64,000 bases of DNA, from positions 1 through 64,000 of the IMG/VR virus record IMGVR_UViG_3300035670_000048; one strand, given 5' to 3'. A program made the translations under genes and the position numbers. Positions within the stretch are counted from its first letter, which is position 1; every line of letters begins with the position of its first letter. Below the pieces are notes generated by a model. It was not told the origin of the DNA, made no database searches, and saw only the letters and a list, made by a program, of their open reading frames with translations. Source of the stretch: a virus. Taxonomy: Duplodnaviria > Heunggongvirae > Uroviricota > Caudoviricetes. This document shows positions 1-64,000 of the stretch, one piece after another.

Positions 1-1274
1 CCTGTATTGGTAGGTGTATTTGTTGGAGTATTAGTAGGGGTGTTTGTAAATGTTCCTGTATTGGTAGGTGTATTTGTTGGAGTATTAGTTGGTGTAGCTG
101 TAGGAGTAGATGTTGGGGTTGATGTTGGAGTTGCTGGAGGTGAACATACAGTCCAAGTAGCTACAACACCTATAGAACTAATTGTAAATGTATTTCCTGA
201 ATAAGATATTGTACCATCTTTAAATACTAACCCCCCACCATCAACTAACGTAGTAAGAGCAGCACTTGTATAAAGAGCTTTTCCATTAGTAACTACTGCA
301 GTAAATAAACTTGTTTCTGTACCTGCTACATATACTTGTTTAGGAGTTCCGGATGCAGCACAAGCTGTATTATTATCTGCAAATCCTCCTCCTAAATTAG
401 ATCCTATAGTAAATACAGTAAATTGTGGTGTAGAAGTTGGGGTTGATGTTGGAGTATTTGTAAATGTTCCTGTATTTGTAGGAGTATTAGTTGGGGTATT
501 TGTTGGAGTTTGAGTTGGGGTATTAGTTGCTGTATTCGTAGGTGTGTTAGTTGGTGTTGCTGTTGGAGTAGATGTAGCCGTTTCGGTAGCTGTAGGAGTT
601 GCTGTAGGGGTTGCTGTTGGAGTATTAGTAGGAGTTGCTGTTGCAGTTTCTGTTGCTGTAGGAGTATTAGTTGGGGTATTTGTTGCTGTATTAGTTGGAG
701 TATTAGTAGGAGTTGCAGTTGGTGTATCGGTTGGAGTAGATGTTAATGTTTCTGTATTAGTTGGAGTATTAGTTGGAGTTTGAGTTGGGGTATTAGTAGG
801 AGTATTTGTAAATGTTCCTGTATTTGTAGGAGTATTAGTTGGGGTATTTGTTGGAGTTTGAGTTGGGGTATTAGTTGCTGTATTCGTAGGTGTGTTAGTT
901 GGTGTTGCTGTAAATGTACCTGTATTAGTAGGTGTATTTGTTGGAGTTTGAGTTGGGGTATTTGTTGGAGTATTAGTTTTAGTTGCTGTAGGGGTATTTG
1001 TTGGTGTATTAGTAGGTGTTGAAGTTGGAGTAGCGAATGGATCTATATTTTTAGTTACTATATTATTACATCCAGGTTTTAAGTTAAGTACACTAAGAGT
1101 AGTAGCAGTATCACTAGTTAAAATAGCAATACCACTTAATAGTTGATCTGCCGTAATATTTACAGCATTCCCACCACTTTCTAAAGTAGCGAGTATCATA
1201 GAGTCATAATATATATTAAAAGGACCCGATAAATTATTTTCTGTAAGGGTTATTATGAATCTTCTGTTTCCCAT
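1..1274 (-). CDS. Tail-fibre-like structural protein with Pro-Thr (TPTNTPT) tandem repeats. Partial: the N-terminal ~424 aa lie in the window and the C-terminus is beyond the window start.
   Basis: RC of 1272-1274 is ATG and overlaps the TAA of the upstream gene. I translated ~80 codons by eye ([92 protein letters not shown]...) with no stop. The + strand reads as GV repeats, consistent with PT repeats on the minus strand. It is absent from the ORF track because there is no stop in the window. Confidence 0.6.
400..1020. repeat. Tandem and higher-order direct repeats encoding TPTxTPT units. Includes a perfect 113-nt direct repeat (451-563 = 799-911).
   Basis: ggagtatttgtaaatgttcctgtatttgtaggagtattagttggggtatttgttggagtttgagttggggtattagttgctgtattcgtaggtgtgttagttggtgttgctgt occurs twice. 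Shorter ttggagtttgagttggggtatt units occur at ~503, 768, 853 and 943. Related units lie at 1-110 and 1540-1740 (next gene). Confidence 0.8.
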
Positions 1275-2644
1275 TAGCAATTATAAACTGTATTAACGTT
1301 ACCTGATGAATCAAATGTAACTGAATATGTTAAACCGGTTGATATATCTTTAAGCCATGAGTAATTACCTGGGTCAGATGTATATGTTTTGGTTGTAAGT
1401 GCGGAATCATTATAAATAACTAATCCATTTGTAATAGACCAAGTTGAATTTATGTATTTAGTTAATCCAGATGAAACTGAACACGCATCTAAATTAGATG
1501 TGGATGTTGGATTTCCTAATTGGATAGTTCTAAATATTGGAGTAGCTGTTGGAGTAGCTGTTAAAGTATTAGTTGGAGTATTAGTTGGAGTATTAGTTGG
1601 GGTTTGTGTTGGGGTTGAAGTAGGAGTTGATGTTGCTGTAGGAGTAGCTGCATTTGTTGCTAATGGAGTACTAGTTGGAGTATTTGCTGGTGTTGAGGTT
1701 GGTGTACTAGTAGGAGTAGCGGTTGGGGTTTCTGTTACTGTATAATTAAATGATGGATTAGGTATTATATTTACTTTAATTTTACCATCATTACTTGTTA
1801 AAATACTGTCAGCACAATTACTTCCAGGTACTGAAGCATCAAATTTGTAATTGGTTAAATACGTACCTACTGCTGTTGTTATTATAGTTACTGTACCATC
1901 ATTATTATCTGTAAATAATTCATCATCATAATTAAATAATGTTAATGAAGTATAATCGATAGTATTTCCTCTAGCAGCCATCTGGTCTGTTAGATCAATC
2001 AATTTAGGAGTATCAGATCCCGTATCAAAGAATGTTACTTCCTTATATTGTGCTAATGGAGGGACAGGAAACATCAATTGATATTCCTGATTTGTAATTG
2101 TAGCTAATCCATGAGAATAGAATATATTACCAATATGAACATTAGAGTTCTTATAATCAATTAAGTTACCATTTCCATCATCCTTAACATAATATGCTGA
2201 TGATGATAATTCAAAGTGATAAGGTAATACTTGTTGTCCGTATATATCTTGGTTTATAGATAATACACGTATTCCTTCCATTGTACCGGTTGGAAAATTT
2301 TTAATTAATAAGGGATTATCATTATAATTAAAATATGAGCTAGTTGCTCTAGTTTGAGTCATTGCATCATAATATAATGATGACTCTAAAGAGGCAGTAC
2401 TTAAACTAGAAGTAAATGATTGATAAAATAAGTGATTAATTTGGGAATACACTAATCGTTCATACTGTCGTTCAGTAACCGAATCGTAATCAATATTAAA
2501 AGAACCAGTTACGTTGGTTCCTTTAAATATTACTATATTTTGATCGTTTTCCGGGTAAGGACAGTATTCGAAAACCCAATTTTTATTGGCTACATACGGA
2601 ACGGATATTACATCCGATCGTTTTAATCTTTTAAATGAAGCCAT
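1274..2644 (-). CDS. Tail-fibre / receptor-binding-like structural protein with a PT-rich linker ([14 protein letters not shown]...).
   Basis: 456 aa ORF. Ser/Thr/Asn-rich beta-type composition. PT linker at ~1540-1740. Start/stop coupled to neighbours. Confidence 0.55.
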
Positions 2645-2655
2645 TTATAATGTTT

Positions 2656-3642
2656 TTAGTAGTCTAACTTAATTCTAATCAAAGATTCTTTAGTAAAGTC
2701 TTTAACTAATGGACGAGATAATTTAGCTACTGCTAATAACTCATTATTATCATTATACATACCCACAGTTGTGACATATGTTTGTGGGTTATCAATTAAT
2801 GTAGTGTATAATAAACTACCACTATCATTTATAATTGATGGATTTGTTGTATAATTGAATTCGTTGTTTTTAACTCTAGTAAAGAAATAACGTGATGACA
2901 CGGTTTCTTGTGATTGTAATGTAAATGATGAAGCACCTGATCCAGAAATAGCTTTGTATAATGTTTCAGCATTATCACCAGGTGAACCATTTGATTGGCT
3001 AACGTTTAATATGATACCACCATTTGCTGTTGGGGCGGATAATGCTCTTGGATTTAATAAAATAGTTCCTAAATCTGGGAATAATAAACCATAAGAACCA
3101 GAAACACCAGCTAATGAAGTAGCAGCTACACCTGCTGAACCTGAAATTAGGTTATAATATCGATTAGATCCAATAAAGTTAGTAACTGAACCACTCACTA
3201 TACTATCGTCTGTTAGCGATAATACTACAGATCCAGATAATTTTAATGTTAAAGAACCAGGTTTAATTGATTCTTTATAGCGTGAACGAGCAACATTAAC
3301 TGCTAAGAAGTCTTTAGATACAATACCACCAAAATTGAATGATGAGTTCTCATCATTGTAGATTAAGCTTCTATATTGTCCGTAGTTAATACGAGTAGGA
3401 GTAATATCAGCTACTGATGTATTAATATCAGTTGATCCACTTCCTTCTAAGTGACCGTATTGAATAGAAAACTGTAGAGATGATGTAGCTACTGTGTCAA
3501 ATACGTTTAAGTAATATGAACTAGTTACTACACTAGAAGTAAAGAATGTACTTAGAGTCGCATTATCAGCGGTCCACATTCCTCTTACTACTGTTTCTGA
3601 ACTGATTACTGAATCATCAGTATTATATCTAACAAATGACAT
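2656..3642 (-). CDS. Virion structural protein (tail-fibre-associated).
   Basis: 328 aa ORF in the structural operon. S/T/N/G-rich. Confidence 0.45.
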   Translation of the reverse strand: MSFVRYNTDDSVISSETVVRGMWTADNATLSTFFTSSVVTSSYYLNVFDTVATSSLQFSIQYGHLEGSGSTDINTSVADITPTRINYGQYRSLIYNDENSSFNFGGIVSKDFLAVNVARSRYKESIKPGSLTLKLSGSVVLSLTDDSIVSGSVTNFIGSNRYYNLISGSAGVAATSLAGVSGSYGLLFPDLGTILLNPRALSAPTANGGIILNVSQSNGSPGDNAETLYKAISGSGASSFTLQSQETVSSRYFFTRVKNNEFNYTTNPSIINDSGSLLYTTLIDNPQTYVTTVGMYNDNNELLAVAKLSRPLVKDFTKESLIRIKLDY

Positions 3643-3643
3643 A

Positions 3644-4309
3644 TTATATGTTGTTTACTTTAATTATGTTTACTGGGATTGTAATTCTAGATCCTGAATC
3701 TCTACCAATAACTGTTATTGTTGTTGATAATTGAGTATTTGATGTTCCGAATAGAGTATTAATTGTAGTAGCCGTTAAAGTAAATGATGTACCTAATACT
3801 GATTTACTTAATTTAGTACCTGTAGTTACATTTGCATCTGGAGTAGTTGTTCCTGCAGATGTAATACCTGTTCCTTCAAATACAGACATTAATCTAATAT
3901 CGGAAATAGTTGCTGTGTATCCATTAGCTTCAAATGTTGAAGTAGCTCCTAAATAATTTAATGTTTGAGGAGTAATAGTAATTGTAGCACCTTGTTTTAA
4001 TGATATAGTATTGTAACCTAAAGAAATAACAGGTAACTTAGAAGTACCACGAGGTAAAGTTACTAATTTATAACGCATAATTTGAGCCTCATCAGGGAAT
4101 GCTTCAAGCATAGGCATTGCTTCAATAGCTTCGCCATAGAAAGCGGATCCAGATGGGTGAGATGGATTATATAAAGTATAATCGATTTCATCATCAGCTA
4201 ATGCAAATTGAGTAATTTGAAACGAACCATCGTTTCTAGCTAATAATTCGCGTCCTTTTTTAGTTAATATAGCATCTACGGTTACTGTAGTGTTATTTAG
4301 AATTGCCAT
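3644..4309 (-). CDS. Virion structural protein.
   Basis: 221 aa ORF tightly packed with neighbours. T/S-rich C-terminal half. Confidence 0.45.
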   Translation of the reverse strand: MAILNNTTVTVDAILTKKGRELLARNDGSFQITQFALADDEIDYTLYNPSHPSGSAFYGEAIEAMPMLEAFPDEAQIMRYKLVTLPRGTSKLPVISLGYNTISLKQGATITITPQTLNYLGATSTFEANGYTATISDIRLMSVFEGTGITSAGTTTPDANVTTGTKLSKSVLGTSFTLTATTINTLFGTSNTQLSTTITVIGRDSGSRITIPVNIIKVNNI

Positions 4310-4327
4310 AATTTATTCTGTTATTTT

Positions 4328-4351
4328 GGTATAAATATATATATTTAAAGG
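4328..4351 (-). promoter_or_regulatory. A/T-only promoter-like box (second class) upstream of structural gene 3644..4309.
   Basis: + strand ggtataaatatatatatttaaagg. Gene-strand CCTTTAAATATATATATTTATACC. Confidence 0.35.
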
Positions 4352-4356
4352 TTTTA

Positions 4357-7300
4357 CTACGATATAATGTAAGGATCTAGTTTTTGTAAGATATTACCGA
4401 TATCGTCTTTAATTGAGCCAGATAAGTCAGTAGGTATAATATACATTTTATCAGTTTGAGTACCTGGATCTTTAGTGTTATTTATGTAGATAGATGTTTC
4501 GTCTGGTTTTTTTCTAAATATAGCAAAGTTTTGTGCATTATTATATAATGATGTATCAACTCCACTATCTAATACTACTTTATAATTTCCCGATATAATC
4601 GAACTAGTAGATACAGTATAATATTTACTTCCTGGATTGTTGAAAGCACCAATACGAATTAAATCTTGTGAATAGATTGATGTTAAATCTACTGGTGTAG
4701 TATAATCTGATCCATATACTGAAGATGATATAAATGTGCTTTTAAATAGAAATTGGTTAAATGAAGCACTATCAAATATTAAAGTATCATTTGATACGTT
4801 TGTTGTTGATAAAGTAAATAATGATGAACTTTGACCAATAGAACCAGTAGTAATATACTTAGTTAATGGAGTTAAACTATCATATATTTCAAATGATGCA
4901 TTCGGATCAATTGTAAATACTAAGTAATTAGCAGCTAATGCTCCTGCTTGTTGAATATGAAACGCACTCATATCTACCCAATATAACCTAAATCTTACAT
5001 ATGTGCCTTCAGTTAATGAAGATGCTATTGTTGATACTTTTAAATCAAATTTAGATAATGAATTCATATCAGTATCAAACCAAATAGTACTTTCAGTTTG
5101 ATTATATCTAATAGTAGCTCCATTAGCGGTAAATGGATTACCAACAGGAGTTAAAGTAGTATGAGCAACATGAGTCCATGAAGCGGGATTTGTTGGATCC
5201 GTTGAAGATTCAACAACTCCAGAAATTCTAAATACACTAGGTCCTGTATCTGCATCATGGCCAACAATACCAAATCGTATACTACCACTTATTACATAAT
5301 CTGAAGTACGTGGTACTTTATACATGTAAACATCATTAATAGGAGAAAAAGTATCAGATGATATTTCATTATTATATGAACCAGAACTTCCGGTGGATGA
5401 AAATGTTAATAAATCAAATCCGTATACTTTACGATATTCATCTCCTGTTCTATCATTAAAAGTAGTACTAACAGTCCCTAAATTACTTTCCATATTCATA
5501 GATGTAGTATCAACTGCTAATCCAGAAACAGCATTATGTAACCAATCTGTTGCTGTTACTGCTGTGGTAGCCATTGCAACTCCAGATTGTAAAGTTCCGT
5601 TTTTATACCAAACATAAGGAGCAGATGTTGCATCTGGTACTGATGTAGGTGGTATAGCATCTGCGTTTTCAGTTATATATTCATATCTAAAAGATGATGG
5701 AGTAGTTGCTTTAACACCTAAATTTACTTGATAAGTGCCAATAGATGATGTGTATTCAAAATATAAAGTTTCATTTAATTCACGATATAATACAGGATTA
5801 TATGAGTATCCACTTTGCCATATAGTTTTTTCACCACTAAATGAATTTTTATCTTTTGATGGATCACTTAGTGATATAATCAAATTATCACCAGCCTTAA
5901 ATGTATTCTGTACTTCGAACCACTTTTTATTTTCTAAGTTTAATTCATTTAAATCGCTATCTTTAGTAACTAAATACTTTAATCTAATATTCGACTTATC
6001 ACGGAAGTTAATATTTTTAGCACTTACTGATCTAACAGTACCAAACTTAACATTATTACGATCGATAACTGCTGATTTACCAAATGATGTATCACCAGTA
6101 TAAGTTAATGATGATGTAGTATATGTGTTATATTTTAAACTAGATAATCTAGTACCATCATATCGTGAACGTTTATATCCTAATAATGATTCATTACTAT
6201 CTTGTAATTCAACTGATGATGTTAATGTACCAACGATTTGCAATAATGAATTATATAAATCTTCTAATTTAGTTCTACTAGTAGATATTCTATTTTCCGA
6301 TACGTTATTTAAAGTAACATTAAACTCACTATGATTAAATTGATTTATATCAACTGAATGGGATGGAATTAAATATAGATTCGGATTTGATTGTTCAAAT
6401 ACCTCATTGATATTTGCATATGATCCCGAATATTCACCGGTATAGAATGCAGCTTTATTACCCGCTATTTTATCGTAATGATAATCTGCATCTTCTGAAA
6501 TAATAGGAGCATTATATTCAGCATCATAAACTGTTTCTTCAGTTGCTTTAGGTTGATATGATTTTATTTTATTACGTTCAAGTACAGGTGATTTTATAGT
6601 TACACCAGTTAAAGCATTTGTTCTAGCAGGAACAAAATCCTTTAGCATCTTGAATAAGCTATTATCGAAATATTTAACTAATTCGAAAAATCCTTTATAG
6701 TCTAATCGATCAGTTATACTTCCAGATACAATAAAATATTCTTGTTTTTGTAAATTTAATGCATCGTATGAGCTAGATTCCATTAATCTAGGATCACCAA
6801 TATAATCATCTATTGAAAACGTTGGTTTAGAAGTAGCAATTGATGCAGATACTCTAGAGTCCAACGCAGTTTGAGGGCTGAATGATAAATCAATAAAGTG
6901 TAAGTCCGTTGATGTAAAATCAGATGATCCGGTAAATGGTTGTTGAACTGAAATGAATGGAGATAATACACTACCTGTTACAGTATTATTTTGTATTGTT
7001 ATCTTATCATTATCGTATCCTTTCAAACCACCAGTTCTAGTAGAACCACCTAATTCCTTAGGAGCAAATATACTACTAGTAACACCAAATGTTGTTATTA
7101 AGTTCTGTAAACCAGCTGCTGTGCCTTTAGTTTTAGTTAGTAAAGGTATATTATGATATATTCTTTTATATAATTCAGCTAGTTGGTCTTTTTTAGGTAC
7201 GTTATTTAAGTAACTACTAGTTATAGAGAAATCATCAATAAATAATGTACTACCACTATTTAAACCACCAATATAATTATCAAATTCATTATCGCCTTTA

Positions 7301-8727
7301 CTGTTATATAGTTTAACACCTAATGAACGTAAAGCATCGTATACTATATCTTTAGATACACCTTTTTCTAAGTTATTATCTGCGTTATATAATTCATTGA
7401 TTGAATCAATATAAATCCATATATTATCAAAATAATGACCAATCATATCTATAAAATCATAGTATGGTTGATAATTTATTGGATCGTTTTTAATATAATT
7501 TGGTATTACATTATATAAACGGTCTAAATTTTCTTCATCATAATTAGCAGCAGAACTAGTATATGAAACATACCATGTATTAGCTGATGATGTGGATGAT
7601 AAAGTATATGGTTTTATAATCGATGTTTTAGGCCAAGCGTATGAGCTTGATTCAAAATACATATATGATTCAAACCCATCAAACTTAGTTACTATATCGT
7701 CTATCTTTAAACGAATAGATGCTGTTTCCTCATTCTTTAATATAGATGTAGAAGCATTAATAATTGAAATACTTGTATTATAATCTTCAATCTGTTTTAT
7801 TTTATCATAAAATACTTCTAAACGTTTTTTAGCTGAGCTAAAATGGATGAAATTTTCAAACGAAGTATAATCAATATTTAAATCATATGAACTATCATTC
7901 ATATAGTTTAAAACTCTATGATATGATGATCCAGTCAGTGATGATACTAATGATGAATAATTTTCGTATTTTGTTCCTACATTTTGTTTGATATCAATAT
8001 CGATATCAAAGTTAGGTCCTTTTAACTGTGGAGGTAAAGCAGGTATTACTGAAGTATCTAAATTAATATCAAACACATACGGTTCAATAATTTCTTCAGT
8101 TATCCATCCGCTTTCCTTTACTTGTATAGTTTCGGATAAAGGAGTATATAATTTTAATAATAATGTTGGTGTTTGTGATTCATTATCGACAGCAGCATTA
8201 ATTATTAAGAATTGTTGATTTTGTGGTAAGTTAAATAAATAATATTTTGCATCAGTTGATACTTCAATATCTTGAATTAACTTTTCAGATAACGTCTGTA
8301 AATCTTCAGACGTTAATGATGTTGAATTTAATCTAATCTCTGTTCTATCTGCCGATATTTCAGAAATAAATAATTCAACTGAATCAGCATTAGAGATATA
8401 ACGTTTCTGAAAATGGTATTGAGTAGAAAACTCACCAGAAACGTAACCTAAATTTTGTAAATCCTGTACAGGGTCTATTTCAATTATAGGTAATGTATTT
8501 TCTACACTTAATCCTGAATTAGAGGGTAATTTAAAACTTTTATAATTGTAATTTGATACTAATAAGTTATTAGAAGTATCATAAACGAATAGTTCAATAT
8601 AATCATTTTCAAAACCAAAGTATTGGTTTTTTATCTCAGGAGATAATAAATTTAAATCCTCATTATCAATTCTAGATACTCGACTAGTATTGTTAATGTT
8701 TCCAATTATTTTGATATTATTCGCCAT
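4357..8727 (-). CDS. Large virion structural protein (baseplate wedge / tail-fibre, 1456 aa).
   Basis: Longest ORF in the window. Position directly downstream of the gp25/gp6-like baseplate genes. ATGA-type coupling at 8727. Confidence 0.55.
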   Translation of the reverse strand: MANNIKIIGNINNTSRVSRIDNEDLNLLSPEIKNQYFGFENDYIELFVYDTSNNLLVSNYNYKSFKLPSNSGLSVENTLPIIEIDPVQDLQNLGYVSGEFSTQYHFQKRYISNADSVELFISEISADRTEIRLNSTSLTSEDLQTLSEKLIQDIEVSTDAKYYLFNLPQNQQFLIINAAVDNESQTPTLLLKLYTPLSETIQVKESGWITEEIIEPYVFDINLDTSVIPALPPQLKGPNFDIDIDIKQNVGTKYENYSSLVSSLTGSSYHRVLNYMNDSSYDLNIDYTSFENFIHFSSAKKRLEVFYDKIKQIEDYNTSISIINASTSILKNEETASIRLKIDDIVTKFDGFESYMYFESSSYAWPKTSIIKPYTLSSTSSANTWYVSYTSSAANYDEENLDRLYNVIPNYIKNDPINYQPYYDFIDMIGHYFDNIWIYIDSINELYNADNNLEKGVSKDIVYDALRSLGVKLYNSKGDNEFDNYIGGLNSGSTLFIDDFSITSSYLNNVPKKDQLAELYKRIYHNIPLLTKTKGTAAGLQNLITTFGVTSSIFAPKELGGSTRTGGLKGYDNDKITIQNNTVTGSVLSPFISVQQPFTGSSDFTSTDLHFIDLSFSPQTALDSRVSASIATSKPTFSIDDYIGDPRLMESSSYDALNLQKQEYFIVSGSITDRLDYKGFFELVKYFDNSLFKMLKDFVPARTNALTGVTIKSPVLERNKIKSYQPKATEETVYDAEYNAPIISEDADYHYDKIAGNKAAFYTGEYSGSYANINEVFEQSNPNLYLIPSHSVDINQFNHSEFNVTLNNVSENRISTSRTKLEDLYNSLLQIVGTLTSSVELQDSNESLLGYKRSRYDGTRLSSLKYNTYTTSSLTYTGDTSFGKSAVIDRNNVKFGTVRSVSAKNINFRDKSNIRLKYLVTKDSDLNELNLENKKWFEVQNTFKAGDNLIISLSDPSKDKNSFSGEKTIWQSGYSYNPVLYRELNETLYFEYTSSIGTYQVNLGVKATTPSSFRYEYITENADAIPPTSVPDATSAPYVWYKNGTLQSGVAMATTAVTATDWLHNAVSGLAVDTTSMNMESNLGTVSTTFNDRTGDEYRKVYGFDLLTFSSTGSSGSYNNEISSDTFSPINDVYMYKVPRTSDYVISGSIRFGIVGHDADTGPSVFRISGVVESSTDPTNPASWTHVAHTTLTPVGNPFTANGATIRYNQTESTIWFDTDMNSLSKFDLKVSTIASSLTEGTYVRFRLYWVDMSAFHIQQAGALAANYLVFTIDPNASFEIYDSLTPLTKYITTGSIGQSSSLFTLSTTNVSNDTLIFDSASFNQFLFKSTFISSSVYGSDYTTPVDLTSIYSQDLIRIGAFNNPGSKYYTVSTSSIISGNYKVVLDSGVDTSLYNNAQNFAIFRKKPDETSIYINNTKDPGTQTDKMYIIPTDLSGSIKDDIGNILQKLDPYIIS

Positions 8728-9065
8728 TATTTCTTAACTGAATCTAATAATGTTTTATTTACGTTTAGCAATTCATTTCTCAATGTAGTAATTTCATCTA
8801 ATAAAGCTTGAACATCTGTTCCATCATTAAGACTAACTCCTAAGTATTCTGATGTTTGGTTTAAGATAAATCGATGAGATTGTATTTCACCTTCTTTAGG
8901 TATTTGATAAAATAAGTCATCATATAGTTGAAAAAAATCATCAATAGTAAAAACCTCATCAACTGTTGCTTTATTATTTAACAACTGTTTAAATCGGTTA
9001 TCAACTACTTTTTCAAAATTCTTTCTACTAAATGTGGTTTTACCTAAATCGATAAGTTCACTCAT
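8727..9065 (-). CDS. Hypothetical structural-module protein.
   Basis: 112 aa ORF coupled at both ends (9065 and 8727). Confidence 0.5.
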   Translation of the reverse strand: MSELIDLGKTTFSRKNFEKVVDNRFKQLLNNKATVDEVFTIDDFFQLYDDLFYQIPKEGEIQSHRFILNQTSEYLGVSLNDGTDVQALLDEITTLRNELLNVNKTLLDSVKK

Positions 9066-10138
9066 TATCTTACTACTTTAAAATAATTATTGTCTTCAAA
9101 TACTACTGTACTTCCGTTTATTACTGATTTAATCAATATTTGGTAATATCTTTCAGGTTGTAATCCATTCATATATAAATCAAAATAATTACCTGTTGAA
9201 TCAGCAGATAACTTAGTGTAAGTAGTATCAAAATCTATTACGAACTCTTCAGTTTTAATATCCTTTACAGCATAATATGAAGATGTAGGTAATACTTTAT
9301 TATTTAAATATAATGAAGACGTCTGGAATGTCCTAGTTGGGTAGCGATCCCTCACGTTTATTTTAAAACGATTAATTGAATCTTCTTGGAATTCACCTTT
9401 ATTATTAGATAATGATATAGATACTAAGTCTGTAGTAACAGCTGATAATGAACCTGTTGAATAAATGAAATCATTCCATCTGAATTCTAAACATGGAGTG
9501 TAGATAGTATGAGTATCTATTGAAAAATATTTAGTTTCAAATATTGATGATGTATTAAACTCTAAGTTAGATGCATGTTTGATTAAAAATCCATCAGTAT
9601 AATAACTAGAACTAATAGCATTAGTTACTTTTAATTCAATATCTTTAGCTGCTTGATAATCAAATGATTGAGTAGCAACTAAATTACTACCAGTCCAATA
9701 AGTACCACCACCTACAGTAGATGAATATGATGAAGTAACACCAGTCGAAGTACCATAAAATATACTTCCACCTTCTAAGTCTCTATACTTCCAGCTAACT
9801 CCATTAGACGATGAAGGAACGTTTGCTGCTCTACCACTACCTATACTCCAAGAACCAGAGATAGGGTGGCAATAAATTGTATAATCTAATGGTATTTCAG
9901 TAGCGTTTGCTAAATATAATTTCAAATATGCATCATATGTAGCACCATTTACTTTTGATGTTAATACATCAGAAATTTCAGTAGGTGAGAATGCAATAGC
10001 AATACGAGATACTTCCCCAGCATCTGCTTGTGATTTATATATACTAAGATCTAATATTTCATCTATACCAGTATTTTTACCAGGATAATATGAATATAGA
10101 GAAGCGTCTTTAGTAGGAAATATTTTATATACAGCCAT
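9065..10138 (-). CDS. Baseplate-associated protein.
   Basis: 357 aa ORF immediately downstream of the gp6/J-like gene. Confidence 0.45.
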   Translation of the reverse strand: MAVYKIFPTKDASLYSYYPGKNTGIDEILDLSIYKSQADAGEVSRIAIAFSPTEISDVLTSKVNGATYDAYLKLYLANATEIPLDYTIYCHPISGSWSIGSGRAANVPSSSNGVSWKYRDLEGGSIFYGTSTGVTSSYSSTVGGGTYWTGSNLVATQSFDYQAAKDIELKVTNAISSSYYTDGFLIKHASNLEFNTSSIFETKYFSIDTHTIYTPCLEFRWNDFIYSTGSLSAVTTDLVSISLSNNKGEFQEDSINRFKINVRDRYPTRTFQTSSLYLNNKVLPTSSYYAVKDIKTEEFVIDFDTTYTKLSADSTGNYFDLYMNGLQPERYYQILIKSVINGSTVVFEDNNYFKVVR

Positions 10139-10140
10139 TT

Positions 10141-11946
10141 TTAATATGTAATTATTCTACCGTTTATATCATTATCAGGGAAACGAATCTCAAACATGCT
10201 TGGATCAATCGATGGATATAAAATTCCATTTCTAGTAGCAGCGTGTATATCATATCCGTATGGAGAATAATCTCCACCTTGTTTATTTATTATTTCAATT
10301 TTTGAAACCGATCTAACACCAGGTATTTGTAATAAAAGCGCGTTAATCTCGGATAATATAATAGGTTGATTTATTTGCCATGAGTCTACCGCAAAATATG
10401 TTTTAAGCGAAGATATGCATGTAGATAATAACTCCTTATTATTATAGCTCGGATCAGAATTTATTTCAAAATTAACTCCTATATTAATATAGAACGCATT
10501 TTTAATATTAATAGCATCTGTAACCATACGATATTCATTAAGGTATGTTTTAAGATTTGATTTTAATGTGTTATTTGCGTTAGTTAATTTTTTATTTGAA
10601 TCATATCCAAGTATATATAAATCTAAACTTAATGGATTTTCACTTAATAAATTGCCTGTAGAATTAAATGTTTCCTGTGTTATATATGCTTTAGCAATTG
10701 CACCATATTTTGATGGTAAACTTAATGTTCTAACAATATAATCTTCTTTAGTTACAGCGCGATTTTGTGAAGTATATGCGTTTAATGTATTTAAACGTAT
10801 TTCTTCTACACTATCGCCACTTCTACCACCAACTGCGGGAGTTGGGTTATTTACTAATAAGTTTGATGTAATTAAAGTTTTAATATTTGTATCTGATGGA
10901 CTATATTTAAACCAATTAGCTGCATTAGATGTATCAATTGTTGTAATTGAATTAACAGGTAAGTTAGCTTCAACACCACCACCAACTAAATACTTAACAT
11001 AAAGATTTGAAGATGGTGCTATACCATAATTTTTAGTATAAAAAACAGACGCTTTATTATAGTCATCTATTCTATCAGATACACTAGGTACTAATCCCAA
11101 CTGAATATTATCAGGAGTAGGTATAATCTGAATATCTGTTTGGTTTGAAATACCAGATCCAAATTGTAATTCGATAGATCCAGTATTATGAATTCTAGTA
11201 ACAAAACGTTTAGGAACGCGTTGTAAGTTAATTAAATAATTAATACCATCACTTCCTGAAGTAGGATTAGCAGTTGGAGTAAATATAGTTTCTTGTGCTA
11301 AATAAGGTACTTCATACCATCTGTTTCCGTCAGAACCTGTAACTTCTAATATTTGTAATATATTAGAATTATTAATCGTTGCTGAATTAAACTTTGTTGG
11401 TGAGGAAAAAGCAAGTGTTGTTTCTTTAATTTCTGCTGATATTGCTGATACGGATTTTTTAATTAAAAAATAATCACTGTTATAATATGTTATTTCAGCA
11501 GATGATGTTTGAGAAAAATCAACATCGTCAGTAGTAATAAACTTAGTAAAATTAGTATTACTTGTTAATGTTGTATTAGCTGGGATGATTAATGAATATT
11601 CTAAATTAGGTAAACCAGCAACAGCAGGAATTAATTGGTATAAATCAACTGTCGTAGTTGCAGCATATGATGCTTTAGGGCGGTAACCAAATGAGTAAGC
11701 TAAGTTGTATAAACTTTCTTTTTCCTTAGCTAAGTTCAAGAAATTTTCTTGTATTTGAGTATCAACATAAAATGATGAAACATCACCTACATATGATGCC
11801 ATTTCAATAAACATATTTCCAGGAGATGATTCTGAAAAATCATTATATGTGTCTGGGAAGTATGTTTTAGCAAATTCCTGTAGGGATGTTTTAAAATCAC
11901 TAAATGATTTATTTACATATTTTATATTTTTATCCTCAGTTATCAT
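10141..11946 (-). CDS. Baseplate wedge protein, gp6 / Baseplate_J-like.
   Basis: 601 aa. Size and gene order (GPW/gp25-like gene immediately upstream, 4-nt overlap) match the W-J arrangement of contractile-tail baseplates. Called on family-level resemblance only. Confidence 0.45.
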   Translation of the reverse strand: MITEDKNIKYVNKSFSDFKTSLQEFAKTYFPDTYNDFSESSPGNMFIEMASYVGDVSSFYVDTQIQENFLNLAKEKESLYNLAYSFGYRPKASYAATTTVDLYQLIPAVAGLPNLEYSLIIPANTTLTSNTNFTKFITTDDVDFSQTSSAEITYYNSDYFLIKKSVSAISAEIKETTLAFSSPTKFNSATINNSNILQILEVTGSDGNRWYEVPYLAQETIFTPTANPTSGSDGINYLINLQRVPKRFVTRIHNTGSIELQFGSGISNQTDIQIIPTPDNIQLGLVPSVSDRIDDYNKASVFYTKNYGIAPSSNLYVKYLVGGGVEANLPVNSITTIDTSNAANWFKYSPSDTNIKTLITSNLLVNNPTPAVGGRSGDSVEEIRLNTLNAYTSQNRAVTKEDYIVRTLSLPSKYGAIAKAYITQETFNSTGNLLSENPLSLDLYILGYDSNKKLTNANNTLKSNLKTYLNEYRMVTDAINIKNAFYINIGVNFEINSDPSYNNKELLSTCISSLKTYFAVDSWQINQPIILSEINALLLQIPGVRSVSKIEIINKQGGDYSPYGYDIHAATRNGILYPSIDPSMFEIRFPDNDINGRIITY

Positions 11947-12362
11947 TTTAATGTAGAAAAGTCTATTATAATTTTATCTTTATTCCCAGAAATTTTTAAT
12001 TGGTATTCAACCATAACATATAATGTATTATGATCAGTATCTGGGGTTACTTCAATATTAGTTAATATAACTTCAGGAACATAGATATTAACATTATTTA
12101 TTATTTGATCTTGTATTTTTGTAATCAATTCATTATTTATAGGTTCAAATAATAATCTAGGTAAATCAGCACCAAATTCTGGATTCAGTATTCGTTCTCC
12201 TTTATATGTTAATAATAGATTAATTAAATTTGATTTAACTTGATCTTGAGTTGAATATGTTTTATTAAATACACCACCTCCATTAAATGGAAGACTTATT
12301 CCTACAGCTCGGTTTTTATCTAGATCTCTAGGATCTATTCTAGTTACTACAGGAATTGGCAT
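11943..12362 (-). CDS. Baseplate wedge subunit, gp25 / GPW family.
   Basis: 139 aa. Matches the GPW/gp25 pattern (GISLPFN...SNLINLLLTYKGERILNPEFGADLPRLLFEP...). Confidence 0.7.
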   Translation of the reverse strand: MPIPVVTRIDPRDLDKNRAVGISLPFNGGGVFNKTYSTQDQVKSNLINLLLTYKGERILNPEFGADLPRLLFEPINNELITKIQDQIINNVNIYVPEVILTNIEVTPDTDHNTLYVMVEYQLKISGNKDKIIIDFSTLK

Positions 12363-12364
12363 AA

Positions 12365-12673
12365 TTACTCGTTATATTGTCTCATTGCAGCTACATCTTG
12401 AGGAGTCATATTAGCAGCAGTTTCAGCTATAATGTCTAAGTATGGATTTCCTGTGGATACAGCTTGAGGTTTTGAATATTGTGATTGAACTGGAGGTGTT
12501 AAACCCATAGATGCGGCTAAATTTTGTCTATACGCCATCATATCAACATCCTGAGTTGTAAAGCTCATAGTTCTGTTCTCTTTTATGGGAGTAGGTTGAA
12601 CCTGTGATAATTCTTCTCTTAGAACTTCACGAACAGCTTCTTTAATAAGTTTTTTAAATACGTCTACTTTCAT
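12365..12673 (-). CDS. Hypothetical structural-module protein.
   Basis: 102 aa ORF. Preceded by an A/T promoter-like box at 12674-12690. Confidence 0.5.
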   Translation of the reverse strand: MKVDVFKKLIKEAVREVLREELSQVQPTPIKENRTMSFTTQDVDMMAYRQNLAASMGLTPPVQSQYSKPQAVSTGNPYLDIIAETAANMTPQDVAAMRQYNE

Positions 12674-12690
12674 GATTATAAATATTAAGC
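12674..12690 (-). promoter_or_regulatory. A/T-only promoter-like box (second class) directly abutting the ATG of 12365..12673.
   Basis: Gene-strand GCTTAATATTTATAATC-ATG. Confidence 0.3.
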
Positions 12691-13857
12691 TACGAGACCC
12701 TTTTGGTCTATTATTAATTTTAATTCTTCAACTAATACATCAGGATCTAAAGTAAATGAGAATGAACTTCTTACAGCTTCATTACCATCTCTATTTATAG
12801 CGACAGCATAACGTCGTTTATTTCCTTGTATTACGTTTCTAGTTAAAGGATTTATTTCTTCTTTAACAAAAAATTGAAATCCTTTATAATCATATCCACT
12901 TAAATACCCTAAACCCTCATTAGATATTGATTTTATTAATTGCGGAACTTGTTCAAGTGTTCCTTGCAATATTCTACCTAATTCAGCTAATCTTGCTTTA
13001 TGTTCAGCTAAATTTTCTTGTAATTTATTAACTAATAATAAAGCAACTTGAATTAATGGATTGATTTTATTTAATATATTTTGTATTTTTAACAATATTT
13101 TATTTACTGGTGAAGTAAAAGGGAATAATGATAATATTTCTATTATAGCTGTTAATATTGTAGTTAATATATTTAATATTTCTAATATTTTTTCTATTGT
13201 ATCTAATAAACGTTCGTTAGTTAAAATTATATTTAAAGCAGTACCTCGCTTTAATTTAGCAGTATCAAAATCCGTTTGAGTTTTAACATTAAATATAATA
13301 TCATTAGTTTCATCAACTAATTTTTCAATTTTTGTATTATTAATAGCTACATTTTCTAAAATAATAGTAGTAATAAAAGCAATAGCTTCTACTATATCAT
13401 CGAATGATGGTTTGCGTTTTGCTTTGTTCTTTGCATCATAGATAAATTCTTTTGCTTTTTCTTTTATATTATCTTTTTTTAATTTAGCAACTTGAACATC
13501 TTCTTCAGGAAGATCAGAAATTAAATCTTGTTGTTTTTGAATTTCTAATATTTGATCTTCATATGTTTGAATTTGATCGTTAATACTATTTTCTAAATTT
13601 GTAACTAATGTATCTCGTTCTTCATCTTTGATATATGGGCTATTACGAATTTGATTGAGTAGAAATGGTTTTGTTAATTTCAACTCATCAATTTTCATTT
13701 CAAGAGTTTGTTGCTCTACTTCAAGTTCAAGAATACGTACAGTTTTAGCATATTGGGCTTTTAATTTTTTACCTAATCCAAGTTTATTTTTACTTTTAGC
13801 TATAAGATTATTATCTTTACTAACTAATCCTTGAACTTCTTTAGATTTTTCTGCCAT
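12685..13857 (-). CDS. Coiled-coil protein (assembly or structural).
   Basis: 390 aa. Long heptad-like K/E/L/I-rich stretches. Confidence 0.45.
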   Translation of the reverse strand: MAEKSKEVQGLVSKDNNLIAKSKNKLGLGKKLKAQYAKTVRILELEVEQQTLEMKIDELKLTKPFLLNQIRNSPYIKDEERDTLVTNLENSINDQIQTYEDQILEIQKQQDLISDLPEEDVQVAKLKKDNIKEKAKEFIYDAKNKAKRKPSFDDIVEAIAFITTIILENVAINNTKIEKLVDETNDIIFNVKTQTDFDTAKLKRGTALNIILTNERLLDTIEKILEILNILTTILTAIIEILSLFPFTSPVNKILLKIQNILNKINPLIQVALLLVNKLQENLAEHKARLAELGRILQGTLEQVPQLIKSISNEGLGYLSGYDYKGFQFFVKEEINPLTRNVIQGNKRRYAVAINRDGNEAVRSSFSFTLDPDVLVEELKLIIDQKGLVA

Positions 13858-15020
13858 TATTTAGATACAAATACAGTTTCAGAATATATATCATTTAATT
13901 TACCACGCAATGTATTTAATTTACCAAATAAAGTAGCAGCATGTACATTATAAGTATATGGTGATCTAGCATGTCTGATATCAGAAGCAAATCCATTTAA
14001 TGCTTCTAATAATTTAGAAAGTAGATCTACTGTTTTTGCTCCTAATAATACAGGTTCTGTTGGTGTTTTACCTGTTGATTTTACACCTAAATAAATTTTA
14101 GGGCTATTTAATAATATACTACTATTAGAATTTAAATGAATTATTTGACTAGCACTTAATTCTATATTAGTACCCGAATAAAGCATAATTTCATCTTTTC
14201 TAGAATTTAATGTGATTCTATTAGATGATATTATTATTTGGCTATTCGAATATTTATTTGGATTTAATGGAGAAGTTAATGGATTTGAATCAATTAACCG
14301 TGAGACTTCTAATGGGATTATTTGTGTTGAAGTAAGATAAATAGATGAATCATCTTTATTTATATCTTCTATATAAGGTGTAACTGAATTTTTGGGGAAA
14401 TTATATCCATTAACTAATAATGTAATAGGATCACCATTGTTTCCAACTTTAGACCAAAAATTTTCGGTTTCGTTAAATTTTAAAGTACCACTTAAGCGTA
14501 AACCTTGCCCCCATCTTCCATATAATATATGATCTCCTTCAAATGGTAGTAAAGAATTAATTGTTTCTTTTTCTTCAATACTTTCTCCTAACTTAATGGA
14601 GTTGTTTTCTTTAACATTAAAAACAGCCTGAGAATTATGGTTTGTATTATTAAATAAATTAATAGAACTTAAATAATATATCTGTTTTTGATCAGTCACA
14701 TCAGAAGAATTACTTGAAGGTAAATCTACTAATAATACTAATTCTTCAATTAATGGAATATATGAATTAAATGGAAATAAGGGTTTTGCAAAATTTAATT
14801 TCTTTAACGACTCATCGTTAATATCTGAAGGGACTGGTTTATTTGGAGAAACATAATATACATTTCCTATATTACTCCAATCTCCGTAAAATCCAGGTGA
14901 ATTTTTATCTATAACAACATGGTATACCCTTCCAACTATAGAAGATTGAGTATTACTCCCTCCTACAGAACTTAAAGAGTTAAATAAAACACCTTGATTA
15001 TTCCTTACTATTGTTGCCAT
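13857..15020 (-). CDS. Baseplate hub / central-spike-like protein.
   Basis: 387 aa. C-terminal half has short beta-helix-like repeats (ISSNRITLNSRKDEIMLYSGTNIELSASQIIHLNSNSSILLNSPKIYLG) typical of gp5/VgrG-type spikes. Confidence 0.35.
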   Translation of the reverse strand: MATIVRNNQGVLFNSLSSVGGSNTQSSIVGRVYHVVIDKNSPGFYGDWSNIGNVYYVSPNKPVPSDINDESLKKLNFAKPLFPFNSYIPLIEELVLLVDLPSSNSSDVTDQKQIYYLSSINLFNNTNHNSQAVFNVKENNSIKLGESIEEKETINSLLPFEGDHILYGRWGQGLRLSGTLKFNETENFWSKVGNNGDPITLLVNGYNFPKNSVTPYIEDINKDDSSIYLTSTQIIPLEVSRLIDSNPLTSPLNPNKYSNSQIIISSNRITLNSRKDEIMLYSGTNIELSASQIIHLNSNSSILLNSPKIYLGVKSTGKTPTEPVLLGAKTVDLLSKLLEALNGFASDIRHARSPYTYNVHAATLFGKLNTLRGKLNDIYSETVFVSK

Positions 15021-15372
15021 CTACATTTACCGGTTTTTCTACTTCGTTGCTTATTTTCTGTACTTCTCCTCTTAGTTGTTCTAATTCAGCTTCACTTAAA
15101 AAATCACTATCACCATTACCACCAGAATTAGCCATAGCACGTTGTACAATACCAGCCATTTTAATTAATGAATCATCATTCTTAACAGAAACGTCAAGAT
15201 ATTCTTTAATTAATGGAACAACCATTAAAGCCGATTGAGTATCGGCTACAAACGGTTTAAGTCCCGAGATAAGATCTTTAATTTGTTTTTCTTTTTCTCG
15301 GGAATTATCGTAAATGTTTTTTAAAAGATCGGAAAATGATTTATTTCCAAATATTTTTTGATCAAAATCCAT
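14998..15372 (-). CDS. Hypothetical protein.
   Basis: 124 aa ORF. A/T promoter-like box immediately upstream (15373-15400). Confidence 0.5.
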   Translation of the reverse strand: MDFDQKIFGNKSFSDLLKNIYDNSREKEKQIKDLISGLKPFVADTQSALMVVPLIKEYLDVSVKNDDSLIKMAGIVQRAMANSGGNGDSDFLSEAELEQLRGEVQKISNEVEKPVNVDGNNSKE

Positions 15373-15400
15373 AATATTTATTTATTATAAATATATTTTC
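15373..15400 (-). promoter_or_regulatory. A/T-only promoter-like box of a second class (gene-strand ATATTTATWATA). Candidate late promoter.
   Basis: Gene-strand AATATATTTATAATAAATAAATATT-ATG. Similar boxes at 4328-4351, 12674-12690, 17856-17876, 26331-26353 and 58901-58932. Confidence 0.35.
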
Positions 15401-16156
15401 TTAGATTTTTACAAAACCTGTTTCGTAGTATTCGTTATATAAACGATAATATATCTTTTTTAGTACTTTAATTACTTTAGTTATTTGAAAAGTATCAACG
15501 TCTATCATTTCACGAATATAAATGTAGATAGCTTTTTTATTAAATATTTCTAAATTTTCGCGTTTACGGAATAATTCTAAAATTACGTCTGCTGTTTTTT
15601 GATCTTGAATCCTAGAAAATATTTTTTCAAGATTAACATCCATATAACGAACAAAATAATCTATAAAGTCATTTAAATCAGCATCGTTATTAGCTTCACG
15701 AACTAAGTCTTCAACAATAATTTTATCTTCATCTACTTCTTCTAATTCGCCTTTACCCTTAATTTTTTTATAATTTTTTTCATTATAAATAATTAAATAA
15801 CGCTTAGCAATAGTACCAAAATAAGAATATGCTTTACCTTTAGACTGATCATATAAATGAAGTTTTTCAAGTAAAAAAGCAACTACTTCATGTTTTAACT
15901 CATTAATAGTATCAACATCCGTATAATAGAACTTAAATGTATGAATAATATTTTCTGCTAATTTATGAAAAGCATAGTCAATACGTTGATCAAATATATG
16001 ATTACGTTCGTCTTGATCTTTAGACGCTAAATATTCTATAATTGCTTCTTCAGTATCTGAAGTAAAATATAGAATTGATTTCTTAGGCTTACGTTTACGT
16101 ATAGTACCTTTCTTGGTAAGAAGTACCTCTTCTTCTGGAGGGGATATTAAATCCAT
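15401..16156 (-). CDS. Late-transcription sigma factor candidate (T4 gp55-like).
   Basis: 251 aa. The segment FKFYYTDVDTINELKHEVVAFLLEKLHLYDQSKGKAYSYFGTIAKRYLIIYNEKNYKK has the same pattern as T4 gp55 (...[59 protein letters not shown]). The match is recalled from memory, not computed. Confidence 0.4.
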   Translation of the reverse strand: MDLISPPEEEVLLTKKGTIRKRKPKKSILYFTSDTEEAIIEYLASKDQDERNHIFDQRIDYAFHKLAENIIHTFKFYYTDVDTINELKHEVVAFLLEKLHLYDQSKGKAYSYFGTIAKRYLIIYNEKNYKKIKGKGELEEVDEDKIIVEDLVREANNDADLNDFIDYFVRYMDVNLEKIFSRIQDQKTADVILELFRKRENLEIFNKKAIYIYIREMIDVDTFQITKVIKVLKKIYYRLYNEYYETGFVKI

Positions 16157-16157
16157 A

Positions 16158-16439
16158 TTAATTATTTCGTGTTTTAAAAGAATTCAATTGAGTTTGAATT
16201 TCTTGTAATGTCTCAAAGAAAAAACCAATATCATCGTCTGCTTTAAAAGCTTGTGCTACTTCAGACTCCCCAATTTTTTTATTCGACAATTCAATAAGTT
16301 CAGAAATATTAGTAATATATTGGTCTTGTTCATCAACCAATTTTTCTAAACGTTCTGTTTTTTTAAGTAAATTATATATTATATATCCTAACGTAAGGAC
16401 AAATAAACTTAATACTGTAAATAGTAATATAGTTTCCAT
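16158..16439 (-). CDS. Small membrane protein.
   Basis: 93 aa with an N-terminal hydrophobic helix (ILLFTVLSLFVLTLGYIIYNLL). Confidence 0.5.
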   Translation of the reverse strand: METILLFTVLSLFVLTLGYIIYNLLKKTERLEKLVDEQDQYITNISELIELSNKKIGESEVAQAFKADDDIGFFFETLQEIQTQLNSFKTRNN

Positions 16440-16440
16440 A

Positions 16441-17211
16441 TTAATCGTTAAAGAAATTACTTACAATATCTTTTAAACCCGATTGAGGTAATGCGTCTAC
16501 ATTAATTTGTGGTTTCTTATTGTAAGTTTGTGTTGTTGCGGGTTTAGGTGCAGTAACTGGTGTTCCGTTTAATTTATCTAACCATTCACGTTCAAATTCA
16601 ATACGAGCAGCTAATAAATCAGCCTGATGGATAATAAACGGTAATGATGTACGTAATTTAGTTTCTGGAGACCATGACATTAAATATGATTTATTAGAAT
16701 CATCATATAAACCATCATGTAATTTGATTGCTAAATACTCATTTTTAGAAACTTCAACACCGATTTGTGATAATAACCATAAACCTCGGTCTGGAACTGT
16801 CATATAATCCATCTGAGTGTTGAAAGTATAAATTTCACCTCGATTTTTCACATGCCATTCAGACGGATTCGGTAATACAGCTTCATATTCCAATGTTCCA
16901 AACTTTCCCAAATCATGATTAAGCGCGGAGAAAACAACTTCCTCACGTGTGAACACTGGTTTGACGCCGTATTTTGTCCAAACCTCAAAAATATCTAAAG
17001 ATGCATTTACAACACGGTTAACATGTTCAACATATCCTCCAGGAAAACAATTATGATATTGTGGTTTGTGCGATGCAGGTAATAGAATAAAACGTTCTTC
17101 GTACTTTTCATAGAATTGTAATAATTTAGTACCACGTTCGCCCTTAATTTCAGATTTAATAAAATCCAAAAAAGTATTCCAATTATCTAATAATTGTTGT
17201 TCATTCAACAT
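16441..17211 (-). CDS. HD-domain phosphohydrolase-like protein.
   Basis: 256 aa. His/Asp motifs ...LNHDLGKF..., ...IKLHDGLYDD..., ...IIHQADLLAA... Confidence 0.45.
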   Translation of the reverse strand: MLNEQQLLDNWNTFLDFIKSEIKGERGTKLLQFYEKYEERFILLPASHKPQYHNCFPGGYVEHVNRVVNASLDIFEVWTKYGVKPVFTREEVVFSALNHDLGKFGTLEYEAVLPNPSEWHVKNRGEIYTFNTQMDYMTVPDRGLWLLSQIGVEVSKNEYLAIKLHDGLYDDSNKSYLMSWSPETKLRTSLPFIIHQADLLAARIEFEREWLDKLNGTPVTAPKPATTQTYNKKPQINVDALPQSGLKDIVSNFFND

Positions 17212-17230
17212 AACCTATTTATTTTAAAGT

Positions 17231-17422
17231 TTAAACGTATGATGAAAACTCATCATGTTCGATTGAAATTAATGATTGAACTTCTTCAATCTTTTCTTTT
17301 AAATCTTGAATTGTTTGTAAAATCGAATCTTGTGATTCTAATCTTGAAACTTGAAAATCCAATGTACGAGCAATGTTCGTCAATTGGTTAATTCTATCCA
17401 AAGCTTGGTCTTTATACCTCAT
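17231..17422 (-). CDS. Small helical protein downstream of a palindrome cluster (possible regulator).
   Basis: 63 aa ORF. Operator-like palindromes lie 20-110 nt upstream. Confidence 0.4.
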   Translation of the reverse strand: MRYKDQALDRINQLTNIARTLDFQVSRLESQDSILQTIQDLKEKIEEVQSLISIEHDEFSSYV

Positions 17423-17429
17423 TTTTAAT

Positions 17430-17535
17430 ACGTATATACGCGTTTATGTGATGTTTGGTAACGTTTGCAAACGTTTGAACGTTCTTTTTCTCATTCGTTC
17501 TAAACGTTTGGTTCAAAACACCAAACATTTAAATA
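17430..17535. promoter_or_regulatory. Cluster of palindromic operator-like sites: CGTATATACG and three or four AACGTTT(G) / CAAACGTTTG palindromes.
   Basis: acgtatatacgcg(17431-43), taacgtttgcaaacgtttgaacgttc(17459-85), ctaaacgtttggttcaaaacaccaaacattt(17500-31). CGTATATACG recurs at 18406-15. Confidence 0.5.
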
Positions 17536-17560
17536 TACGTGAGAAATTTCCATTGCCAAA

Positions 17561-17836
17561 CTATTTTTTTCTTTTCTTTTTAGACTCTTTAATCATTTCC
17601 TTTAAATCAATAGCGCGGAATGGAAATGAAAAATATTTATTTTTTTCCGCATCTTTTAAAATATCATCCTCTTGTGGATCGTCAGTAATAAAAAATGTAA
17701 ATTCGGCTTTACCGGGTAAAGCATCGAGTAAATCGGTTGAAGAAATTTCACGATCCAAACCATTATCTTTAAATAAAGTATTTACTCCGTTTACAAAAGC
17801 TGCTTTATTAGCATCTTTAAATAGATATGTTGCCAT
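17561..17836 (-). CDS. Hypothetical protein.
   Basis: 91 aa ORF. A/T promoter-like box upstream (17856-17876). Confidence 0.5.
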   Translation of the reverse strand: MATYLFKDANKAAFVNGVNTLFKDNGLDREISSTDLLDALPGKAEFTFFITDDPQEDDILKDAEKNKYFSFPFRAIDLKEMIKESKKKRKK

Positions 17837-17880
17837 ATAAAATTTTATTTTGTTTTATAATAAATATATATATTTGGGAT

Positions 17881-18351
17881 CTACGTGAGATCCTCGTTAG
17901 GTATGCCCAAAACTTCAAAAATCACGTCACGCGCAACCATAAAATTTACCGCAAATCCCTCGCGATTATTCTCCACTCTATATTCATTCAAACGGTCATG
18001 AATTTCTTGTTCTGCCGCGTATGGATTTTGGGTAAACCAAAAATCACGAATTTGCCACGGTGTAATCACACCCGTAGCAGAGTTTATTTCATTCACACGA
18101 TCAGCAACCGAACGCTCAGTAAACCCAATTTTGAATATTCCAGGCACCGAAGTGTTTTGTAGAACGTAAATATGGCCTGTTGAATGTGGGGAGGTTTTAT
18201 GACCAAATTTCTTTTTAAAATAGCGCACTTTCCATGCATTTTGTCCGTCATCAACAAAGTCGTATGCTCGAGCTGAACGAACGTTATCTCGCACTTGTTG
18301 AGCGTTCATCTCATAAAATTCGGATGTGTCCTTACCTGTTAAATTTTCCAT
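17881..18351 (-). CDS. T5orf172 / GIY-YIG-like domain protein.
   Basis: 156 aa. GHIYVLQNTSVPGIFKIGFTERSVADRVNEIN matches the T5orf172 (MUG113) signature. Confidence 0.55.
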   Translation of the reverse strand: MENLTGKDTSEFYEMNAQQVRDNVRSARAYDFVDDGQNAWKVRYFKKKFGHKTSPHSTGHIYVLQNTSVPGIFKIGFTERSVADRVNEINSATGVITPWQIRDFWFTQNPYAAEQEIHDRLNEYRVENNREGFAVNFMVARDVIFEVLGIPNEDLT

Positions 18352-18559
18352 TATATGTTTATTTATTTTTCATAACCTGGGAATGTGGTAAGGACAGTTT
18401 GAGGTTCCAAAGATCGTATATACGCTTGTATTTCCAAAAAATTTTGTAGAGGTTAAAATTTCGGATCTTGCGGTTTTATCCCAAAAGGGTTATTTTGGAA
18501 TTTGATCCCTAAAATTTCTCTATTATATTTAGACTGTTGAAACGTTATTTGACTTATTG

Positions 18560-18700
18560 GTTATATTTGTATATACGAGGGGTTGGGTGTAAAAGTGTAT
18601 ACGTGTTGAGAGTGCGCATGGTTAAGACACGGCCCCACCCACCCCGCATAGGGACCGCGGTTAACGTGGGAGCAACCCGCACACGAACCGCGATCGACCC
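18560..18700. ncRNA. GC-rich (~60%) structured island in a 630-bp intergenic region. Candidate ncRNA or origin element.
   Basis: ggggttgggtg...cccacccacccc long-range complement. Nested hairpin cgcggttaacgtgggagcaacccgcacacgaaccgcg. acgcgca(t/c)-T5/6 repeats at 18733-18770. No credible ORF. Confidence 0.35.
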
Positions 18701-18983
18701 GCTATCGACCGTATCTTTTAAAATTTTTTTAACACGCGCATCCTTTTTGTGATACGCGCACTTTTTTGTTATACACGTAAACTACCTAACCTTTGTGTAA
18801 TACGTCACATTCCCAGCATCATCCATATGATAGGCGTGAACATGTGACTCAATTTGGTATTTTGCAATACGGTGTATATTACTGAATTGAATTGGACGAT
18901 ATGAACGGTGTTTTGGGTTAGTTAATTTAGTCATGTGTAGTGGGTTAAATGGTTGAACTTAGGTGGATTGAATTGGTAATGGC

Positions 18984-19349
18984 TTATTCAGCCACTACCT
19001 TTGTCTTAACCTTTGCTTTCGCTTTAACCGGCACTTCAACCACTACCATTTTAGGACGTCCTAATTTCAATGTTCCACTTGCACGACGTGCTTCTAAATC
19101 AGCGATTCGCTTTGCACGAGCGCTTTCTGGATTAACTGGACGACCACGCTTAATATCTACACCTGATAATTTCTTAGCTAATTGCATTTCTTTCTTTAAT
19201 GCATTAGCAGAACCTGGAACTGATGGACGACCACGCTTAATTAAACCTGCTTCACGCTTTGCTTGGATCTCAGCTAAACGGATTTGACGAGCTGAATTCA
19301 TATTTACTGGACGACCTAATTGTGCTGATTTGTTTTCTTGATTTTTCAT
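18984..19349 (-). CDS. AT-hook DNA-binding protein (four GRP-core repeats).
   Basis: 121 aa. Four ~25-aa repeats each start with an AT-hook core (LGRP, KRGRP, KRGRP, KLGRP). Lys/Ala-rich tail. DNA-level repeat ggacgaccacgcttaat x2. Confidence 0.55.
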   Translation of the reverse strand: MKNQENKSAQLGRPVNMNSARQIRLAEIQAKREAGLIKRGRPSVPGSANALKKEMQLAKKLSGVDIKRGRPVNPESARAKRIADLEARRASGTLKLGRPKMVVVEVPVKAKAKVKTKVVAE

Positions 19350-19383
19350 AATGAATGTTTGTTTGTTTATTTGTTATTACGTT

Positions 19384-19412
19384 TTATTATGATGTAAATG
19401 TAATCTGGAAAT
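19384..19412 (-). promoter_or_regulatory. Early promoter motif, class A (+ strand form TTATTACA[TG]GTAAATGTAATCTGGAAAT; gene-strand form ATTTCCAGATTACATTTAC..TGTAATAA).
   Basis: ttattatgatgtaaatgtaatctggaaat. 35 nt upstream of the 19349 start. Confidence 0.6.
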
Positions 19413-19422
19413 CTGTCGGACC

Positions 19423-19626
19423 CTACTCTTTTGAACTTACGAACCCGAACATTGCTATTAGGAATCCAAACACTAGGACCACTACGTAATCCATATCATT
19501 AGTGAATACCATTCCGTAGCATGCGATCATCACTAACATTGTACCTAGTATAGCTAGGATTGCTGCTCCGTTTTTCTTAGTTTGAGCTTGCTTACGTGCG
19601 ATTTCTTGGATTTGAGCTTGTGTCAT
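19423..19626 (-). CDS. Small membrane protein.
   Basis: 67 aa with two hydrophobic segments. Early-motif promoter upstream. Confidence 0.5.
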   Translation of the reverse strand: MTQAQIQEIARKQAQTKKNGAAILAILGTMLVMIACYGMVFTNDMDYVVVLVFGFLIAMFGFVSSKE

Positions 19627-19653
19627 GTTTTTATTATTTTGTTAGTTAATTAT

Positions 19654-19682
19654 TTATTACAGGGTAAATATAATCTGGAAAT
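19654..19682 (-). promoter_or_regulatory. Early promoter motif, class A.
   Basis: ttattacagggtaaatataatctggaaat. Confidence 0.6.
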
Positions 19683-19687
19683 TGACA

Positions 19688-19933
19688 CTATAACATGTTT
19701 TCAACATTTACTTCATGTTGGTATATCACGTCATCATTATTTACTTTCCATAAGTTACCCTCATTATCTAATACGTGAACTGTAACTCGGTTTACTTTTT
19801 GGATTACGCCTGTACTTTTCTCATATCCCCATCCTATATTCTGTACTGGTGCTTCATACATGAATGTAATATGTTGTCCAACTGTGAATTCTGGTTTCTT
19901 AACTGCCGCTTTTTTGATGATTTGAGTTTTCAT
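19688..19933 (-). CDS. Hypothetical protein.
   Basis: 81 aa ORF. Motif variant at 19944-19974. Confidence 0.5.
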   Translation of the reverse strand: MKTQIIKKAAVKKPEFTVGQHITFMYEAPVQNIGWGYEKSTGVIQKVNRVTVHVLDNEGNLWKVNNDDVIYQHEVNVENML

Positions 19934-19981
19934 GTTCGTTTGTTTTTATGTACAGGGTAAAGTTAATCAGGACACACGCGC

Positions 19982-20197
19982 CTATCTAATCATAATAGGC
20001 GCTTTTTTAACTCTGCGTTTCGTGTGTTTCTTAACTGTCTTCATTTTGTAATACACTACATTGTTGATTGTAATGAATTCTTCATGACGCGCTGTACAGT
20101 AATCAAAGCGAATATAAGTGTCTCCGTTGAAGTGTTTAACCGGTACTACTGATGGGTTGATGTTCTTGATTCCTGGGTTGTGAATTGTTGCTGACAT
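19982..20197 (-). CDS. Hypothetical protein.
   Basis: 71 aa ORF. Early motif at 20221-20249. Confidence 0.5.
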   Translation of the reverse strand: MSATIHNPGIKNINPSVVPVKHFNGDTYIRFDYCTARHEEFITINNVVYYKMKTVKKHTKRRVKKAPIMIR

Positions 20198-20220
20198 GTT
20201 TGTTTGTTTTAGTTAATTAT

Positions 20221-20249
20221 TTATTACATGGTAATGATAATCTGGAAAT
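20221..20249 (-). promoter_or_regulatory. Early promoter motif, class A.
   Basis: ttattacatggtaatgataatctggaaat. Confidence 0.6.
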
Positions 20250-20437
20250 TATTCAACTTCAACCTCTTCAACATCCCAATAATACCATTTATACTGGAAT
20301 CCAAAACTATCTTTATATTTAACTTCCATTTCAGCTATATAGTTATTTGCTTTTTCTAATGTAGTGAATATTTTCTCTAGATCGGTACTATTACTCTCAC
20401 CACTACAATGTTCCTTATTTACTACGTATACTTTCAT
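20249..20437 (-). CDS. Hypothetical protein.
   Basis: 62 aa ORF. Early motif at 20451-20479. Confidence 0.5.
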   Translation of the reverse strand: MKVYVVNKEHCSGESNSTDLEKIFTTLEKANNYIAEMEVKYKDSFGFQYKWYYWDVEEVEVE

Positions 20438-20450
20438 GTTTATTTATTAT

Positions 20451-20479
20451 TTATTACATCGTAAATGTAACCTTGAATT
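20451..20479 (-). promoter_or_regulatory. Early promoter motif, class A.
   Basis: ttattacatcgtaaatgtaaccttgaatt. Confidence 0.55.
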
Positions 20480-20480
20480 T

Positions 20481-20639
20481 CTATCCTTCCAACGCGTCAA
20501 TTTCTGCCTCTAATTTGGCGATTTGTTTCTTGGTTGACTCAACCATTAATGTCCAGCCTTTGGCTTGGAACTTTTCTAGGCGCTCAATCGCATCCTCTAA
20601 TTGTTTTAATTTTAATTCGAATTTTAAATCGTTACTCAT
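20481..20639 (-). CDS. Small coiled-coil protein (52 aa, below the ORF-track cutoff).
   Basis: Translated by eye: MSNDLKFELKLKQLEDAIERLEKFQAKGWTLMVESTKKQIAKLEAEIDALEG*. Early motif directly upstream (20652-20680). Confidence 0.35.
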   Translation of the reverse strand: MSNDLKFELKLKQLEDAIERLEKFQAKGWTLMVESTKKQIAKLEAEIDALEG

Positions 20640-20651
20640 ATTGTTAATTAT

Positions 20652-20680
20652 TTATTACATGGTAATGGTAATTAAGAGAG
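20652..20680 (-). promoter_or_regulatory. Early promoter motif, class A.
   Basis: ttattacatggtaatggtaattaagagag. Confidence 0.55.
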
Positions 20681-20708
20681 AGGCATTTCCATACCTCCCT
20701 CTTTTTAT

Positions 20709-20969
20709 TTATTTTTCTATAAACCACATTAATATATCTTCTCCTCTCAATTCAAAATTCATCTCTACATCCCACTCATCATTTACTATATTTCCATTTC
20801 TTAATCTATTTTTTAAATCAATCCAACCATCTACAAATTCATCATCATAATTTTCTCTATCACTATACTCAATATCTAACCATAATTCTTCAATTCTCTT
20901 ACCAACTTCATACTCATTATCATTTCCACATCCAAACCATTCAATTAATACATTTTCCATTTTTTCCAT
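20709..20969 (-). CDS. Hypothetical acidic protein.
   Basis: 86 aa ORF. A/T-rich promoter-like region 20970-21040. Confidence 0.5.
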   Translation of the reverse strand: MEKMENVLIEWFGCGNDNEYEVGKRIEELWLDIEYSDRENYDDEFVDGWIDLKNRLRNGNIVNDEWDVEMNFELRGEDILMWFIEK

Positions 20970-21049
20970 TTTTATATTATTTATATTATTTAATTATTTA
21001 TATATTAAATATAATAAAGAAATATATATAATTAAAATAGAACAAAGAT

Positions 21050-21066
21050 GGGAGCCACGGGCTCCC
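21050..21066 (-). terminator. Rho-independent terminator-like hairpin downstream of the 21106 tRNA-like gene.
   Basis: gggagccacgggctccc (7-bp GC stem). On the gene strand it is followed by ATCTTTGTTCTATTTT. Confidence 0.45.
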
Positions 21067-21105
21067 TCTTATGCATCTGTAATAATTAACTAATAAACAA
21101 TATTG

Positions 21106-21197
21106 TGGTTAGGACAGGATTCGAACCTGTATGAGAGATAACCATTCCTTTATTCCCTCTATCTGTTAATTAGCGTCTACCATTCCGCCACCTAACC
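21106..21197 (-). tRNA. tRNA-like gene, 91 nt (type II-length). Anticodon not resolvable by eye.
   Basis: The RC reads GGTTAGG-TG-GCGG-AATGGTAGA-CGC...ACAGG-TTCGAAT-CCTGT-CCTAACC-A. It has a perfect 7-bp acceptor, a 3-bp D-stem and a canonical T-arm. I could not fold a standard anticodon arm. Confidence 0.55.
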
Positions 21198-21205
21198 GGG
21201 TACTC

Positions 21206-21367
21206 TTATTTTACCTTAACGAATCGACCGTTACGGATATCACGTTTGTGACGACGACCGAACTTGTCTACTGCTGTTTCGTAATACATGTTTGCGTATA
21301 CTTTATACACGTAATAACCTGCTACTGTCAATAGTGCTGCTGCACCTAAAATTTGAAATAATTCCAT
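21206..21367 (-). CDS. Small membrane protein. Start re-assigned to an internal Met.
   Basis: MELFQILGAAALLTVAGYYVYKV... The track start at 21427 would place the early motif (21384-21410) inside the gene. Confidence 0.45.
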   Translation of the reverse strand: MELFQILGAAALLTVAGYYVYKVYANMYYETAVDKFGRRHKRDIRNGRFVKVK

Positions 21368-21427
21368 ATGTTTGTTTTGTTTTTTTACTCTGTAAATGTA
21401 ATTAAGACATTTTTGTTTTCCCAGCAC

Positions 21428-21895
21428 AAAAAATTGTATAAAAAAAACATGATTAGACGTTTATTTAATCATCACCACCACCATTTAGACGGTCGTTGAA
21501 CCATTTAATCGCCATTTAGACGGTTGTCTAATCGTTTCACAACAAAAAAATGACACAAAATTGGACTGTTCTACTAAGAAAGCGTCTCCTTACATGTGAA
21601 CCCACCACCTTTGTGTGGGCTATTCTACTAATTTTAAAGTATATACAAAGTATTTATAAAAATGGTAGGAGGGGTGGGGAGAAAAATTGGAACACAACCC
21701 TTTACCACACCACCGTCATCTCCATTCATTCCACATACCATTACACATTTATATAATTACACGAACGTCTAATTACACATCCGTCTAACCACATTCCATA
21801 CTAACAAAAAAATATTCCACATCTACATAACACAAATATATGCGAAAAAAACGTGGGATCTACGTGGATTCTACACGAAAAAAACATGATCACTA
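21428..21895. promoter_or_regulatory. 470-bp non-coding region with iteron-like TTAGACGG / CCGTCTAA repeats (3 direct then 3 inverted) and CCACC-rich tracts. Candidate origin or regulatory hub.
   Basis: TTAGAC at 21453, 21486, 21517. GTCTAA at 21526, 21767, 21783. ccatttagacgg x2. Hairpin cccaccacctttgtgtggg at 21601-19. Tandem gtgggatctac/gtggattctac at 21852-74. Confidence 0.4.
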
Positions 21896-22291
21896 CTATA
21901 CGCGCGGCGCCTTACTTGCCGTACCATACATGTGATCATACACGGCTACCCACAATGCTAATCCAATCAACGTCGGCATTACGTGTTGCATTCCTAACGT
22001 ATCGTACAACCACGTCAATATATTAAAACCCGTATACACGAATAAAAACACAATCATCATTGCCACGAATGACTTTGTGAGGCGTTTCCACATCGGCGGA
22101 TAATCCGTGTTCGTGTTCGGTGTGTTAGTCTGAATATTATTATTTATTGTCTTTCTCATCTCGTCCGTCATGTTCGTTGTATTTATTGTTTGTTGTTTTA
22201 ATTGCTGTGCTGCTCGTTCCGCGTTTGCTAACACCTCATTTATTGTTTCCATTGGTAATGGATCACTATATGAATGCGATTTATTTACCAT
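21896..22291 (-). CDS. Membrane protein.
   Basis: 131 aa. C-terminal hydrophobic segments. Confidence 0.5.
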   Translation of the reverse strand: MVNKSHSYSDPLPMETINEVLANAERAAQQLKQQTINTTNMTDEMRKTINNNIQTNTPNTNTDYPPMWKRLTKSFVAMMIVFLFVYTGFNILTWLYDTLGMQHVMPTLIGLALWVAVYDHMYGTASKAPRV

Positions 22292-22542
22292 TGCATTTCA
22301 TCTGGGTTTATTGCTGGAACTGCATCCATTGTTTGATTTGTTATTTCACCTAATAAACTTAACATACTTAATGATTGCATACGTAATGTTGAATGTAGTT
22401 TACCTAATTCGAATCCTTGTTGCATTTTGTTGTTTTCCCCGACCGATAGCTTTTTTATGTCTTCTGCTGTATTAGCAAACATGCGTTCGTAATGTCTGAG
22501 ATCTCGTAACTGCTCGTGTGTTATGAAGTGTTTATTTTTCAT
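22285..22542 (-). CDS. Hypothetical protein. Start moved to MKNKHF so it couples (TATGAAAAATAA) with the upstream gene.
   Basis: The track ORF 22285..22626 overlaps 22532..22780 by 95 nt. The internal ATG gives a typical 11-nt overlap. Confidence 0.4.
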   Translation of the reverse strand: MKNKHFITHEQLRDLRHYERMFANTAEDIKKLSVGENNKMQQGFELGKLHSTLRMQSLSMLSLLGEITNQTMDAVPAINPDEMQW

Positions 22543-22780
22543 ATTGTTCGTTATAATATTGTAATCCACTATTGCCTGATAATTCCTCTTCACATCCTTC
22601 CCAAAACCCATTTTCCCATGATGCAATTATCTGCTCTTTCTCCTTTGGAAGTAGTTCCTTTGCTTTCTGATATACATCACCTGGATCCACTGGAATGACT
22701 TCGCTTTCTTCAATCATCCATTCCATTAACTCTTGTAGCGCTGTTTTATTTTTCATTGTATCTTGGATTATCTTTAACAT
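22532..22780 (-). CDS. Hypothetical protein.
   Basis: 82 aa ORF. Confidence 0.5.
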   Translation of the reverse strand: MLKIIQDTMKNKTALQELMEWMIEESEVIPVDPGDVYQKAKELLPKEKEQIIASWENGFWEGCEEELSGNSGLQYYNEQYEK

Positions 22781-22781
22781 A

Positions 22782-23087
22782 TTACTTTTTTGTTATTGCT
22801 TTACCAATTATATTAATTATTCTATTCCATCTCCATTCACTTTGTTTTTCTTCTATTGTCATTGGATACGGTTCTTCCTTTATGTTATCATTCACATTGG
22901 TATTACCATACGAACTCCACATCGCTTGAATATAGATTTGATGTAAGTGTGGCGGAATATCTTTGAACTCACCAATTATTGTAATTGGTAATTTCGTTCC
23001 ACTACCTGCTATTGTAATTGAGGAATTCATTTGAGCCTTTGTGCTGACTTGTATTGTTAAATGCTCACCTCCAAATGTTATACTCAT
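22782..23087 (-). CDS. Hypothetical protein.
   Basis: 101 aa ORF. Confidence 0.5.
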   Translation of the reverse strand: MSITFGGEHLTIQVSTKAQMNSSITIAGSGTKLPITIIGEFKDIPPHLHQIYIQAMWSSYGNTNVNDNIKEEPYPMTIEEKQSEWRWNRIINIIGKAITKK

Positions 23088-23088
23088 A

Positions 23089-23319
23089 TTATTTTAAGAA
23101 GAAGTCAAATGTTTGCTTAATGATGCTCATGTTTACTTCTTGGTAGATTAGCCATTTACACCATACAATGGGAGTAAATATGAAATCCATGATTGCCCAT
23201 CCAATACTATTGTGAATTGTGTATCCAATCATTGCCGTCGGCAATTGAATTAGAATGTATGGGAATGTAAATACCTTAACTGTTATTTTTTTATTTGTCA
23301 TTGTCTTGTTGTTTACCAT
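23089..23319 (-). CDS. Small membrane protein.
   Basis: 76 aa. Hydrophobic, Trp-rich. Confidence 0.5.
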   Translation of the reverse strand: MVNNKTMTNKKITVKVFTFPYILIQLPTAMIGYTIHNSIGWAIMDFIFTPIVWCKWLIYQEVNMSIIKQTFDFFLK

Positions 23320-23654
23320 CCACTATTCTCTACCCAACCTACTTCCTCTAATACATCATAAATCTTATCTAATGCGGTATGCATTTTATTTGTAGATTCT
23401 TTAAATTGATGATCACGTGCTTTCATACCTGCTTCATAAGCATAATGCATTAGGTAGTTAACGTATTTTTCTGTAAATCCGAATGAATCGGTTCCTGCTT
23501 CTCCTACGTGTCTGTGATATCCTTCATTGCTGAATTTTTCTTGTACGTATGCTTTCAACCATAGTATGTTTTGATCTACTTCGTTAGGTCGAGGCGATAA
23601 TTTAACTGCGCCTTCTTCTACTCGTTTCTTGTAAAAATCCCAAAATTCGCTCAT
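23313..23654 (-). CDS. Hypothetical protein.
   Basis: 113 aa ORF. Early motif at 23674-23701. Confidence 0.5.
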   Translation of the reverse strand: MSEFWDFYKKRVEEGAVKLSPRPNEVDQNILWLKAYVQEKFSNEGYHRHVGEAGTDSFGFTEKYVNYLMHYAYEAGMKARDHQFKESTNKMHTALDKIYDVLEEVGWVENSGW

Positions 23655-23673
23655 GATGTTTGTTTATTTATCT

Positions 23674-23701
23674 TATTACATTGTAAATGTAATTAGGAAA
23701 C
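23674..23701 (-). promoter_or_regulatory. Early promoter motif, class A.
   Basis: ttattacattgtaaatgtaattaggaaac. Confidence 0.6.
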
Positions 23702-24052
23702 TTAAAATTTACTAAATAGTTTATACCACCATTTTGATTTAATTGCTAAAAGTGGGTATGCTTTTTTCTGATAAGCGTCTACTGCTTCTTCCCATTTTTC
23801 TACATTCCCTACATGCTGAATATACATTTTATCAACTTCATCACGTAGTTCTTTTATAGCTTTATTCAACTCTACACCCTTACCGTAAATTCTGGTTTGG
23901 TATGTTGGATTTTCGGTCTTTCTACGATCAAGTATTACTAATTTAGCGTTTTGAAGTTCTATATTCATTTGAACCATTTCTTCATATTCCTTATTTTTAT
24001 TCATCAACCACTCATACTCGGATAGAGGCATTGTGATAGTTTTATTTTCCAT
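23702..24052 (-). CDS. Hypothetical protein.
   Basis: 116 aa ORF. Confidence 0.5.
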   Translation of the reverse strand: MENKTITMPLSEYEWLMNKNKEYEEMVQMNIELQNAKLVILDRRKTENPTYQTRIYGKGVELNKAIKELRDEVDKMYIQHVGNVEKWEEAVDAYQKKAYPLLAIKSKWWYKLFSKF

Positions 24053-24200
24053 TATCGTATGCTCTGAATACTGTTTTTAAATTATTGCGATCGGTTTGTT
24101 GCATTGCAACGTCTGTTAAGTGTTTGGATTTTTGTTTTACCATTTCACTTATCAATTCAAATGCGCGGTTTGTTTTTTCGGCTTGTGTTTTATTTGTCAT
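24042..24200 (-). CDS. Small ORF (52 aa) filling the gap between 24052 and 24190.
   Basis: Translated by eye: MTNKTQAEKTNRAFELISEMVKQKSKHLTDVAMQQTDRNNLKTVFRAYDNGK*. Couples with both neighbours. Confidence 0.3.
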   Translation of the reverse strand: MTNKTQAEKTNRAFELISEMVKQKSKHLTDVAMQQTDRNNLKTVFRAYDNGK

Positions 24201-24420
24201 TTTCGATACAATATTTTATTAATTTTTTACCTACGTTAGAGCTTTTAGCAATTGAATCACCTGTAATTAGTGATTCGATTTTCCAAGTTACTTCACCGTT
24301 TTTTTCGATTTTGATTACTTTATACTCATCATTATCTTCTTCATCGTAATCGTCGGTTCCAAAGTATATGTGGTATACTGTACTCTTGGCACATAGTTCT
24401 AGATATTTCTTATTTTCCAT
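24190..24420 (-). CDS. Hypothetical protein. Probably leaderless, as the motif abuts the ATG.
   Basis: 76 aa ORF. Early motif 24421-24443 starts 1 nt after the start codon. Confidence 0.5.
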   Translation of the reverse strand: MENKKYLELCAKSTVYHIYFGTDDYDEEDNDEYKVIKIEKNGEVTWKIESLITGDSIAKSSNVGKKLIKYCIENDK

Positions 24421-24443
24421 ATTGTAAATGTAATCTGGAAATT
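24421..24443 (-). promoter_or_regulatory. Early promoter motif, class A, abutting the start codon (leaderless arrangement).
   Basis: attgtaaatgtaatctggaaatt begins 1 nt after the ATG of 24190..24420. Confidence 0.55.
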
Positions 24444-24576
24444 TTATTCTTTCAAATCGTACACATAGTATCTAATTGGTACATCATCGCTACCGATGAA
24501 TTCTCTCATTTGCGGCTCGACTGGCATCTCTTCAAACATGCGTTGTGTTCCTTCCGGATCGGTTTGGAACATATAA

Positions 24577-24843
24577 TTAATTGTTGTTTGTAGGTAGATT
24601 TGCTTCATGAGGGATATCTTCTGTATACGTTTGCTTATTTGACTGGTATGTACTCATTGTTGTTCCACCTGTAGTGAAGTAATGGTAACGGCCATTGTCT
24701 AAGAATCGATATATTTTGATACCATCCTTTTCGAATAGGTATTCAACTTCAAATCCATCATCCTTACCTAATTGTTCTTTTGAAATCGGATCGTTTATAC
24801 ACGATGTAAGTAATAATGCTGCTACTAATGTTAGATATTTCAT
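24577..24843 (-). CDS. Lipoprotein.
   Basis: Signal peptide plus lipobox MKYLTLVAALLLTSCIND. Confidence 0.55.
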   Translation of the reverse strand: MKYLTLVAALLLTSCINDPISKEQLGKDDGFEVEYLFEKDGIKIYRFLDNGRYHYFTTGGTTMSTYQSNKQTYTEDIPHEANLPTNNN

Positions 24844-24844
24844 G

Positions 24845-25033
24845 TTATTTTAATTTATTTCTGAAATCACGTACTACTGCTGCTGCCTCGTAGTCTTCAA
24901 TCATCACTACTGAGCGTTCGATGTCTTCTAACATTGCGTCTGCGTTTCCGTTGAATTCCTCGTTAAGTATTTTCTTTAGTCTGCGTTTCGACGTTTTGTT
25001 TAATTTCATTTCGTCGATTAATCGTTCCATCAT
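24845..25033 (-). CDS. Hypothetical protein.
   Basis: 62 aa ORF. Confidence 0.45.
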   Translation of the reverse strand: MMERLIDEMKLNKTSKRRLKKILNEEFNGNADAMLEDIERSVVMIEDYEAAAVVRDFRNKLK

Positions 25034-25034
25034 A

Positions 25035-25337
25035 TTACAATTTGTTTTCTAATTCATTGATGAAATATAATGCGTCTGTTTTACCTCCGACATGGAATAC
25101 TTGTAATTCATTCATTGTGTACTCACGATCATATGTTTTCCAATCGTAGATAGTAAAGTAATCGTTTTTGAATTTAACTACCCATTCCACTTGTGTTTTA
25201 TCATCGAGTGATGCTTCGCTGAATGTAGGTGGACCTAACACTTCTACTAATCGTTTGTAAGTAGCGTGTGTATAGCCTTTTAATGATGTGCCGCATGTTT
25301 GATTTGATGCGAAGTCTTGATTTCTTAATGTTCTCAT
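25035..25337 (-). CDS. Hypothetical protein.
   Basis: 100 aa ORF. Early motif (class B) at 25350-25378. Confidence 0.5.
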   Translation of the reverse strand: MRTLRNQDFASNQTCGTSLKGYTHATYKRLVEVLGPPTFSEASLDDKTQVEWVVKFKNDYFTIYDWKTYDREYTMNELQVFHVGGKTDALYFINELENKL

Positions 25338-25349
25338 GTTTGCTCGTTT

Positions 25350-25378
25350 TTATTACAGATTAAAGATAATTAGGAAAT
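25350..25378 (-). promoter_or_regulatory. Early promoter motif, class B (+ strand form TACAGATTAAAGATAAT[TA]AGGAAAT).
   Basis: ttattacagattaaagataattaggaaat. Confidence 0.6.
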
Positions 25379-25379
25379 T

Positions 25380-25580
25380 CTATTTATCCAATATTATTGA
25401 ATTAAGTATATCAATTGATTCTGTTAAATCATATCCATACTCATCTAAGATTCGGATAAAATCATGTAAATTATTACATTGATTTAATTCCTTTCGTATT
25501 TGTTTCATTGGGAATGGTGGGGATGCTTCTTCTTCATCCATAATATGAAATAATTTGAGTCTTAAATCTTGGATTTCCAT
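25380..25580 (-). CDS. Hypothetical protein.
   Basis: 66 aa ORF. Motif at 25592-25620. Confidence 0.5.
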   Translation of the reverse strand: MEIQDLRLKLFHIMDEEEASPPFPMKQIRKELNQCNNLHDFIRILDEYGYDLTESIDILNSIILDK

Positions 25581-25591
25581 ATGTTTGTTTA

Positions 25592-25620
25592 TTTGTACAG
25601 ATTAAAGATAATAAGGAAAT
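25592..25620 (-). promoter_or_regulatory. Early promoter motif, class B.
   Basis: tttgtacagattaaagataataaggaaat. Confidence 0.6.
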
Positions 25621-25632
25621 TCTTAGATTGCC

Positions 25633-25845
25633 CTATGCGTAGCCGTTTTCGACTGCGTATCGTTCTAAATAGTCATGAATCGCATCAAACGGCTTGTCGC
25701 CTCTGTAATTGAATACATCGATTTCTTTACCATTACTGTACACACTGTACATTGACCCACCATTATTTTCAACTGTCATGTGGGTTAAATCAACATCACC
25801 GCACGTTACCCGATATATGGTAGATTTTTCTATTCCTAAATTCAT
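25633..25845 (-). CDS. Hypothetical protein.
   Basis: 70 aa ORF. Confidence 0.5.
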   Translation of the reverse strand: MNLGIEKSTIYRVTCGDVDLTHMTVENNGGSMYSVYSNGKEIDVFNYRGDKPFDAIHDYLERYAVENGYA

Positions 25846-25847
25846 GG

Positions 25848-26036
25848 CTATTTCTTTTTAGTTAGTGAAGCGATTTTAGCATTTAAGTCCTTAGCTATCA
25901 TTGCTGGGAATTTAATATCGTATAGAACGCGTTTGCCGTTTGATTCGGCGTCTGTGATTTCTTTCTCGAAATTTTCTTGCCATAACTCTAATGCTTGCTG
26001 GATTACGAATTGATCGTGTGCGTTTAACTTCTTCAT
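25848..26036 (-). CDS. Hypothetical protein.
   Basis: 62 aa ORF. Motif at 26062-26090. Confidence 0.5.
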   Translation of the reverse strand: MKKLNAHDQFVIQQALELWQENFEKEITDAESNGKRVLYDIKFPAMIAKDLNAKIASLTKKK

Positions 26037-26061
26037 GTTTGTTTATTTATTGGTTTAACTT

Positions 26062-26090
26062 TTATTACATCGTAAATATAATCTAGAAAT
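26062..26090 (-). promoter_or_regulatory. Early promoter motif, class A.
   Basis: ttattacatcgtaaatataatctagaaat. The preceding leader atgtttgtttatttattggtttaactt is near-identical to 28764-28791. Confidence 0.6.
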
Positions 26091-26330
26091 TTATAAATTC
26101 CTAAGAATAACTAATTTAGCGTCTACTTCTTCGGCGGTTAGTCCATGTAATACACCTGTTGCTACGGGAGTAGTAAAGTCGATAACTCCATCTTTATAAG
26201 TAGTCATCATATATGACTCGCCATCAAATGTTAATTTAGCAGCGTAATTATTAATGAATTGTATTCCGAATTCGGTTAAATTTGAATCCGTTGGATGTGG
26301 TCTGAATTCTAGTCTAGGTAGTATTTGCAT
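26091..26330 (-). CDS. Hypothetical protein.
   Basis: 79 aa ORF. A/T promoter-like box at 26331-26353. Confidence 0.5.
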   Translation of the reverse strand: MQILPRLEFRPHPTDSNLTEFGIQFINNYAAKLTFDGESYMMTTYKDGVIDFTTPVATGVLHGLTAEEVDAKLVILRNL

Positions 26331-26356
26331 GTCGTTTTATAATAAATATGGAGAAA

Positions 26357-26728
26357 CTATACAGTCTCTCCAATTTCTAATTCTACTACATCGTTTAATT
26401 TTAATCGTGTAATTTCTGATTTTAAATAATTAGTAGCAATTTCACGATACTCTTCATTGGCCATCTGAATTAGTTTATCTAATTCTTCGTCTGTGATGTC
26501 GATTGGTAATGATACTTTATAGTTATCATCACGATTTGAATATTTCATGATTTCGACTTGACTCTTATAATCCTCTCCAAAGTCAACACCTGATACATTA
26601 GTACCTTCAGCGAAGTATAAACTAATATTTTCAGATAATTGATTGTGTCCTTCAGGTAATCGCATTACAATTCCTAAACCACGTATTTGCTCGAATAATG
26701 TTTTGAATGTGTTTAATTGATTTCTCAT
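26357..26728 (-). CDS. Hypothetical protein.
   Basis: 123 aa ORF. Motif at 26757-26785. Confidence 0.5.
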   Translation of the reverse strand: MRNQLNTFKTLFEQIRGLGIVMRLPEGHNQLSENISLYFAEGTNVSGVDFGEDYKSQVEIMKYSNRDDNYKVSLPIDITDEELDKLIQMANEEYREIATNYLKSEITRLKLNDVVELEIGETV

Positions 26729-26756
26729 GTTTTTATTTGTTTATTTGTTCTAACTT

Positions 26757-26785
26757 TTCTTACAGATTAAAGATAATAAGGAAAT
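26757..26785 (-). promoter_or_regulatory. Early promoter motif, class B.
   Basis: ttcttacagattaaagataataaggaaat. Confidence 0.6.
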
Positions 26786-26795
26786 TTTTAAAAGC

Positions 26796-27149
26796 CTACC
26801 AACTTGAGCTGTAGTATAGATCATCTAAGCAGTATGGCTTATTTTCGAGTATATCGTTAATGATTCCTACTGTGTAATCTAAACTCACATAATATCCATC
26901 TTCATATACGGTTTCACCGAAGAAGAATCCTGACTGTGTTGGCAGTAACGATTCGGCTAATGATGAATCGTTTAATACCTGATTACATTCATCACGTAAC
27001 TGAATTAATTGCTCTTTAGTTACTTTGTAGTCTCCACAGTCATCTACACCGTTTTGGACGTTCTGAACGAACCATCTGTGGATTTGATTTGCTTTTCTCC
27101 AATACCCGACTTCATTTCCGTCGTGAATTAACATCATATCTAATCCCAT
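26796..27149 (-). CDS. Hypothetical protein.
   Basis: 117 aa ORF. Confidence 0.5.
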   Translation of the reverse strand: MGLDMMLIHDGNEVGYWRKANQIHRWFVQNVQNGVDDCGDYKVTKEQLIQLRDECNQVLNDSSLAESLLPTQSGFFFGETVYEDGYYVSLDYTVGIINDILENKPYCLDDLYYSSSW

Positions 27150-27150
27150 A

Positions 27151-27345
27151 TTATAATTGATTTAAACGGATATGCTCCTTGTTGATGAAGTAATTTAATT
27201 TACCTGAATATTCCTCTAATAGTACTAGTAATTGTACTTTAGATTCAACTGTAGGTGATGTAGCTAATGATCTAGCTGTTGATTCGATTAGACTGCTGTA
27301 GTAATCGATTTTGGGCATGTAGCCGTATAGATATTTATTTCTCAT
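27151..27345 (-). CDS. Hypothetical protein.
   Basis: 64 aa ORF. Motif at 27361-27385. Confidence 0.5.
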   Translation of the reverse strand: MRNKYLYGYMPKIDYYSSLIESTARSLATSPTVESKVQLLVLLEEYSGKLNYFINKEHIRLNQL

Positions 27346-27399
27346 GTTTGTTTGTTTTAATACATTATAAATGTAATTAAGAAATTTATTTAATCCAAG

Positions 27400-27523
27400 T
27401 AGTCAGTACAGGATTCGAACCTGTGATAGTCTCCATCAGCACATTGATAAAGCAGAGACTCCGCCATTCCTCTCCAAGAATTAGCGTCAATGTTTCGGTA
27501 CGTGTTCCTCTCGCCACCTGACT
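27400..27523 (-). tRNA. tRNA-like gene, 123 nt (acceptor/D/T arms tRNA-like, with ~50 nt of extra internal sequence).
   Basis: RC: AGTCAGG-TG-GCGA-G...ACAGG-TTCGAAT-CCTGT-ACTGACT. The acceptor is 6/7 paired. It shares its 5' and 3' ends with the 21106 and 40691 elements. It contains an internal near-duplication (TGGCGAGAGG / AATGGCGGAG). Confidence 0.4.
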
Positions 27524-27530
27524 GTATTAT

Positions 27531-27809
27531 TTACTTTTCAATCATTGTGATTGGTACTTTATAGCTGAAGTATCCTGTTTCGAGTTGTAATGTAGCAGTT
27601 GTACGTTTGATTTCTCTAACGATCAATGATTTACCTTGTAGTTTGGGGTGATTCACTTTTACTTTATCTCCAATGTTAATTTCGAACTCGGCGATTGCCT
27701 GTTTGCGTTTTACTTTAATAGTTTTAACAACGCGTTCATTTAATTCACGTAGTTGCTCTAATGTCAGTTGGTTTAATTGTGCTTGTGTCATGTTATCTAT
27801 AATTTTCAA
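27531..27809 (-). CDS. Hypothetical protein.
   Basis: 92 aa ORF. Confidence 0.5.
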   Translation of the reverse strand: MKIIDNMTQAQLNQLTLEQLRELNERVVKTIKVKRKQAIAEFEINIGDKVKVNHPKLQGKSLIVREIKRTTATLQLETGYFSYKVPITMIEK

Positions 27810-27960
27810 ATATGAATAATAATTCTTCGCGTGTTAATTCGCTTAATGCGTTTTTAAATGCAACGTGAGTTGGGATTAATGCTCGTTCGTAGTTGTCTAC
27901 TTCCCAATTGATTTTGTTCTGTAGATCCAATACTGTTTTTATTTTATCTTCTCGTATCAT
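27793..27960 (-). CDS. Small ORF (55 aa).
   Basis: Translated by eye: MIREDKIKTVLDLQNKINWEVDNYERALIPTHVAFKNALSELTREELLFIFENYR*. Class B motif immediately upstream (27974-28003). 17-nt overlap with the downstream gene. Confidence 0.3.
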   Translation of the reverse strand: MIREDKIKTVLDLQNKINWEVDNYERALIPTHVAFKNALSELTREELLFIFENYR

Positions 27961-27973
27961 GTTAATTTATTTA

Positions 27974-28003
27974 TTCGTACAGATTAAAGATAATTAAGAG
28001 AAC
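27974..28003 (-). promoter_or_regulatory. Early promoter motif, class B.
   Basis: ttcgtacagattaaagataattaagagaa. Confidence 0.55.
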
Positions 28004-28012
28004 TTCAACACC

Positions 28013-28762
28013 CTATTGGGCGTTGAAGTGATCCATTAACTCGTCATTCGTCATTTTATTTGTCATTGCATCATATTTCTTATGAGCATATTCACCATCA
28101 GGTGTAGTAGTAGTTCTAAACACTATGTAGCTACCTGATTTGAATTTAACTGTAACTGTTTCGAATTCATCGTAATTACCTCTGCCACTATTATATCCTT
28201 TACCTGCTTCTACTTCAGCGTTTGGATATAATTTCTTGTATTTGTTAACTGTATACTTAACAATTGATTTAACTGTATTGGCGCGTGCAAATTCGTAATG
28301 TGCTTTTTCAGCTGCTTTAGCGATATTAACTAATATCGTTTCAGCTTTCATTTTACGTGAGTTCTGATTCAACCAGAAGCATTCGACTTTATCACCATAT
28401 AGTGAAATTGTAGCTTTGGTCTTAACGATTTCATTCTTTGTGTTATCGTATCGATCGAATATAATGTAAAAGTTACCATCGAATTGATCTAATTCAGCTT
28501 CAACCATTTTAGCTTCATCTCTCCAATGATTAACATTAACGCTACGCATTACTTTCTTACAATCAATGCTATAACTGTATTGAGCAGGTGAGAATCCAGC
28601 ATCAATTACCAGTTTCATTTTACGTAATACTTCGTCTTTTTGACGATTCATCTGCTTTGTAGCCGACGCTTTAGCTTCTGTAAGGCGTTGTTCCTGCTCT
28701 ACAGTTAACATGTTTGTGAATAATGGTAATTGGTTTGGAGCGATTTCTATTGTGTTTTCCAT
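28013..28762 (-). CDS. Hypothetical protein.
   Basis: 249 aa ORF. Motif at 28792-28819. Confidence 0.5.
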   Translation of the reverse strand: MENTIEIAPNQLPLFTNMLTVEQEQRLTEAKASATKQMNRQKDEVLRKMKLVIDAGFSPAQYSYSIDCKKVMRSVNVNHWRDEAKMVEAELDQFDGNFYIIFDRYDNTKNEIVKTKATISLYGDKVECFWLNQNSRKMKAETILVNIAKAAEKAHYEFARANTVKSIVKYTVNKYKKLYPNAEVEAGKGYNSGRGNYDEFETVTVKFKSGSYIVFRTTTTPDGEYAHKKYDAMTNKMTNDELMDHFNAQ

Positions 28763-28791
28763 AATGTTTGTTTATTTATTGGTTTAACTTC

Positions 28792-28819
28792 TTATTACAT
28801 TTAAAGATAATTAGGAAAT
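28792..28819 (-). promoter_or_regulatory. Early promoter motif, class A/B hybrid.
   Basis: ttattacatttaaagataattaggaaat. Confidence 0.55.
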
Positions 28820-28947
28820 CTTCTTACTCCCAATAATTTGTCCGATCAATGATACTAATATCTGGAAACTGGTAATTAATAATCCTACCATAGCAGCTGA
28901 TTGCAGGTTATCTTTACTGATTAGGTTTTTGATATCTTTCTCCATGA

Positions 28948-29220
28948 TTACGCTATTTTATCTATTTCAGGAATGATAACTGTTTGAATATGATTATTGA
29001 ACAGCGTTTCGTGTTCAATCATCTCAGCAGGTGCCCAATTGCATGTACATACATCATGATATGATCTATGATATGACATTGCCTCGTATGGATAATTTTC
29101 ATTTACCAATGTGAATGTTCCATCACCCTCGATGTCTTCTACTTCATATTCAGGGTAATTTGCTGTTAACCACGTTAGGAATGTTTTGTTAATTAGTTTG
29201 CGTTTTTCTGACTTGTTCAT
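28948..29220 (-). CDS. Hypothetical Cys/His-containing protein.
   Basis: 90 aa. Motif at 29237-29264. Confidence 0.5.
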   Translation of the reverse strand: MNKSEKRKLINKTFLTWLTANYPEYEVEDIEGDGTFTLVNENYPYEAMSYHRSYHDVCTCNWAPAEMIEHETLFNNHIQTVIIPEIDKIA

Positions 29221-29236
29221 ATGTTTGTTTATTTAT

Positions 29237-29264
29237 TTGTACATAGTAAATATAATAAGGAAAG
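29237..29264 (-). promoter_or_regulatory. Early promoter motif, class A.
   Basis: tttgtacatagtaaatataataaggaaag. Confidence 0.55.
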
Positions 29265-29286
29265 CTCGATCTTTCGACCGAGCTTT
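29261..29286 (-). terminator. Terminator-like hairpin after the SPFH gene.
   Basis: aaagctcgatctttcgaccgagcttt (8-bp stem). Confidence 0.4.
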
Positions 29287-29300
29287 AACTTATAAACTAA

Positions 29301-30248
29301 CTATTGAATATTCTTGAACATTTGAGGTACAGTTCCGTATACTGGTAACTTACCATCCCATTTATTAATGTATTCTAATTGTAATAACAATGGTGTTAAT
29401 GTTTGTTGTTTCATTCTATTTGATTCAGCTTCAGCTTTAGCTGATGTTAACATTGCTTGTGCGTTACCTTCTGCAGTTGCTACTTTAATTTTAGCTTGTG
29501 CTTCAGCCGTTTTAACTTCATTTTCTGCTCTCAATGCTGCTTGTACTGCATTATTTTTAGCTTCGATAGAACGTTTGAATGTTTCAGGATAAATTAAATT
29601 TGATGTGAATTGATTAATCGTGAATCCTTCTTTTAATAATTGACCATCCAACAATCTACGAACTTCAATTTCGAATACCGCTCTATTGCTGATTAATTCA
29701 TCTGCTGTATATTTGTTAGTTGCTAATCTGAATGCATCATATACTGCTGTCTTTAGGAATCCTTCTTCAATGTCTTCTAATGGTCTACGATACTTAGCAA
29801 ATATAGCAGGTACTTTATCTCGCTGTACTGAATAGTTCATAATAGGAGATACTGAAAATTCCGAACCGTCCTTACTATTTACGATGAACGAATTATCACC
29901 TTTATATTCTTTATGCTGAATGAATGTAGGAAATTCGTAAATACGAGTTGTAATTGGATTATAGAATACCACACCAGTAACTGCTACAATATCATCTACA
30001 CCTTTATTATCGCCATACTGATTTACTTTAACACCTACGTGTCCTGCATCAATGCGTTCACATGATGACATTAAGAATACTAATACTACTACAGCGATAA
30101 TACCCCCTAAAATTGATTTGATCATAACTTTTGTTTTTTGTTTTTTCTTTTCGTTAAATTCTAATTCTATTTGGTTGATTTCTTCTTCGGTTCGATAACG
30201 ATTTTCATCGTTATTATATCGATAATCATATCTTCTAAACTCTGCCAT
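29301..30248 (-). CDS. SPFH / band-7 (stomatin-prohibitin-HflK/C-like) membrane protein.
   Basis: 315 aa. N-terminal TM (ILGGIIAVVVLVFLMSS). SPFH-like core followed by an Ala/Glu/Lys coiled-coil tail (AEAQAKIKVATAEGNAQAMLTSAKAEAESNR). Confidence 0.55.
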   Translation of the reverse strand: MAEFRRYDYRYNNDENRYRTEEEINQIELEFNEKKKQKTKVMIKSILGGIIAVVVLVFLMSSCERIDAGHVGVKVNQYGDNKGVDDIVAVTGVVFYNPITTRIYEFPTFIQHKEYKGDNSFIVNSKDGSEFSVSPIMNYSVQRDKVPAIFAKYRRPLEDIEEGFLKTAVYDAFRLATNKYTADELISNRAVFEIEVRRLLDGQLLKEGFTINQFTSNLIYPETFKRSIEAKNNAVQAALRAENEVKTAEAQAKIKVATAEGNAQAMLTSAKAEAESNRMKQQTLTPLLLQLEYINKWDGKLPVYGTVPQMFKNIQ

Positions 30249-30251
30249 AAC

Positions 30252-30425
30252 TTATTTTGTTTTATTTGTGAAAATTTGATAATTTAATGTAATTAATCCA
30301 ATCATATTTAATCCACTTACTATATTAAGTAATGAATCGGCTGCAGTTAATCCTGGAAATATGATGTTATTTACTAGTAGCATATCACCTAGTAATATGC
30401 ATACCAAATATAATAGTAACTTCAT
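30252..30425 (-). CDS. Small 2-TM membrane protein (57 aa) immediately downstream of the SPFH gene.
   Basis: Translated by eye: MKLLLYLVCILLGDMLLVNNIIFPGLTAADSLLNIVSGLNMIGLITLNYQIFTNKTK*. TAATG coupling with 30425. Confidence 0.3.
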   Translation of the reverse strand: MKLLLYLVCILLGDMLLVNNIIFPGLTAADSLLNIVSGLNMIGLITLNYQIFTNKTK

Positions 30426-30685
30426 TATTCGCCTCGGTTACCTGCTTTCTGGAATTTCTTATAATCAGGAATACCCTCGAAATTGCGTTGCCAGTAATCG
30501 AAGTCCTTCTCGCTCATCGGCATTCCGAATACATGCCATTCAGCTAATTTTCTGTCGCCTTGCGGAATTAATGCGGGTCCGTCTGAATTGTGTAGTTGTT
30601 TCTTACCACCACGATCTAAATAATAACCGATCGTTCCGTCTGCTGTTTTGAATTTACCGTACTTTAATTTGTTGTAACTTTCCAT
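30425..30685 (-). CDS. Hypothetical protein.
   Basis: 86 aa ORF. Confidence 0.5.
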   Translation of the reverse strand: MESYNKLKYGKFKTADGTIGYYLDRGGKKQLHNSDGPALIPQGDRKLAEWHVFGMPMSEKDFDYWQRNFEGIPDYKKFQKAGNRGE

Positions 30686-30688
30686 AAC

Positions 30689-31408
30689 TTATTTTTTATA
30701 TGTATTAAATTTAATTTCACCGTTATCAATGATCATATACTCGCCTGATGTTCCTAATGTATCAATATAGTAGTAACGACCATTTGTTGATTTACCTTCA
30801 CGATCGATTTTATTCTGTTGAGTATGACCTACAACTTGAATGAACTGATCACGTAATGTATCACGATTAGCTTTCTGAAGTGATTTAGGACGAATCCAAA
30901 TTGGAGACGATTCAACACTATCACCATATGGACTCAATCCAGTAAATCTAAACGGACGTGATGATGAATCCCACATTTCGTTTATATTATCTGCTACATT
31001 ATCACCTTCTAAATGCAACATTTTCATCCAGTAAGTATACCAATCATTACTTACACCAGCGTGAGTGAATAGATAACCATCCATTTCGTATGCCATCTGT
31101 AGGTGTTCTGTATTATTGAATAATAAATCATTAATAGCTGGAGCAGCACCGGCTTGATATCCACTATAACGTTCTGAGCCATCCATATAATGAAAGTCAT
31201 GATTACCAACTAATATGATTACCTCTGCTTTGTCTGATAATTTGAAGTTAATTATCTGTTCAAAGTTTGACATCTGCTCGGCCGCAGTATAATCATCGTA
31301 TGAATCAAAGTAATCTCCAATGAATATAACTCGATCTGGTTGTTCGTCTATTACGATTTGCTTCCAGCAATCACGACCATGGATATCACCTATTACAACT
31401 GTTTTCAT
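30689..31408 (-). CDS. PPP-family Ser/Thr or diadenosine-tetraphosphatase-type metallophosphoesterase.
   Basis: Signature motifs GDIHGR ... GDYFDSY ... GNHDF. Confidence 0.65.
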   Translation of the reverse strand: MKTVVIGDIHGRDCWKQIVIDEQPDRVIFIGDYFDSYDDYTAAEQMSNFEQIINFKLSDKAEVIILVGNHDFHYMDGSERYSGYQAGAAPAINDLLFNNTEHLQMAYEMDGYLFTHAGVSNDWYTYWMKMLHLEGDNVADNINEMWDSSSRPFRFTGLSPYGDSVESSPIWIRPKSLQKANRDTLRDQFIQVVGHTQQNKIDREGKSTNGRYYYIDTLGTSGEYMIIDNGEIKFNTYKK

Positions 31409-31431
31409 ATTATAAATGTAATTAAGAGAAC
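31406..31431 (-). promoter_or_regulatory. Early promoter motif, class A (short form) abutting the ATG of the PPP phosphatase gene.
   Basis: catattataaatgtaattaagagaac. Confidence 0.5.
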
Positions 31432-31653
31432 TTAAATATGTAAATGATCTTTAATATTTTGAATATGCTTACATACCTTAGTACGTCCACATTGAAACGC
31501 TAAGCAATTGCATTTCAATTTGTTATCTTGATCTCGTACTACCTTATAGTCTTTGAATTTACCTTTTGCATCTTTGGATCCCATTACTACATAAGTAATA
31601 GTCCATTTTTCAGTTGGTATCTGTGTTTTGCGTGGTCGTCCTCGTTGTGCCAT
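31432..31653 (-). CDS. Small zinc-finger protein (SWIM-like CxC...CxH).
   Basis: KCNCLAFQCGRTKVCKHI. Confidence 0.4.
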   Translation of the reverse strand: MAQRGRPRKTQIPTEKWTITYVVMGSKDAKGKFKDYKVVRDQDNKLKCNCLAFQCGRTKVCKHIQNIKDHLHI

Positions 31654-31798
31654 TGGTTAGTTGTGTTTGTAGTTGACGTATTTCTTGTTGTAACAGTTTA
31701 TATTCTTCTGAGCGCAGTCCGTCTCTACTAGCCAATAAACAAGCCATTGACTGACGTTGTAATTCCATCAAACGTGAGACTATTATATGTTGTTCCAC
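31610..31798 (-). CDS. Hypothetical protein.
   Basis: 62 aa ORF overlapping 31432..31653 by 44 nt. Confidence 0.35.
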   Translation of the reverse strand: MEQHIIVSRLMELQRQSMACLLASRDGLRSEEYKLLQQEIRQLQTQLTNGTTRTTTQNTDTN

Positions 31799-31805
31799 TG
31801 CTCAT

Positions 31806-32000
31806 TTATATACACATATAAATATAATGGGACATATCTCTATGTCCCTTATGTTTTACTTGATATAATTTACCTTTTTTTGTCTTACAGACTCTTTCGG
31901 TAGTCATTTTACTTATAATGTGGCAACACTCCCCAACGCTTAGTGGTTCCGGTTTGAATCGTTCTAATATTTCTGCAAATGTTAATTTGTTATTTTTCAT
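31806..32000 (-). CDS. Small Cys/His-rich protein.
   Basis: 64 aa. Motif at 32001-32022. Confidence 0.45.
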   Translation of the reverse strand: MKNNKLTFAEILERFKPEPLSVGECCHIISKMTTERVCKTKKGKLYQVKHKGHRDMSHYIYMCI

Positions 32001-32023
32001 GCTATGAATGTAATTAAGAAATC

Positions 32024-32623
32024 TTAATATTTCACTTGCTTATATTCAACACTTATCGTATCATACTCGTCTCCAGTTGGATCAATGTTTTTAAGAGTAA
32101 CTGTGTAAACAGGTGTTTCATCAGCGTAATCAGCTTTATCAATGTATTTTACTACACCTGTATATCCTTCTGGGAATTGATATGCTTCAAAGTATTTTGG
32201 ATTTAATTCAATTTTATCACCTATTTTATATGTGTCGAAATCCATTGATGATTCTTTAATGTTGGCTAATTTTTGGAAACGCTCATACATTGAATCGTAA
32301 TTACGAGGTACTTCACGATTCGCTTCTTCTTCCTCATAATCGTCTACCATTGATTGGTCACGTGCTGATAATGGTTTATTTGGTAATGCTTTGTCTTCAT
32401 CACTTAAGTGATCAGTATTATCAGGAGCAATTTCGTCCATTGCTGCTTGAGCACGTTCGTAATAGTCCATTGCCTTTTCAGCATATAAATTACGTGCTGC
32501 ATCTGTAATGGTTGGATCCATAGCTAATGTTCTATATTCATAGAACTTTTCCATACAATACTTTGCATAGTCAGCTGGGCTCATTTCATCCTTAGCATCA
32601 GGGCCAAATTCTTCGTTAATCAT
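32024..32623 (-). CDS. Hypothetical acidic protein.
   Basis: 199 aa ORF. Motif at 32641-32663. Confidence 0.5.
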   Translation of the reverse strand: MINEEFGPDAKDEMSPADYAKYCMEKFYEYRTLAMDPTITDAARNLYAEKAMDYYERAQAAMDEIAPDNTDHLSDEDKALPNKPLSARDQSMVDDYEEEEANREVPRNYDSMYERFQKLANIKESSMDFDTYKIGDKIELNPKYFEAYQFPEGYTGVVKYIDKADYADETPVYTVTLKNIDPTGDEYDTISVEYKQVKY

Positions 32624-32660
32624 ATTAGATATTTTATTTATATATAAATATAATCAAGAA

Positions 32661-32680
32661 AGGGGAACCTAAGCTCCCCT
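32661..32680 (-). terminator. Rho-independent terminator after the small lipoprotein gene.
   Basis: aggggaacctaagctcccct. On the gene strand GGGGAGCTTAGGTTCCCC is followed by TTTCTTGATTATATTT. Confidence 0.5.
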
Positions 32681-32700
32681 TTACCTAATACTAACTCTGA

Positions 32701-32871
32701 TTACTTAGCAGCAGCAGTGTCAGCAGCTACTGAATCAGCAGCAACTGTATCTACAGCAGCAGTGTCAACTGCAGTTGTGTCAGCAGCAGATTCTGATTTA
32801 GAACCACCACATGATACTGTAGCTAAAGCGAATGTTAATGCAACGAACGTTAGTGCGAATAATTTTTTCAT
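32701..32871 (-). CDS. Small secreted lipoprotein (56 aa) with AADT(A/V) repeats. GC-richer than its surroundings.
   Basis: Translated by eye: MKKLFALTFVALTFALATVSCGGSKSESAADTTAVDTAAVDTVAADSVAADTAAAK*. The track's +32717..32920 ORF is its antisense artefact. Terminator hairpin downstream at 32661-32680. Confidence 0.45.
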   Translation of the reverse strand: MKKLFALTFVALTFALATVSCGGSKSESAADTTAVDTAAVDTVAADSVAADTAAAK

Positions 32872-32955
32872 TTTTGTTTTATTTTGGTTATTTAATTTAT
32901 TTACAACTTATTTTACTTAATATAAATATACTGAAGAAATCCTGAAATTCTAATC

Positions 32956-34071
32956 TTAATGACTATCTCCAACGTCTTTCTTTTCAGCATAGATGTGGTA
33001 GTCGGGATTAATTACTTTGGCTACTTTACTTCTATCACCTGATTCCTCTTTGATAACGATACCTTCATGTGGTACTTTAGTGCCGTCAATGAATTGATTG
33101 AATGTAAATGCATCTTGTACTTCTTGAGACCAGAACCCTCTATACAGTAACTCTACATAATGTAATTTTAAAGTAGCGATCTCACTGTCTGATCGATGTA
33201 CTGATAAGTATTTACCATCCACCTCAACATCAAATCCTACAAACTCGATATCATCTAAACCATATTCATAATTCTTTTGGATACCTTTACCGAATACTTC
33301 TCCATAAACGATAAAACCAGTACCAATCAATTCAGGTGAATACCATGTTTTAACATGAGCCCATAATTTGTCTTTGATATCATATCGATCAGCAATTGTT
33401 CTCCATACATCAGTATCATAGAATCCTTGTGTATCAGATCCTTTTTCAACGTTGTGTGAGCCATAAATGAACTCATAATTAGCCCATTCATTACCGAAGA
33501 ATTTCCTTACTTTATCCCACAATGATAACTTATTCTTCTTGATAATACCGTAACGAGCATTTGTACCATGAATCTTACGAGTAATTTCTACTACGTCGTC
33601 TTCAGTAAACATATTAGGTACGTTCTTGAAGTTAGGGAACTTATAGTAAACGTGGAAATTTGGATTATCCTTGTATTTAATCTTACGTCCACCTGCTAAT
33701 TGTACTTGTCTAACTGGTGGTTCATATTTGTAGATACCTAACTCCTTCATCAAATCATCACCCTCATCATGGAATGTTCTAATATAACCATAAGGAATAA
33801 TTAAACATTCAGAATAAACACCACGTAATTTAATAGTACGTACACGTCCGCCTTTACGTAAGTAATTAGTAACACCGATTCGGTCAGATAATTCTTCAGG
33901 AATGATAGCGTCTGTAGTAGCGATAACTGCTTTTTGATCTATATAGTATTCGCCTTTCTTACTGATGCAATTCCATCCGTTTACTACTACTAATTCGATG
34001 TTGTCTGCTCCGTCAATCGGTTTGATGTCGGTAACTTTACCTACGAAGCATACTGAGTTATTGTTTTCCAT
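32956..34071 (-). CDS. ATP-dependent RNA ligase (Rnl2/Rnl5-like nucleotidyltransferase with an N-terminal OB-like extension).
   Basis: 371 aa. Covalent nucleotidyltransferase motif I KIHGTN (KxHG) at ~residue 165. N-terminal ~150 aa VGKVTDIKPIDGADNIELVVVNGW... resembles the OB domain of Rnl5-type ligases. As I recall it, T4 Rnl2 carries KIHGTN. Confidence 0.55.
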   Translation of the reverse strand: MENNNSVCFVGKVTDIKPIDGADNIELVVVNGWNCISKKGEYYIDQKAVIATTDAIIPEELSDRIGVTNYLRKGGRVRTIKLRGVYSECLIIPYGYIRTFHDEGDDLMKELGIYKYEPPVRQVQLAGGRKIKYKDNPNFHVYYKFPNFKNVPNMFTEDDVVEITRKIHGTNARYGIIKKNKLSLWDKVRKFFGNEWANYEFIYGSHNVEKGSDTQGFYDTDVWRTIADRYDIKDKLWAHVKTWYSPELIGTGFIVYGEVFGKGIQKNYEYGLDDIEFVGFDVEVDGKYLSVHRSDSEIATLKLHYVELLYRGFWSQEVQDAFTFNQFIDGTKVPHEGIVIKEESGDRSKVAKVINPDYHIYAEKKDVGDSH

Positions 34072-34240
34072 TGATTGATATTGATTTATATATTCCTGCT
34101 AGTTCTCCTTTTTCGTATTGTAGTTTTAAATCTACTTGTTCAAGTGATAATAATATATCTTTTAATTCTAGTACAAGTTCTAAATTACCTGCTTCTAATT
34201 GCTCGTAGATTCTTTCTACTACTGTTTGTTCATTTTCCAT
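34058..34240 (-). CDS. Hypothetical protein. Start re-assigned to MENEQTVV...
   Basis: The track ORF 34058..34348 overlaps 34230..34412 by 119 nt. The internal ATG at 34240 gives a normal 11-nt overlap. Confidence 0.4.
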   Translation of the reverse strand: MENEQTVVERIYEQLEAGNLELVLELKDILLSLEQVDLKLQYEKGELAGIYKSISINGKQ

Positions 34241-34412
34241 CTTCAATAATTTTAATTGTTTTAGGATCAACAGGCCAGATAGGCATACGATCAAGTGTGA
34301 CTTGAAAATCACCACTAAAACCAATACCTGCAAAAGTACAAATACCAACTAATGGTTCGTTTGGCCATCTTGGAGATATTACTGATATTTTCTTTCCTAT
34401 TAAGTGTTCCAT
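34230..34412 (-). CDS. Hypothetical protein.
   Basis: 60 aa ORF. Motif at 34428-34454. Confidence 0.45.
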   Translation of the reverse strand: MEHLIGKKISVISPRWPNEPLVGICTFAGIGFSGDFQVTLDRMPIWPVDPKTIKIIEDGK

Positions 34413-34427
34413 TTGTTTGTTTATCTT

Positions 34428-34454
34428 ATTATACTGTAAATATAATTAAGAAAT
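34428..34454 (-). promoter_or_regulatory. Early promoter motif, class A.
   Basis: ttatactgtaaatataattaagaaat. Confidence 0.55.
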
Positions 34455-35051
34455 TTGGTCTATACTATCTGGATAATATAGTAATGTTGGATTCTTTTTC
34501 TGAATATCGATATCAGGATATTGTTTTTTAAATTCCTGAACATCAAATCGCTTTGTGATTAGATGAAAACCATTCTTAGTAGGGATAACTGCGTCTACTT
34601 TATCTCCTACTGGTCGTAAAGTATTAATGAAATCATCAATTGTACCTACAACTTCTAGTAGAGGACTATCAATGTCAACTACCCAACGCTTCTCATGTGT
34701 CTTCAACTGTCCAACAACTGAATCAAATAGTCCTTGTTGTTTGTGTTGTCCACATTTGATTCGTTCAGCCAATGTTACCATCATATCTAACGATACATCT
34801 TTATGACTTTGTTTTTGAATGTGCATGTATGCTCTTGCCTTAAACACCTCACATAGCATTTTAATTTCATCATATCGTTCTTCTAACTGCTCAACTGATT
34901 TAATACAGTATGAACGAATAGTACGAACCGATTGATGGTTTGCTTTATCAGTTGATTGATCCTTTTTACGTTTGAAAACGTATAGCATATAGAAATCATC
35001 CTCATCATCGAAGTTGAGTAATGGTTTGATTAGATTTAAGTTATCGATCAT
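34446..35051 (-). CDS. Hypothetical protein.
   Basis: 201 aa ORF. Confidence 0.5.
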   Translation of the reverse strand: MIDNLNLIKPLLNFDDEDDFYMLYVFKRKKDQSTDKANHQSVRTIRSYCIKSVEQLEERYDEIKMLCEVFKARAYMHIQKQSHKDVSLDMMVTLAERIKCGQHKQQGLFDSVVGQLKTHEKRWVVDIDSPLLEVVGTIDDFINTLRPVGDKVDAVIPTKNGFHLITKRFDVQEFKKQYPDIDIQKKNPTLLYYPDSIDQIS

Positions 35052-35215
35052 AATTCGATTTTTTTAATTTTACCACATTTAGTACACATTAGTATTTGTC
35101 TTACTTTATATGGTCTATTTTCTTTATCACTATGAAATATATTTACCTCATCATGTATTTTCCATTGATGCATACAACCCCATTTAGCTAGTATTTGATT
35201 GATTAGTTCTATCAT
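35048..35215 (-). CDS. Small zinc-ribbon-like ORF (55 aa).
   Basis: Translated by eye: MIELINQILAKWGCMHQWKIHDEVNIFHSDKENRPYKVRQILMCTKCGKIKKIEL*. Confidence 0.3.
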   Translation of the reverse strand: MIELINQILAKWGCMHQWKIHDEVNIFHSDKENRPYKVRQILMCTKCGKIKKIEL

Positions 35216-35601
35216 AATTTAATTTGGAATCTATGTAACATATTACCTATTGATGCTGCAGGAACATTATGTATTGATTCATTACCATGACGATTCTCTA
35301 CAATCAACGAATGAACACGATAACCGTATTTAGCTGCTAATTCATAATAATCTTTCATTTCCCATTCCTGAGTAAATGTGTTTGCTACTACAATTTTAGC
35401 ATCGTTATCTGTCATCCAATCCTCAACTACATCACGACACCACTTATGTGCTGCTGGTAATCCGCGTTGATTAAATTCATATTCGCCTGTTTCTTCATTG
35501 ATAAAGTACATATCTGCTTCGATATGTCTATTAGCTAATAATTCTGCTAATGTTGTTTTACCAGCACCTGGTAATCCTCTTAATAATATTAAATCTTTCA
35601 T
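35212..35601 (-). CDS. P-loop kinase (AAA_33 / polynucleotide-kinase-like). Start re-assigned to MKDLILL...
   Basis: Walker A LRGLPGAGKTT at the N-terminus. The track start at 35661 would run through the promoter motif 35599-35623. Confidence 0.5.
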   Translation of the reverse strand: MKDLILLRGLPGAGKTTLAELLANRHIEADMYFINEETGEYEFNQRGLPAAHKWCRDVVEDWMTDNDAKIVVANTFTQEWEMKDYYELAAKYGYRVHSLIVENRHGNESIHNVPAASIGNMLHRFQIKL

Positions 35602-35623
35602 AATATGAAGATAATTAAGAAAT
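35599..35623 (-). promoter_or_regulatory. Early promoter motif, class B (short), abutting the kinase ATG.
   Basis: cataatatgaagataattaagaaat. Confidence 0.5.
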
Positions 35624-35884
35624 TTAATAATGTAAATCCAAATAAAAACATTCTTTATCATCTAGGTATGTAACCGGACTCCAAACTGCGGAATATTGGT
35701 TATCCCATTCTGGATATATTGGGTCTGGTTTCTTTAAAGTTTTCCATCCACGTTCTTCATAATATATATCTTCTACTCTCTGTGATACTACCAATGCATC
35801 ATCTGGATAATCTTTCAAATATTCTTTTAATTCACCTACTGTTAGATAATGTAGATGTTTTTCTTTAAATTCCTTCGGTGTCAT
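35624..35884 (-). CDS. Hypothetical protein.
   Basis: 86 aa ORF. Confidence 0.45.
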   Translation of the reverse strand: MTPKEFKEKHLHYLTVGELKEYLKDYPDDALVVSQRVEDIYYEERGWKTLKKPDPIYPEWDNQYSAVWSPVTYLDDKECFYLDLHY

Positions 35885-36083
35885 TATTTATTTGTTTAAT
35901 TATGGTTCGATTTATAGGAAATGAAGCAACGATAGTTTTCATGTAAGTGCTTTTTTGTTCAATTTTAAATGTATAACATCCGTTATTGTAATCATATCCA
36001 TCCGCATCTATTTCATATTCAACAATTCCACCACTACCACCTTGGATAGTTCCCGTAATTACATCTAAATAATATCTTTTCAT
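35865..36083 (-). CDS. Hypothetical protein.
   Basis: 72 aa ORF. Confidence 0.45.
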   Translation of the reverse strand: MKRYYLDVITGTIQGGSGGIVEYEIDADGYDYNNGCYTFKIEQKSTYMKTIVASFPINRTIIKQINNDTEGI

Positions 36084-36085
36084 AA

Positions 36086-37231
36086 TTAAAATCCAATCTT
36101 ACGTTTTGTATCTGCGGCTTTGTACTCGATTTCCTGTAAATTGTAAATTTCAGTTAATGTCATGTCATCAGTAGCGACGTGATCCATTCCTAAATGTTTG
36201 ATTAATTTATTAGCATCATCAACATTTAATTTATCGAATTTATGTTCAGCAATTAATCTACCTTTACGTAATAGCGCTGTATCAATCTTCTTACGATCCA
36301 TATTAAACGTGGCGACTATTTGAATGTTTAGTATGTCTCCCAGAATACCGTCAGTCAAGTTTAGTATGTTAGATACACCGTTGGCTCCGTTAGTATCTCG
36401 GTCAGTAATAACACGTTCAGCATCTTCAATGAATAGAATCGAATCACTATTTTCAATTAAAAACGGAGTCATCTCAGGTGAGGTGATGAAATCCACCAAA
36501 TATGGTGGGACGAACATCACCTTCTTGTCCTTGATTTTAGATGCTAAGTATTTTAAGTAGTGTGTCTTACCAGTACCTGGCTCGCCATGTAGTAGTACTA
36601 ATCCTTTACCTTTCTTCTGATTTAATGTTGATAATATCTTATCATGAATCGGAGTAAATGATGAACCGTAATTGTGTTCTAAATCTAATTTTTGCTTAGG
36701 CAGATCGAATGTTTGAGTATCATATCCGTGACGTGTCTGAACGATCAATGATATGTTATTTTCTCTCCTAGGTTTCTTTTTTAGAATCTTAAGTAAATCA
36801 GTACGTAATAATTCATATCCATCTAAGCTAATATTTGAGTATAGAGAGAGTGATGTATCATTATAATCATCTTCTTCGTCTTTAGATTTATTAACTTCAT
36901 TATATGGAGATAATTTTATCATCACTATGCTACTTCCACCATTATTATCATTAACTAATTTACTAAATACTTTAGTTGATGAATGTTTTTTGAATGAAGT
37001 ATAGTCTAAACTATGTACTTCATCAAATTTCCAAGTAGATAACCACTCATCCATTTCCTTAAGATTAAATGAATATCCTGATAGGTATTCATGCTTATTA
37101 ATCCAATGTCCGGTCTTATTTATAGCATAATGAGCATAAGGAAAATCCTCATGATCGACGTTATGGAATGGAGTTGTATTCATTGTTTCGTGTTTACCTT
37201 TAGTTAAATCAGTTATACTTATGTAAGTCAT
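36086..37231 (-). CDS. AAA+ ATPase (classic AAA: Walker A/B, second region of homology) with an N-terminal domain of unknown function.
   Basis: VLLHGEPGTGKTHYLKYLA ... ILFIEDAERV ... ATFNMDRKKIDTALLRKGRL. Confidence 0.6.
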   Translation of the reverse strand: MTYISITDLTKGKHETMNTTPFHNVDHEDFPYAHYAINKTGHWINKHEYLSGYSFNLKEMDEWLSTWKFDEVHSLDYTSFKKHSSTKVFSKLVNDNNGGSSIVMIKLSPYNEVNKSKDEEDDYNDTSLSLYSNISLDGYELLRTDLLKILKKKPRRENNISLIVQTRHGYDTQTFDLPKQKLDLEHNYGSSFTPIHDKILSTLNQKKGKGLVLLHGEPGTGKTHYLKYLASKIKDKKVMFVPPYLVDFITSPEMTPFLIENSDSILFIEDAERVITDRDTNGANGVSNILNLTDGILGDILNIQIVATFNMDRKKIDTALLRKGRLIAEHKFDKLNVDDANKLIKHLGMDHVATDDMTLTEIYNLQEIEYKAADTKRKIGF

Positions 37232-37244
37232 TATACAACTCGTT

Positions 37245-37478
37245 TTATAGTTTTAAATACCACGCTGTGAATTTTTGGATTAATCCAACAATACTTCTTA
37301 TGATCAGTACTACAATAGTTATAAACCATATACATGAAAGTACAGTATATGCTTCTTCATTACTATTCCAATCATAGTGATCATCATCGAATCCAAATGT
37401 TTTACCAAAGAATTTAAAAAATGTCAATGTGAGGAAAAACCCAATTAGATAAATTCCTATAATATATAATAATATCAT
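37245..37478 (-). CDS. Small 2-TM membrane protein.
   Basis: 77 aa. Two hydrophobic helices. Confidence 0.5.
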   Translation of the reverse strand: MILLYIIGIYLIGFFLTLTFFKFFGKTFGFDDDHYDWNSNEEAYTVLSCIWFITIVVLIIRSIVGLIQKFTAWYLKL

Positions 37479-38176
37479 TATACAACTCGTTTTACGTGAT
37501 GATCAAATTCGAATCCGGATTTAACTGGTCTTGGATTCATTAATGTTAATACTTTATTTAACGATATTGGATCCATTCCATTACCATCAACACCTACATC
37601 CATCATTTTACCTTTACCAATACGACGTTCTGGAGGTAAGTGGACATGTCCGTGTAAGTGAATTACATTCTCATTCATGTTATTCCATGACATGATTGGG
37701 TAATGCATCAATACGAAGTTATGTTCTTTATTTATATTTAATTCAACATATTGGTTAACTGATGAGAATATATGTCTAATTCCATCACGATCACGTTCAA
37801 TATGATGATCGTGATTACCTAATACTAAGTGAATATTCTTACAATTAATACGGTCACGGAATTTTTGGATTGATTCAAACCCACCAAACGACCAATCACC
37901 TAAGTGAAATAAGATATCATCTGGACCTACTACTTCGTTAATTCCATTTACAATTCGATCATTCATTTGATCTAATGTTTTGAAATCACGAGTAATATCT
38001 TCAGCATCAGTCCATCGAGTCACTCCTCTACAAATGTTAGTGTGATTATAGTGGGTGTCTGAAGTGAAGTATAGTCGTTGGGTAGGTTCTAATTTAATTT
38101 TCATCATTGAATTTTCCAAATAAATCCTCGCCTTTATAGTCTGGATGGTTTTTGTGCATGTAATCAATCCCACCAA
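37478..38176 (-). CDS. Calcineurin-type binuclear metallophosphoesterase.
   Basis: Motifs YFTSDTHYNH ... HLGDWSFGG ... VLGNHDHH ... HGHVH. Confidence 0.6.
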   Translation of the reverse strand: MVGLITCTKTIQTIKARIYLENSMMKIKLEPTQRLYFTSDTHYNHTNICRGVTRWTDAEDITRDFKTLDQMNDRIVNGINEVVGPDDILFHLGDWSFGGFESIQKFRDRINCKNIHLVLGNHDHHIERDRDGIRHIFSSVNQYVELNINKEHNFVLMHYPIMSWNNMNENVIHLHGHVHLPPERRIGKGKMMDVGVDGNGMDPISLNKVLTLMNPRPVKSGFEFDHHVKRVV

Positions 38177-38227
38177 CCCACATCCAACAGATATAGGCTA
38201 GTAATGGTAGTATAAGTAATATAATCG

Positions 38228-38407
38228 CTACCATATCTCTAACGCTGTTTTAGGAGTATTAGATTTAATATGTGATTCGCTTAAATTATATTTAAGTAAG
38301 TACTCACGTTTCTGACGAGCATAATACTCGTTCAATTCCTTATCAATTGATGATATTACAGTTGTAGGATACTGTTTGATATTGAATATATCTTTTTTGG
38401 CTGTCAT
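38228..38407 (-). CDS. Small ORF (59 aa).
   Basis: Translated by eye: MTAKKDIFNIKQYPTTVISSIDKELNEYYARQKREYLLKYNLSESHIKSNTPKTALEIW*. Class B motif at 38423-38444. Confidence 0.3.
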   Translation of the reverse strand: MTAKKDIFNIKQYPTTVISSIDKELNEYYARQKREYLLKYNLSESHIKSNTPKTALEIW

Positions 38408-38422
38408 AATAATTATTTTATG

Positions 38423-38444
38423 TTTTAAAGATAATGAGGAAAAG
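38423..38444 (-). promoter_or_regulatory. Early promoter motif, class B, placed immediately after a terminator hairpin.
   Basis: ttttaaagataatgaggaaaag. Confidence 0.5.
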
Positions 38445-38457
38445 GGGCCGAAGCCCC
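38444..38457 (-). terminator. Rho-independent terminator after 38465..39268.
   Basis: ggggccgaagcccc. On the gene strand GGGGCTTCGGCCCC is followed by TTTTCCTCATTATC. Confidence 0.55.
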
Positions 38458-38464
38458 TTACCTC

Positions 38465-39268
38465 TTAAACTACCTCGGCGTACTCGCTTACATACTGATC
38501 TGCTAATTCCCACAATCCGGAATTGAATTCGATGTCTTGGGTAAAGTTCTTTAACGCTCTTGCTTTACGTGTTTTACCTTTTTCGTTTTGGTAGTTAAAA
38601 CCACCACCAACTAACTTCTCTTGGACACGGTTCAGAATTGCCCACATCGACATACCAGCATCTTCTTTACGTTCAACTACTAATAATTGATCTGTATTAA
38701 TCTCTTTTAAATTATCACCAAAACGCAACTGAGCTGCTTTAGCTGCAAACGCATTTGCTAATTCATCTGAGATTTCGATTTCATTGAATTTATTAATACG
38801 ACCAACTACATCAGGTAAACGTTCTACCATTGTATGAATTAATGAACGTAATGTTTCGAAATCATAACCTTGATGGCGGATTTTTAATGTGCCTAAATCC
38901 TTATCTTTAATCACTAAACCGTTTGAACATACTAAACGGAAAATACCTACTTCAAATCTAAATGTAGACGAACCATCATGTGAATTGGTTAATAATACTT
39001 CAATGTATGAATCTACATTTCCGTTTGCATCAGCCATATACACACCCTCGTTTCTGAATTTAACTAAGTGTTTCTTAATTGCTGAATTGCCACCCTTACG
39101 GGCCTTAACACCAACTGCTTGAACGGGTTCCCATCCTAATTTTCTCATGTCTTCCACTACTTGAATAGTAGGGATTTGAGTGTAATGATCTGATAATCCG
39201 GCTTTATGCTCGGTAGATATTACTGCAGGTGCTAAATTTGCGATTTGATCGTTTGATAAAATGTTCAT
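38465..39268 (-). CDS. Hypothetical protein.
   Basis: 267 aa ORF. Terminator hairpin directly downstream (38444-38457). Confidence 0.5.
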   Translation of the reverse strand: MNILSNDQIANLAPAVISTEHKAGLSDHYTQIPTIQVVEDMRKLGWEPVQAVGVKARKGGNSAIKKHLVKFRNEGVYMADANGNVDSYIEVLLTNSHDGSSTFRFEVGIFRLVCSNGLVIKDKDLGTLKIRHQGYDFETLRSLIHTMVERLPDVVGRINKFNEIEISDELANAFAAKAAQLRFGDNLKEINTDQLLVVERKEDAGMSMWAILNRVQEKLVGGGFNYQNEKGKTRKARALKNFTQDIEFNSGLWELADQYVSEYAEVV

Positions 39269-39296
39269 TTGATATTTGGTTTAATTGTTTAACTTA

Positions 39297-39324
39297 TTTT
39301 ACGAGTTAAAGATAATGAGGAAAG
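39297..39324 (-). promoter_or_regulatory. Early promoter motif, class B.
   Basis: ttttacgagttaaagataatgaggaaag. Confidence 0.55.
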
Positions 39325-39334
39325 CTCTTACTTC

Positions 39335-39553
39335 CTAGTACTTGTAAGATGATTTAGTTTCAATTTCTTCTTCTGTTACTTCTGGTTTTGAGTAAGTATA
39401 AGGTACTACTGTATAACCCATTGTTTCAAGCATTGCTCTTAAATTCGATACTTTAGGATATGCCATTTTCTCTAATTCGGATCCAATTCCTTTTAATAAT
39501 AGCATTTCTTTGTAGTCACGAGCAGTTTTACGGTTGGCGGATGTGTTTTCCAT
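39335..39553 (-). CDS. Hypothetical protein.
   Basis: 72 aa ORF. Motif at 39587-39613. Confidence 0.5.
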   Translation of the reverse strand: MENTSANRKTARDYKEMLLLKGIGSELEKMAYPKVSNLRAMLETMGYTVVPYTYSKPEVTEEEIETKSSYKY

Positions 39554-39586
39554 TTGTTTGTTTTGGTTTTAAGTTAAAAATTTATT

Positions 39587-39613
39587 TTATAATGTAAATA
39601 TAATAAGGAAAAT
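39587..39613 (-). promoter_or_regulatory. Early promoter motif, class A.
   Basis: ttataatgtaaatataataaggaaaat. Confidence 0.55.
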
Positions 39614-40234
39614 TTAAATACTTTGGTAAGCTTCTCTAATCTTTTTACGTACTGTATCACGATAATCGTCTGCGGCAGCGATGATTTCGTTACGGGATGA
39701 ATTCCACAACTCCAATTCTGCTTTACGACGGCGTACTAATCCTCTACTAACGCGTCCACTAGCCATTTTATATTGTAGTAAATAAGGCTCAATATCACGT
39801 CCACGCTTAATTGCTTTACCTAATCCATCAGTTGCGAAACGCATTCCGATATTGAATGCTATCATTGATGTTAGTATAACTTTCTTACGAGATTTGAGTT
39901 CAGGGAAACGACGTTTAACGTCTTTAATGAATTTAGTATAATCCTTATCAAATAATTCGTCTGCTTCTCTAACTGATATGCCGTGTCTGTATTTAGAACG
40001 TTCGGCTTTAGTCATAACGTGACCCCAACCAATAGTCCATTTACCACCTTGGCATTTATACGGTTTTAATTTTAATGATTCTTCTGATTTGATGAATAAA
40101 GCAGCTGTATTATAGAGTTTGTCGTCTGACGTTTCTGCTACTTCAATAATTTCTGGTTCGACTGTGGGTCTGTGTTTTTCATTGTAACCCATCCACAATG
40201 CGGCTAACATAGCCGTTACGACTATCTTTCTCAT
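39614..40234 (-). CDS. Phage lysozyme (GH24, T4-lysozyme-like) with an N-terminal hydrophobic signal/anchor.
   Basis: SEESLKLKPYKCQGGKWTIGWGH aligns with T4L E11...D20...T26 ([21 protein letters not shown]). The catalytic Glu and Thr are present, and the Asp20 position is Cys. N-terminus MRKIVVTAMLAALWMGY. Confidence 0.6.
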   Translation of the reverse strand: MRKIVVTAMLAALWMGYNEKHRPTVEPEIIEVAETSDDKLYNTAALFIKSEESLKLKPYKCQGGKWTIGWGHVMTKAERSKYRHGISVREADELFDKDYTKFIKDVKRRFPELKSRKKVILTSMIAFNIGMRFATDGLGKAIKRGRDIEPYLLQYKMASGRVSRGLVRRRKAELELWNSSRNEIIAAADDYRDTVRKKIREAYQSI

Positions 40235-40307
40235 AAGTAATGTTGGTTAAATTGTTAAACTTATAATCTAAAGTTAATTAAGAAAGTTATACTTTCAAAA
40301 TTGTAAA

Positions 40308-40373
40308 GAGAGACTTCGGGTCTTTCAGGGTTACTGATGATGAGTGCAGGCTTAAAGTCGTATTACTAACCCT
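40308..40373 (-). terminator. Two adjacent stem-loops downstream of the tRNA-like pair (candidate terminator or processing structure).
   Basis: gagagacttcgggtctttc (7-bp stem, TTCGG loop). On the gene strand it is followed by TTTACAATTTTG. agggtta-N32-taaccct at 40327-40373. Confidence 0.35.
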
Positions 40374-40430
40374 TTTTCCAACCTATACCTCGTAAGCTCA
40401 TCACTACAGCTTCGCTCATCTCTCTTTATG

Positions 40431-40575
40431 TGGTTCTAATGGGAATCGAACCCATGATGTTAAGTCACTTACTTCAATCAACTACTCCTTATTGTGTACA
40501 CCTTAGAGCCTTTTCGATTGACCGTCACGTTAACCCACTCATTGCTTTTGGAGCGACCTCAACAACTATAGAACC
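40431..40575 (-). tRNA. tRNA-like element, 145 nt, with a perfect acceptor stem and T-arm but ~70 nt of extra internal sequence.
   Basis: RC: GGTTCTA-...-ATGGG-TTCGATT-CCCAT-TAGAACC-A. The 7/7 acceptor pairs with sequence 138 nt away. The interior is not foldable as a D/anticodon arm by eye. Confidence 0.35.
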
Positions 40576-40690
40576 ATATTTGATGTCTTTCCATCAGTCA
40601 CTAATTATTATGTCACGTTTCTGTTTTAGCCTATATTTAGGTTTCTGCAAGTGTTTCCGTATTACACGGAGGGCATTAGTTCACCCACTG

Positions 40691-40832
40691 TAGTCAGGAC
40701 AGGATTCGAACCTGTAAATTGCTAATCGTTGTGAGCCTATATAGCATTCATCTCACCGCTTCTACGATTGCGTATACCAATGCTTTTTTATTACTTGCAA
40801 TTAATATATAGCATATATTCCGCCACCTGACC
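40691..40832 (-). tRNA. tRNA-like gene, 141 nt. Same family as 21106 and 27400, with a ~37-nt insertion in the D-loop and a ~27-nt hairpin insertion in the anticodon-arm region.
   Basis: RC: GGTCAGG-TG-GCGG-AAT[ATATGC...AAGCAT]TGGTATA-CGC-AATCGT...[GGTGAG...CTCAC]...ACGATT...ACAGG-TTCGAAT-CCTGT-CCTGACT-A. Acceptor 7/7 (one G-U). Confidence 0.4.
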
Positions 40833-41042
40833 AAATAATTTCGGAACTTATGGATTTTCACCACCAAAATCTCTTTTCTCAACTGGCCTCGTTGAGCGAG
40901 TGTTATCGCGTAATTCGTCATTCCTAACTTAGGGTAATTAATCCTAAATATATCTTTATGGTTCGTCCTCGAATTCGGGAAACGGATTAAAACCATTTAA
41001 AATTGCTTCAACATAAATTTCGTCCATCGTCTTATCTTTAAG

Positions 41043-41066
41043 TACGATGTAAATGTAATTAGGAAA
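41043..41066 (-). promoter_or_regulatory. Early promoter motif, class A.
   Basis: acgatgtaaatgtaattaggaaat. Confidence 0.55.
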
Positions 41067-41069
41067 TTT

Positions 41070-41789
41070 TTAAAATCCGAACGTTTTGATATTATCGTCC
41101 TTGTCTATTAGTATAGCTGTTTTAGACTCTACCCAATCACCTGAGTTTAAATAATGGATTCCGTCTATTATTCTATCTTCGGCTGTATGAATATGACCAC
41201 ATATAACACCACTACATTTGTGTTGTTTAGCTAATTTAGCTGCATTTTCTTCAAAATCAGCTATAAATGATACTGCTGATTTGACTTTAGCTTTAATACG
41301 TTTACTAATTGAGTAATATGGTAAGCCGAATGATGCTCTGATACGGTTGAATGTTGTGTTTAATGCTAATGCTAGATCGTATCCAACTGATCCAATTTTA
41401 GCTACCCATTTCCAAGTTGATGAAAATACATCTAAAATATCACCATGAAATACTAAGTATTTCTTACGTTTAATGCCGATTATATATTCTTCACATAACG
41501 TTATATTAGACATTTTAATCATGAAGAACTCAGATAGGAACTCATCATGATTACCTCTAATCCAAATAATATCTGTTTTTTTAGATAACTCAAGTAATCT
41601 AAGTATAACTTTAGTATGTTGTTTTTTCCATTTTGAACCACGTTGTAATGCCCACCCATCAACTATATCACCATTCAATATTAGTTGTTCAGTTGGGTGT
41701 TCGTCTAAGAACTTTAAAAATTCTTTAGCCTGGCTATCTTTAGTTCCTAGATGGAGATCAGACACTATGATGGTTTTATATTTGGTCAT
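41070..41789 (-). CDS. LpxH-like calcineurin-fold metallophosphoesterase.
   Basis: IIVSDLHLGTKD ... LNGDIVDGW ... RGNHDEF ... ICGHIHT. Confidence 0.5.
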   Translation of the reverse strand: MTKYKTIIVSDLHLGTKDSQAKEFLKFLDEHPTEQLILNGDIVDGWALQRGSKWKKQHTKVILRLLELSKKTDIIWIRGNHDEFLSEFFMIKMSNITLCEEYIIGIKRKKYLVFHGDILDVFSSTWKWVAKIGSVGYDLALALNTTFNRIRASFGLPYYSISKRIKAKVKSAVSFIADFEENAAKLAKQHKCSGVICGHIHTAEDRIIDGIHYLNSGDWVESKTAILIDKDDNIKTFGF

Positions 41790-42774
41790 ATAATACGTTT
41801 TCTATTGCTTTTAATACTTGTTCGTCTGTTGATATTTTGAAATTATAATCAGCATCTGGTAGTTTTGTTCTTTCTAAGAACCATCTTAAATACACAGGTG
41901 CTAATTTACCTTTATATCCATTATGAATACGATTTGCTGCTTCAGCATTACATTCTTGTTCATATTGACCCTCAATTGGTATAGTCAAAACTCGTTTATT
42001 TAAGTACAATGCTTCAGCTACTGTTTCAAACCCACCTCCGGTAATTACTCCACTACATCCTAGTAAAGCATACATAAAATCAGATGGATTAGATGGTTTT
42101 AATCGTACATTAGACTTATTCCAAGTAGGTTTATTTACTTGAGATGAAAATATTACAAATTGGTATTCTGGGTATTTACCAAATAGATTCATTAATTCAT
42201 TTGGGTTGTAAGCCGATAAATAAACTAATATATATTTTTTATCGACTACTAACCCTTTACTATCACGTATAACGCTTCTAATATGAGGTGGTAATATGAA
42301 GTCATCATAATCTTTAAAATGAAATCCAACATTATGTTTACATGGAGCGTAATTCTTTAATATCCATTCAGCTACTTTATCCACTTTAGGTGGACGAGGT
42401 GTTTCTTCAGATAGGAATGCAGCGTGGTGAGATAATGATAGTGACTTAATACCTCGTAATTTAGCAGCATATGCTGATATCGGTTCAAAATCTGATATAA
42501 TTAAATCATATTGCTCAACTGGTAATGATAGTATATCCTTAATGAATTGGAATATATTTAATTGCCTGAATGTTTTCCAGTAATCTAATTTACCATTATC
42601 ATAAACGAATGTGAATCCTTTAAGTCGGTATTTAATGTTTTGTCCAATATCGATTGGATTCATTTCACCTGATACTAAAATATCTACATCGTAGTGTTTT
42701 AGAATAGGTAAAATTGACATTGCGCGTGACGCGTGGCCATAACCGGTGCCATTGAAGGCATATAATATTTTCAT
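41776..42774 (-). CDS. GT-B fold glycosyltransferase (GT28 / MurG-like).
   Basis: N-terminus MKILYAFNGTGYGHASRAMSILPIL (GxGxxGH). C-terminal GGGFETVAEALYLNKRVLTIPIEGQ. Confidence 0.45.
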   Translation of the reverse strand: MKILYAFNGTGYGHASRAMSILPILKHYDVDILVSGEMNPIDIGQNIKYRLKGFTFVYDNGKLDYWKTFRQLNIFQFIKDILSLPVEQYDLIISDFEPISAYAAKLRGIKSLSLSHHAAFLSEETPRPPKVDKVAEWILKNYAPCKHNVGFHFKDYDDFILPPHIRSVIRDSKGLVVDKKYILVYLSAYNPNELMNLFGKYPEYQFVIFSSQVNKPTWNKSNVRLKPSNPSDFMYALLGCSGVITGGGFETVAEALYLNKRVLTIPIEGQYEQECNAEAANRIHNGYKGKLAPVYLRWFLERTKLPDADYNFKISTDEQVLKAIENVLYDQI

Positions 42775-43310
42775 TAATCTACAAGTTTGTATATTTCATC
42801 TAAACAACGTCCTTGTTCATCGTAATCTAATCCAAATCCAACAATAAATTCATCATTGGTTAACTCCATGCCTACGTAATCAACAACCACATCAACTGTG
42901 TAATTCTTGGGGCGTGTAAATAAAGAGCAAATTTTAACGCTGTTAACGTGTTTTTCATGGATGAGATATTCTTTTAGCTGCTGCATTGTTAGGCCTGTTT
43001 CAACAATGTCCTCGACTATAATTATATTACGTTTAAACAAGTCGCGGGATATTCCAAGAACTTGTTTTACTTCACCTGTAGATTCAGTACCCTCATACGA
43101 TGATAACCTAATATATTCTAATTCAGGATTTAATGGGTATAAATGTTCCGCTAAATGAGCCGCGAATATACCTGCACCCTTTAATACTATTACCAATACT
43201 GGATTACGTACGTTGTCGTGCATAATCTCCATTGATAATGCCTTAATCATGGCATTTAATTTTTGTTTTGGTATTAGTGGTTCGAAATTTTTATCTTTAA
43301 TCTTCAACAT
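42774..43310 (-). CDS. hpt: Hypoxanthine-guanine phosphoribosyltransferase.
   Basis: PRPP-binding motif IIIVEDIVETGLTM. LKGAGIFAAHL, DYVGMELTNDEFIVGFGLDYDEQGRCL. Confidence 0.75.
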   Translation of the reverse strand: MLKIKDKNFEPLIPKQKLNAMIKALSMEIMHDNVRNPVLVIVLKGAGIFAAHLAEHLYPLNPELEYIRLSSYEGTESTGEVKQVLGISRDLFKRNIIIVEDIVETGLTMQQLKEYLIHEKHVNSVKICSLFTRPKNYTVDVVVDYVGMELTNDEFIVGFGLDYDEQGRCLDEIYKLVD

Positions 43311-43485
43311 TAGCTTTATTTAAGTCCTTAGTAATTTGTTCTATAATCTCGTCTGTAGTTAAAAACATAGGAGCATCTAAACGATATTTACCTTTAAGGC
43401 TGTTATATGAACTAATAACTTCTCGTACCAAACTTTGTGTAATTTGGGTTTTTGGTTCTTGATTTGACATAACTTGTTATTTAAT

Positions 43486-43713
43486 TTAATCTGCGAATAA
43501 ATCGTCTGGTAAATCGTCTAATTCATCTTCCCATTCTGGAAATTCATCTTCATCAGCCCAAATCACATTCCATTCAGCATCGCTGATTTCATTTGGGTCG
43601 ATAATTTCTTCTAATCCGTAGTATTCTAAATCCTCTTCGTATGTTTCATCGTAAGCAATATTATCGATATCAACATCAAGTGGAGTTTTTGGGTTGCGTG
43701 GTCTTAGTTCCAT
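43486..43713 (-). CDS. Highly acidic small protein.
   Basis: 75 aa, D/E-rich (ADEDEFPEWEDELDDLPDDLFAD). Confidence 0.5.
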   Translation of the reverse strand: MELRPRNPKTPLDVDIDNIAYDETYEEDLEYYGLEEIIDPNEISDAEWNVIWADEDEFPEWEDELDDLPDDLFAD

Positions 43714-43714
43714 A

Positions 43715-44089
43715 TTATAATTCTGAGATTATGTTTAGAATGTCTTTTTTTAGTTGTTTACGCGTAAATTTTACTGTTGGTATTAATGTTTTTAACTCAA
43801 CTAACTTAGCACATAACTCATATTCTTCAGCTTCTTCCAATACTGGTAAACATCCATCTAAATTTTCGATGTAATCAGTATCATCCATTGCTAATGAAGT
43901 AGCCATACTTAAACCACCAATACTTGGAGACATTATAGTACAAGCAATAATATATTTTAGTTTATGTTTACAAGCAAATTCGACCGCTTTAACCGTTTGC
44001 TTAGCAATATCTAGTCTGTGTTCCGGACCCGGCATTCCTGCCTTGCCTCCACGGATTATAAGCGGTTCGAATTGATCTTGTTCTTCCAT
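43715..44089 (-). CDS. Hypothetical protein.
   Basis: 124 aa ORF. Confidence 0.5.
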   Translation of the reverse strand: MEEQDQFEPLIIRGGKAGMPGPEHRLDIAKQTVKAVEFACKHKLKYIIACTIMSPSIGGLSMATSLAMDDTDYIENLDGCLPVLEEAEEYELCAKLVELKTLIPTVKFTRKQLKKDILNIISEL

Positions 44090-44100
44090 AATGATAAATA

Positions 44101-44310
44101 TTATGCTTCAATCACAGAAACAATATTTGATTTAGATGCTGATTTTACTTCAAAATCGTTCTCGCCACGCTCAGCTAAATATTCTGTAATACGTGCTTCA
44201 GCTTCTGTAACGCTCATTGCGTCTACTAAATACTGTTCTGTTTGTTTTTTAATTTTACCTTTTGCGTCTTCTACTTCGAAAACGGCTTTTACTGTGAAAT
44301 ACTGAGCCAT
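44101..44310 (-). CDS. Hypothetical protein.
   Basis: 69 aa ORF. Confidence 0.5.
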   Translation of the reverse strand: MAQYFTVKAVFEVEDAKGKIKKQTEQYLVDAMSVTEAEARITEYLAERGENDFEVKSASKSNIVSVIEA

Positions 44311-44313
44311 AAT

Positions 44314-44553
44314 TTATATAATTTTATTTGTAATTTGTAAAATTGTTTTTTGATCTTCTTCAGATAGTCTCCATCTGTTGTTGGACAGTTTACCAATTTG
44401 GTCATTCCATACATCATCTGTACTTGGGAACTCCGCTTTTTTAGCTACGTAACCATCTTCATATAGTTCGTCTACTAACTGTTGTAATTCTCTAACGCTT
44501 AATGATGAAATAACATCATCAATATCTACATCTACACTAACGTAACCACGCAT
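44314..44553 (-). CDS. Hypothetical protein.
   Basis: 79 aa ORF. Motif at 44569-44591. Confidence 0.5.
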   Translation of the reverse strand: MRGYVSVDVDIDDVISSLSVRELQQLVDELYEDGYVAKKAEFPSTDDVWNDQIGKLSNNRWRLSEEDQKTILQITNKII

Positions 44554-44568
44554 ATTTTATTTATTTTA

Positions 44569-44591
44569 ACAATTAAAGATAATGAGGAAAT
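44569..44591 (-). promoter_or_regulatory. Early promoter motif, class B.
   Basis: acaattaaagataatgaggaaat. Confidence 0.5.
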
Positions 44592-44594
44592 AAA

Positions 44595-45236
44595 TTAATT
44601 CCTAGCAATCAAGCTATTTTCTTCGGGCTCATCCTCTTCCCATAACCCAAGCGCTTTCATATTTGCAATTTGATCTTCATCTAATTGCCAGTCAAAATCC
44701 ACCTGTTTGGTTTCCTGATTTGATTCTATAGAACGTATTTGATTACCTGTAAGTACTTCACCTACATATAAATAATAACAGTTATAACATAACAATTGTA
44801 GATTTTCTAATCTATAATCTACTTTATTACCGTTTCTAAAATGCATCAGTAATGGCATCTTATAATCTGTAACTCGTCGTTCTGAGAAGTCACACATATC
44901 ACAGCATTCTTTTAGATATCCTTCTTCGACTGCTCTGACCTTAATTTTTTCAGGCGTGAAGCTTTGCCAGCCATCCCCACCATCAAGAATATCCTTAACA
45001 TTCGGTTCTTTACGGCGGTTAGGCAGGAATTTAGGAATACCCACTCCCTCTTGGTTCTTATGTACTTCGAACAGAGTAGGAGAATTAGGATCGTTGTCAT
45101 CTAATCTATATGATTTCATAAATGGCCACAAGTGCTGATATGAGCAACCCAAATAACGAGCAGCTGCTCGAATTGATTTGGTATGTCTCATGGCCCTTAG
45201 TAGGTCCTCTTTATTGAATGGTTTAGCTTTAGCCAT
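44595..45236 (-). CDS. HNH-type endonuclease-like protein with an N-terminal helix-turn-helix-like segment.
   Basis: CCDMCDFSERRVTDYKMPLLMHFRNGNKVDYRLENLQLLCYNCY (Cys pairs flanking His/Asn). N-terminus IRAAARYLGCSYQHLWPF. Confidence 0.45.
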   Translation of the reverse strand: MAKAKPFNKEDLLRAMRHTKSIRAAARYLGCSYQHLWPFMKSYRLDDNDPNSPTLFEVHKNQEGVGIPKFLPNRRKEPNVKDILDGGDGWQSFTPEKIKVRAVEEGYLKECCDMCDFSERRVTDYKMPLLMHFRNGNKVDYRLENLQLLCYNCYYLYVGEVLTGNQIRSIESNQETKQVDFDWQLDEDQIANMKALGLWEEDEPEENSLIARN

Positions 45237-45237
45237 T

Positions 45238-45633
45238 TTATAACAATTTCTTTACAACTTGCCACAGTTGTTCTGGATCAGATATTTCACGTTCATTTCC
45301 ATCTGTATCAACGTATGGAATTGATCCGTCCATTTCTAATCGATCATAACAATAGTGAATAATCAACTCAGCAGCCTGAGTTCCAAATGATAAATAAATC
45401 AGATTATCAATGATTTGTAAATACATTTCATCGTAGTCTGATAAATCGATTTTAAAGTCTGAATGTACTAATGTTGAACGATTTAATACTAATTCAATTT
45501 GAGTAATGATATTGATGAATAATTCATGTTTGATATCATCATTATTTTTCTTACGACGTACTATCTTAGTGTTAGCACCAATAATGTTATTTATTTGGTT
45601 TTGAATACCTTCAATATCTTTATCTACATTCAT
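45238..45633 (-). CDS. Hypothetical protein.
   Basis: 131 aa ORF. Confidence 0.5.
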   Translation of the reverse strand: MNVDKDIEGIQNQINNIIGANTKIVRRKKNNDDIKHELFINIITQIELVLNRSTLVHSDFKIDLSDYDEMYLQIIDNLIYLSFGTQAAELIIHYCYDRLEMDGSIPYVDTDGNEREISDPEQLWQVVKKLL

Positions 45634-45715
45634 AACTTATTATCTTTTTTAATATTATGATTAATAAAACCAATCATTATTCCTACAAACATTATTATTG
45701 TCAATACTATTGGAC

Positions 45716-46024
45716 TCATAACTGATTTTTTAATTTTACAATTTCAGCACACGTTTCATAATCTTCAAACACCTCGTAATACGAGATAGACTTGTCTAGT
45801 GCTGACTCAAAGTCTTGTTTTTCAACTGTTAGGTATTGTCCTGTAGAATTGATTTCAACTATTTTAGCGTGTTTTAATTTACGCTTAATAGCATCTCGTA
45901 TCCCAGTTACTGTTTGATAATAAACAATATCTCTAACAACTTCATTCTCAGCTATAACTGAGTAATCTGGTTCACCGTCTCCGTTTATATTAAACTGTAG
46001 ATTCGGTATTATTCGCTTGGCCAT
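45716..46024 (-). CDS. Hypothetical protein.
   Basis: 102 aa ORF. Confidence 0.5.
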   Translation of the reverse strand: MAKRIIPNLQFNINGDGEPDYSVIAENEVVRDIVYYQTVTGIRDAIKRKLKHAKIVEINSTGQYLTVEKQDFESALDKSISYYEVFEDYETCAEIVKLKNQL

Positions 46025-46406
46025 CAGAATTAGGGTTTAAAATGTTTTTGATAAATAATTTAAAGCTCTCTAATCGGATTAAGAATCCAATTACATTCTG
46101 ATATGGTACGTCTAAATCGGTATCAACTGATAATCCGATATCTGCTAGTCCTTTGTTTAATTTAGTTTTTAATTTTTGGGTAATTTCTTCCTTCTTAGCC
46201 TCGTCTGTGCCTTGAGGAACGATGAATTGAATTTTAATACCCTTTTTAGTCGGGTTTTTATTCACATCCACTACCATTTTTAATCCACTATCTGGTGAAT
46301 CTGGAGGTGTCATATCAACTGCGGGTTGTGTTGGTTCTGCAGTTGTTTCTTCTCCATTTAATTCTCCGATGATAGCTTTTATCTCGTCTTCTAATAAATG
46401 ATGCAT
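45990..46406 (-). CDS. Hypothetical protein.
   Basis: 138 aa ORF. Motif at 46426-46450. Confidence 0.5.
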   Translation of the reverse strand: MHHLLEDEIKAIIGELNGEETTAEPTQPAVDMTPPDSPDSGLKMVVDVNKNPTKKGIKIQFIVPQGTDEAKKEEITQKLKTKLNKGLADIGLSVDTDLDVPYQNVIGFLIRLESFKLFIKNILNPNSDGQANNTESTV

Positions 46407-46425
46407 ATTTTAGTATTTATTTTTC

Positions 46426-46450
46426 TTAATATAAATATAATAAAGAAAGG
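46426..46450 (-). promoter_or_regulatory. Early promoter motif (short form).
   Basis: cttaatataaatataataaagaaagg. Confidence 0.45.
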
Positions 46451-46468
46451 CCCTAGAAACTAGGACCT
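46448..46468 (-). terminator. Terminator-like hairpin after 46490..46840.
   Basis: aggccctagaaactaggacct (one mismatch), immediately followed by the promoter motif. Confidence 0.4.
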
Positions 46469-46489
46469 TTAATTTTTAGCCGTGTGCTA

Positions 46490-46840
46490 CTATTTCTTCT
46501 TAGGATAGTAACGACGCTTTTTCTTCGCTGGCTTAGGTGTTTCAACAACTGGGGCTACTTCAGCTACAGGAGTAGCTTCAACTAAAGGTGTTTGTTCTTC
46601 AGCGATCTCTGCTTTTACCTTTTTAGATGGTGTAGCAGGAACAGAAGCTAACGCTTCATCAATCTTAGCAGCCATCTTTTCTACTTGTTCAATAGACTTA
46701 GATACACTAGCCGTTGCTTCTACAATTTCATCTGTTAGGTCCTTGTTTTCAAGAACAACCTCAACGGTCTCAGATGATTTGTACATGTAAAAAACTGCTC
46801 CAGCAATAATAACTAAAGCGATAATCGAAATTAACAACAT
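46490..46840 (-). CDS. Membrane protein with a basic C-terminal tail.
   Basis: 116 aa. N-terminal TM. C-terminal KPAKKKRRYYPKKK. Terminator-like hairpin downstream at 46448-46468. Confidence 0.5.
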   Translation of the reverse strand: MLLISIIALVIIAGAVFYMYKSSETVEVVLENKDLTDEIVEATASVSKSIEQVEKMAAKIDEALASVPATPSKKVKAEIAEEQTPLVEATPVAEVAPVVETPKPAKKKRRYYPKKK

Positions 46841-46864
46841 AATTGTTTGGGTTTGGTTTAAAAA

Positions 46865-47095
46865 TTAATCTTTGAAAAAGTCTAATACTACAAACTGCAT
46901 AAATTTAAACAGTGATACTGGTATAAATAAAAATAGTACAATAAATGGTATTCCGGGTATTAATAAATATCGTCTATATTTTCGTTTATATGAACGGTCT
47001 AATGATAAATCTAATAATGAATCTACCATAAGCGCTACTGCAACATTCATAACAATAAGAACAAATATATAAAAAGTGATTAGTACGTATTCCAT
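46865..47095 (-). CDS. Small 2-TM membrane protein.
   Basis: 76 aa, hydrophobic. Confidence 0.5.
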   Translation of the reverse strand: MEYVLITFYIFVLIVMNVAVALMVDSLLDLSLDRSYKRKYRRYLLIPGIPFIVLFLFIPVSLFKFMQFVVLDFFKD

Positions 47096-47271
47096 TATTC
47101 TTCTCTATGGTGTTTAGTTGTGTTATGATAGATAAATGCGGTTAATAATACCCACCCAAATTTAGATGAGTCGGTCCATTCAATTAGAGCAACATCATAA
47201 TTAATTAATGTAAATACTCCAAATGCTATTAAAGCAGCTACTACAGCGTATTGTATTAAAACTTTTATCAT
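47095..47271 (-). CDS. Small membrane ORF (58 aa).
   Basis: Translated by eye: MIKVLIQYAVVAALIAFGVFTLINYDVALIEWTDSSKFGWVLLTAFIYHNTTKHHREE*. Motif at 47269-47293 abuts the ATG. Confidence 0.3.
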   Translation of the reverse strand: MIKVLIQYAVVAALIAFGVFTLINYDVALIEWTDSSKFGWVLLTAFIYHNTTKHHREE

Positions 47272-47293
47272 AATGTAAATTTAATTAGGAAAG
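47269..47293 (-). promoter_or_regulatory. Early promoter motif, class A (short).
   Basis: cataatgtaaatttaattaggaaag. Confidence 0.5.
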
Positions 47294-47298
47294 TTTGC

Positions 47299-48066
47299 TT
47301 ATCCAATATATTTTTCATTGTTTGTTGAGTTATGTCTAGCATACCCACCCCACTTGTATCTGAAGTAATCATGACATTGTTGTTCTACAACTGAAGCGTT
47401 TGCTTTTTGTTCGTCTGATTTAGTACCTAATGATACGAAGTGATAGAATGATATATTATATAAGCGAATCATCTTCATGTTATTTAATTTACATTTCATA
47501 AAGAATTCCCAATCTACTACCCACGGTCCAGGATATGTTTCATCGAATCCACCTACTTTTAAGTAATCGGTTTTAGAGATGAATATGGGAAATGTAGATC
47601 CACATTCGTCTTGGTATTGCTTTGATAGCTGTACTTCCTCTACTCTGAAGCGCTCCAATTCAAATGTTTCAGGTGTGCGTCCGAAATCCTGAATGTGAAA
47701 TTGTGAAAACATACTTGGGTATGGTTCAATTTGATTGGGAGCATACACACATCCAGGTTTATATTGTGATTCTAATCTTGTATCCCAATCCACGGGAAAC
47801 ACGTTATCATCTTGGATATGAAGCACTAACTCGTTTGACGCATTGTAGTGGCCGAAGTTCATAGCTCGTATCATTCCCACGTTTTCCTCCAAGTTAAGTA
47901 TTGATATGTGTTCTTTATATTTATCTAATACTTCTTTATTGATATCGTAGAATCCATCTACAACTACGATGATTTCGTTCTTATTAGTTTGTCCTTCAAT
48001 ACATGATTTTAAACACAAATCAAGTGCTTCTGGTTCCTTATACGTTGGTATTACAACTGATATCAT
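47299..48066 (-). CDS. GT2-family glycosyltransferase. Start moved to MISVVIPTY..., which couples ATGA with the upstream gene.
   Basis: ISVVIPTYKEPEALDLCLKSCIEGQTNKNEIIVVVDGFYD is a GT-A fold DxD-type N-terminus. Confidence 0.55.
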   Translation of the reverse strand: MISVVIPTYKEPEALDLCLKSCIEGQTNKNEIIVVVDGFYDINKEVLDKYKEHISILNLEENVGMIRAMNFGHYNASNELVLHIQDDNVFPVDWDTRLESQYKPGCVYAPNQIEPYPSMFSQFHIQDFGRTPETFELERFRVEEVQLSKQYQDECGSTFPIFISKTDYLKVGGFDETYPGPWVVDWEFFMKCKLNNMKMIRLYNISFYHFVSLGTKSDEQKANASVVEQQCHDYFRYKWGGYARHNSTNNEKYIG

Positions 48067-48749
48067 ACTTTTGCCCAATTTGTTAATGAAGAAAGCCAAG
48101 CGGTTTCACCGTGAGTTGAATATCCTGGAATTGAGGATAATAATCGTTTGCCTCTATTATATAAATCAATAAACATATGAAAATCACGTGGGTATGTTTC
48201 TGAAGTATAATCACGTAATACTTCTTCGTCTTGACGTAATGTTTTTACTTTAGCAGCAAACGTCATTGTAGTTGCATTAGTTATCTTCCAATGCACTGAC
48301 TCCGTCAGGAATACACGAGTAATTTCACTGTTTTCTGTAATGTATGGATTACCACCTACATCTCCATTAATGTATTTATCTGGATGATCATATAGTGTTA
48401 CGTAGTCGCCTATTTCTAGTCCTTCTTCGATTAATTTTAACGAATTTGGTCTGTGTAGATAATCATTTTCGATAAAGTATACTATCTCGTTATCGTCTAG
48501 CGTTAAAGCTAAATCTAATGCTAAATTAAATGTACCTGCACCGTGTCCAACTGAAACGTACTGAATTTTATCTTCAGAGCAATACTGAGTAATCATTTTG
48601 TTTGTTTCCTCAGATGTATTATCTGCTATAATGGTCCAATCAGCGTCTTTGAATATATTAATTGCATTCCATAGACAATTTCGGTTAGTAATGTACTTTG
48701 GTTTTACTTTATTATATCCTGCGTCTGATATTCTGTAAATTATTTTCAT
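48063..48749 (-). CDS. Polysaccharide-biosynthesis protein (putative glycosyltransferase).
   Basis: Within the glycan operon. Start re-assigned to MKIIYRISDAGYNKVKP. Function is from context only. Confidence 0.35.
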   Translation of the reverse strand: MKIIYRISDAGYNKVKPKYITNRNCLWNAINIFKDADWTIIADNTSEETNKMITQYCSEDKIQYVSVGHGAGTFNLALDLALTLDDNEIVYFIENDYLHRPNSLKLIEEGLEIGDYVTLYDHPDKYINGDVGGNPYITENSEITRVFLTESVHWKITNATTMTFAAKVKTLRQDEEVLRDYTSETYPRDFHMFIDLYNRGKRLLSSIPGYSTHGETAWLSSLTNWAKV

Positions 48750-49540
48750 ACTGTTAATACTCCTTCTGTTAATACGTGATAATGACATACACCCTCAATC
48801 ATTATATTCTTATGACTCGAATCGTGTATCTCGTATTTTTTAACTAAATTTAATAAAGAAAGGTACTTATCTGGCGATATTAAATGTTCTTTTGATAAGT
48901 TATTGCGTTCTATACAATCACGTAAGAATTTCTCGCAACTCCAGTTTTCAATATACTCCCAAATGCGTCCGTTATAATCGTCTAATGATTTAATATACTT
49001 ATATGTTTCGTCAGCATAGTAAGCATCGTTTAAATAATCGGTTTTAGCTACGTTTATAAAGTAGAAATTTGTTTGTGGGTAGAAATCTTCATTTACTATA
49101 CGTTCAAAATCAAAATCGTATTTAAACATACCACCAAATCCGATTCCATTCAAATAATAGAAATCAGCATCACCTATCTGTTTATCTAATAACTCCTGAG
49201 TGACGATTGTATCATTTGCTGATTTACATAGCCACTCAATGTTATTTTCCTTACAGTAATTGAATACTAAGTTATCTAGGTCAACGTAGCCGTGATTGTG
49301 ACCTCTGTTTTCTGGGGATGTGATTAGAATACATTTTGGGAAATATTCACGCCACATTAACTCATATGGTTTAATCCATTCAGATGAGTTAAAGTTTGTA
49401 GCTATGATTATATTCTCATATTCCTCAAGTATATCTAGATTGTATTTAATATATTGCTCTATTCGATCAATACTTTCTTGAGAATCGATATAACCGATTG
49501 TGCCGTAAGCACTTTTATTCATTAATTCTCTGACAACCAT
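48746..49540 (-). CDS. Glycan-island protein of unknown function.
   Basis: 264 aa ORF, coupled to its neighbours. Confidence 0.4.
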   Translation of the reverse strand: MVVRELMNKSAYGTIGYIDSQESIDRIEQYIKYNLDILEEYENIIIATNFNSSEWIKPYELMWREYFPKCILITSPENRGHNHGYVDLDNLVFNYCKENNIEWLCKSANDTIVTQELLDKQIGDADFYYLNGIGFGGMFKYDFDFERIVNEDFYPQTNFYFINVAKTDYLNDAYYADETYKYIKSLDDYNGRIWEYIENWSCEKFLRDCIERNNLSKEHLISPDKYLSLLNLVKKYEIHDSSHKNIMIEGVCHYHVLTEGVLTV

Positions 49541-50262
49541 GCTGTTAATTTATCTATATTCATTGTTATGTCCTCAGGTGCAAATGCTGGTTTTGCTACT
49601 GGTTTAGTTCTAAATTCATACTTAGTTAAATCGTACCATGTTTTTTCTTCAGTTCCAACATTAAACACTCCACTAGCATTTGTTTTAATTAATTTAATAA
49701 TTAATGATGCTATTTTAGGTGTATAATCGCCATTTGTAGATTGATTACGCCACGCTTGTGCCCATGGGAATGGATATGGTTTATGTGATTCTCTAATGAT
49801 TAAATAATCATTTGAACGTAATTGCACATATGCATCCGCTACTAATTTAGTATAGCCATACCAATTTCTATCATTTGCTGGTACTGTTTCCTCGCTTGCT
49901 TTAGGTAATGAATTAACATAAACGTGATCTGTTGATATATGAATTAATTTTATACCCATATCGTTACAGTAGTCAGTTAACTCAGCAGCAAACTTATAAT
50001 TGATATTCCAATGTGGTTCTCTATCGTCTGAATAAGTAGATGTGTCTGCTATACAGTTTACTATTGTATTATACTTTAGTATTATTTCTCCAATTTCAGT
50101 AAATTGATGCAGTACTTTCTTATTTAAGCTAGTTACATCACTAATATTGAATCCATCTTTTTTACGGGATATATAATCCCATCCTGTCTGCTTTACTAAT
50201 TCAGAACCTAATTGTCCATCACCTAATACTAAGACTTTGTCTGCGGGAACACCTCTATGCAT
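49522..50262 (-). CDS. NAD(P)-dependent sugar-nucleotide reductase/epimerase (RmlD-like).
   Basis: N-terminal Rossmann VLVLGDGQLGSEL. ISTDHVY and YGYTK (YxxxK) are placed as in dTDP-4-dehydrorhamnose reductases. Confidence 0.6.
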   Translation of the reverse strand: MHRGVPADKVLVLGDGQLGSELVKQTGWDYISRKKDGFNISDVTSLNKKVLHQFTEIGEIILKYNTIVNCIADTSTYSDDREPHWNINYKFAAELTDYCNDMGIKLIHISTDHVYVNSLPKASEETVPANDRNWYGYTKLVADAYVQLRSNDYLIIRESHKPYPFPWAQAWRNQSTNGDYTPKIASLIIKLIKTNASGVFNVGTEEKTWYDLTKYEFRTKPVAKPAFAPEDITMNIDKLTAWLSEN

Positions 50263-50441
50263 AACACGTTTTTATCATTTATCATTATCATTCGGCCATC
50301 AGCAGTAGTCAGTTTTGTAAACTGACCCTGCTTGATGACTGCTGTTTCAATATCTTCAAATGTTCGTTTTTCACCACCTACAAAGTGAATGATTTGAGTA
50401 ACGTACTTACCTTGTTTTTTAACACTTGATTGTAAATCCAT
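50229..50441 (-). CDS. Small glycan-island protein.
   Basis: 70 aa ORF. Confidence 0.4.
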   Translation of the reverse strand: MDLQSSVKKQGKYVTQIIHFVGGEKRTFEDIETAVIKQGQFTKLTTADGRMIMINDKNVLCIEVFPQTKS

Positions 50442-51727
50442 TATTTAAACGCTTTAATTACTTGTTCAATATACTCAAATACTGGTTCAGTATAGTGTGG
50501 TGCAGCACCGATAAAGAATACTTTATCTAATACTTTATTTGCTTCAGGGTATAGACTCGAATCGTCTAGGAATGAATAGCCTGGATGTAATAAGATATTA
50601 CCTGCAAAGTAATTACGTGTTTGGATTTTATTTGCTTCTAGGTATTCAACTAAACGATGTTTTAAACCTGGCTCATCACAAATAAATGGTGTACCAAACC
50701 AACATGGATCTGCTTTATCCAATGCGATAGGTGCTCTTAATCCTGGAATATTGTCTGTAAAGATTTGAGTTAAACGATCATGTGATGTACGACGATTAGC
50801 TTCAATTTCATCTAATTTGACTAGTTGTTCTAACCCAATAGCACCTTGTAAATCCAATGGTTTTAAGTTATATCCCATTTCTGAAAACACATACTTGTGA
50901 TCGATTATACCATCATAATTTTCAAGCCATTTATCGAATCGATTACCGCATGTACCACATGATAATAAGTTAGCTGAACCGATGCAATAACAATCTCTAC
51001 CCCACCATGAAATCGAAACGAATAATTTCTTTAATTCATCATCGTTTGTACATACCATTCCACCTTCACCAGTTGAGATGTGGTGTGCAGGATAAAACGA
51101 ATTTGAGAATGCAACATAGTATTCGCTTAAGTATTCATTACCCCATTTAGAACCTAATGAATCGCAGTTATCACCTACTAATTGAATATTGTGTTTAGTA
51201 GCGATTTCAAGTAATCGATCCATATCTGGTGGATTACCTAATACGGGCGATACGAAGATTGCCTTAGTACGAGGTGTGATTTTAGCCTCTAACGCGTCTA
51301 AATCAAAGTTTAATGTATCCCACTCAATGTCTACGAATACTGGTTTTAATCGATGTTGATAAAGAACCGAGATAGTAGTAGCAAATCCAACAGGCGATAC
51401 AAGTACTTCATCATCGTCTGCCCACTTGAATCTGCGCTTAAGCGCCGCAATTAATACAAGATTTGCTGACGAACCTGAATTAACCATATGTGAGTGTTTC
51501 ACATTGAATCGCTTACTGAATTGACGTTCGAATTTAAATACTTTCTCACCTGTAGTAATCCATTTACCATTTAAGAATGTATCAATAGCGGCTTCTGTTT
51601 CTTTATTATCCCAATACGGTCCTGAATAGTAAATTGGTGTTTTACCTGGTTCAAAACTCTTAGCATTATAGATATAAGGTGCTACGTGATTACCAATTAA
51701 TGATTGTATGTTTTCTAAATTTACCAT
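50441..51727 (-). CDS. DegT/DnrJ/EryC1/StrS-family PLP-dependent sugar aminotransferase or 3-dehydrase (RfbH/DdhC-like by length).
   Basis: 428 aa. GKWITTGEKVFKFERQF ... NSGSSANLVLIAAL ... DNCDSLGSKW ... FSNSFYPAHHISTGEGGMV follows the DegT family pattern. The length fits E1-dehydrase-type members. Confidence 0.65.
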   Translation of the reverse strand: MVNLENIQSLIGNHVAPYIYNAKSFEPGKTPIYYSGPYWDNKETEAAIDTFLNGKWITTGEKVFKFERQFSKRFNVKHSHMVNSGSSANLVLIAALKRRFKWADDDEVLVSPVGFATTISVLYQHRLKPVFVDIEWDTLNFDLDALEAKITPRTKAIFVSPVLGNPPDMDRLLEIATKHNIQLVGDNCDSLGSKWGNEYLSEYYVAFSNSFYPAHHISTGEGGMVCTNDDELKKLFVSISWWGRDCYCIGSANLLSCGTCGNRFDKWLENYDGIIDHKYVFSEMGYNLKPLDLQGAIGLEQLVKLDEIEANRRTSHDRLTQIFTDNIPGLRAPIALDKADPCWFGTPFICDEPGLKHRLVEYLEANKIQTRNYFAGNILLHPGYSFLDDSSLYPEANKVLDKVFFIGAAPHYTEPVFEYIEQVIKAFK

Positions 51728-51730
51728 TTA

Positions 51731-52600
51731 TTATATTTTTGAAATTAAATACTCTGCTAATGCTTTAGTTGTTAAGTGTTGTTTTGTATGCTCGTAAACT
51801 TGATCTAATATACTGAAGAAATTACTTTCATCAAAATTATTAGCTAAATTTCGGGCCTCTAGTAGTAATTCCTTGGGGAAGTTGGCTAATGTATCCTTAG
51901 GGCAGTCTTCTAATCCTATAAAGTAAGGCATACAATAGTTACCTAATATTTCGTAGTGACGCATACAATCCCATCCTGCCTTCTTCATTGTTACTCCGTA
52001 GTATGATTTCTGATAGTCTTCATAATATGATTCTTCAGTTTTGAAGATATATGTTTCATGTTGGCCTGGAATTACTGTACCGTACTCTTGTGTTTTATTT
52101 TTATTTGGTATAGCTAATTTTGAAGTTGGAAATGCAAATGTAATCGGTAATAGGTTTGAATGGTTATCTGCTAGTTCACGTTTAAAGTATAGGTGTTTTG
52201 TATATGATGAATCTAATTCTGACTCATCATTGCCATCCACTAATATAATTCTATTTGATGGATAGTAGTTTGATACTAAAAACCAATAATCCTTACAACG
52301 TTTGATAGCACCATAAATAATATAATCATAATATCGATCTTTAATTTTTTGTTCAATATCAGTTCGATCAATATTATTTTCACCAATTAGCCAGAATGAA
52401 GTCATTCCACCCCACAAGTGTTTAGTATCGATTTTACCTTCATATTCCTTATATAATGTAGGTATTTGAGTACTATCTACTACATTATCTCCGAATAACT
52501 CCCTTAATCCATAGAATAATAGATCATTCTGGTAGTCATTAATGAATCCACCACTCGCCTTAGCTATATCTAAATAATTAGTTACGTATAATATTTTCAT
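51731..52600 (-). CDS. Glycan-island protein of unknown function.
   Basis: 289 aa ORF. Confidence 0.4.
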   Translation of the reverse strand: MKILYVTNYLDIAKASGGFINDYQNDLLFYGLRELFGDNVVDSTQIPTLYKEYEGKIDTKHLWGGMTSFWLIGENNIDRTDIEQKIKDRYYDYIIYGAIKRCKDYWFLVSNYYPSNRIILVDGNDESELDSSYTKHLYFKRELADNHSNLLPITFAFPTSKLAIPNKNKTQEYGTVIPGQHETYIFKTEESYYEDYQKSYYGVTMKKAGWDCMRHYEILGNYCMPYFIGLEDCPKDTLANFPKELLLEARNLANNFDESNFFSILDQVYEHTKQHLTTKALAEYLISKI

Positions 52601-53514
52601 GATAGGAATACTTCATTAAATTGTTTCATTACGTTTTCTGGAGTGTATTCTTTATAACAGTTCCAATCGATAGGTTCAACACCACGTTTAATATTAAGTA
52701 AGAAATGATACAACTCATCATAATTAGAATAGTATGTACCTTTATCACCTAACATTTCGATATGATTACGTTCAGGTGAGTTCTTATATGTAATCACTGG
52801 TTTATTTTTGGTTGAAAACTCAGCAATAGCTAAACCGAATGTTTCTCCTCGTTCACGAGCATGAATCATAGCATCGCATGTATTAATGAATGCTACTTTC
52901 TGATTCATATCAGTGGTTCCTTTAAGGAATTTTACATTTGGTAAATCACAAAACGCATCCTGATTCATGAATAAAAATAGTAAGTCGCTTCGTAAAGTAG
53001 CTGCATCAATTACTGCTTGGCGTGCAAATGGTAATTCAAAGTTATTACCTCCATAATATCCGAGTACGAATCTATAATGGCGTCCGAATACTTCTTTATA
53101 ATCGTATTTTTCATCTGGTAAATCAACCATATGAGGAACGAATGGAGATCCATTACCATGAGTATCAGCTAGCCATTTAGATACATAAGCATAAACATCA
53201 CCATGAGGCTCATATGATGGAAATACAGCGTGTACTAAATTTTTAGCATTTGGATGTAGTACTCCATCATTAAATCCGTACTTTAAAACATGAAAGTAAT
53301 CACATTCAATATTATATATTTCATTTATATTTGGAGCTACTATCGTTTCGAATCGATTATTGAATTTATCATAGCTGGTTAATTCAGCATTCTGAGTAGT
53401 GGCAATAATTGATTTATTACCTAATATAGTTTCATTATAATGAGCGTAATCGTATACTGCTATACTAGTGCCTCGCTCATTTAGGTTCGGATCGTAGAAT
53501 AAAATGGTTTTCAT
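52597..53514 (-). CDS. GT-B glycosyltransferase (GT4-like C-terminal domain).
   Basis: RERGETFGLAIAEFSTKNKPVITY is the GT4 E-x7-E-type donor-binding region. Confidence 0.45.
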   Translation of the reverse strand: MKTILFYDPNLNERGTSIAVYDYAHYNETILGNKSIIATTQNAELTSYDKFNNRFETIVAPNINEIYNIECDYFHVLKYGFNDGVLHPNAKNLVHAVFPSYEPHGDVYAYVSKWLADTHGNGSPFVPHMVDLPDEKYDYKEVFGRHYRFVLGYYGGNNFELPFARQAVIDAATLRSDLLFLFMNQDAFCDLPNVKFLKGTTDMNQKVAFINTCDAMIHARERGETFGLAIAEFSTKNKPVITYKNSPERNHIEMLGDKGTYYSNYDELYHFLLNIKRGVEPIDWNCYKEYTPENVMKQFNEVFLS

Positions 53515-54239
53515 ATTTCAACTATAGGTAGTAATTCAGCTAATCGTTCTACTTTATCAATGCTATGTACTGTACAGATGTGATCACATGGGTATTCATT
53601 ATCGATTCTGAACATTCTGTAGCCGAATGATTTAATGTAATTTAATAATTGTTCTTTAGTTACATTAAATTTAGCTAATTGGTGTTCCTCGATTTCAATG
53701 AATATATCTGGTAGTGATTGCTTGATTGTATTTTCAGCACCTAATAAAGCAAATAATTCATACCCTTGTACATCCATTTTGATAAAGTCAGGTTGTGAAT
53801 CTATCATATCTAATGTGATAACTTGTACTTCATCTCCACCTTCACCTACTGATGTATCTCCTATATTTACCCAATCTAAATCGTATGATACAGGACTCAT
53901 CGTTGTAATACCTTGCTCTTGACCTAACGCAGCATGAACTACAATAGCATTATATATGTTATTTAAAATCATATTACCACTTAATTGCTGATTAACAATG
54001 CGTTGTGGTTCGAATGCAAATAATCTACCTGATGGACCAATTTGTTTACCCATTATTACAGCATTATATCCGAAATTTGATCCACAATCAAGTACTGTAT
54101 CTCCTTCTTTAACTAAATGTTGTACTACAGTTTTAAAGTGTGGTTCCCATGGTTTGCCACTTTTTAAATGCTGTGCTATAGCATCGTTAGGGAAGACGAT
54201 AAAATTACCGTCTTCGTTTTGGAATAATTCTGATATCAT
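53511..54239 (-). CDS. FkbM-family SAM-dependent methyltransferase.
   Basis: VLDCGSNFGYNAVIMGKQIGPSGRLFAFEPQ. Confidence 0.65.
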   Translation of the reverse strand: MISELFQNEDGNFIVFPNDAIAQHLKSGKPWEPHFKTVVQHLVKEGDTVLDCGSNFGYNAVIMGKQIGPSGRLFAFEPQRIVNQQLSGNMILNNIYNAIVVHAALGQEQGITTMSPVSYDLDWVNIGDTSVGEGGDEVQVITLDMIDSQPDFIKMDVQGYELFALLGAENTIKQSLPDIFIEIEEHQLAKFNVTKEQLLNYIKSFGYRMFRIDNEYPCDHICTVHSIDKVERLAELLPIVEI

Positions 54240-54868
54240 ATTGTATCGTAGAATGAGTTTTGTTGTTCTTGACGTTGAATATCTTTATAATGCCATAAAA
54301 ATAATTCAGCTGGAATATATGATAGAGATCTATGTCCATCAAGTACTTCGTGTACTTTATTTTTCCATTTGATTGTACCGTTATTTTTGAATATGCGGTG
54401 CTGCCAGTCTGGGAAATTGATTAATTCTTGTCCATCGATTTTTTGTATATTCCAATTCCATTTAGCAATATGTTCTGGGGTGATACCGTCTACTACATTG
54501 CGTCTTGAAATGTAAAACGATTCAGCTAATCCACGATTAGATTCAAATACAGCGGGTAGATATGCCCAAAATTCATTTGATGGTAATTCATCAGCATCAA
54601 TTTGAACAATATAATCCCCAGAACAGTACTTGATAAAGTTATTCTTGAATGAAGCAAAATCTTTATTCAGTGAAGCAGGGTACCATGCGATACCCTTACT
54701 TGCCACTGTTAATGATCGTAGATACTCTTCTACTTTAGGTGATCCATTATCTGTATCAAATAAAACAACAATTTCATCATCTTGTTGTTTATTTTCTAAA
54801 ATATTATCTATTAATGTCTGTACTTCGATTAATTCATGACAGACTGTAATTGCAAAACTAAACTTCAT
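54236..54868 (-). CDS. GT2-family glycosyltransferase.
   Basis: FAITVCHELIEVQTLIDNILENKQQDDEIVVLFDTDNGS. Confidence 0.5.
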   Translation of the reverse strand: MKFSFAITVCHELIEVQTLIDNILENKQQDDEIVVLFDTDNGSPKVEEYLRSLTVASKGIAWYPASLNKDFASFKNNFIKYCSGDYIVQIDADELPSNEFWAYLPAVFESNRGLAESFYISRRNVVDGITPEHIAKWNWNIQKIDGQELINFPDWQHRIFKNNGTIKWKNKVHEVLDGHRSLSYIPAELFLWHYKDIQRQEQQNSFYDTI

Positions 54869-55307
54869 TTTGATCTTGATTTAATAAAACCGAATAAGCA
54901 TATAGTGCGGCTGGGAACATTACGTTTGGAAATAATGTTGAATTAGCCATATCTAATTTATGTGTTTGTCCAACGATTGCTTTATCGTCTGCTGTAACGG
55001 GAACATATGCTGCTACTCTGAATCCCCAACTATCTGCGTTTTTACCGTCTGGAAATAACATAGCTCTATTCTGTTCGTTTAGTACTGTTGGGTACCAAAC
55101 AAATCCATCATCATCCACTAATTTTAAGTCTTTAAACAATTCGGGTTGTGAATCATATATTGATTTTTCTACATCAGATCCTTCTACCATTCCTTCATTG
55201 GTTTGGTATCCACAGCTCTGACAAATGCGAGTATTTACACCTCCCATTTTAACTTCAAATACACTAGATTCAATTCCACAAATAGGACAATCATGTAGTT
55301 CTTCCAT
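54858..55307 (-). CDS. Zinc-ribbon protein.
   Basis: CPICG...CQSCGY at the N-terminus. Confidence 0.45.
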   Translation of the reverse strand: MEELHDCPICGIESSVFEVKMGGVNTRICQSCGYQTNEGMVEGSDVEKSIYDSQPELFKDLKLVDDDGFVWYPTVLNEQNRAMLFPDGKNADSWGFRVAAYVPVTADDKAIVGQTHKLDMANSTLFPNVMFPAALYAYSVLLNQDQNEV

Positions 55308-56611
55308 TATTCAGCTTTTTTAAGTGTTGGTAATTTATTTAATTTAGGTAATTCCAAAGGTACAAATACTGGAATCGGCTTAGCACGTTCGTCTAGAATC
55401 TGAGTTAATCGCTCAGTCATTTTATCTAATGAGAAGTTATTCTTAGATATACTTGCTTGCTTTTTGGCACCTGGTAAGTATTTCTTATAATTTTCAAATA
55501 CTTCTTTTAATGCGTATCCTGCTTGTCCATCATTTGGAGTAAACCATTGTGAATCAGCAATTAGCATATTAGGTACTACTGCTGATGAATGTATATTCTT
55601 TAATTCACCACCAACTAAAATTGATGCGTCTTTATCTAAGAAGTCAACATGACCAGACCATCCAGATGCAATTACTGGTTTTTCAGATAAAGTAAATTCT
55701 AATAGAGGGCGACCGAATCCTTCACCTTTAGTAAACGATACCATCGCTTTTACTTTTGGATGGTTATATAAATCGTTTACATCTTCGTCTTCTAAATCAC
55801 CGTGTAGTAAATAAATGTTTGGTATAATACCTTTAGTTGTTTTACGTACTGCTTCGATTTTTTCTAATATTGAATTACGATCCATAATCGAAGTTGTAGC
55901 TGCATTCGTTTTTAAAATTAATGCTGGTGCTTTAGTTTTACCTTTAAATACTTCTAAAAATGCTTTAATCATATACGCTATATTCTTTCTATCCTCGCCG
56001 AACTCGCCTTGCAGCCAATGTCCTACAAATAAAAAACAGAAGTCTTCCTTAATCTTAGATATTTCGGACATTAAATCAGTTTTAAGTGGAGTCGTTTTAA
56101 AGTACTTATTTAAATCAACACCTTCAAATAATACCTCAACTGGTGTTGTTAATTCAACAATACCTTCTGGTTTATTCGTCATTTTATTCTTCTGTTCGAA
56201 TTTCGAATTTTCGAATACTTGCTTAGTGTGATTTGAAGAACCTAAAATTAAATCCATACGATTACATCCTTCAATCCAAGATGGATCACAGATTGTAGTT
56301 TCAATACCAGCAGTAACACCAATGTTATTGTATTTGCCTACTTTCTGAAATTCATTCGGTACTGTAATCTGGAGCCATACATCTGGCTGTACAGTCATTT
56401 GAGGAATAATACGTGATTTTAAATCAGCTTCTTCCGCAATCTCATCGTTTAGAAAGCCAAATGGAGTTGATCCCCATCGTTGAGATAATAATTTAATATC
56501 CCACTCATCGCCTTTGGCTTTAATTAACGATTTAATAAAATCTCTAGAGCGTGCACCGTAGCCACTAAATGTGTCTACAGGTGAGCTTACTACACATAAC
56601 GGCTTATTCAT
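55307..56611 (-). CDS. GT4/GT1-type GT-B glycosyltransferase.
   Basis: GEGFGRPLLEFTLSEKPVIASGWSGH. Confidence 0.6.
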   Translation of the reverse strand: MNKPLCVVSSPVDTFSGYGARSRDFIKSLIKAKGDEWDIKLLSQRWGSTPFGFLNDEIAEEADLKSRIIPQMTVQPDVWLQITVPNEFQKVGKYNNIGVTAGIETTICDPSWIEGCNRMDLILGSSNHTKQVFENSKFEQKNKMTNKPEGIVELTTPVEVLFEGVDLNKYFKTTPLKTDLMSEISKIKEDFCFLFVGHWLQGEFGEDRKNIAYMIKAFLEVFKGKTKAPALILKTNAATTSIMDRNSILEKIEAVRKTTKGIIPNIYLLHGDLEDEDVNDLYNHPKVKAMVSFTKGEGFGRPLLEFTLSEKPVIASGWSGHVDFLDKDASILVGGELKNIHSSAVVPNMLIADSQWFTPNDGQAGYALKEVFENYKKYLPGAKKQASISKNNFSLDKMTERLTQILDERAKPIPVFVPLELPKLNKLPTLKKAE

Positions 56612-58046
56612 GTTCTGCTACTGGGTATTTTAAATAATTTGGTTTATAATCTTCAATTTTAATTAAGTCAAATATTGAACGTGGAGTCCATTTTTCGAAT
56701 GTTTCATCAATACCATCAATGATGTTTTTAGACATATTTGCTGCTGTCATCATTGCTTCATCTGATGTTACCCACTTACGAGCTAACACACCTAAGTTAT
56801 TATAGTAACTAGCATCATTTATTTTTAATGAATATGCATTATATAATTGATTAGCTACATCTCTAAAGTCACATCTATCATCAAAGATATACGGAGTTGG
56901 AGGAGAACCAATTAATGATATGTTACGTGGGAAAACTGGAAATGCAAATGTGCCTGCTTTCTTATATTTGCCTAAGTGATTCGATCCGAACGCTTCAGTA
57001 AATTCAATCCACTTACCATTCTCGTCTTCAAAACGCATTTGATCCTGCATACCACCTGTTACGTTAGCTAGAATTGGAGTACCTGCCATCATTGATTCAG
57101 TTAATGCTAATCCCCATCCTTCGTTTGATGAAATTAAAGCAGTTAAATCGGCTAAGTTATAGTACTTATTTAGCTGTTCTGTATTAATCTTCTGATTTGA
57201 GATGAATATGTTTTTCTGTTTATTACCCATTAACATTTCAATTACGCGTGGTAAATCAGTACCATTATCATCTACTGCGTCTGTATGTAATACTAAAGCA
57301 CATTTATCAGCTTGTTCTTTAGGTAATTGATCTAAAAACGTTTTAAATGCTAGAATCAAGTCTGATGTTGATTTACGTCTTAAATTACGTGAATTATAGA
57401 ACGTAACAAAATCAAATTCTAATTCACCAAATACTTGTTTTTTAAATGATTTGAAATCATCTGCTGACTTATCTAACGGATAGAATTGTTTTTCATTAAT
57501 ACCGTGAGGAACGTATTTGATAACTTTATCATTTGCTAAATCACCTAATACTACACGATTGATGTTTTCTGTTTGCTTCGAAATAGCAAATAACGTATCG
57601 CATGATTCGTAGTATGGCTTATTATACAATGGATAAGGCAAATCATCCCAAATGTTTAAATAGATAATAGGCATTTGCTGACGTAACTCACGCTCGTGTT
57701 GAAATAACCATACCCAATAGCGTGGATCGGTAAATAACATAATTGCGTCTGGTTTTTCGATATCAATCAATTGACGTACAAATTCGATAGTACCGTATCC
57801 ATCAGTTGGATAAACCATAATTGATGAATCTTCGATTCCAGCGTTTTTGTTTGTGTCTGCTGATAGATCTAATCGTTGTCCTTTTTCTGGGTGATTAATA
57901 GCACCTCCAATATTTACCCAATTGAAGTGGTGTGCTGTACCAACAACCATTTCTCTAGCCATTGTAGCAATACCAGAGGTAAATCGAATGTCGTCACACA
58001 GTAGTAGGATTTTTTTCCTTTGATCCTTAGGAATGTAATTTTGCAT
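56604..58046 (-). CDS. GT4-type GT-B glycosyltransferase.
   Basis: NEGWGLALTESMMAGTPILANVTGGMQD. Confidence 0.6.
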   Translation of the reverse strand: MQNYIPKDQRKKILLLCDDIRFTSGIATMAREMVVGTAHHFNWVNIGGAINHPEKGQRLDLSADTNKNAGIEDSSIMVYPTDGYGTIEFVRQLIDIEKPDAIMLFTDPRYWVWLFQHERELRQQMPIIYLNIWDDLPYPLYNKPYYESCDTLFAISKQTENINRVVLGDLANDKVIKYVPHGINEKQFYPLDKSADDFKSFKKQVFGELEFDFVTFYNSRNLRRKSTSDLILAFKTFLDQLPKEQADKCALVLHTDAVDDNGTDLPRVIEMLMGNKQKNIFISNQKINTEQLNKYYNLADLTALISSNEGWGLALTESMMAGTPILANVTGGMQDQMRFEDENGKWIEFTEAFGSNHLGKYKKAGTFAFPVFPRNISLIGSPPTPYIFDDRCDFRDVANQLYNAYSLKINDASYYNNLGVLARKWVTSDEAMMTAANMSKNIIDGIDETFEKWTPRSIFDLIKIEDYKPNYLKYPVAEHE

Positions 58047-58049
58047 AAC

Positions 58050-58679
58050 TTATTTATATTGTGTTTGTATTTGTTTATATTTTTCTTCTCCTAAGTAATA
58101 CCATGGTTTGTGATAACCTAAAGTACCTAATTCGAATATACTCTCAACACTGAATTTTTTAGCGGCTTCTATAGGTGCTAATTTACCTATATTATGTTCG
58201 GTCATTATTTTAGTAAAGTATAAATCTTCACCACAATCACGTTTCCAATTATAATCTGAACATATTTGCATCATTATTTTTGGGTTTCGTAAAGATAAAC
58301 CACCATTTCCAACATATGGAAAATATTCATATGGAGCGCCGATATAATCATACTCAAGAAAATCTTCAATACCACTTCTTAGTAATCCACTATCGCTTTG
58401 GAATATCAATACTCTATCGTAATCAGTGAAGTGAGCCCAAAATTTAAATCCGTGATCTGTAAGTAATAAATTATAGCAATGAACTGAATTATCTTCTAAT
58501 TCGATTTCTACTATTGTATAATCTATATTGAGATTCTTTAATTCATTACTGTATTTATTCTTTAATTCAGGTGTTGTAAATAGAAAATAATGAGTATCTA
58601 AAGGTAAGTAGGGGATATGATTTAAAAACACCTCACTTATATTAATATTCCTAGTTTCTACTATAGCAGCACTTAACAT
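58050..58679 (-). CDS. Glycan-island protein of unknown function.
   Basis: 209 aa ORF coupled to 58046. Confidence 0.4.
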   Translation of the reverse strand: MLSAAIVETRNINISEVFLNHIPYLPLDTHYFLFTTPELKNKYSNELKNLNIDYTIVEIELEDNSVHCYNLLLTDHGFKFWAHFTDYDRVLIFQSDSGLLRSGIEDFLEYDYIGAPYEYFPYVGNGGLSLRNPKIMMQICSDYNWKRDCGEDLYFTKIMTEHNIGKLAPIEAAKKFSVESIFELGTLGYHKPWYYLGEEKYKQIQTQYK

Positions 58680-58694
58680 AACTTTTATTATTGA

Positions 58695-58895
58695 TTATAA
58701 ACTTCCTGACATTACTAATGCAGTGTGATTATGTATTTGTTTTTTGAATTCGTCATTCGTCAAATACAAGTGCATAGCTCTGTTCATTAATTTTTGTAAG
58801 TTGAATTTATCTTTTATAGAGGCAACTTTAAATCCCTCAAATAAGTCTCCGTGTACCTTTACACTTGTTAAGACTAGTTGTTCATTTTTTCCCAT
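58695..58895 (-). CDS. Hypothetical protein.
   Basis: 66 aa ORF. A/T promoter-like box at 58901-58932. Confidence 0.45.
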   Translation of the reverse strand: MGKNEQLVLTSVKVHGDLFEGFKVASIKDKFNLQKLMNRAMHLYLTNDEFKKQIHNHTALVMSGSL

Positions 58896-58900
58896 TTTTG

Positions 58901-58932
58901 TATATTATTATATTTGTATATAAATATATAAC
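58901..58932 (-). promoter_or_regulatory. A/T-only promoter-like box (second class).
   Basis: Gene-strand GTTATATATTTATATACAAATATAATAATATA. Confidence 0.3.
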
Positions 58933-58936
58933 AGAA

Positions 58937-59890
58937 CTAGAAAGATGAATCTTTACTGCACAGTTCTTTATTGTCTTTAAACGGACACCATTGACATGAT
59001 TCTTTGGATACGTTCTTGACTAATTCTGTTGACTTATAAGTGCCATCAGGGTTGAATACTGTATTGATAAATTCTGTAATGTGTGATACTGCTTTATTAC
59101 GTTTGCCTTTACCTGAAGCGGGCTCAACGATTTGAATACGTTTTTGAGGGAAATCAAGATTTTCATATAGTTTACGTTTTACAACGAAGAATTCAACATC
59201 GATTTGTTCTGGATCTATATTATATTGTTTAGCAAAGTATTCCTTATATAGAATAATCTGCTGCATTTTTAGTTCGTCCTTCTTTTCCTTATCTTTCCAC
59301 CCCATCTTAGATGTTTTGATATCGAAGATCTTAACTTTATTAGTGTTTTCGTTATATAATACGAAGTCAATGTATCCTTTTAGATAAACGTTAGGATGGT
59401 TAGGATCAATCGGCTGCACTAAAGGCATCTCGATCCCAACTAAATGCCATTTTCTAGTGCTAAAATATTCGCCTTTATTCTTTTTAAAGTAATCGATAAT
59501 AGCTAATCCATCTTCATAGTACTCACGCATTTCGGATGCAGACGAGAAATGAACACCTTTATTATCGTTTAGTGTTTTCTTATATTCGTCTGAGAATGTC
59601 TGCTGAAAGAATGACTCAATATCTAAACGATCTGCTTCAGCACCGCTAGTATCAAACATTGTTTGAATATAGTGTTGCATTGCAACGTGTACTGAGGTAC
59701 CAAACACAGCAGCCATTGATGGCTGATAGATACGATACCCTTCCCTATATTCTAAACCCCAACGAAATGGACATTTAGCATAGATAGAGAACTGAGAATA
59801 TGATATTGTTTTATCACTTTGGTAGTTTATTTCTCTTACCGCTTTGTTTTTTATTTCCTTTAGCAGGGCGGGTATCTGTGTTTTGGCCAT
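58937..59890 (-). CDS. PD-(D/E)xK nuclease of the RecB/Cas4-like type, with candidate Fe-S Cys ligands.
   Basis: GYIDFVLY ... IFDIKTSK (D...D/ExK). An N-terminal Cys (YAKCPFRW) plus a C-terminal CQWCPF...C cluster recalls the Cas4/AddB 4Fe-4S arrangement. Confidence 0.45.
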   Translation of the reverse strand: MAKTQIPALLKEIKNKAVREINYQSDKTISYSQFSIYAKCPFRWGLEYREGYRIYQPSMAAVFGTSVHVAMQHYIQTMFDTSGAEADRLDIESFFQQTFSDEYKKTLNDNKGVHFSSASEMREYYEDGLAIIDYFKKNKGEYFSTRKWHLVGIEMPLVQPIDPNHPNVYLKGYIDFVLYNENTNKVKIFDIKTSKMGWKDKEKKDELKMQQIILYKEYFAKQYNIDPEQIDVEFFVVKRKLYENLDFPQKRIQIVEPASGKGKRNKAVSHITEFINTVFNPDGTYKSTELVKNVSKESCQWCPFKDNKELCSKDSSF

Positions 59891-60263
59891 AACTGTTTAA
59901 TATGTCTTGAAATTGATCGTCGCTCAATAAAGCGAGATAATCGTTTGCTTCTCTTTGAGATACTTGCATTAGTAAAGATAATTTAGACACTTTATCCTTA
60001 TCTATCTTTTCGGTTGCTGCTTTAGTATACTTAAAGTATTTTTTTGCTTTTGGAATTAATGATAAATAAATATTATATACTTGTTCTGCATTTAGATTAG
60101 GTATAGCTTGTACTTCATTAGCAACTATACAGTAATTCGCATCCATAGATAGGTACCTATGTAGCATATACACATTAATGCTTTTTATTTCGGCATCAGT
60201 TAATTTACTATAAGGTACCTTATCGTAGGATAAGTAATTTAATATTTTAAAGAATTCATTCAT
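59814..60263 (-). CDS. Hypothetical protein with a basic tail.
   Basis: 149 aa ORF. 77-nt overlap with the downstream gene, so the start is uncertain. Confidence 0.4.
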   Translation of the reverse strand: MNEFFKILNYLSYDKVPYSKLTDAEIKSINVYMLHRYLSMDANYCIVANEVQAIPNLNAEQVYNIYLSLIPKAKKYFKYTKAATEKIDKDKVSKLSLLMQVSQREANDYLALLSDDQFQDILNSYGQNTDTRPAKGNKKQSGKRNKLPK

Positions 60264-60547
60264 TACTCAGGTTGTGGAAAACGTGAACGCTTTGGTTGCT
60301 CAGTTACATCTTCAACTGACGGAGCACCTGATGCGGCACGTTGTTGAGGTAAGAATCGTGCATTTACATGACCGCATCTATCGCAAGCAAATACAGGAAT
60401 AGGCATCATACCGTCTTGAGCAGTACCGGTAATAAAGCGTGATATGCTGCGTAGCATTACTGCTTCGTGGAATGTAGTGCTACCACACTCATCGCACGTT
60501 ATCTCGGTAGTATCTTCGAGATTAATGTTCATTTTTACTGGTTCCAT
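60263..60547 (-). CDS. Zinc-ribbon protein.
   Basis: CDECG ... CDRCGH. Confidence 0.45.
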   Translation of the reverse strand: MEPVKMNINLEDTTEITCDECGSTTFHEAVMLRSISRFITGTAQDGMMPIPVFACDRCGHVNARFLPQQRAASGAPSVEDVTEQPKRSRFPQPE

Positions 60548-60759
60548 TATTTATTATAAGTTTCGTTGTAATATTCTTCACCAAATTTAAAAGGGATTGC
60601 ACTATTATAGGCTTTTGTTATCTGATCTTTCTCCATTTGTTTGGCTTGGGTAATTAAATTATTTATACCATCCCACATTTTTAACGATAAAATTAAATCA
60701 GGATGTAAATTATTTAATTCTTTTACTAGCCATTCTATTGCCGTTTGTCTAGTTTCCAT
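60547..60759 (-). CDS. Hypothetical protein.
   Basis: 70 aa ORF. Confidence 0.45.
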   Translation of the reverse strand: METRQTAIEWLVKELNNLHPDLILSLKMWDGINNLITQAKQMEKDQITKAYNSAIPFKFGEEYYNETYNK

Positions 60760-61646
60760 TATTTAATTATGTTTATAATTGAGGCAATACACGCCATAAA
60801 ATTAATTTCCTTATCTACGACTGTAGCGTGTTTGAATTGGTATTCGGCTAATGTCATTGTAATTAATCCATTATCTTTACCTAATTCATCATATAACGCT
60901 CTATACATTGGTTCAAAGTCAGATATGTTATTATCTACTAGGTATTGTCTAACTGATTTGAATGCATCTTTACCTTGAATTAATTTAACTACATCTGATA
61001 TATCGAATTTAGTATCGATTTTAGTAACTACTAATTTACCATCAACAGTATGTTGTTGAATTACATTAATAATTTTACGGATGTCTGGATAGTAATTATT
61101 AATAATGTTTGCTACATCATTTATTATATAAGATACATTTTCTTCATCTAATATACCTGCTAAGTGACGAGCAATATCGGGTTTAGATAGTGTTTCAATT
61201 TTGAATGCTTGGCATCTTGACTGTAATGGCTCAATAATACGCTCAACGTAATTACATGTTAGAATGAAACGTGTTTTAGCAGAAAACGTTTCAATTATAT
61301 TACGTAATGATGCTTGTGCATTGATAGTTAAATAATCGGACTCATCTAGAATAACTACTTTTAATGGTCTGAATGTAGATGTAGAAGCAAATGATTTTAC
61401 TTTATCACGAATCGTATCAATACCGTTTTCGTCTGATGCATTGATATACATCATATCGCAATCGATATTTTGAGTAATTAATTTAGCAAGTGTAGTTTTA
61501 CCAGTACCTGCTTTACCATATAATAATAAGTGGGGGATGTCGTTTTTTAGAATCCAACTACCGATTGTAGTTTTTAATTCTGAATTACCAATGTATTGAT
61601 CTAATGTTTGTGAGCGGTACTTTTCAGTCCAAAGAGTATGTTGCAT
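60759..61646 (-). CDS. Sliding-clamp loader AAA+ subunit (T4 gp44 / RFC-small-subunit-like).
   Basis: EKYRSQTLDQ (compare T4 gp44 QKYRPSTIDE), LLLYGKAGTGKTTLAKLITQNIDCDMMYINASD, VVILDESD, IEPLQSRC (compare IKPLQSRC). Confidence 0.8.
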   Translation of the reverse strand: MQHTLWTEKYRSQTLDQYIGNSELKTTIGSWILKNDIPHLLLYGKAGTGKTTLAKLITQNIDCDMMYINASDENGIDTIRDKVKSFASTSTFRPLKVVILDESDYLTINAQASLRNIIETFSAKTRFILTCNYVERIIEPLQSRCQAFKIETLSKPDIARHLAGILDEENVSYIINDVANIINNYYPDIRKIINVIQQHTVDGKLVVTKIDTKFDISDVVKLIQGKDAFKSVRQYLVDNNISDFEPMYRALYDELGKDNGLITMTLAEYQFKHATVVDKEINFMACIASIINIIK

Positions 61647-61793
61647 ATTAATTACCAGGTATATTATATTTTTCTTGAATGTAATTAAGAGCTTTTAATT
61701 TATCAATCGTATCTTCTAATATAGCGATTTTTTCCTTTAATTTAGCATTTTCTTCCAGAGCACGCTCTAATTGTAGTTTTACTGTCTTTACTG

Positions 61794-61994
61794 TCATAGC
61801 TTTTCTATTTCTTGTTTAACTTCTTGCCACCATACTAATTCGTGATTATATGGAGAATCATCGTCACTAGCATCTGGTATAGCTTTTATTATCTCATATA
61901 CTGTAATTAATGAGCATTGTTTAGCTATTCTCGAATCATTTGTAAGCCTCCAAAATCCTACATATAATTCTTCTGCTTCTTCTTTTGCTGTCAT
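61794..61994 (-). CDS. Hypothetical protein.
   Basis: 66 aa ORF. Confidence 0.45.
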   Translation of the reverse strand: MTAKEEAEELYVGFWRLTNDSRIAKQCSLITVYEIIKAIPDASDDDSPYNHELVWWQEVKQEIEKL

Positions 61995-61999
61995 GACAT

Positions 62000-62215
62000 T
62001 TATTTTTTAATTCTAACCACATAATTTATATACTCAGGTTGATGATTATTTTTATAATCTCTATAGTATGTAATATATGAATTAATAATTTCAGCGTTTT
62101 CTATATTGACATCCTCAATAAACTTTCTATGTCTTTTCATTCCGTTTGTTCCGGTATGAAATGATAAATGCCTATATTCATATTTAGGAAATAGTAGTCT
62201 AAATAATTTTTTCAT
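62000..62215 (-). CDS. Hypothetical protein.
   Basis: 71 aa ORF. Confidence 0.45.
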   Translation of the reverse strand: MKKLFRLLFPKYEYRHLSFHTGTNGMKRHRKFIEDVNIENAEIINSYITYYRDYKNNHQPEYINYVVRIKK

Positions 62216-62230
62216 AACATTTATTTTAAG

Positions 62231-62304
62231 TGGGCCAGGTAGGGATCGAACCTACTACCTCCGCATTATGAGTGCGTTGCTCTAACCGAATGAGCTACAA
62301 GCCC
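62231..62304 (-). tRNA. tRNA-Met (anticodon CAT; could equally be an Ile2-type).
   Basis: RC: GGGCTTG-TA-GCTC-ATTCGGTTA-GAGC-A-ACGCA-CTCATAA-TGCGG-AGGTA-GTAGG-TTCGATC-CCTAC-CTGGCCC-A. Clean cloverleaf (one T-T in the acceptor), 74 nt. Confidence 0.8.
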
Positions 62305-62434
62305 TAAAGTGGGGGATTTGAAAAAGCCCGGTCCCCCTTCCGTCCAACCAACGATTTGGCCCATTTGCAGTTCTTATGGGATGCTTTCTGGTGATTTCGA
62401 TCTAGCTGCCCTGCAGAACATGCTAGCGGTATGC

Positions 62435-62585
62435 TGTAATGGAGGGATTCGAACCACTCATGAGGTAATTAGGTAAAGGACAATAGCGCTTGCAAGCTGG
62501 TGGTCTACCCCGATATCCTTACTTTATTTCATTATTCCCCGCCCCCGAGACAGGAGGGTGCGTCTGCCAATTTCGCCACACTACA
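62435..62585 (-). ncRNA. Degenerate tRNA-like / structured RNA element (~150 nt). It has a GGTTCGAATCC T-loop motif and a D-arm-like TGGCGAAATTGGCAGACGC, plus a foldable CCCTC-CTGTCTC-GGGGG arm.
   Basis: Putative acceptor TGTAGTG/CATTACA (7 bp incl. one G-U) pairs across 150 nt. The T-stem is poorly paired. GC-rich islands sit in an AT-rich genome. Confidence 0.3.
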
Positions 62586-62590
62586 ATTTA

Positions 62591-63022
62591 CTATAAGTCT
62601 TCAGGTAAGTTAGCTGTATAGTTTAAAGTGGTTCCTTTAGGTAAAGTAGTCACTGTATTACCGATTGTTAGAGTTGAATTTTCTGGTATTTTAGCAGTTA
62701 CACTTGTATTACCATTTGTTGTAATACTACCAAAAGCACCATAAACAGTACCACTTCCTGTTGTTGCTGTTAATACTGTATCCCCTTCACAAGTTACTTT
62801 ATTAATATCTGATGGGTGTTTATACCAGTAAGGGTTGTCAAATGGATTTCTAGGAATAGGACCAGATGGGATAGTATTAGGAGTATATGGTGGATATACT
62901 ATTGTTTCTCCTACTTTACCTAACTCCGAAACAATGGTTTCCCATTGCTTCGGTGTTGGTCCTTCTTCTCCTACAGCATCTACAAATCCGTTAAGCCAGT
63001 ATATAAATTGTTGATTATTCAT
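62591..63022 (-). CDS. Hypothetical protein downstream of the chaperonin gene.
   Basis: 143 aa ORF. 8-nt overlap with the chaperonin stop. Confidence 0.5.
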   Translation of the reverse strand: MNNQQFIYWLNGFVDAVGEEGPTPKQWETIVSELGKVGETIVYPPYTPNTIPSGPIPRNPFDNPYWYKHPSDINKVTCEGDTVLTATTGSGTVYGAFGSITTNGNTSVTAKIPENSTLTIGNTVTTLPKGTTLNYTANLPEDL

Positions 63023-64000
63023 ACATATTCATGTCTAATGGTTGTTCTGACTTTTTATCTTCTGGTTTGTTGTACACGATTGATTCTGTAATTAATACTG
63101 TACCTGCAACCGATACTGCATTTTCTAATGCTAAACGAGTAACTTTAGTAGGATCAATAATACCATCTTCAACTAAGTTAGTAATGCATTTACTCTTTAA
63201 GTTATAGCCTTGATCCGAACTTACTTGATTGATACGAGTTACTAATCCGTATGTTTCTAATGCTTCATATCCTGCATTCGATAGAATCTTATTGAATGGA
63301 GCAACGCAAGCATTATAAACGATCTGACGTCCTAAATCTAAATCAACGTTTGCATATTTTTCTTTAGCTAATACTTCACGAGCATGTACTAATGCAACTC
63401 CACCACCAGGTAAGATACCTTCTTGTAATGCTGCTTTAGTTGCGTGTAATGCATCATCTACACGGTCCTTTTTCTCTCTCATTTCCACTTCTGTGGGAGC
63501 GCCGATATTGATGATTGCAACACCACCTGATAGCTTACCTAAACGTTCTTGTAATTTTTCACGTTCGAACATTGACTTAGCATTGTCGATTTGGTTTTTC
63601 AAATCATCGATACGTTGTTCGATTTCTTCAACTTTACCTTGTCCATCAACAATTGTTGTTGTTTCTTTAGCTACTGTAACTAAACGCGCTTCGCCTAACC
63701 AATCGGAATTAAATTTATCCAATTTCATACCTTTTTCTGGCGATACTACTTGTCCACCTGTTACTGTGGCAATATCTTCTAAGATATGTAAACGACGATC
63801 TCCAAAATCAGGTGCTTTAACAGCTGCTGCTCTTAGAATACCACGCATCTTATTTACCAATAAAGTAGATAATGCTTCTCCGTCGATATCTTCTGCAATG
63901 ATTAACAATTCGCTATTTGACTGTGATAATGAATTTAATAATGGTAGTAAGTCTTTAACTTGAGTTAATTTACCATTATACAATAAAATCTTAGGCTTAT
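63015..64000 (-). CDS. groL: GroEL-type chaperonin (Cpn60). Partial: the C-terminal ~328 aa lie in the window and the N-terminus is beyond the window end.
   Basis: AAVKAPDFGDRRLHILEDIATVTGGQVVSPEKGM ... REKLQERLGKLSGGVAIINIGAPTEVEMREKKDRVDDALHATKAALQEGILPGGGVAL matches the E. coli GroEL apical/equatorial region almost residue for residue. The reading frame stays open upstream to position 64000. The track's 'M' at 63983 is a TTG. Confidence 0.85.
   Translation of the reverse strand, partial: KPKILLYNGKLTQVKDLLPLLNSLSQSNSELLIIAEDIDGEALSTLLVNKMRGILRAAAVKAPDFGDRRLHILEDIATVTGGQVVSPEKGMKLDKFNSDWLGEARLVTVAKETTTIVDGQGKVEEIEQRIDDLKNQIDNAKSMFEREKLQERLGKLSGGVAIINIGAPTEVEMREKKDRVDDALHATKAALQEGILPGGGVALVHAREVLAKEKYANVDLDLGRQIVYNACVAPFNKILSNAGYEALETYGLVTRINQVSSDQGYNLKSKCITNLVEDGIIDPTKVTRLALENAVSVAGTVLITESIVYNKPEDKKSEQPLDMNMYE

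Follow-up and report, generated by a model that had tools for sequence, protein, structure and literature searches.

In the standard account, bacteriophage T4 repairs PrrC-cut tRNA with Pnkp and the RNA ligase Rnl1. In bacterial Pnkp, kinase, metallophosphatase and ligase are parts of one polypeptide (PMC3675462), and RNA repair in jumbo phages has been described as involving ATP-grasp RNA ligases, polynucleotide kinases and phosphoesterases (PMC7824862, section 3.4.9). Ligases of the Rnl5 type, of which phage homologs have been reported, seal 3′-OH/5′-PO4 nicks when the 3′-OH strand is RNA (PMC4408790), and the physiological role of the characterised members has been called uncharted (PMC5397189).

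The 64,000-nt stretch of DNA analysed here (the window), which is probably derived from a large phage of a Bacteroidota host, encodes a kinase, a phosphoesterase and an Rnl5-type ligase. We consider it fairly probable that these separate proteins together form a "heal-and-seal" RNA repair module.

Enzyme families encoded in the block

A sequence-only reading had placed four ORFs (ligase, kinase, AAA ATPase and phosphoesterase) in this region. All four were found at its coordinates, on the minus strand, and the three enzyme assignments held in profile searches. The genes of the block are tightly packed, with overlaps of 1-4 nt, and a terminator-like hairpin likely marks the end of the transcription unit (Table 1).

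Table 1. Features of the locus (positions in the window)
Feature	Position	Strand	Basis or remark
Third tRNA-like element	27399..27523	-	On 152-nt segment missing in L090
MPP_A, second metallophosphoesterase	30689..31408	-	PF00149 (E = 2e-10); motifs GDIHG, GDYFD, GNHD
Terminator-like hairpin, 10-bp stem	32659..32682	-	Consensus scan only; 3′ of ligase and 56-aa lipoprotein-like ORF
Indel cassette, ~3.2 kb	32900..36085	-	Order g72, g86, kinase, g55, g201, g60, ligase
Rnl5-type ATP-dependent RNA ligase, 371 aa	32956..34071	-	PF09414, PF21189, TIGR02306, PDB profile match
g201, 201-aa orphan protein	34446..35051	-	phrog_14949; inside cassette
g55, 55-aa ORF	35048..35215	-	Between kinase and g201, 4-nt overlap with each; C-x-H...C-x-x-C pattern
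Stand-alone polynucleotide-kinase-type P-loop kinase, 129 aa	35212..35601	-	GLPGAGKTT, PF13671
AAA+ ATPase, 381 aa	36086..37231	-	PF00004 (E = 1.4e-9); phrog_14322; N-terminal half uncharacterised
MPP_B metallophosphoesterase, aq_1665 / phrog_547 type	37478..38107	-	PF00149, phrog_547, motifs
Two tRNA-like elements	40690-40832 and 40430-40575	-	Upstream of block

The ligase consists of an N-terminal OB-like domain and a nucleotidyltransferase domain, without a C-terminal appendage. It covers the whole PF09414 (RNA_ligase) profile (E = 1.7e-15) and matches the PHA02142 OB-fold family PF21189 (E = 3e-13), phrog_968 "RNA ligase" (E = 7e-55) and, over the full length of the family, TIGR02306 (DRB0094; E = 1e-26). 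The score of the last match, 93.6 bits, lies below the NCBIfam equivalog cut-off of 151, which counts against the RNA repair reading. In a profile search of the PDB, NgrRnl (5cot) was matched with E = 5.8e-21 and T4 Rnl2 with E = 1e-3. Residues K166, H168, G169 and T170 of motif I (KIHGTN) are invariant among 25 homologs, and E258, F280/D281, E336-G337..K341 and K352 are likewise invariant in the alignment of homologs. The nucleotidyltransferase with KIHGTN and an OB-like extension, predicted from the letters alone, is thereby specified as an Rnl5-type ligase, in which motifs III, IV and V, named in advance as decisive, have invariant counterparts together with motifs I and IIIa. These families and catalytic motifs, as well as the kinase fold, were shown by the analysis.

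The kinase carries the P-loop GLPGAGKTT and matches AAA_33 (PF13671, E = 1e-11). As had been proposed, it is polynucleotide-kinase-like, and it clusters with polynucleotide kinases, not with the adenylate or shikimate kinases that had been named as the competing assignment. The program-made ORF extends to 35661; homologs are 127-131 aa long, and the ATG at 35601 is the true start.

The calcineurin-fold assignment of MPP_B was borne out by matches to PF00149 (E = 2e-6) and phrog_547 (E = 1e-44), with a change of start: the TTG at 38176 is unlikely to be the initiation codon, because 25 homologs start where the MMKIKL methionines stand, which gives a gene of ~37478-38107. Its conserved motifs are SDTHxxH, GDxxFGG, GNHDHH, H-Y-P and HGHVH. 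MPP_B is homologous to a phosphoesterase of Pseudomonas phage Pyxpy02 that adjoins an RNA ligase and a kinase (hhalign 99.7%), and it is the main candidate enzyme for healing 2′,3′-cyclic-phosphate or 3′-phosphate ends. However, the sole match of its profile in the PDB, 1xm7 (E = 6.5e-16), which is the only solved relative, carries no known function. MPP_A is a possible alternative 3′-end phosphatase. It matches positions 173-306, the central segment, of phrog_8238, a Pnkp-like fusion family of 737 positions that carries the label "RNA ligase" and matches the kinase at its positions 1-107, whereas MPP_B has no phrog_8238 match. MPP_A also matches the NinI-like phosphatase family phrog_246, has no match among PDB sequences, and directly follows MPP_B in loci L010, L019, L025, L031 and L070.

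Gene linkage and tRNA context in related loci

Linkage was counted in 49 related IMG/VR loci that have at least 5 kb on both sides. In 43 of them, kinase and ligase are no more than 5 kb apart (no more than 500 nt in 28). MPP_B is within the 5-kb limit in 36, both enzymes are in 34, and any phosphoesterase candidate is in 44. All kinase and MPP_B matches in the 80 loci are on the ligase strand. Because it recurs in dozens of related loci, this neighbourhood reflects more than chance. Domains predicted to act in RNA repair are also encoded nearby in related loci, cREC_REC in 20 and HAD_SAK_2 in 15. In Pyxpy02 and coliphage phi92, the ligase that is flanked by homologs of the kinase and phosphoesterase is of the Rnl1 type (PF09511), and in Gordonia phage Trax a gene annotated as polynucleotide kinase (315 aa) is followed by one small gene and then by an Rnl5-type ligase.

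The sequence-only reading had grouped all four genes into one repair set. The linkage of kinase, ligase and phosphoesterase stands, but the AAA ATPase has to be removed from it: none of the 80 ligase loci carries one, and it is therefore regarded as a bystander outside the conserved module. It adjoins MPP_B in L090-L094, whether the kinase and ligase are present or not. The tie to MPP_B is also looser than had been implied, since close relatives without kinase and ligase retain it. Loci L090, L091 and L093 are collinear with the window at 74-89% identity (blastn), with ~32,900-36,085 replaced by ~190-240 nt; the cassette is missing from these three relatives and MPP_B is kept. Kinase, g201 and ligase were gained or lost together, and directly after the ligase stop codon the final 15 nt of the AAA gene recur in degenerate form. 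The kinase and ligase, with g201 between them, are an accessory cassette, and the phosphoesterase is a looser partner. A fourth module component may possibly be g201. The small g55 product matches phrog_28857, phrog_8294 and phrog_7696, and its gene adjoins the kinase in L094.

Adjacency to tRNA arrays, like the gene linkage and the cassette indel, was observed directly. Upstream sequence of at least 3 kb was available for 68 loci; same-strand tRNA genes were found there in 33 (at least one) and in 20 (at least ten), and in L015, L036, L038, L053 and L080 only 67-97 nt separate the end of the last tRNA from the first module gene. The density of acceptor-plus-T-arm elements is 22 per 100 kb in ligase loci versus 0.6 per 100 kb in AAA-ATPase loci. 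Against the RNA repair reading, the fetched flanks contain neither a tRNA nor a tRNA-like element in 37 of the 80 ligase loci, among them the two nearest ligase relatives, and the window has only one canonical tRNA gene. The flanking "tRNA-like genes" of the earlier reading are non-random, real structures, with an exact 17-nt T-arm in 3 copies (0.01 expected) and a 7-bp acceptor stem at each, but they are not canonical tRNAs; neither default ARAGORN nor Rfam called them. The pair at 40430..40832 sits on a 670-nt segment missing in L090 and L091.

Predicted repair pathway and alternatives

The predicted kinase, phosphoesterase and nick-sealing ligase most likely mend cleaved tRNA or other cleaved RNA. 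A ribonuclease of the host or of a competitor would cut tRNA or another structured RNA, leaving a 5′-OH and a 2′,3′-cyclic-phosphate or 3′-phosphate. The 129-aa Pnk-type kinase would phosphorylate the 5′-OH, and a binuclear metallophosphoesterase, mainly MPP_B and possibly MPP_A, would remove the cyclic or 3′-phosphate. The Rnl5-type ligase would react with ATP at Lys166, pass AMP to the 5′-phosphate, and seal the nick while base-pairing keeps both RNA pieces together. We infer each of these activities, as well as the RNA substrate and a counter-defence role. An RNA-repair role is supported by the conserved linkage, the adjacency to tRNA arrays, and the re-use of kinase and phosphoesterase with another ligase family; on the other hand, characterised Rnl5 enzymes act on duplex nicks, not on anticodon-loop breaks (PMC5397189).

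The enzymes might not form one pathway, although we give this only a small chance: the kinase and ligase would act on RNA ends and the phosphoesterase independently, e.g., on cyclic-nucleotide or dinucleotide signals of host immunity, its proximity reflecting only the clustering of accessory counter-defence genes. MPP_B persists without an adjacent kinase or ligase in L090, L091, L093 and Flavobacterium phage immuto, which counts against the RNA repair reading, and is ~2-3 times more widespread than either enzyme (phage records with homologs: MPP_B, 1525; kinase, 677; ligase, 562), so its substrate may be a different or a wider one. The same neighbourhoods also hold NAD-salvage genes (NAMPT, PRPP synthetase) and a macro domain and resemble counter-defence islands, and for jumbo-phage calcineurin-like phosphodiesterases a breakdown of signalling nucleotides has been proposed (PMC7824862, section 3.4.8). 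Separate pathways fit poorly, however, with the closeness of MPP_B to the ligase (5 kb or less in 36 of 49 loci) and its recurrence beside kinase and ligase in unrelated phages with a different ligase family; moreover, ends left by metal-independent RNases require 3′-end healing besides the kinase-ligase pair.

It is also unlikely that the substrate is DNA, with kinase and phosphoesterase cleaning 5′-OH/3′-phosphate ends at breaks or nicks, g201 perhaps adding ribonucleotides, and Rnl5 sealing the ribonucleotide-tailed nicks, a LigD-like logic spread over separate proteins that would protect phage DNA from host nucleases. Rnl5 needs RNA only in the 3′-OH strand, where two ribonucleotides suffice, and loss of DraRnl makes D. 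radiodurans sensitive to ionising radiation (PMC4408790, PMC5397189). ATP-dependent DNA ligase genes are near the module in phi92, Pyxpy02, Cellulophaga phi17:2 and 10 related loci. Weak matches to the ligase-associated DNA-damage phosphoesterase PdeM (TIGR04123; MPP_B, E = 3.6e-4; MPP_A, E = 1.5e-5) point the same way, but they are far under the 150-bit cut-off, and the primase-like reading of g201 has no significant match behind it. The module also sits directly after tRNA arrays, among neighbours that include cREC and HAD_SAK_2 predicted RNA-repair domains and a CCA-adding enzyme, and the same kinase-phosphoesterase pair accompanies Rnl1-type ligases, the family of T4's tRNA-repair ligase. 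Quite improbable is the maturation of the phage's own tRNA-like RNAs, also raised in the sequence-only reading, in which insert-bearing transcripts (27399-27523, 40430-40832, 21105-21197) would be cut by an endonuclease and then rejoined by the kinase, phosphoesterase and ligase, in a yeast/plant-style protein-catalysed splicing or rearrangement. The eukaryal tRNA ligase Trl1 combines kinase, cyclic-phosphate esterase and ligase activities (PMC6379707), over-long tRNA-like elements are present in ~20 other ligase loci, and the collinear L090 and L091 lack both the cassette and the two elements at 40430-40832. The element at 27399-27523 is missing from L090 as well, at a site to which the L091 and L093 loci do not extend, but this co-variation rests on one comparison with three mutually similar relatives. 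Against this idea, no splicing endonuclease candidate was found in the scanned ~26-45 kb of the window, ARAGORN gave "introns" only when its threshold was relaxed, and then with mismatches in the anticodon stems and with implausible A34 anticodons, and the middle parts are not conserved between element copies. In many relatives the cassette adjoins ordinary intron-less tRNA arrays, and the 37 loci mentioned above have no tRNA-like element.

Comparison with described systems

Unlike in T4, the kinase is a stand-alone 129-aa protein without a fused DxDxT (HAD) phosphatase; a metallophosphoesterase is the candidate for the 3′ phosphatase, and the ligase is an Rnl5-type nick sealer, not Rnl1. With NgrRnl it shares the OB-like plus nucleotidyltransferase plan without a C-terminal domain and significant similarity in both domains, but it represents a divergent branch (~25% identical to annotated phage members and scoring under the NCBIfam equivalog cut-off) with KxHGT in motif I in place of KLDG.

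The activities had been said to be exactly those of Pnkp. The three enzyme assignments hold, but MPP_B belongs to the aq_1665 clade, not to the lambda-phosphatase clade of Pnkp, and the ligase is Rnl5, not Rnl4. In contrast to the single polypeptide of Pnkp/Hen1 and Pnkp1-Rnl-Hen1 (Clostridium thermocellum, Capnocytophaga), there are three separate genes, and no Hen1 methyltransferase was seen in the scanned region of the window.

The triads of phi92 (gp095-gp097), Pyxpy02 and Trax are similar in that a homologous kinase (~45-52% identity) and phosphoesterase (hhalign 99.7%) adjoin an RNA ligase, often with NAMPT and PRPP-synthetase genes close by. The phi92 and Pyxpy02 ligases differ in being Rnl1-type, and the Trax kinase is larger by annotation; no biochemical characterisation of these triads was found in the literature searched. 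The concept put forward for jumbo phages by Iyer et al. 2021 (PMC7824862), in which ATP-grasp RNA ligases, polynucleotide kinases and phosphoesterases serve in counter-defence alongside large tRNA sets, is the same, and relatives of this locus also encode cRec and "Swiss-army-knife" HAD domains. In the present lineage, however, the ligase has the calcineurin-like enzyme as its most frequent neighbour. The strategy is already known in phages, and the locus adds a further example of it, not a new kind of system.

Gene layout and the predicted sealing and 5'-end healing enzymes

The genes of the region all lie on the minus strand and are tightly packed, with several overlaps of 1-4 nt. Three metallophosphoesterase genes occur within 11 kb, encoding MPP_B (the main candidate for 3'-end healing), MPP_A and an LpxH-like protein, the last of which matched the UDP-2,3-diacylglucosamine diphosphatase model (E 2e-16) under its cut-off. 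About 10 related loci also have the DUF932 protein in the vicinity of the module. The 56-aa ORF that follows the ligase gene encodes a signal peptide and a cysteine, and then contains a 15-nt tandem repeat encoding an Ala/Asp/Thr/Val-rich tail. A promoter scan, which does not cover Bacteroidota promoters, found sites no more often than in shuffled sequence. A 12-kb megablast query gave no match among cultured phages, and PADLOC assigned none of the module proteins to a defence system.

Features of the region in minus-strand reading order as far as MPP_A, followed by outlying features
Feature	Position	Strand	Remarks
Two tRNA-like elements	40832-40430 (40690-40832 and 40430-40575)	-	most upstream in reading order; each with a 7-bp acceptor stem and canonical T-arm
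Lysozyme	40234-39614	-	followed by a 72-aa ORF
DUF932 protein	38465-39268	-	between lysozyme and MPP_B; PF06067, E 2e-26; followed by a 59-aa ORF
MPP_B	about 38107-37478	-	followed by a 77-aa membrane ORF
AAA ATPase	37231-36086	-	followed by ORFs of 72 and 86 aa
Kinase	35601-35212	-	followed by a 55-aa ORF
g201 (201-aa orphan protein)	35051-34446	-	followed by a 60-aa ORF
RNA ligase	34071-32956	-
56-aa lipoprotein-like ORF	32701-32871	-	follows the ligase
Terminator-like hairpin	32682-32659	-	follows the 56-aa ORF
MPP_A	31408-30689	-	farther downstream than the ligase
LpxH-like metallophosphoesterase	41070-41789	-	overlaps the next gene
MJ1255/VC2487-family glycosyltransferase	41776-42774	-
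tRNA-like element	27399-27523	-	7-bp acceptor stem, canonical T-arm
tRNA-like element	21105-21197	-	7-bp acceptor stem, canonical T-arm
tRNA-Met	62230-62304		the one tRNA called in the window by default ARAGORN and Rfam

The sequence-only reading had recognized an RNA ligase from motif I and an N-terminal OB-like extension. The extension is present (PF21189, PHA02142 OB-fold, E 3e-13), with residues 10-126 aligning with residues 10-128 of Naegleria NgrRnl, and PF09414 covers the nucleotidyltransferase domain (profile positions 3-171 of 171). The protein also matched phrog_968, 'RNA ligase', with E 7e-55. In a PDB search with a profile of 25 homologs, NgrRnl was found with E 5.8e-21, matching in the N-terminal domain and, within the nucleotidyltransferase domain, in its C-terminal half (NgrRnl 216-323), and T4 Rnl2 with E 1e-3. 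Motifs III to V, the absence of which would have spoken against a ligase, are present: motif I (K166-x-H-G-T), motif III (Y-G-E258), motif IIIa (F280-D281), motif IV (E336-G-x-V-x-K341, EGIVIK) and the motif V-like R347/K352 are invariant in the 25 homologs. The DRB0094-type NCBIfam model TIGR02306 aligned over the full length of the ligase with 93.6 bits, below the equivalog cut-off of 151.15, and the protein is, judged by sequence, a divergent member of the Rnl5 family. It ends 19 residues past K352 and lacks a C-terminal domain. The predicted architecture is that of Rnl5, as defined by Unciuleac and Shuman, who had already noted phage homologs (PMC4408790). Enzymes of this family close 3'-OH/5'-PO4 nicks in duplexes whose 3'-OH strand is RNA; the physiological role of the family has been called uncharted (PMC5397189).

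The kinase is a 129-aa protein without a second domain, and its start was placed at the ATG at 35601 because the homologs are 127-131 aa long. The P-loop, GLPGAGKT, fits GxxGxGK[ST], with G9, P11, G12, G14, K15 and T17 invariant. A single-sequence PDB search was uninformative, and a 31-sequence profile found T4 polynucleotide kinase as the best solved relative (E 4e-5), followed by fungal RNA kinase, PSTK, the CthPnkp kinase domain and Pnkp1, while adenylate and shikimate kinases were reached only at E >0.06. The invariant D30, about 20 residues past the P-loop, aligns in the profile alignment to 1ly1 with Asp35 of T4 Pnk, the catalytic aspartate that serves as general base. An E-N-R104-H-G segment, which may hold a lid arginine of the kind that contacts the transferred phosphate, is likewise invariant in the family; the T4 Pnk alignment ended at residue 100. 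In a comparison of kinases it scored 14.1 with CthPnk, 13.9 with T4 Pnk, 12.6 with PSTK, 11.2 with Pnkp1 and 10.4 with mammalian PNKP, against 8.2 with shikimate kinase and 8.0 with adenylate kinase. Its fold is nearer to polynucleotide kinases than to small-molecule kinases, and the polynucleotide-kinase type proposed from the P-loop was borne out both by the profile and by these figures.

Candidate phosphoesterases and linkage in related loci

The proposal that MPP_B is a calcineurin-type metallophosphoesterase held: all metal-binding motifs of the superfamily (DxH, GD, GNH[DE], H and GHxH) are present, as SDTHYNH, GDWSFGG, GNHDHH, MHYP and HGHVH, and are kept in 25 close homologs. The protein belongs to phrog_547, and among solved structures it is related only to aq_1665 of Aquifex, which comes from structural genomics and has no known function. 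The family assignment is clear from these motifs, and RNA 3' ends are only a candidate substrate. MPP_A has invariant GDIHG, GDYFD, GNHD and GHT motifs and also matches a NinI-like phosphatase family; against the PDB, its single-sequence search was uninformative and its profile found no match. The family phrog_8238, labelled 'RNA ligase' and 737 positions long, is matched by MPP_A at positions 173-306 and by the kinase at positions 1-107; to judge from these profile matches, it resembles a phage version of trifunctional Pnkp. Unlike MPP_B, which had no match to phrog_8238 at E 1e-3, MPP_A is therefore the one tied to the Pnkp-like fusion family. Only about one ligase locus in eight contains it.

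A scan of IMG/VR with the ligase yielded 80 loci (62-88% identity), and linkage was counted in the 49 with at least 5 kb on each side of the ligase gene. The kinase lies within 5 kb of the ligase in 43 of the 49 and within 500 nt in 28. MPP_B is found within 5 kb in 36/49 loci, and kinase and MPP_B together in 34/49. Any candidate phosphoesterase (MPP_B, MPP_A, cREC, HAD_SAK_2 or a third metallophosphoesterase) is present at this distance in 44/49, and g201 in 13/49. Across the 80 loci, the matches to the kinase and to MPP_B share the strand of the ligase without exception, while gene order is variable. Several common neighbours in related loci (cREC, HAD_SAK_2, a 239-aa phosphoesterase, ThyA, NAMPT and PRPP synthetase) have no homologs in the window.

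The AAA ATPase, which had been counted as part of the repair set, did not prove to be a member: it occurs in none of the 80 ligase loci, and in its own relatives it adjoins MPP_B with or without the kinase and ligase. The N-terminal half of this AAA+ ATPase (phrog_14322; ~190 aa) is uncharacterised, and the gene adjoins MPP_B in five related loci.

In phage lineages that are unrelated, genes for NAD salvage (nicotinamide phosphoribosyltransferase and ribose-phosphate pyrophosphokinase) are repeatedly met at a distance of a few kb from the RNA ligase, for example in two of the fetched loci (L003 5359-6228 and L041 7088-8590) and in phages Pyxpy02 and Trax. Their recurrence suggests a shared counter-defence island.

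Homologs of the kinase were found in 677 cultured-phage records and those of MPP_B in 1525. The gene series of Pseudomonas phage Pyxpy02 runs HD hydrolase, a 56-aa ORF, a calcineurin-like phosphoesterase homologous to MPP_B (hhalign 99.7%), two small ORFs, RNA ligase and a 'putative polynucleotide kinase', while phi92 has the order phosphoesterase gp097, gp096 and ATPase gp095. The ligases of both phages are of the Rnl1 type (PF09511). Gordonia phage Trax carries a gene annotated as polynucleotide kinase (315 aa), one small gene and an Rnl5-type ligase. Since the same healing pair of kinase and phosphoesterase is found with a ligase of a different family in phi92-like and Pseudomonas phages, healing and sealing look like exchangeable modules that recombine across phage lineages, which is hard to explain unless they serve one shared pathway.

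The cassette, its tRNA context and g201

Three of the loci fetched with the AAA ATPase (L090, L091 and L093) are collinear with the window at 74-89% nucleotide identity over the covered stretches (~27-42.8 kb). In all three, the segment corresponding to window ~32,900-36,085, comprising the kinase, g201, the ligase and four small ORFs, is missing and is replaced by ~190-240 nt. The final 15 nt of the AAA gene recur in degenerate form directly after the ligase stop codon, so that a degenerate direct repeat of the 3' end of this gene brackets the cassette (window 32898-32960 and 36086-36100, L090 6135-6160; AAGATTGGATTTTAA vs TAAGATTAGAATTTCA). This repeat looks like the footprint of an insertion or deletion at the cassette junction. 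The three relatives keep MPP_B, the AAA ATPase and MPP_A; in L093, MPP_B sits where the locus is cut and is represented by a fragment. Because MPP_B stays where the cassette is missing, the kinase and ligase appear to form a tight unit, with MPP_B as a looser partner.

Of the ligase loci, 68 extend at least 3 kb upstream; in 33 of these, one or more tRNA genes lie upstream on the same strand, and in 20 there are ten or more. In five loci the last tRNA ends 67-97 nt ahead of the first module gene (L015, L036, L038, L053 and L080), and two array-bearing loci also contain a tmRNA within the array (ARAGORN; L038 1871-2246 and L053 2396-2771; tag peptide DVELSTMTFEDVMSFVGADYAIAA). The closest cultured homolog of MPP_B, in Flavobacterium phage immuto (58.5% identity), is encoded 12 nt after a run of four tRNAs. 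Elements with an acceptor stem and T-arm were found by a simple scan at 22 per 100 kb in ligase loci vs 0.6 per 100 kb in AAA-ATPase loci. The association is not obligate, as 37 of the 80 ligase loci have no tRNA or tRNA-like element in the fetched flanks.

Default ARAGORN and Rfam made no call on the four tRNA-like elements of the window. Three of them share an exact 17-mer (ACAGGTTCGAATCCTGT; 0.01 expected) and a D-arm-like segment (consensus GGCGGAATGGTAGACGC), which we take to be of the Leu/Ser type from its appearance, while the middle 40-100 nt are unconserved. Those at 27399-27523 and 40430-40832 had been taken for insert-containing tRNA-like genes. With relaxed settings, ARAGORN fits the elements by imposing introns and implausible anticodons, and with the unconserved middles a reading as intron-containing tRNAs was rejected as unsupported. 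Similar over-long elements occur within the tRNA arrays of about 20 related loci. The segment with both elements at 40430-40832 is absent from L090 and L091, and that with the element at 27399-27523 is absent from L090; this single comparison is suggestive of co-variation with the cassette.

The family of g201 (phrog_14949) has thousands of homologs (1944 clusters at 50% identity), none of them annotated. Among cultured phages it was found only in phages of Bacteroidota and gut or metagenomic phages (Cellulophaga, Tenacibaculum, Prevotella Lak and crAss-like phage). One homolog adjoins a CCA-adding enzyme in Cellulophaga phi17:2 and another is located in the vicinity of an RNA ligase gene of crAss phage cr116_1; two further genomic contexts were uninformative. 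In 109 diverse members N4, R28, K30, R73 and D126 are invariant and W123, D128, G161, H163 and K185 nearly so. Single-sequence and per-member scans found no Pfam match, also in longer family members, and a 109-sequence profile matched nothing in the PDB. Fold and profile searches, for which a predicted structure of moderate quality (pLDDT 74) was available, gave nothing specific, and a BFVD search returned only uncharacterised phage proteins. Our guess is a nucleotidyltransferase-like or primase-like end-remodelling enzyme.

Proposed function and comparison with known repair systems

Cutting of tRNA by hosts or competing elements often stops phages, which can answer by supplying or repairing tRNA. 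On the best reading, the module is an accessory cassette for counter-defence that encodes heal-and-seal RNA repair, its targets being tRNA or another structured RNA after cleavage by metal-independent ribonucleases. Its activities are all predicted from family membership and context: the kinase would phosphorylate the 5'-OH, a phosphoesterase would remove a 2',3'-cyclic or 3'-phosphate, and the Rnl5 ligase would close the nick. A host among the Bacteroidota is probable, given the best matches to Flavobacterium and Cellulophaga phages, the distribution of g201 and a G+C content of 32%.

A rival explanation, judged less likely, is that the same enzymes repair nicks in DNA; against it stand the placement after tRNA arrays and the partnership of the same kinase and phosphoesterase with Rnl1-type ligases. 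The module might instead mature the tRNA-like RNAs of the phage, which agrees with their suggestive co-variation with the cassette and less well with the many ligase loci devoid of tRNA-like elements in the fetched flanks. MPP_B, finally, could have a role independent of the kinase and ligase; it persists in relatives that lack the cassette, and it accompanies both in 34 of the 49 ligase loci counted. An extension of the repair reading, which we regard as improbable, is that g201 is a new end-remodelling enzyme (e.g. a mini primase-polymerase-like nucleotidyltransferase restoring trimmed nucleotides before sealing), and/or that the cassette is specific to the phage tRNA-like RNAs, as substrates, anticodon-nuclease decoys, or ligase templates or splints.

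Under the preferred reading of RNA repair, the locus is a clear example of a widely conserved repair module in uncultured phages with probable Bacteroidota hosts. Its recurrent placement after tRNA arrays, beside a Pnk-type kinase and a phosphoesterase, gives the Rnl5 family a concrete, testable job, and the presence or absence of the cassette among close relatives offers a ready natural comparison for a role in counter-defence.

The concept of heal-and-seal repair is established for T4 and bacterial Pnkp/Hen1, and has been established for jumbo phages by comparative genomics (PMC7824862); phage Rnl5 homologs and Pnk-ligase pairs are already annotated. In bacterial Pnkp/Hen1, kinase, phosphatase and ligase are joined in one polypeptide, whereas in the window they are three separate ORFs with other genes between them. 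The phosphatase of that system is of the lambda-phosphatase type, unlike the aq_1665-related MPP_B, and no methyltransferase domain corresponding to the Hen1 2'-O-methyltransferase partner was found among the proteins scanned (~26-45 kb of the window). T4 Pnkp carries a DxDxT (HAD) 3'-phosphatase fused to the kinase, a fusion absent from the window kinase, and the T4 ligase is of the Rnl1 type, whereas the window ligase combines PF09414 with PF21189 and not PF09511. What the locus adds to these systems is modest: a genomic context for Rnl5, healing and sealing modules that look exchangeable, a clean example of a natural indel and, in g201 and the tRNA-like RNAs, two companions still without an explanation.

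Follow-up and report, generated by a model that had tools for sequence, protein, structure and literature searches.

A probable glycan-assembly locus with a conserved core and a replaceable cassette in an uncultured relative of Flavobacterium phage immuto

The window, i.e. the whole 64-kb stretch of DNA that was analysed, shares synteny with Flavobacterium phage immuto and encodes a PD-(D/E)XK nuclease and a clamp loader as well as baseplate proteins. Its phage origin is confirmed, and the source appears to be an uncultured large myovirus related to immuto (genus Immutovirus). Positions 47299-58679 are filled by an island of 14 tightly packed ORFs, all on the minus strand, in agreement with an earlier sequence-only reading of this DNA. 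Neighbouring ORFs overlap by up to 34 nt or stand at most 15 nt apart, and many of the junctions are 4-nt ATGA-type overlaps. Two gene starts were corrected: gene calls made independently on metagenome contigs with the identical sequence place the start of the 48063 gene at 48749 (228 aa) and that of the 47299 gene at 48066 (255 aa). No terminator-like sites were found on the minus strand within the island, and a strong one lies outside it at 46470-46446. The GC content of the island is that of the remaining genome. Just beyond the downstream end of the island lie genes for two small membrane proteins (46490-47095); an extra glycosyltransferase (GT) is encoded outside the island at 41776-42774, and a trio of PRTase, GT and phosphoesterase close by at 41070-43310. 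The features, from high to low coordinates, are:

58695..58895, minus strand: 66-aa ORF adjoining the island on its upstream side; conserved partner and possible first gene of the unit
58050..58679, minus strand: DUF5672 protein, 209 aa (Pfam DUF5672 1.4e-27, 96.8 bits)
56604..58046, minus strand: GT480, core GT-B (GT4-like) glycosyltransferase (Pfam Glycos_transf_1 1.4e-12)
55307..56611, minus strand: GT434, core GT-B glycosyltransferase (PHROG 2170, hhalign, EX7E)
54858..55307, minus strand: core Zn-ribbon protein, 149 aa (CxxC...CxxC)
54236..54868, minus strand: GT2b, core GT-A (GT2) glycosyltransferase (Pfam GT2 2.1e-8)
48750..54235, minus strand: variable cassette of 7 genes (blastn breakpoints; the closest relatives have unrelated sugar genes here)
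53511..54239, minus strand: FkbM-family SAM methyltransferase (Pfam Methyltransf_21 3.8e-18)
52597..53514, minus strand: GT1w, probable GT-B (GT4-like) glycosyltransferase (Pfam Glycos_transf_1 1.2e-5, EX7E)
51731..52600, minus strand: orphan protein, 289 aa, of a large uncharacterised family
50441..51727, minus strand: E1/RfbH-type PMP- and [2Fe-2S]-dependent NDP-4-keto-6-deoxyhexose 3-dehydratase (PDB 3bcx)
50229..50441, minus strand: 70-aa ORF, a conserved follower of DegT-family genes
49522..50262, minus strand: short RmlD-like SDR, 246 aa (Pfam RmlD_sub_bind 5.6e-18)
48746..49540, minus strand: GT-A-fold glycosyltransferase (AF2 and Foldseek)
48063..48749, minus strand: GT2w, putative GT-A glycosyltransferase (Pfam GT2 3.3e-4)
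47299..48066, minus strand: GT2a, GT2 (GT-A) glycosyltransferase and last gene of the island (Pfam GT2 1.4e-16)

At least seven of the island proteins are GTs or GT-like, and the remaining enzymes include the FkbM methyltransferase, the 3-dehydratase and the short reductase. Six GTs had been called previously; those at 47299, 54236 and 56604 score above the Pfam cutoffs, while those at 48063, 55307 and 52597 fall below and are carried by secondary evidence. Membrane segments were predicted in none of the 14 proteins, nor did the island contain a flippase, polymerase, priming (initiating phosphoglycosyl) transferase, ligase or Gtr-type membrane protein. Rather than the single unit described before, the island is tiered: a core fixed in the lineage is joined by a swappable cassette, a distal pair of GT-A genes and an insertion carrying DUF5672.

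The core (GT480, GT434, the Zn-ribbon protein and GT2b) follows the PD-(D/E)XK nuclease gene in all 68 of 68 related viral contigs, its position downstream of the clamp-loader and nuclease genes being fixed across the lineage, and the same synteny is found in the cultured immuto and in Microcystis phage Mel-JY01. GT480 was found in 68 of 68 nuclease-seeded loci and its gene is carried by more than 600 IMG/VR contigs, so that the description of such a cluster as rare in phages fails for this clade; immuto has an annotated 10.8-kb equivalent, and cyanophages carry sugar islands larger than this one. In distant relatives the neighbouring replication genes are less conserved (PD-(D/E)XK nuclease 40-50% identity, clamp loader A 30-41%) than the core GTs (GT480 60-66%, GT434 53-64%). 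The 66-aa ORF, with no match in Pfam and PHROG searches, directly precedes GT480 in 80 of the 81 related loci (41-91% identity).

GT480 exceeds the Pfam GT1/GT4 cutoff (47.9 bits), matches PHROG 2170 (2e-22), has an EX7E motif at residue 309 and is 58% identical to immuto gp181. GT434 is below the Pfam cutoff (22.7 bits vs 27) and is a distant paralogue of GT480, with a full-length match to PHROG 2170 'glycosyltransferase' (5e-20), an hhalign probability of 96% (E 4e-9) against the GT480 family and an EX7E motif (E297, E305) invariant across 27 homologues. For both enzymes the best PDB sequence match is the chlorovirus NY-2A GT B736L (2e-7 for GT480; 5e-4 for the GT434 family profile), a weak similarity. 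The Zn-ribbon protein, possibly an adaptor, evolves fast (27-40% identity) and is missing in Mel-JY01; its CxxC...CxxC is invariant in 26 homologues, accompanied by a conserved PELYKDL...WYP block, and its PDB similarity is to generic Zn-ribbons only. GT2b is above the Pfam GT2 cutoff (34.7 bits), with a D91-A-D93 motif invariant in 24 homologues.

Against the close relatives L008, L011, L012 and L004, blastn gave two sharp breakpoints at gene boundaries: 54235-54246, where nucleotide homology stops and the GT2b stop codon forms the upstream edge of the cassette, and 48749-48759, where the GT2w start codon forms the downstream edge. Alternative cassettes in relatives encode RmlD with UDP-galactopyranose mutase; FkbM, a methyltransferase (MT), a GT7-like enzyme and DUF3431; or an MT, a FAD oxidoreductase and a TIM-barrel isomerase. 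Among 36 loci we counted 34 architectures and 118 protein families. These comparisons show exchange of the cassette by recombination at gene boundaries. The present cassette is itself a mosaic with three sub-modules, the first with FkbM, GT1w and the orphan, the second with the 3-dehydratase, the 70-aa ORF and the short SDR, and the third with the GT-A protein at 48746.

The methyltransferase call at 53511 holds (Pfam FkbM 66.6 bits; NCBIfam fkbM_fam 85.9 bits vs a cutoff of 37.7), and the enzyme is presumably a sugar O-methylase. GT1w is sub-threshold in Pfam (25.3 bits vs 26.4), with an EX7E motif at residue 224, a weak PHROG 2170 match (9e-4) and an hhalign probability of only 13% against GT480, and is a probable GT-B, GT4-like glycosyltransferase. 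Three proteins had been left as unknowns. One, at 48746, has a predicted GT-A glycosyltransferase fold: its AF2 model (pLDDT 92, pTM 0.90) gave GT-A transferases for all of the top 50 Foldseek PDB matches (probability 0.99-1.00, E ~1e-5, TM ~0.4), and some homologues carry the JGI name 'GT2 family glycosyltransferase'. Another, at 58050, matches DUF5672 and is probably GT-A-like. Only 51731 stays without a family match, having nothing in Pfam, NCBIfam or PDB searches and an unusable AF2 model (pLDDT 51). Its own family counts 1801 cluster representatives at E<=1e-3, with recurrent fusions to glycan-tailoring domains (GT2, FkbM, Methyltransf_24, DUF5672), and is possibly a new transferase family.

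The protein at 50441 scores 236 bits with Pfam DegT, 356.8 bits with NCBIfam RfbH (under the equivalog cutoff of 423) and 6.6e-71 with Yersinia E1 (PDB 3bcx). By the features defined for the E1/RfbH family (PMC8987622), its alignment to 3bcx pairs FYPAHHISTGEGG with E1 FYPAHHITMGEGG (His220), i.e. His in place of the catalytic Lys, and retains four Fe-S Cys matching E1 C193, C251, C253 and C261. Because of these two traits we regard it as a dehydratase, and the aminotransferase function, with an amino-sugar product, was rejected. The DegT/RfbH-like assignment of the earlier reading thus survives as a dehydratase, and of its methylated amino- or dideoxy-hexose the amino option drops out, since a 3-dehydratase would lead to a 3,6-dideoxyhexose. 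The RmlD-like reductase at 49522 was also recovered, at 65.5 bits over 150 of 287 profile positions, all N-terminal; the substrate domain usual at the C-terminus is in large part lacking, GxGxxG is present, and the STD and YxxxK residues align with PDB 2ggs (1.4e-8). We infer that it is an NDP-4-keto-3,6-dideoxyhexose 4-reductase. The SDR always comes after E1 in L059, L074, L048, L087, L107 and L136, fused to GT2 in L087, and the pair is conserved in both phage and cellular loci. The 70-aa ORF, with nothing above threshold in family searches (PHROG included), is 84% identical in L059 and 66% in immuto, there behind a different DegT-family gene. It is likely that the locus carries a dideoxyhexose branch. 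As noted before, neither a nucleotidyltransferase nor a 4,6-dehydratase was found in the window, and the same holds for an E3-like reductase; the scan took in 52 ORFs, those from about 90 aa upwards apart from two large structural genes. Among the loci with the E1-SDR pair, L074 also has a 4,6-dehydratase-like SDR and L048 a weak nucleotidyltransferase-like ORF (NTP_transf_3 9e-5, below cutoff).

Of the two distal genes, GT2w is sub-threshold in Pfam (21.1 bits vs 23.3), with an invariant ENDY and SpsA as the top PDB match of its family profile (0.012), and is 61-73% identical in L008, L011, L012 and L041. GT2a is above the cutoff (61 bits) and 63-67% identical in L008, L011 and L012. The DUF5672 gene is a separate insertion, specific to the lineage, that stands between GT480 and the 66-aa ORF. 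It is absent here in L008, L011, L012, L004 and L010, whose homology jumps over window positions 58070-58676, and present in L006, L034 and L137; both junctions have the same AGTTATG start context. In a Methanobacterium MAG and in cyanophage RN05-S, DUF5672 genes adjoin E1-type genes; the RN05-S copy bears the annotation GT-A type domain.

Taken together, this is very likely a glycan-assembly locus with a core/cassette architecture, and the central reading, a phage-borne modified-sugar pathway with several transferases building an oligosaccharide, is supported. We propose that the host would supply an NDP-4-keto-6-deoxyhexose, most likely CDP-4-keto-6-deoxyglucose by analogy with E1. The E1-type enzyme would take off the C3 hydroxyl. 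As the window was found to have no E3 reductase, its electrons would come, like those of SpnQ, from general reductases of the host that serve ferredoxin or flavodoxin. Reduction at C4 by the short SDR would then yield an NDP-3,6-dideoxyhexose. A conserved inner oligosaccharide would be built by the three core GTs, to which the cassette and distal GTs would append strain-specific outer sugars, the dideoxyhexose among them, one being O-methylated by FkbM. The glycan probably includes a rare methylated dideoxy-sugar. The leading candidate acceptor would be a virion protein that the phage itself makes, in the capsid, tail or fibre, a tentative choice that we put a little short of even. Each strain would then have its own particle 'glycotype', analogous to chlorovirus capsid glycans with their conserved core and variable decoration. 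The position of the island counts against a virion acceptor, as it lies beside the replication genes, about 25-30 kb away from the baseplate and fibre module. The whole statement, with cytoplasmic tiered assembly, dideoxyhexose and virion-protein acceptor included, is in our view evenly poised.

The main rival, which we consider rather unlikely, is remodelling of the host envelope: soluble phage GTs would alter, at the cytoplasmic face, undecaprenyl-linked O-antigen, capsule or protein O-glycan intermediates, or LPS core, so that the infected cell and its debris show a glycan no longer bound by the phage. This would mean superinfection exclusion, or progeny spared from trapping on debris, and cassette variety would follow host surface variety. 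Such a target is plausible from the cassette repertoire, since an E1-type dehydratase, RmlD, UDP-galactopyranose mutase, FkbM and several GT2/GT4 enzymes are classical O-antigen locus content, and a variable centre with conserved flanks is seen in bacterial O-antigen and capsule loci. The PHROG category of the GTs ('moron, auxiliary metabolic gene and host takeover') and the two downstream membrane proteins point the same way. However, the membrane and priming functions named above are missing and all 14 proteins are predicted to be soluble. The core is fixed in every lineage member, the sole cultured one having been isolated as a virulent phage, and its GTs outconserve the replication genes, whereas an accessory conversion module would be patchy. 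In addition, the E1-type enzyme is 76-81% identical to viral homologues vs at most 64% to any cellular one, which argues against recent host capture.

A soluble or lipid glycoconjugate apart from particle and envelope, e.g. a glycosylated small molecule or glycolipid, or a redirection of host nucleotide-sugar pools, is very unlikely. It would fit an acceptor without recognisable encoding, the PRTase, GT and phosphoesterase trio nearby, and the use of E1/SpnQ-type enzymes in natural-product deoxysugar pathways too (PMC8987622), but no aglycone-biosynthesis genes are present, the presence of at least seven transferases implies that an ordered oligosaccharide is made and not that pools are rewired, and lineage-wide fixation with strain-level variation suggests a recognised surface, not a metabolite.

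DNA glycosylation against restriction is known from T4, RB69 and 5hmC-glycan clusters. Addition of mono- or oligosaccharides to a modified base, blocking restriction, had also been listed as an option for this island and is most unlikely. The island does adjoin replication genes, GT480 weakly matches Pfam GT4-conflict (3e-6) and immuto has an unusually long (423 aa) ThyA homologue, yet the window has no ThyA-like, TET/JBP or C5-methyltransferase gene for a hydroxylated pyrimidine handle, and at least seven GTs with a deoxysugar branch and strain-level cassette turnover are, to our knowledge, too elaborate for any known DNA glycosylation system. Phage GT clusters placing up to trisaccharides on DNA exist (bioRxiv 10.1101/2023.12.21.572611; PMC13326640). 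Evidence against DNA as the target comes from immuto, where, despite its orthologous GT core, LC-UV-MS/MS of virion DNA led to no report of a glycosylated nucleoside; dA, dC and dT were canonical and dG was fully replaced by fdPreQ1 (PMC10516641).

The window is phage DNA, with a baseplate module at ~1-16 kb, a clamp loader, a PD-(D/E)XK nuclease, a lysozyme, an RNA ligase and a tRNA, and its gene order parallels that of Flavobacterium phage vB_FspM_immuto (hereafter immuto), a cultured 160-kb Immutovirus. The island (47299-58679) comprises 14 ORFs, minus strand throughout, with junctions ranging from a 34-nt overlap to a 15-nt gap and frequent 4-nt overlaps. No minus-strand terminator-like hairpin was found within it, and a strong one lies past its end, at 46470-46446. 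Independent gene calls on identical metagenome contigs gave the same ORFs, with later starts for the last two (48749 and 48066), and the GC content of 0.32-0.345 is in line with the remaining window. A sigma-70 promoter scan, which does not cover Bacteroidota promoters, revealed no enrichment (66 found, 82 expected). The same island is present, gene for gene, in L137, a 175.7-kb metagenome contig from a close relative. The island gave no megablast match among 50,697 phage records; relatives were reachable at the protein level only.

Genes of the island, from right to left (left coordinate where a single position is given)
58050-58679, minus strand, DUF5672 gene, above the curated Pfam cutoff
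56604, minus strand, glycosyltransferase GT480 (core)
55307, minus strand, candidate glycosyltransferase GT434 (core)
54858, minus strand, Zn-ribbon protein with invariant CxxC...CxxC (core)
54236, minus strand, glycosyltransferase GT2b (core)
53511, minus strand, FkbM methyltransferase
52597, minus strand, candidate glycosyltransferase GT1w
51731-52600, minus strand, 289-aa orphan
50441, minus strand, E1-type enzyme
50229-50441, minus strand, 70-aa ORF
49522, minus strand, short SDR
48746, minus strand, predicted GT-A-fold protein
48063, minus strand, putative glycosyltransferase GT2w
47299, minus strand, glycosyltransferase GT2a

Adjoining the island downstream, ahead of the hairpin, are minus-strand genes (46490-47095) for two small proteins, 76 and 116 aa long, predicted to be membrane proteins (19-residue Kyte-Doolittle maxima 2.7); these genes may be co-transcribed with the island.

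Relatives of GT480 were found on more than 600 IMG/VR contigs. A protein-by-locus matrix showed, in essentially every locus of sufficient length, one conserved block with the order clamp loader A, PD-(D/E)XK nuclease, 66-aa ORF, GT480, GT434, Zn-ribbon and GT2b, and everything downstream of GT2b varies. In a non-circular check seeded with the nuclease, GT480 lay within 2.5 kb in every one of the 68 loci whose downstream sequence extends to 2 kb or more. The core glycosyltransferases are better conserved in distant relatives than the adjoining replication genes: identity to the window is 60-66% for GT480 and 53-64% for GT434, as against 40-50% for the PD-(D/E)XK nuclease and 30-41% for clamp loader A.

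Among the closest relatives (75-89% nucleotide identity), homology spans the core, ends at 54235-54246, i.e. the GT2b stop, and restarts at 48749-48759, the GT2w start; 58070-58676 (DUF5672) is skipped as well, the two junctions of this skip sharing an AGTTATG start context. The block between the GT2b stop and the GT2w start (48750-54235, seven genes in the window) is here called the cassette.

Content of the segment replacing the cassette in close relatives
L008 and L004: full-length RmlD, UDP-galactopyranose mutase, unknowns
L011: FkbM, second methyltransferase, GT7-like enzyme, DUF3431
L012: methyltransferase, FAD oxidoreductase, TIM-barrel isomerase

Across 36 loci, 230 ORFs in 118 families (81 of them singletons) were found in the first 5.5 kb past GT2b, in 34 distinct architectures. 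The window cassette itself is a mosaic of sub-modules found separately elsewhere.

Sub-modules of the window cassette and the other loci that carry them
FkbM-GT1w-51731: L066
E1-SDR: L059, L074, L048
48746: L059, L066, L012, L045

The synteny of the core neighborhood is also found in Microcystis phage Mel-JY01. There (PP395634.1 83441-89690), a clamp loader and a PD-(D/E)XK nuclease are followed by a GT480 homologue, a 455-aa ORF, a GT-A gene, a methyltransferase and another glycosyltransferase. The GT480 homologue is annotated as two adjoining ORFs (573 and 909 nt), suggestive of a frameshift or sequencing error.

Six genes had been called glycosyltransferases in the sequence-only reading, and three of them score above their Pfam cutoffs, namely GT2a (Glycos_transf_2, 61.3 bits), GT2b (Glycos_transf_2, 34.7 bits) and GT480 (Glycos_transf_1, 47.9 bits with a cutoff of 26.4; GT1/GT4). 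The calls for GT434, GT1w and GT2w are sub-threshold. GT434 reaches 20.9-22.7 bits with Glycos_transf_1, matches PHROG 2170 'glycosyltransferase' across its full length (5e-20) and aligns with the GT480 family in hhalign (96% probability, E 4e-9). GT1w scores 25.3 bits against the Glycos_transf_1 cutoff of 26.4, with weak hhalign support. The EX7E motif in the C-terminal Rossmann domain of GT4-like retaining GT-B enzymes reads EGWGLALTE in GT480, EGFGRPLLE in GT434 and ETFGLAIAE in GT1w, and is invariant across the GT434 and GT480 family alignments. For both core GT-B enzymes the best PDB sequence match is chlorovirus NY-2A B736L, at a marginal level (2e-7 and 5e-4). GT2w, a putative GT-A glycosyltransferase, scores 21.1 bits (cutoff 23.3); its best PDB profile match is the archetypal GT-A enzyme SpsA (E 0.012), and hhalign found no significant similarity to the GT2b family. 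The FkbM methyltransferase is well above cutoff for both Methyltransf_21 (66.6 bits, cutoff 22.7) and TIGR01444 (85.9 bits, cutoff 37.7). Three genes had been left as unknowns. One of these, 48746, is now confidently predicted to have a GT-A fold (model pLDDT 92; the top 50 Foldseek PDB matches are all GT-A transferases, TM ~0.4), 58050 carries DUF5672, and 51731 is still an orphan.

The earlier description of 50441 as a DegT/RfbH-like PLP enzyme of dehydrase-like length is sharpened by its residues. The protein matches Pfam DegT above the curated cutoff (8.9e-70) and aligns end to end (residues 8-422, 6.6e-71) with PDB 3bcx, the Yersinia E1, a CDP-6-deoxy-L-threo-D-glycero-4-hexulose 3-dehydrase. 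His occupies the position of the aminotransferase catalytic Lys, FYPAHHISTGEGG being aligned with FYPAHHITMGEGG of E1 (His220); PAKH is found at this position in 3bb8, the entry of the E1 H220K mutant. The cysteines of DNCD, RDCYC and TCGNRF are aligned with C193, C251, C253 and C261 of E1, which we take, after Agnihotri et al. 2004, to be its [2Fe-2S] ligands. Since His for Lys together with a four-Cys [2Fe-2S] motif defines the E1/SpnQ class and sets it apart from ColD and aminotransferases (sugar dehydratase review, PMC8987622), 50441 is predicted to be a 3-dehydratase. An aminotransferase was rejected because of the replaced catalytic Lys. With 356.8 bits, 50441 falls below the NCBIfam RfbH equivalog cutoff of 423, and neither nucleotide carrier nor substrate specificity is therefore certain; judged by sequence, it is a member of the E1/RfbH/SpnQ-type family and not a certified RfbH equivalog.

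The short SDR retains GxGxxG and the S/T-Y-K catalytic residues. It matches the Pfam RmlD profile above the curated cutoff, but at positions 2-149 of 287 only, leaving the C-terminal substrate domain unmatched, and scores 58.4 bits against TIGR01214 (RmlD, cutoff 224), so that it is classified by profile as an RmlD-like SDR, not as RmlD. It directly follows E1 in every phage relative with this type of E1 and at three loci of cellular genomes, one of which has it fused to GT2. A role as terminal 4-ketoreductase delivering the finished donor would fit.

As the sequence-only reading had stated, no nucleotidyltransferase or 4,6-dehydratase was found within the 64-kb window, nor was an E3 (Fer2/FAD/NAD), and the sugar precursor therefore probably comes from the host or from genes beyond the 64 kb. 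E1 requires the reductase E3, whereas SpnQ works with general ferredoxin or flavodoxin reductases (PMC8987622), and a dedicated E3 is thus not obligatory. Loci with the same E1-SDR pair have, in L048, an extra weak nucleotidyltransferase-like ORF (NTP_transf_3 9e-5, below cutoff) and, in L074, an extra 4,6-dehydratase-like SDR, and in cellular genomes E1 is usually found directly behind a 4,6-dehydratase-like gene.

DegT enzymes with His for Lys occur in 8 of the 36 clade cassettes. The window E1 is 76-81% identical to viral homologues, but among 50 cellular homologues taken from a collection of genomes of 185,579 species none exceeds 64% identity, so these genes appear to circulate in the phage gene pool. 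A recent host capture of the cassette was rejected for E1 on these identities and on a GC content that is not atypical. The 70-aa ORF, to which no family could be assigned, also follows DegT-family genes elsewhere (immuto, L001 19030-19254; L059 15688-15894; L061; L178). It is 66% identical between the window and immuto, although the preceding DegT-family genes, a predicted dehydratase in the window and an aminotransferase in immuto, are only ~25% identical. Having only one Cys, it is not an obvious Fe-S partner.

The orphan 51731 had no Pfam or PDB match, PDB profile search included, and hhalign against the GT434 family was negative. Its AF2 model, from a shallow alignment, was unusable (pLDDT 51) and was kept out of the fold search. 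The family is large, with 1801 representatives of 50%-identity clusters at E<=1e-3 and 526 at E<=1e-30, and members (P0241-P0390) are naturally fused to GT2, FkbM, Methyltransf_24 and DUF5672 domains. These fusions point to a module for glycan tailoring, which may be a new family of transferases. DUF5672 has no PDB homologue, and a literature search gave nothing useful. It is located beside an E1-type 3-dehydratase gene in three unrelated settings, namely the phage of the window, Synechococcus phage RN05-S (L002 10247-10969), where it directly follows E1 and carries a GT-A type domain annotation, and a contig from a Methanobacterium MAG (L087 4280-4939) with the order E1, SDR::GT2 fusion, DUF5672. 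Its neighbors hint that DUF5672 may be a transferase for the dideoxyhexose. The Zn-ribbon protein retrieved only generic Zn ribbons in the PDB profile search and no PHROG match.

Several known systems resemble the island in part. In immuto, the orthologous core has the same position: the PD-(D/E)XK nuclease and a small ORF precede two glycosyltransferases (58% and 60% identity), a 459-bp ORF (34%), a GT2 (45%) and then sugar-tailoring genes, ~10.8 kb in total. The cassette, however, is a different one, with a WecE-like aminotransferase, a methyltransferase, a mannosyltransferase, a PglD-like acetyltransferase and a WcaG-like epimerase, and without the E1-type dehydratase, DUF5672, 51731 and the GT-A gene 48746. 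The Synechococcus phages S-B05, RN05-S and S-H68 also have an E1-type dehydratase (56% identity) with a DUF5672/GT-A-type gene behind it, and their sugar islands unite FkbM and many glycosyltransferases and SDRs in one co-oriented block. In contrast to the island of the window, they are at least 19 kb long, with genes for a cytidylyltransferase, a 4,6-dehydratase and a 3,5-epimerase; the 19-kb region examined has no GT480/GT434 core, and lineage and host are others. With the orthologous block in immuto and the larger cyanophage islands, the notion that such a cluster is rare in phages does not hold for these lineages.

The Salmonella and Yersinia rfb/ddh O-antigen loci (DdhA, DdhB, DdhC=E1/RfbH, DdhD=E3, and abequose or paratose synthase) likewise have an E1-type PMP/[2Fe-2S] 3-dehydratase followed by an SDR 4-reductase, and a variable center with conserved flanks. 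The island differs in having no DdhA, DdhB, E3, Wzx, Wzy or initiating transferase, in an E1 that is ~40% identical and below the RfbH equivalog cutoff, and in a truncated RmlD-like reductase that is not a recognizable RfbJ/RfbS orthologue. To O-antigen and capsule loci in general, with their hypervariable center between conserved flanks, the likeness is one of population genetics only.

Chlorovirus PBCV-1 encodes soluble cytoplasmic glycosyltransferases, and its glycan has a core found in all strains and a strain-variable decoration (PMC7826918). Soluble viral glycosyltransferases, methyltransferase modules and a conserved core with a variable part are shared with the island, but the chlorovirus infects eukaryotes, its genes are scattered as opposed to one core-plus-cassette operon, and its acceptor is established as N-linked on Vp54, while a virion acceptor is proposed for the island. 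The Megavirinae (mimivirus and relatives) carry clade-specific clusters for rare bacterial-type sugars on particle fibrils (PMC10117803). Variable gene content within a conserved genomic setting is common to both, but these giant eukaryotic viruses encode complete nucleotide-sugar pathways, as against the last two steps only in the island, and show no detectable orthology with it. Mycobacteriophage glycosyltransferases, sometimes with a methyltransferase, reportedly glycosylate capsid and tail proteins, as Freeman et al. are said to have shown experimentally (2023, Cell Host Microbe); the operons are reported to be of 2-4 genes, beside structural genes and without a deoxysugar branch or a core and cassette. 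Tailed-phage glycosylation is there an experimental finding, whereas for the island it is a proposal. Soluble glycosyltransferases plus tailoring, with fixed and strain-variable parts, are features of these virion glycosylation systems and of the island alike.

Phage and giant-virus glycosylation clusters are thus already known as a kind. The immuto block is annotated in GenBank; no functional study of it or of island-type genes turned up in the literature searched for immuto and Mel-JY01. Nor did we find a description of a lineage-fixed glycosyltransferase core with a cassette recombining at gene boundaries, quantified across dozens of genomes, in combination with a minimal E1 and short-SDR module and two large uncharacterized families linked to it.

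As to the acceptor, none of the 14 island proteins has a predicted membrane segment (the 19-residue Kyte-Doolittle mean never reaches 1.6), and no Pfam family of flippases or ABC exporters, polymerases, ligases or initiating phosphoglycosyl transferases was found in the island. Glycan assembly must therefore be cytoplasmic, and two acceptors remain: a protein of the virion, or lipid-linked intermediates of the host on which peripheral glycosyltransferases would act. We give a virion protein slightly less than an even chance. It is favored since the genes are phage-resident, since the division into a conserved core and a variable decoration has parallels in chlorovirus capsid glycans (PMC7826918) and Megavirinae clusters (PMC10117803), and since both core GT-B enzymes have their best, albeit weak, PDB match in a chlorovirus glycosyltransferase. 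Against it, the island adjoins replication genes, not structural genes, and its enzyme repertoire is that of O-antigen loci. Modification of the host envelope is on the whole improbable, though a serious contender; the virion is preferred over it because the core is fixed and strongly conserved in a lineage of which the one member in culture was obtained as a virulent phage.

DNA as acceptor is disfavored. Immuto has the orthologous core and a cassette of its own, yet LC-UV-MS/MS of its virion DNA showed dA, dC, dT and dG fully replaced by fdPreQ1, with no glycosylated nucleoside reported (PMC10516641). Known DNA-glycosylating systems (T4 a/b-GT, RB69 arabinosyl-5hoC, 5hmC-glycan BGCs) also require an enzyme creating a hydroxylated or hydroxymethylated pyrimidine handle, and neither a ThyA homologue nor a C5-MT with TET was found in the island or the 52 other ORFs of the window, a scan covering 64 kb of a ~175-kb genome, with immuto having a long ThyA homologue elsewhere in its genome. 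An autonomous O-antigen/capsule pathway and seroconversion by Gtr proteins (GtrA/GtrB/GtrX: bactoprenol-linked glucosyl transferase, flippase and membrane GT-C, none matched in the island) were both rejected, as membrane proteins and the respective families are lacking.

Virus-encoded glycosylation is well documented in giant algal and amoebal viruses and in a few mycobacteriophages, and glycosylation by environmental phages has to our knowledge barely been explored. The genes described here belong to a widespread lineage of large aquatic phages with a fixed glycosyltransferase core and a tailoring cassette exchanged among close relatives, which is the pattern of bacterial O-antigen loci. We tentatively suggest, at clearly less than even odds for the reading as a whole, that the particles of this abundant aquatic myovirus lineage, with Bacteroidota as hosts and also cyanobacteria through Mel-JY01-like phages, bear a glycan coat. 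Its inner part would come from the fixed three-glycosyltransferase core, and its outer part would be determined by the recombining cassette, acting as an O-antigen-like virion 'serotype' locus. This would give at least 34 glycotypes among the 36 sampled genomes, with 3,6-dideoxyhexoses, galactofuranose and O-methyl sugars, under diversifying selection by whatever recognizes the phage surface, for instance host defences, lectins, proteases, grazers or particle adhesion. In this reading, the 51731 family (~1800 clusters at 50% identity) and DUF5672 would both represent new families of glycosyltransferases. If the glycan is on the particle, phage 'serotypes' would constitute a new axis of diversity affecting host range, defence evasion, stability and adhesion; if it is on the host, the lineage as a whole would rewrite the host surface in infection. 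Either outcome is directly testable with the cultured relative, immuto on Flavobacterium sp. LMO8. Both large uncharacterized families are candidate glycan-tailoring enzymes, and the two-gene E1 and short-SDR module is flagged as a candidate minimal unit for 3,6-dideoxyhexose synthesis.

A second small trio of sugar- or nucleotide-related genes is located 4.5 kb downstream of the island (41070-43310, minus strand):

42774-43310, minus strand, phosphoribosyltransferase (2e-19)
41776-42774, minus strand, GT28/MurG-like glycosyltransferase (Glyco_trans_1_3, 2e-31)
41070-41789, minus strand, metallophosphoesterase

In the otherwise near-identical L137, the latter two are absent and a lysozyme directly follows the phosphoribosyltransferase. 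On the same contig (JGI 3300071567 Ga0621872_00328, 1-758), a gene of 1092 aa with Pfam matches to CarboxypepD_reg and OMP_b-brl_4 (TonB-dependent-receptor-like) immediately precedes the clamp-loader gene; in its place, the window has a tRNA-Met (62230-62304) and small ORFs.

Immuto (NC_055915 18607-37015, 26884-28155) has a complete 7-deazaguanine DNA-modification set, i.e. FolE, QueD, QueE, QueC, QueF-like, DpdA and a PurN-like formyltransferase, and an unusually long 'thymidylate synthase' of 423 aa, none of which lies within the 64-kb window. A T5orf172/MUG113-domain ORF (17881-18351, 4.8e-16) has an immuto T5orf172 counterpart at the equivalent position; it is situated at the edge of a GC-richer patch (18000-20000, 0.38 compared with ~0.30), where the structural module switches to a small-gene block. 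Lastly, the first 2000 nt of the window have a GC skew of +0.40 and a GC content of 0.356, higher than in the structural genes that follow.
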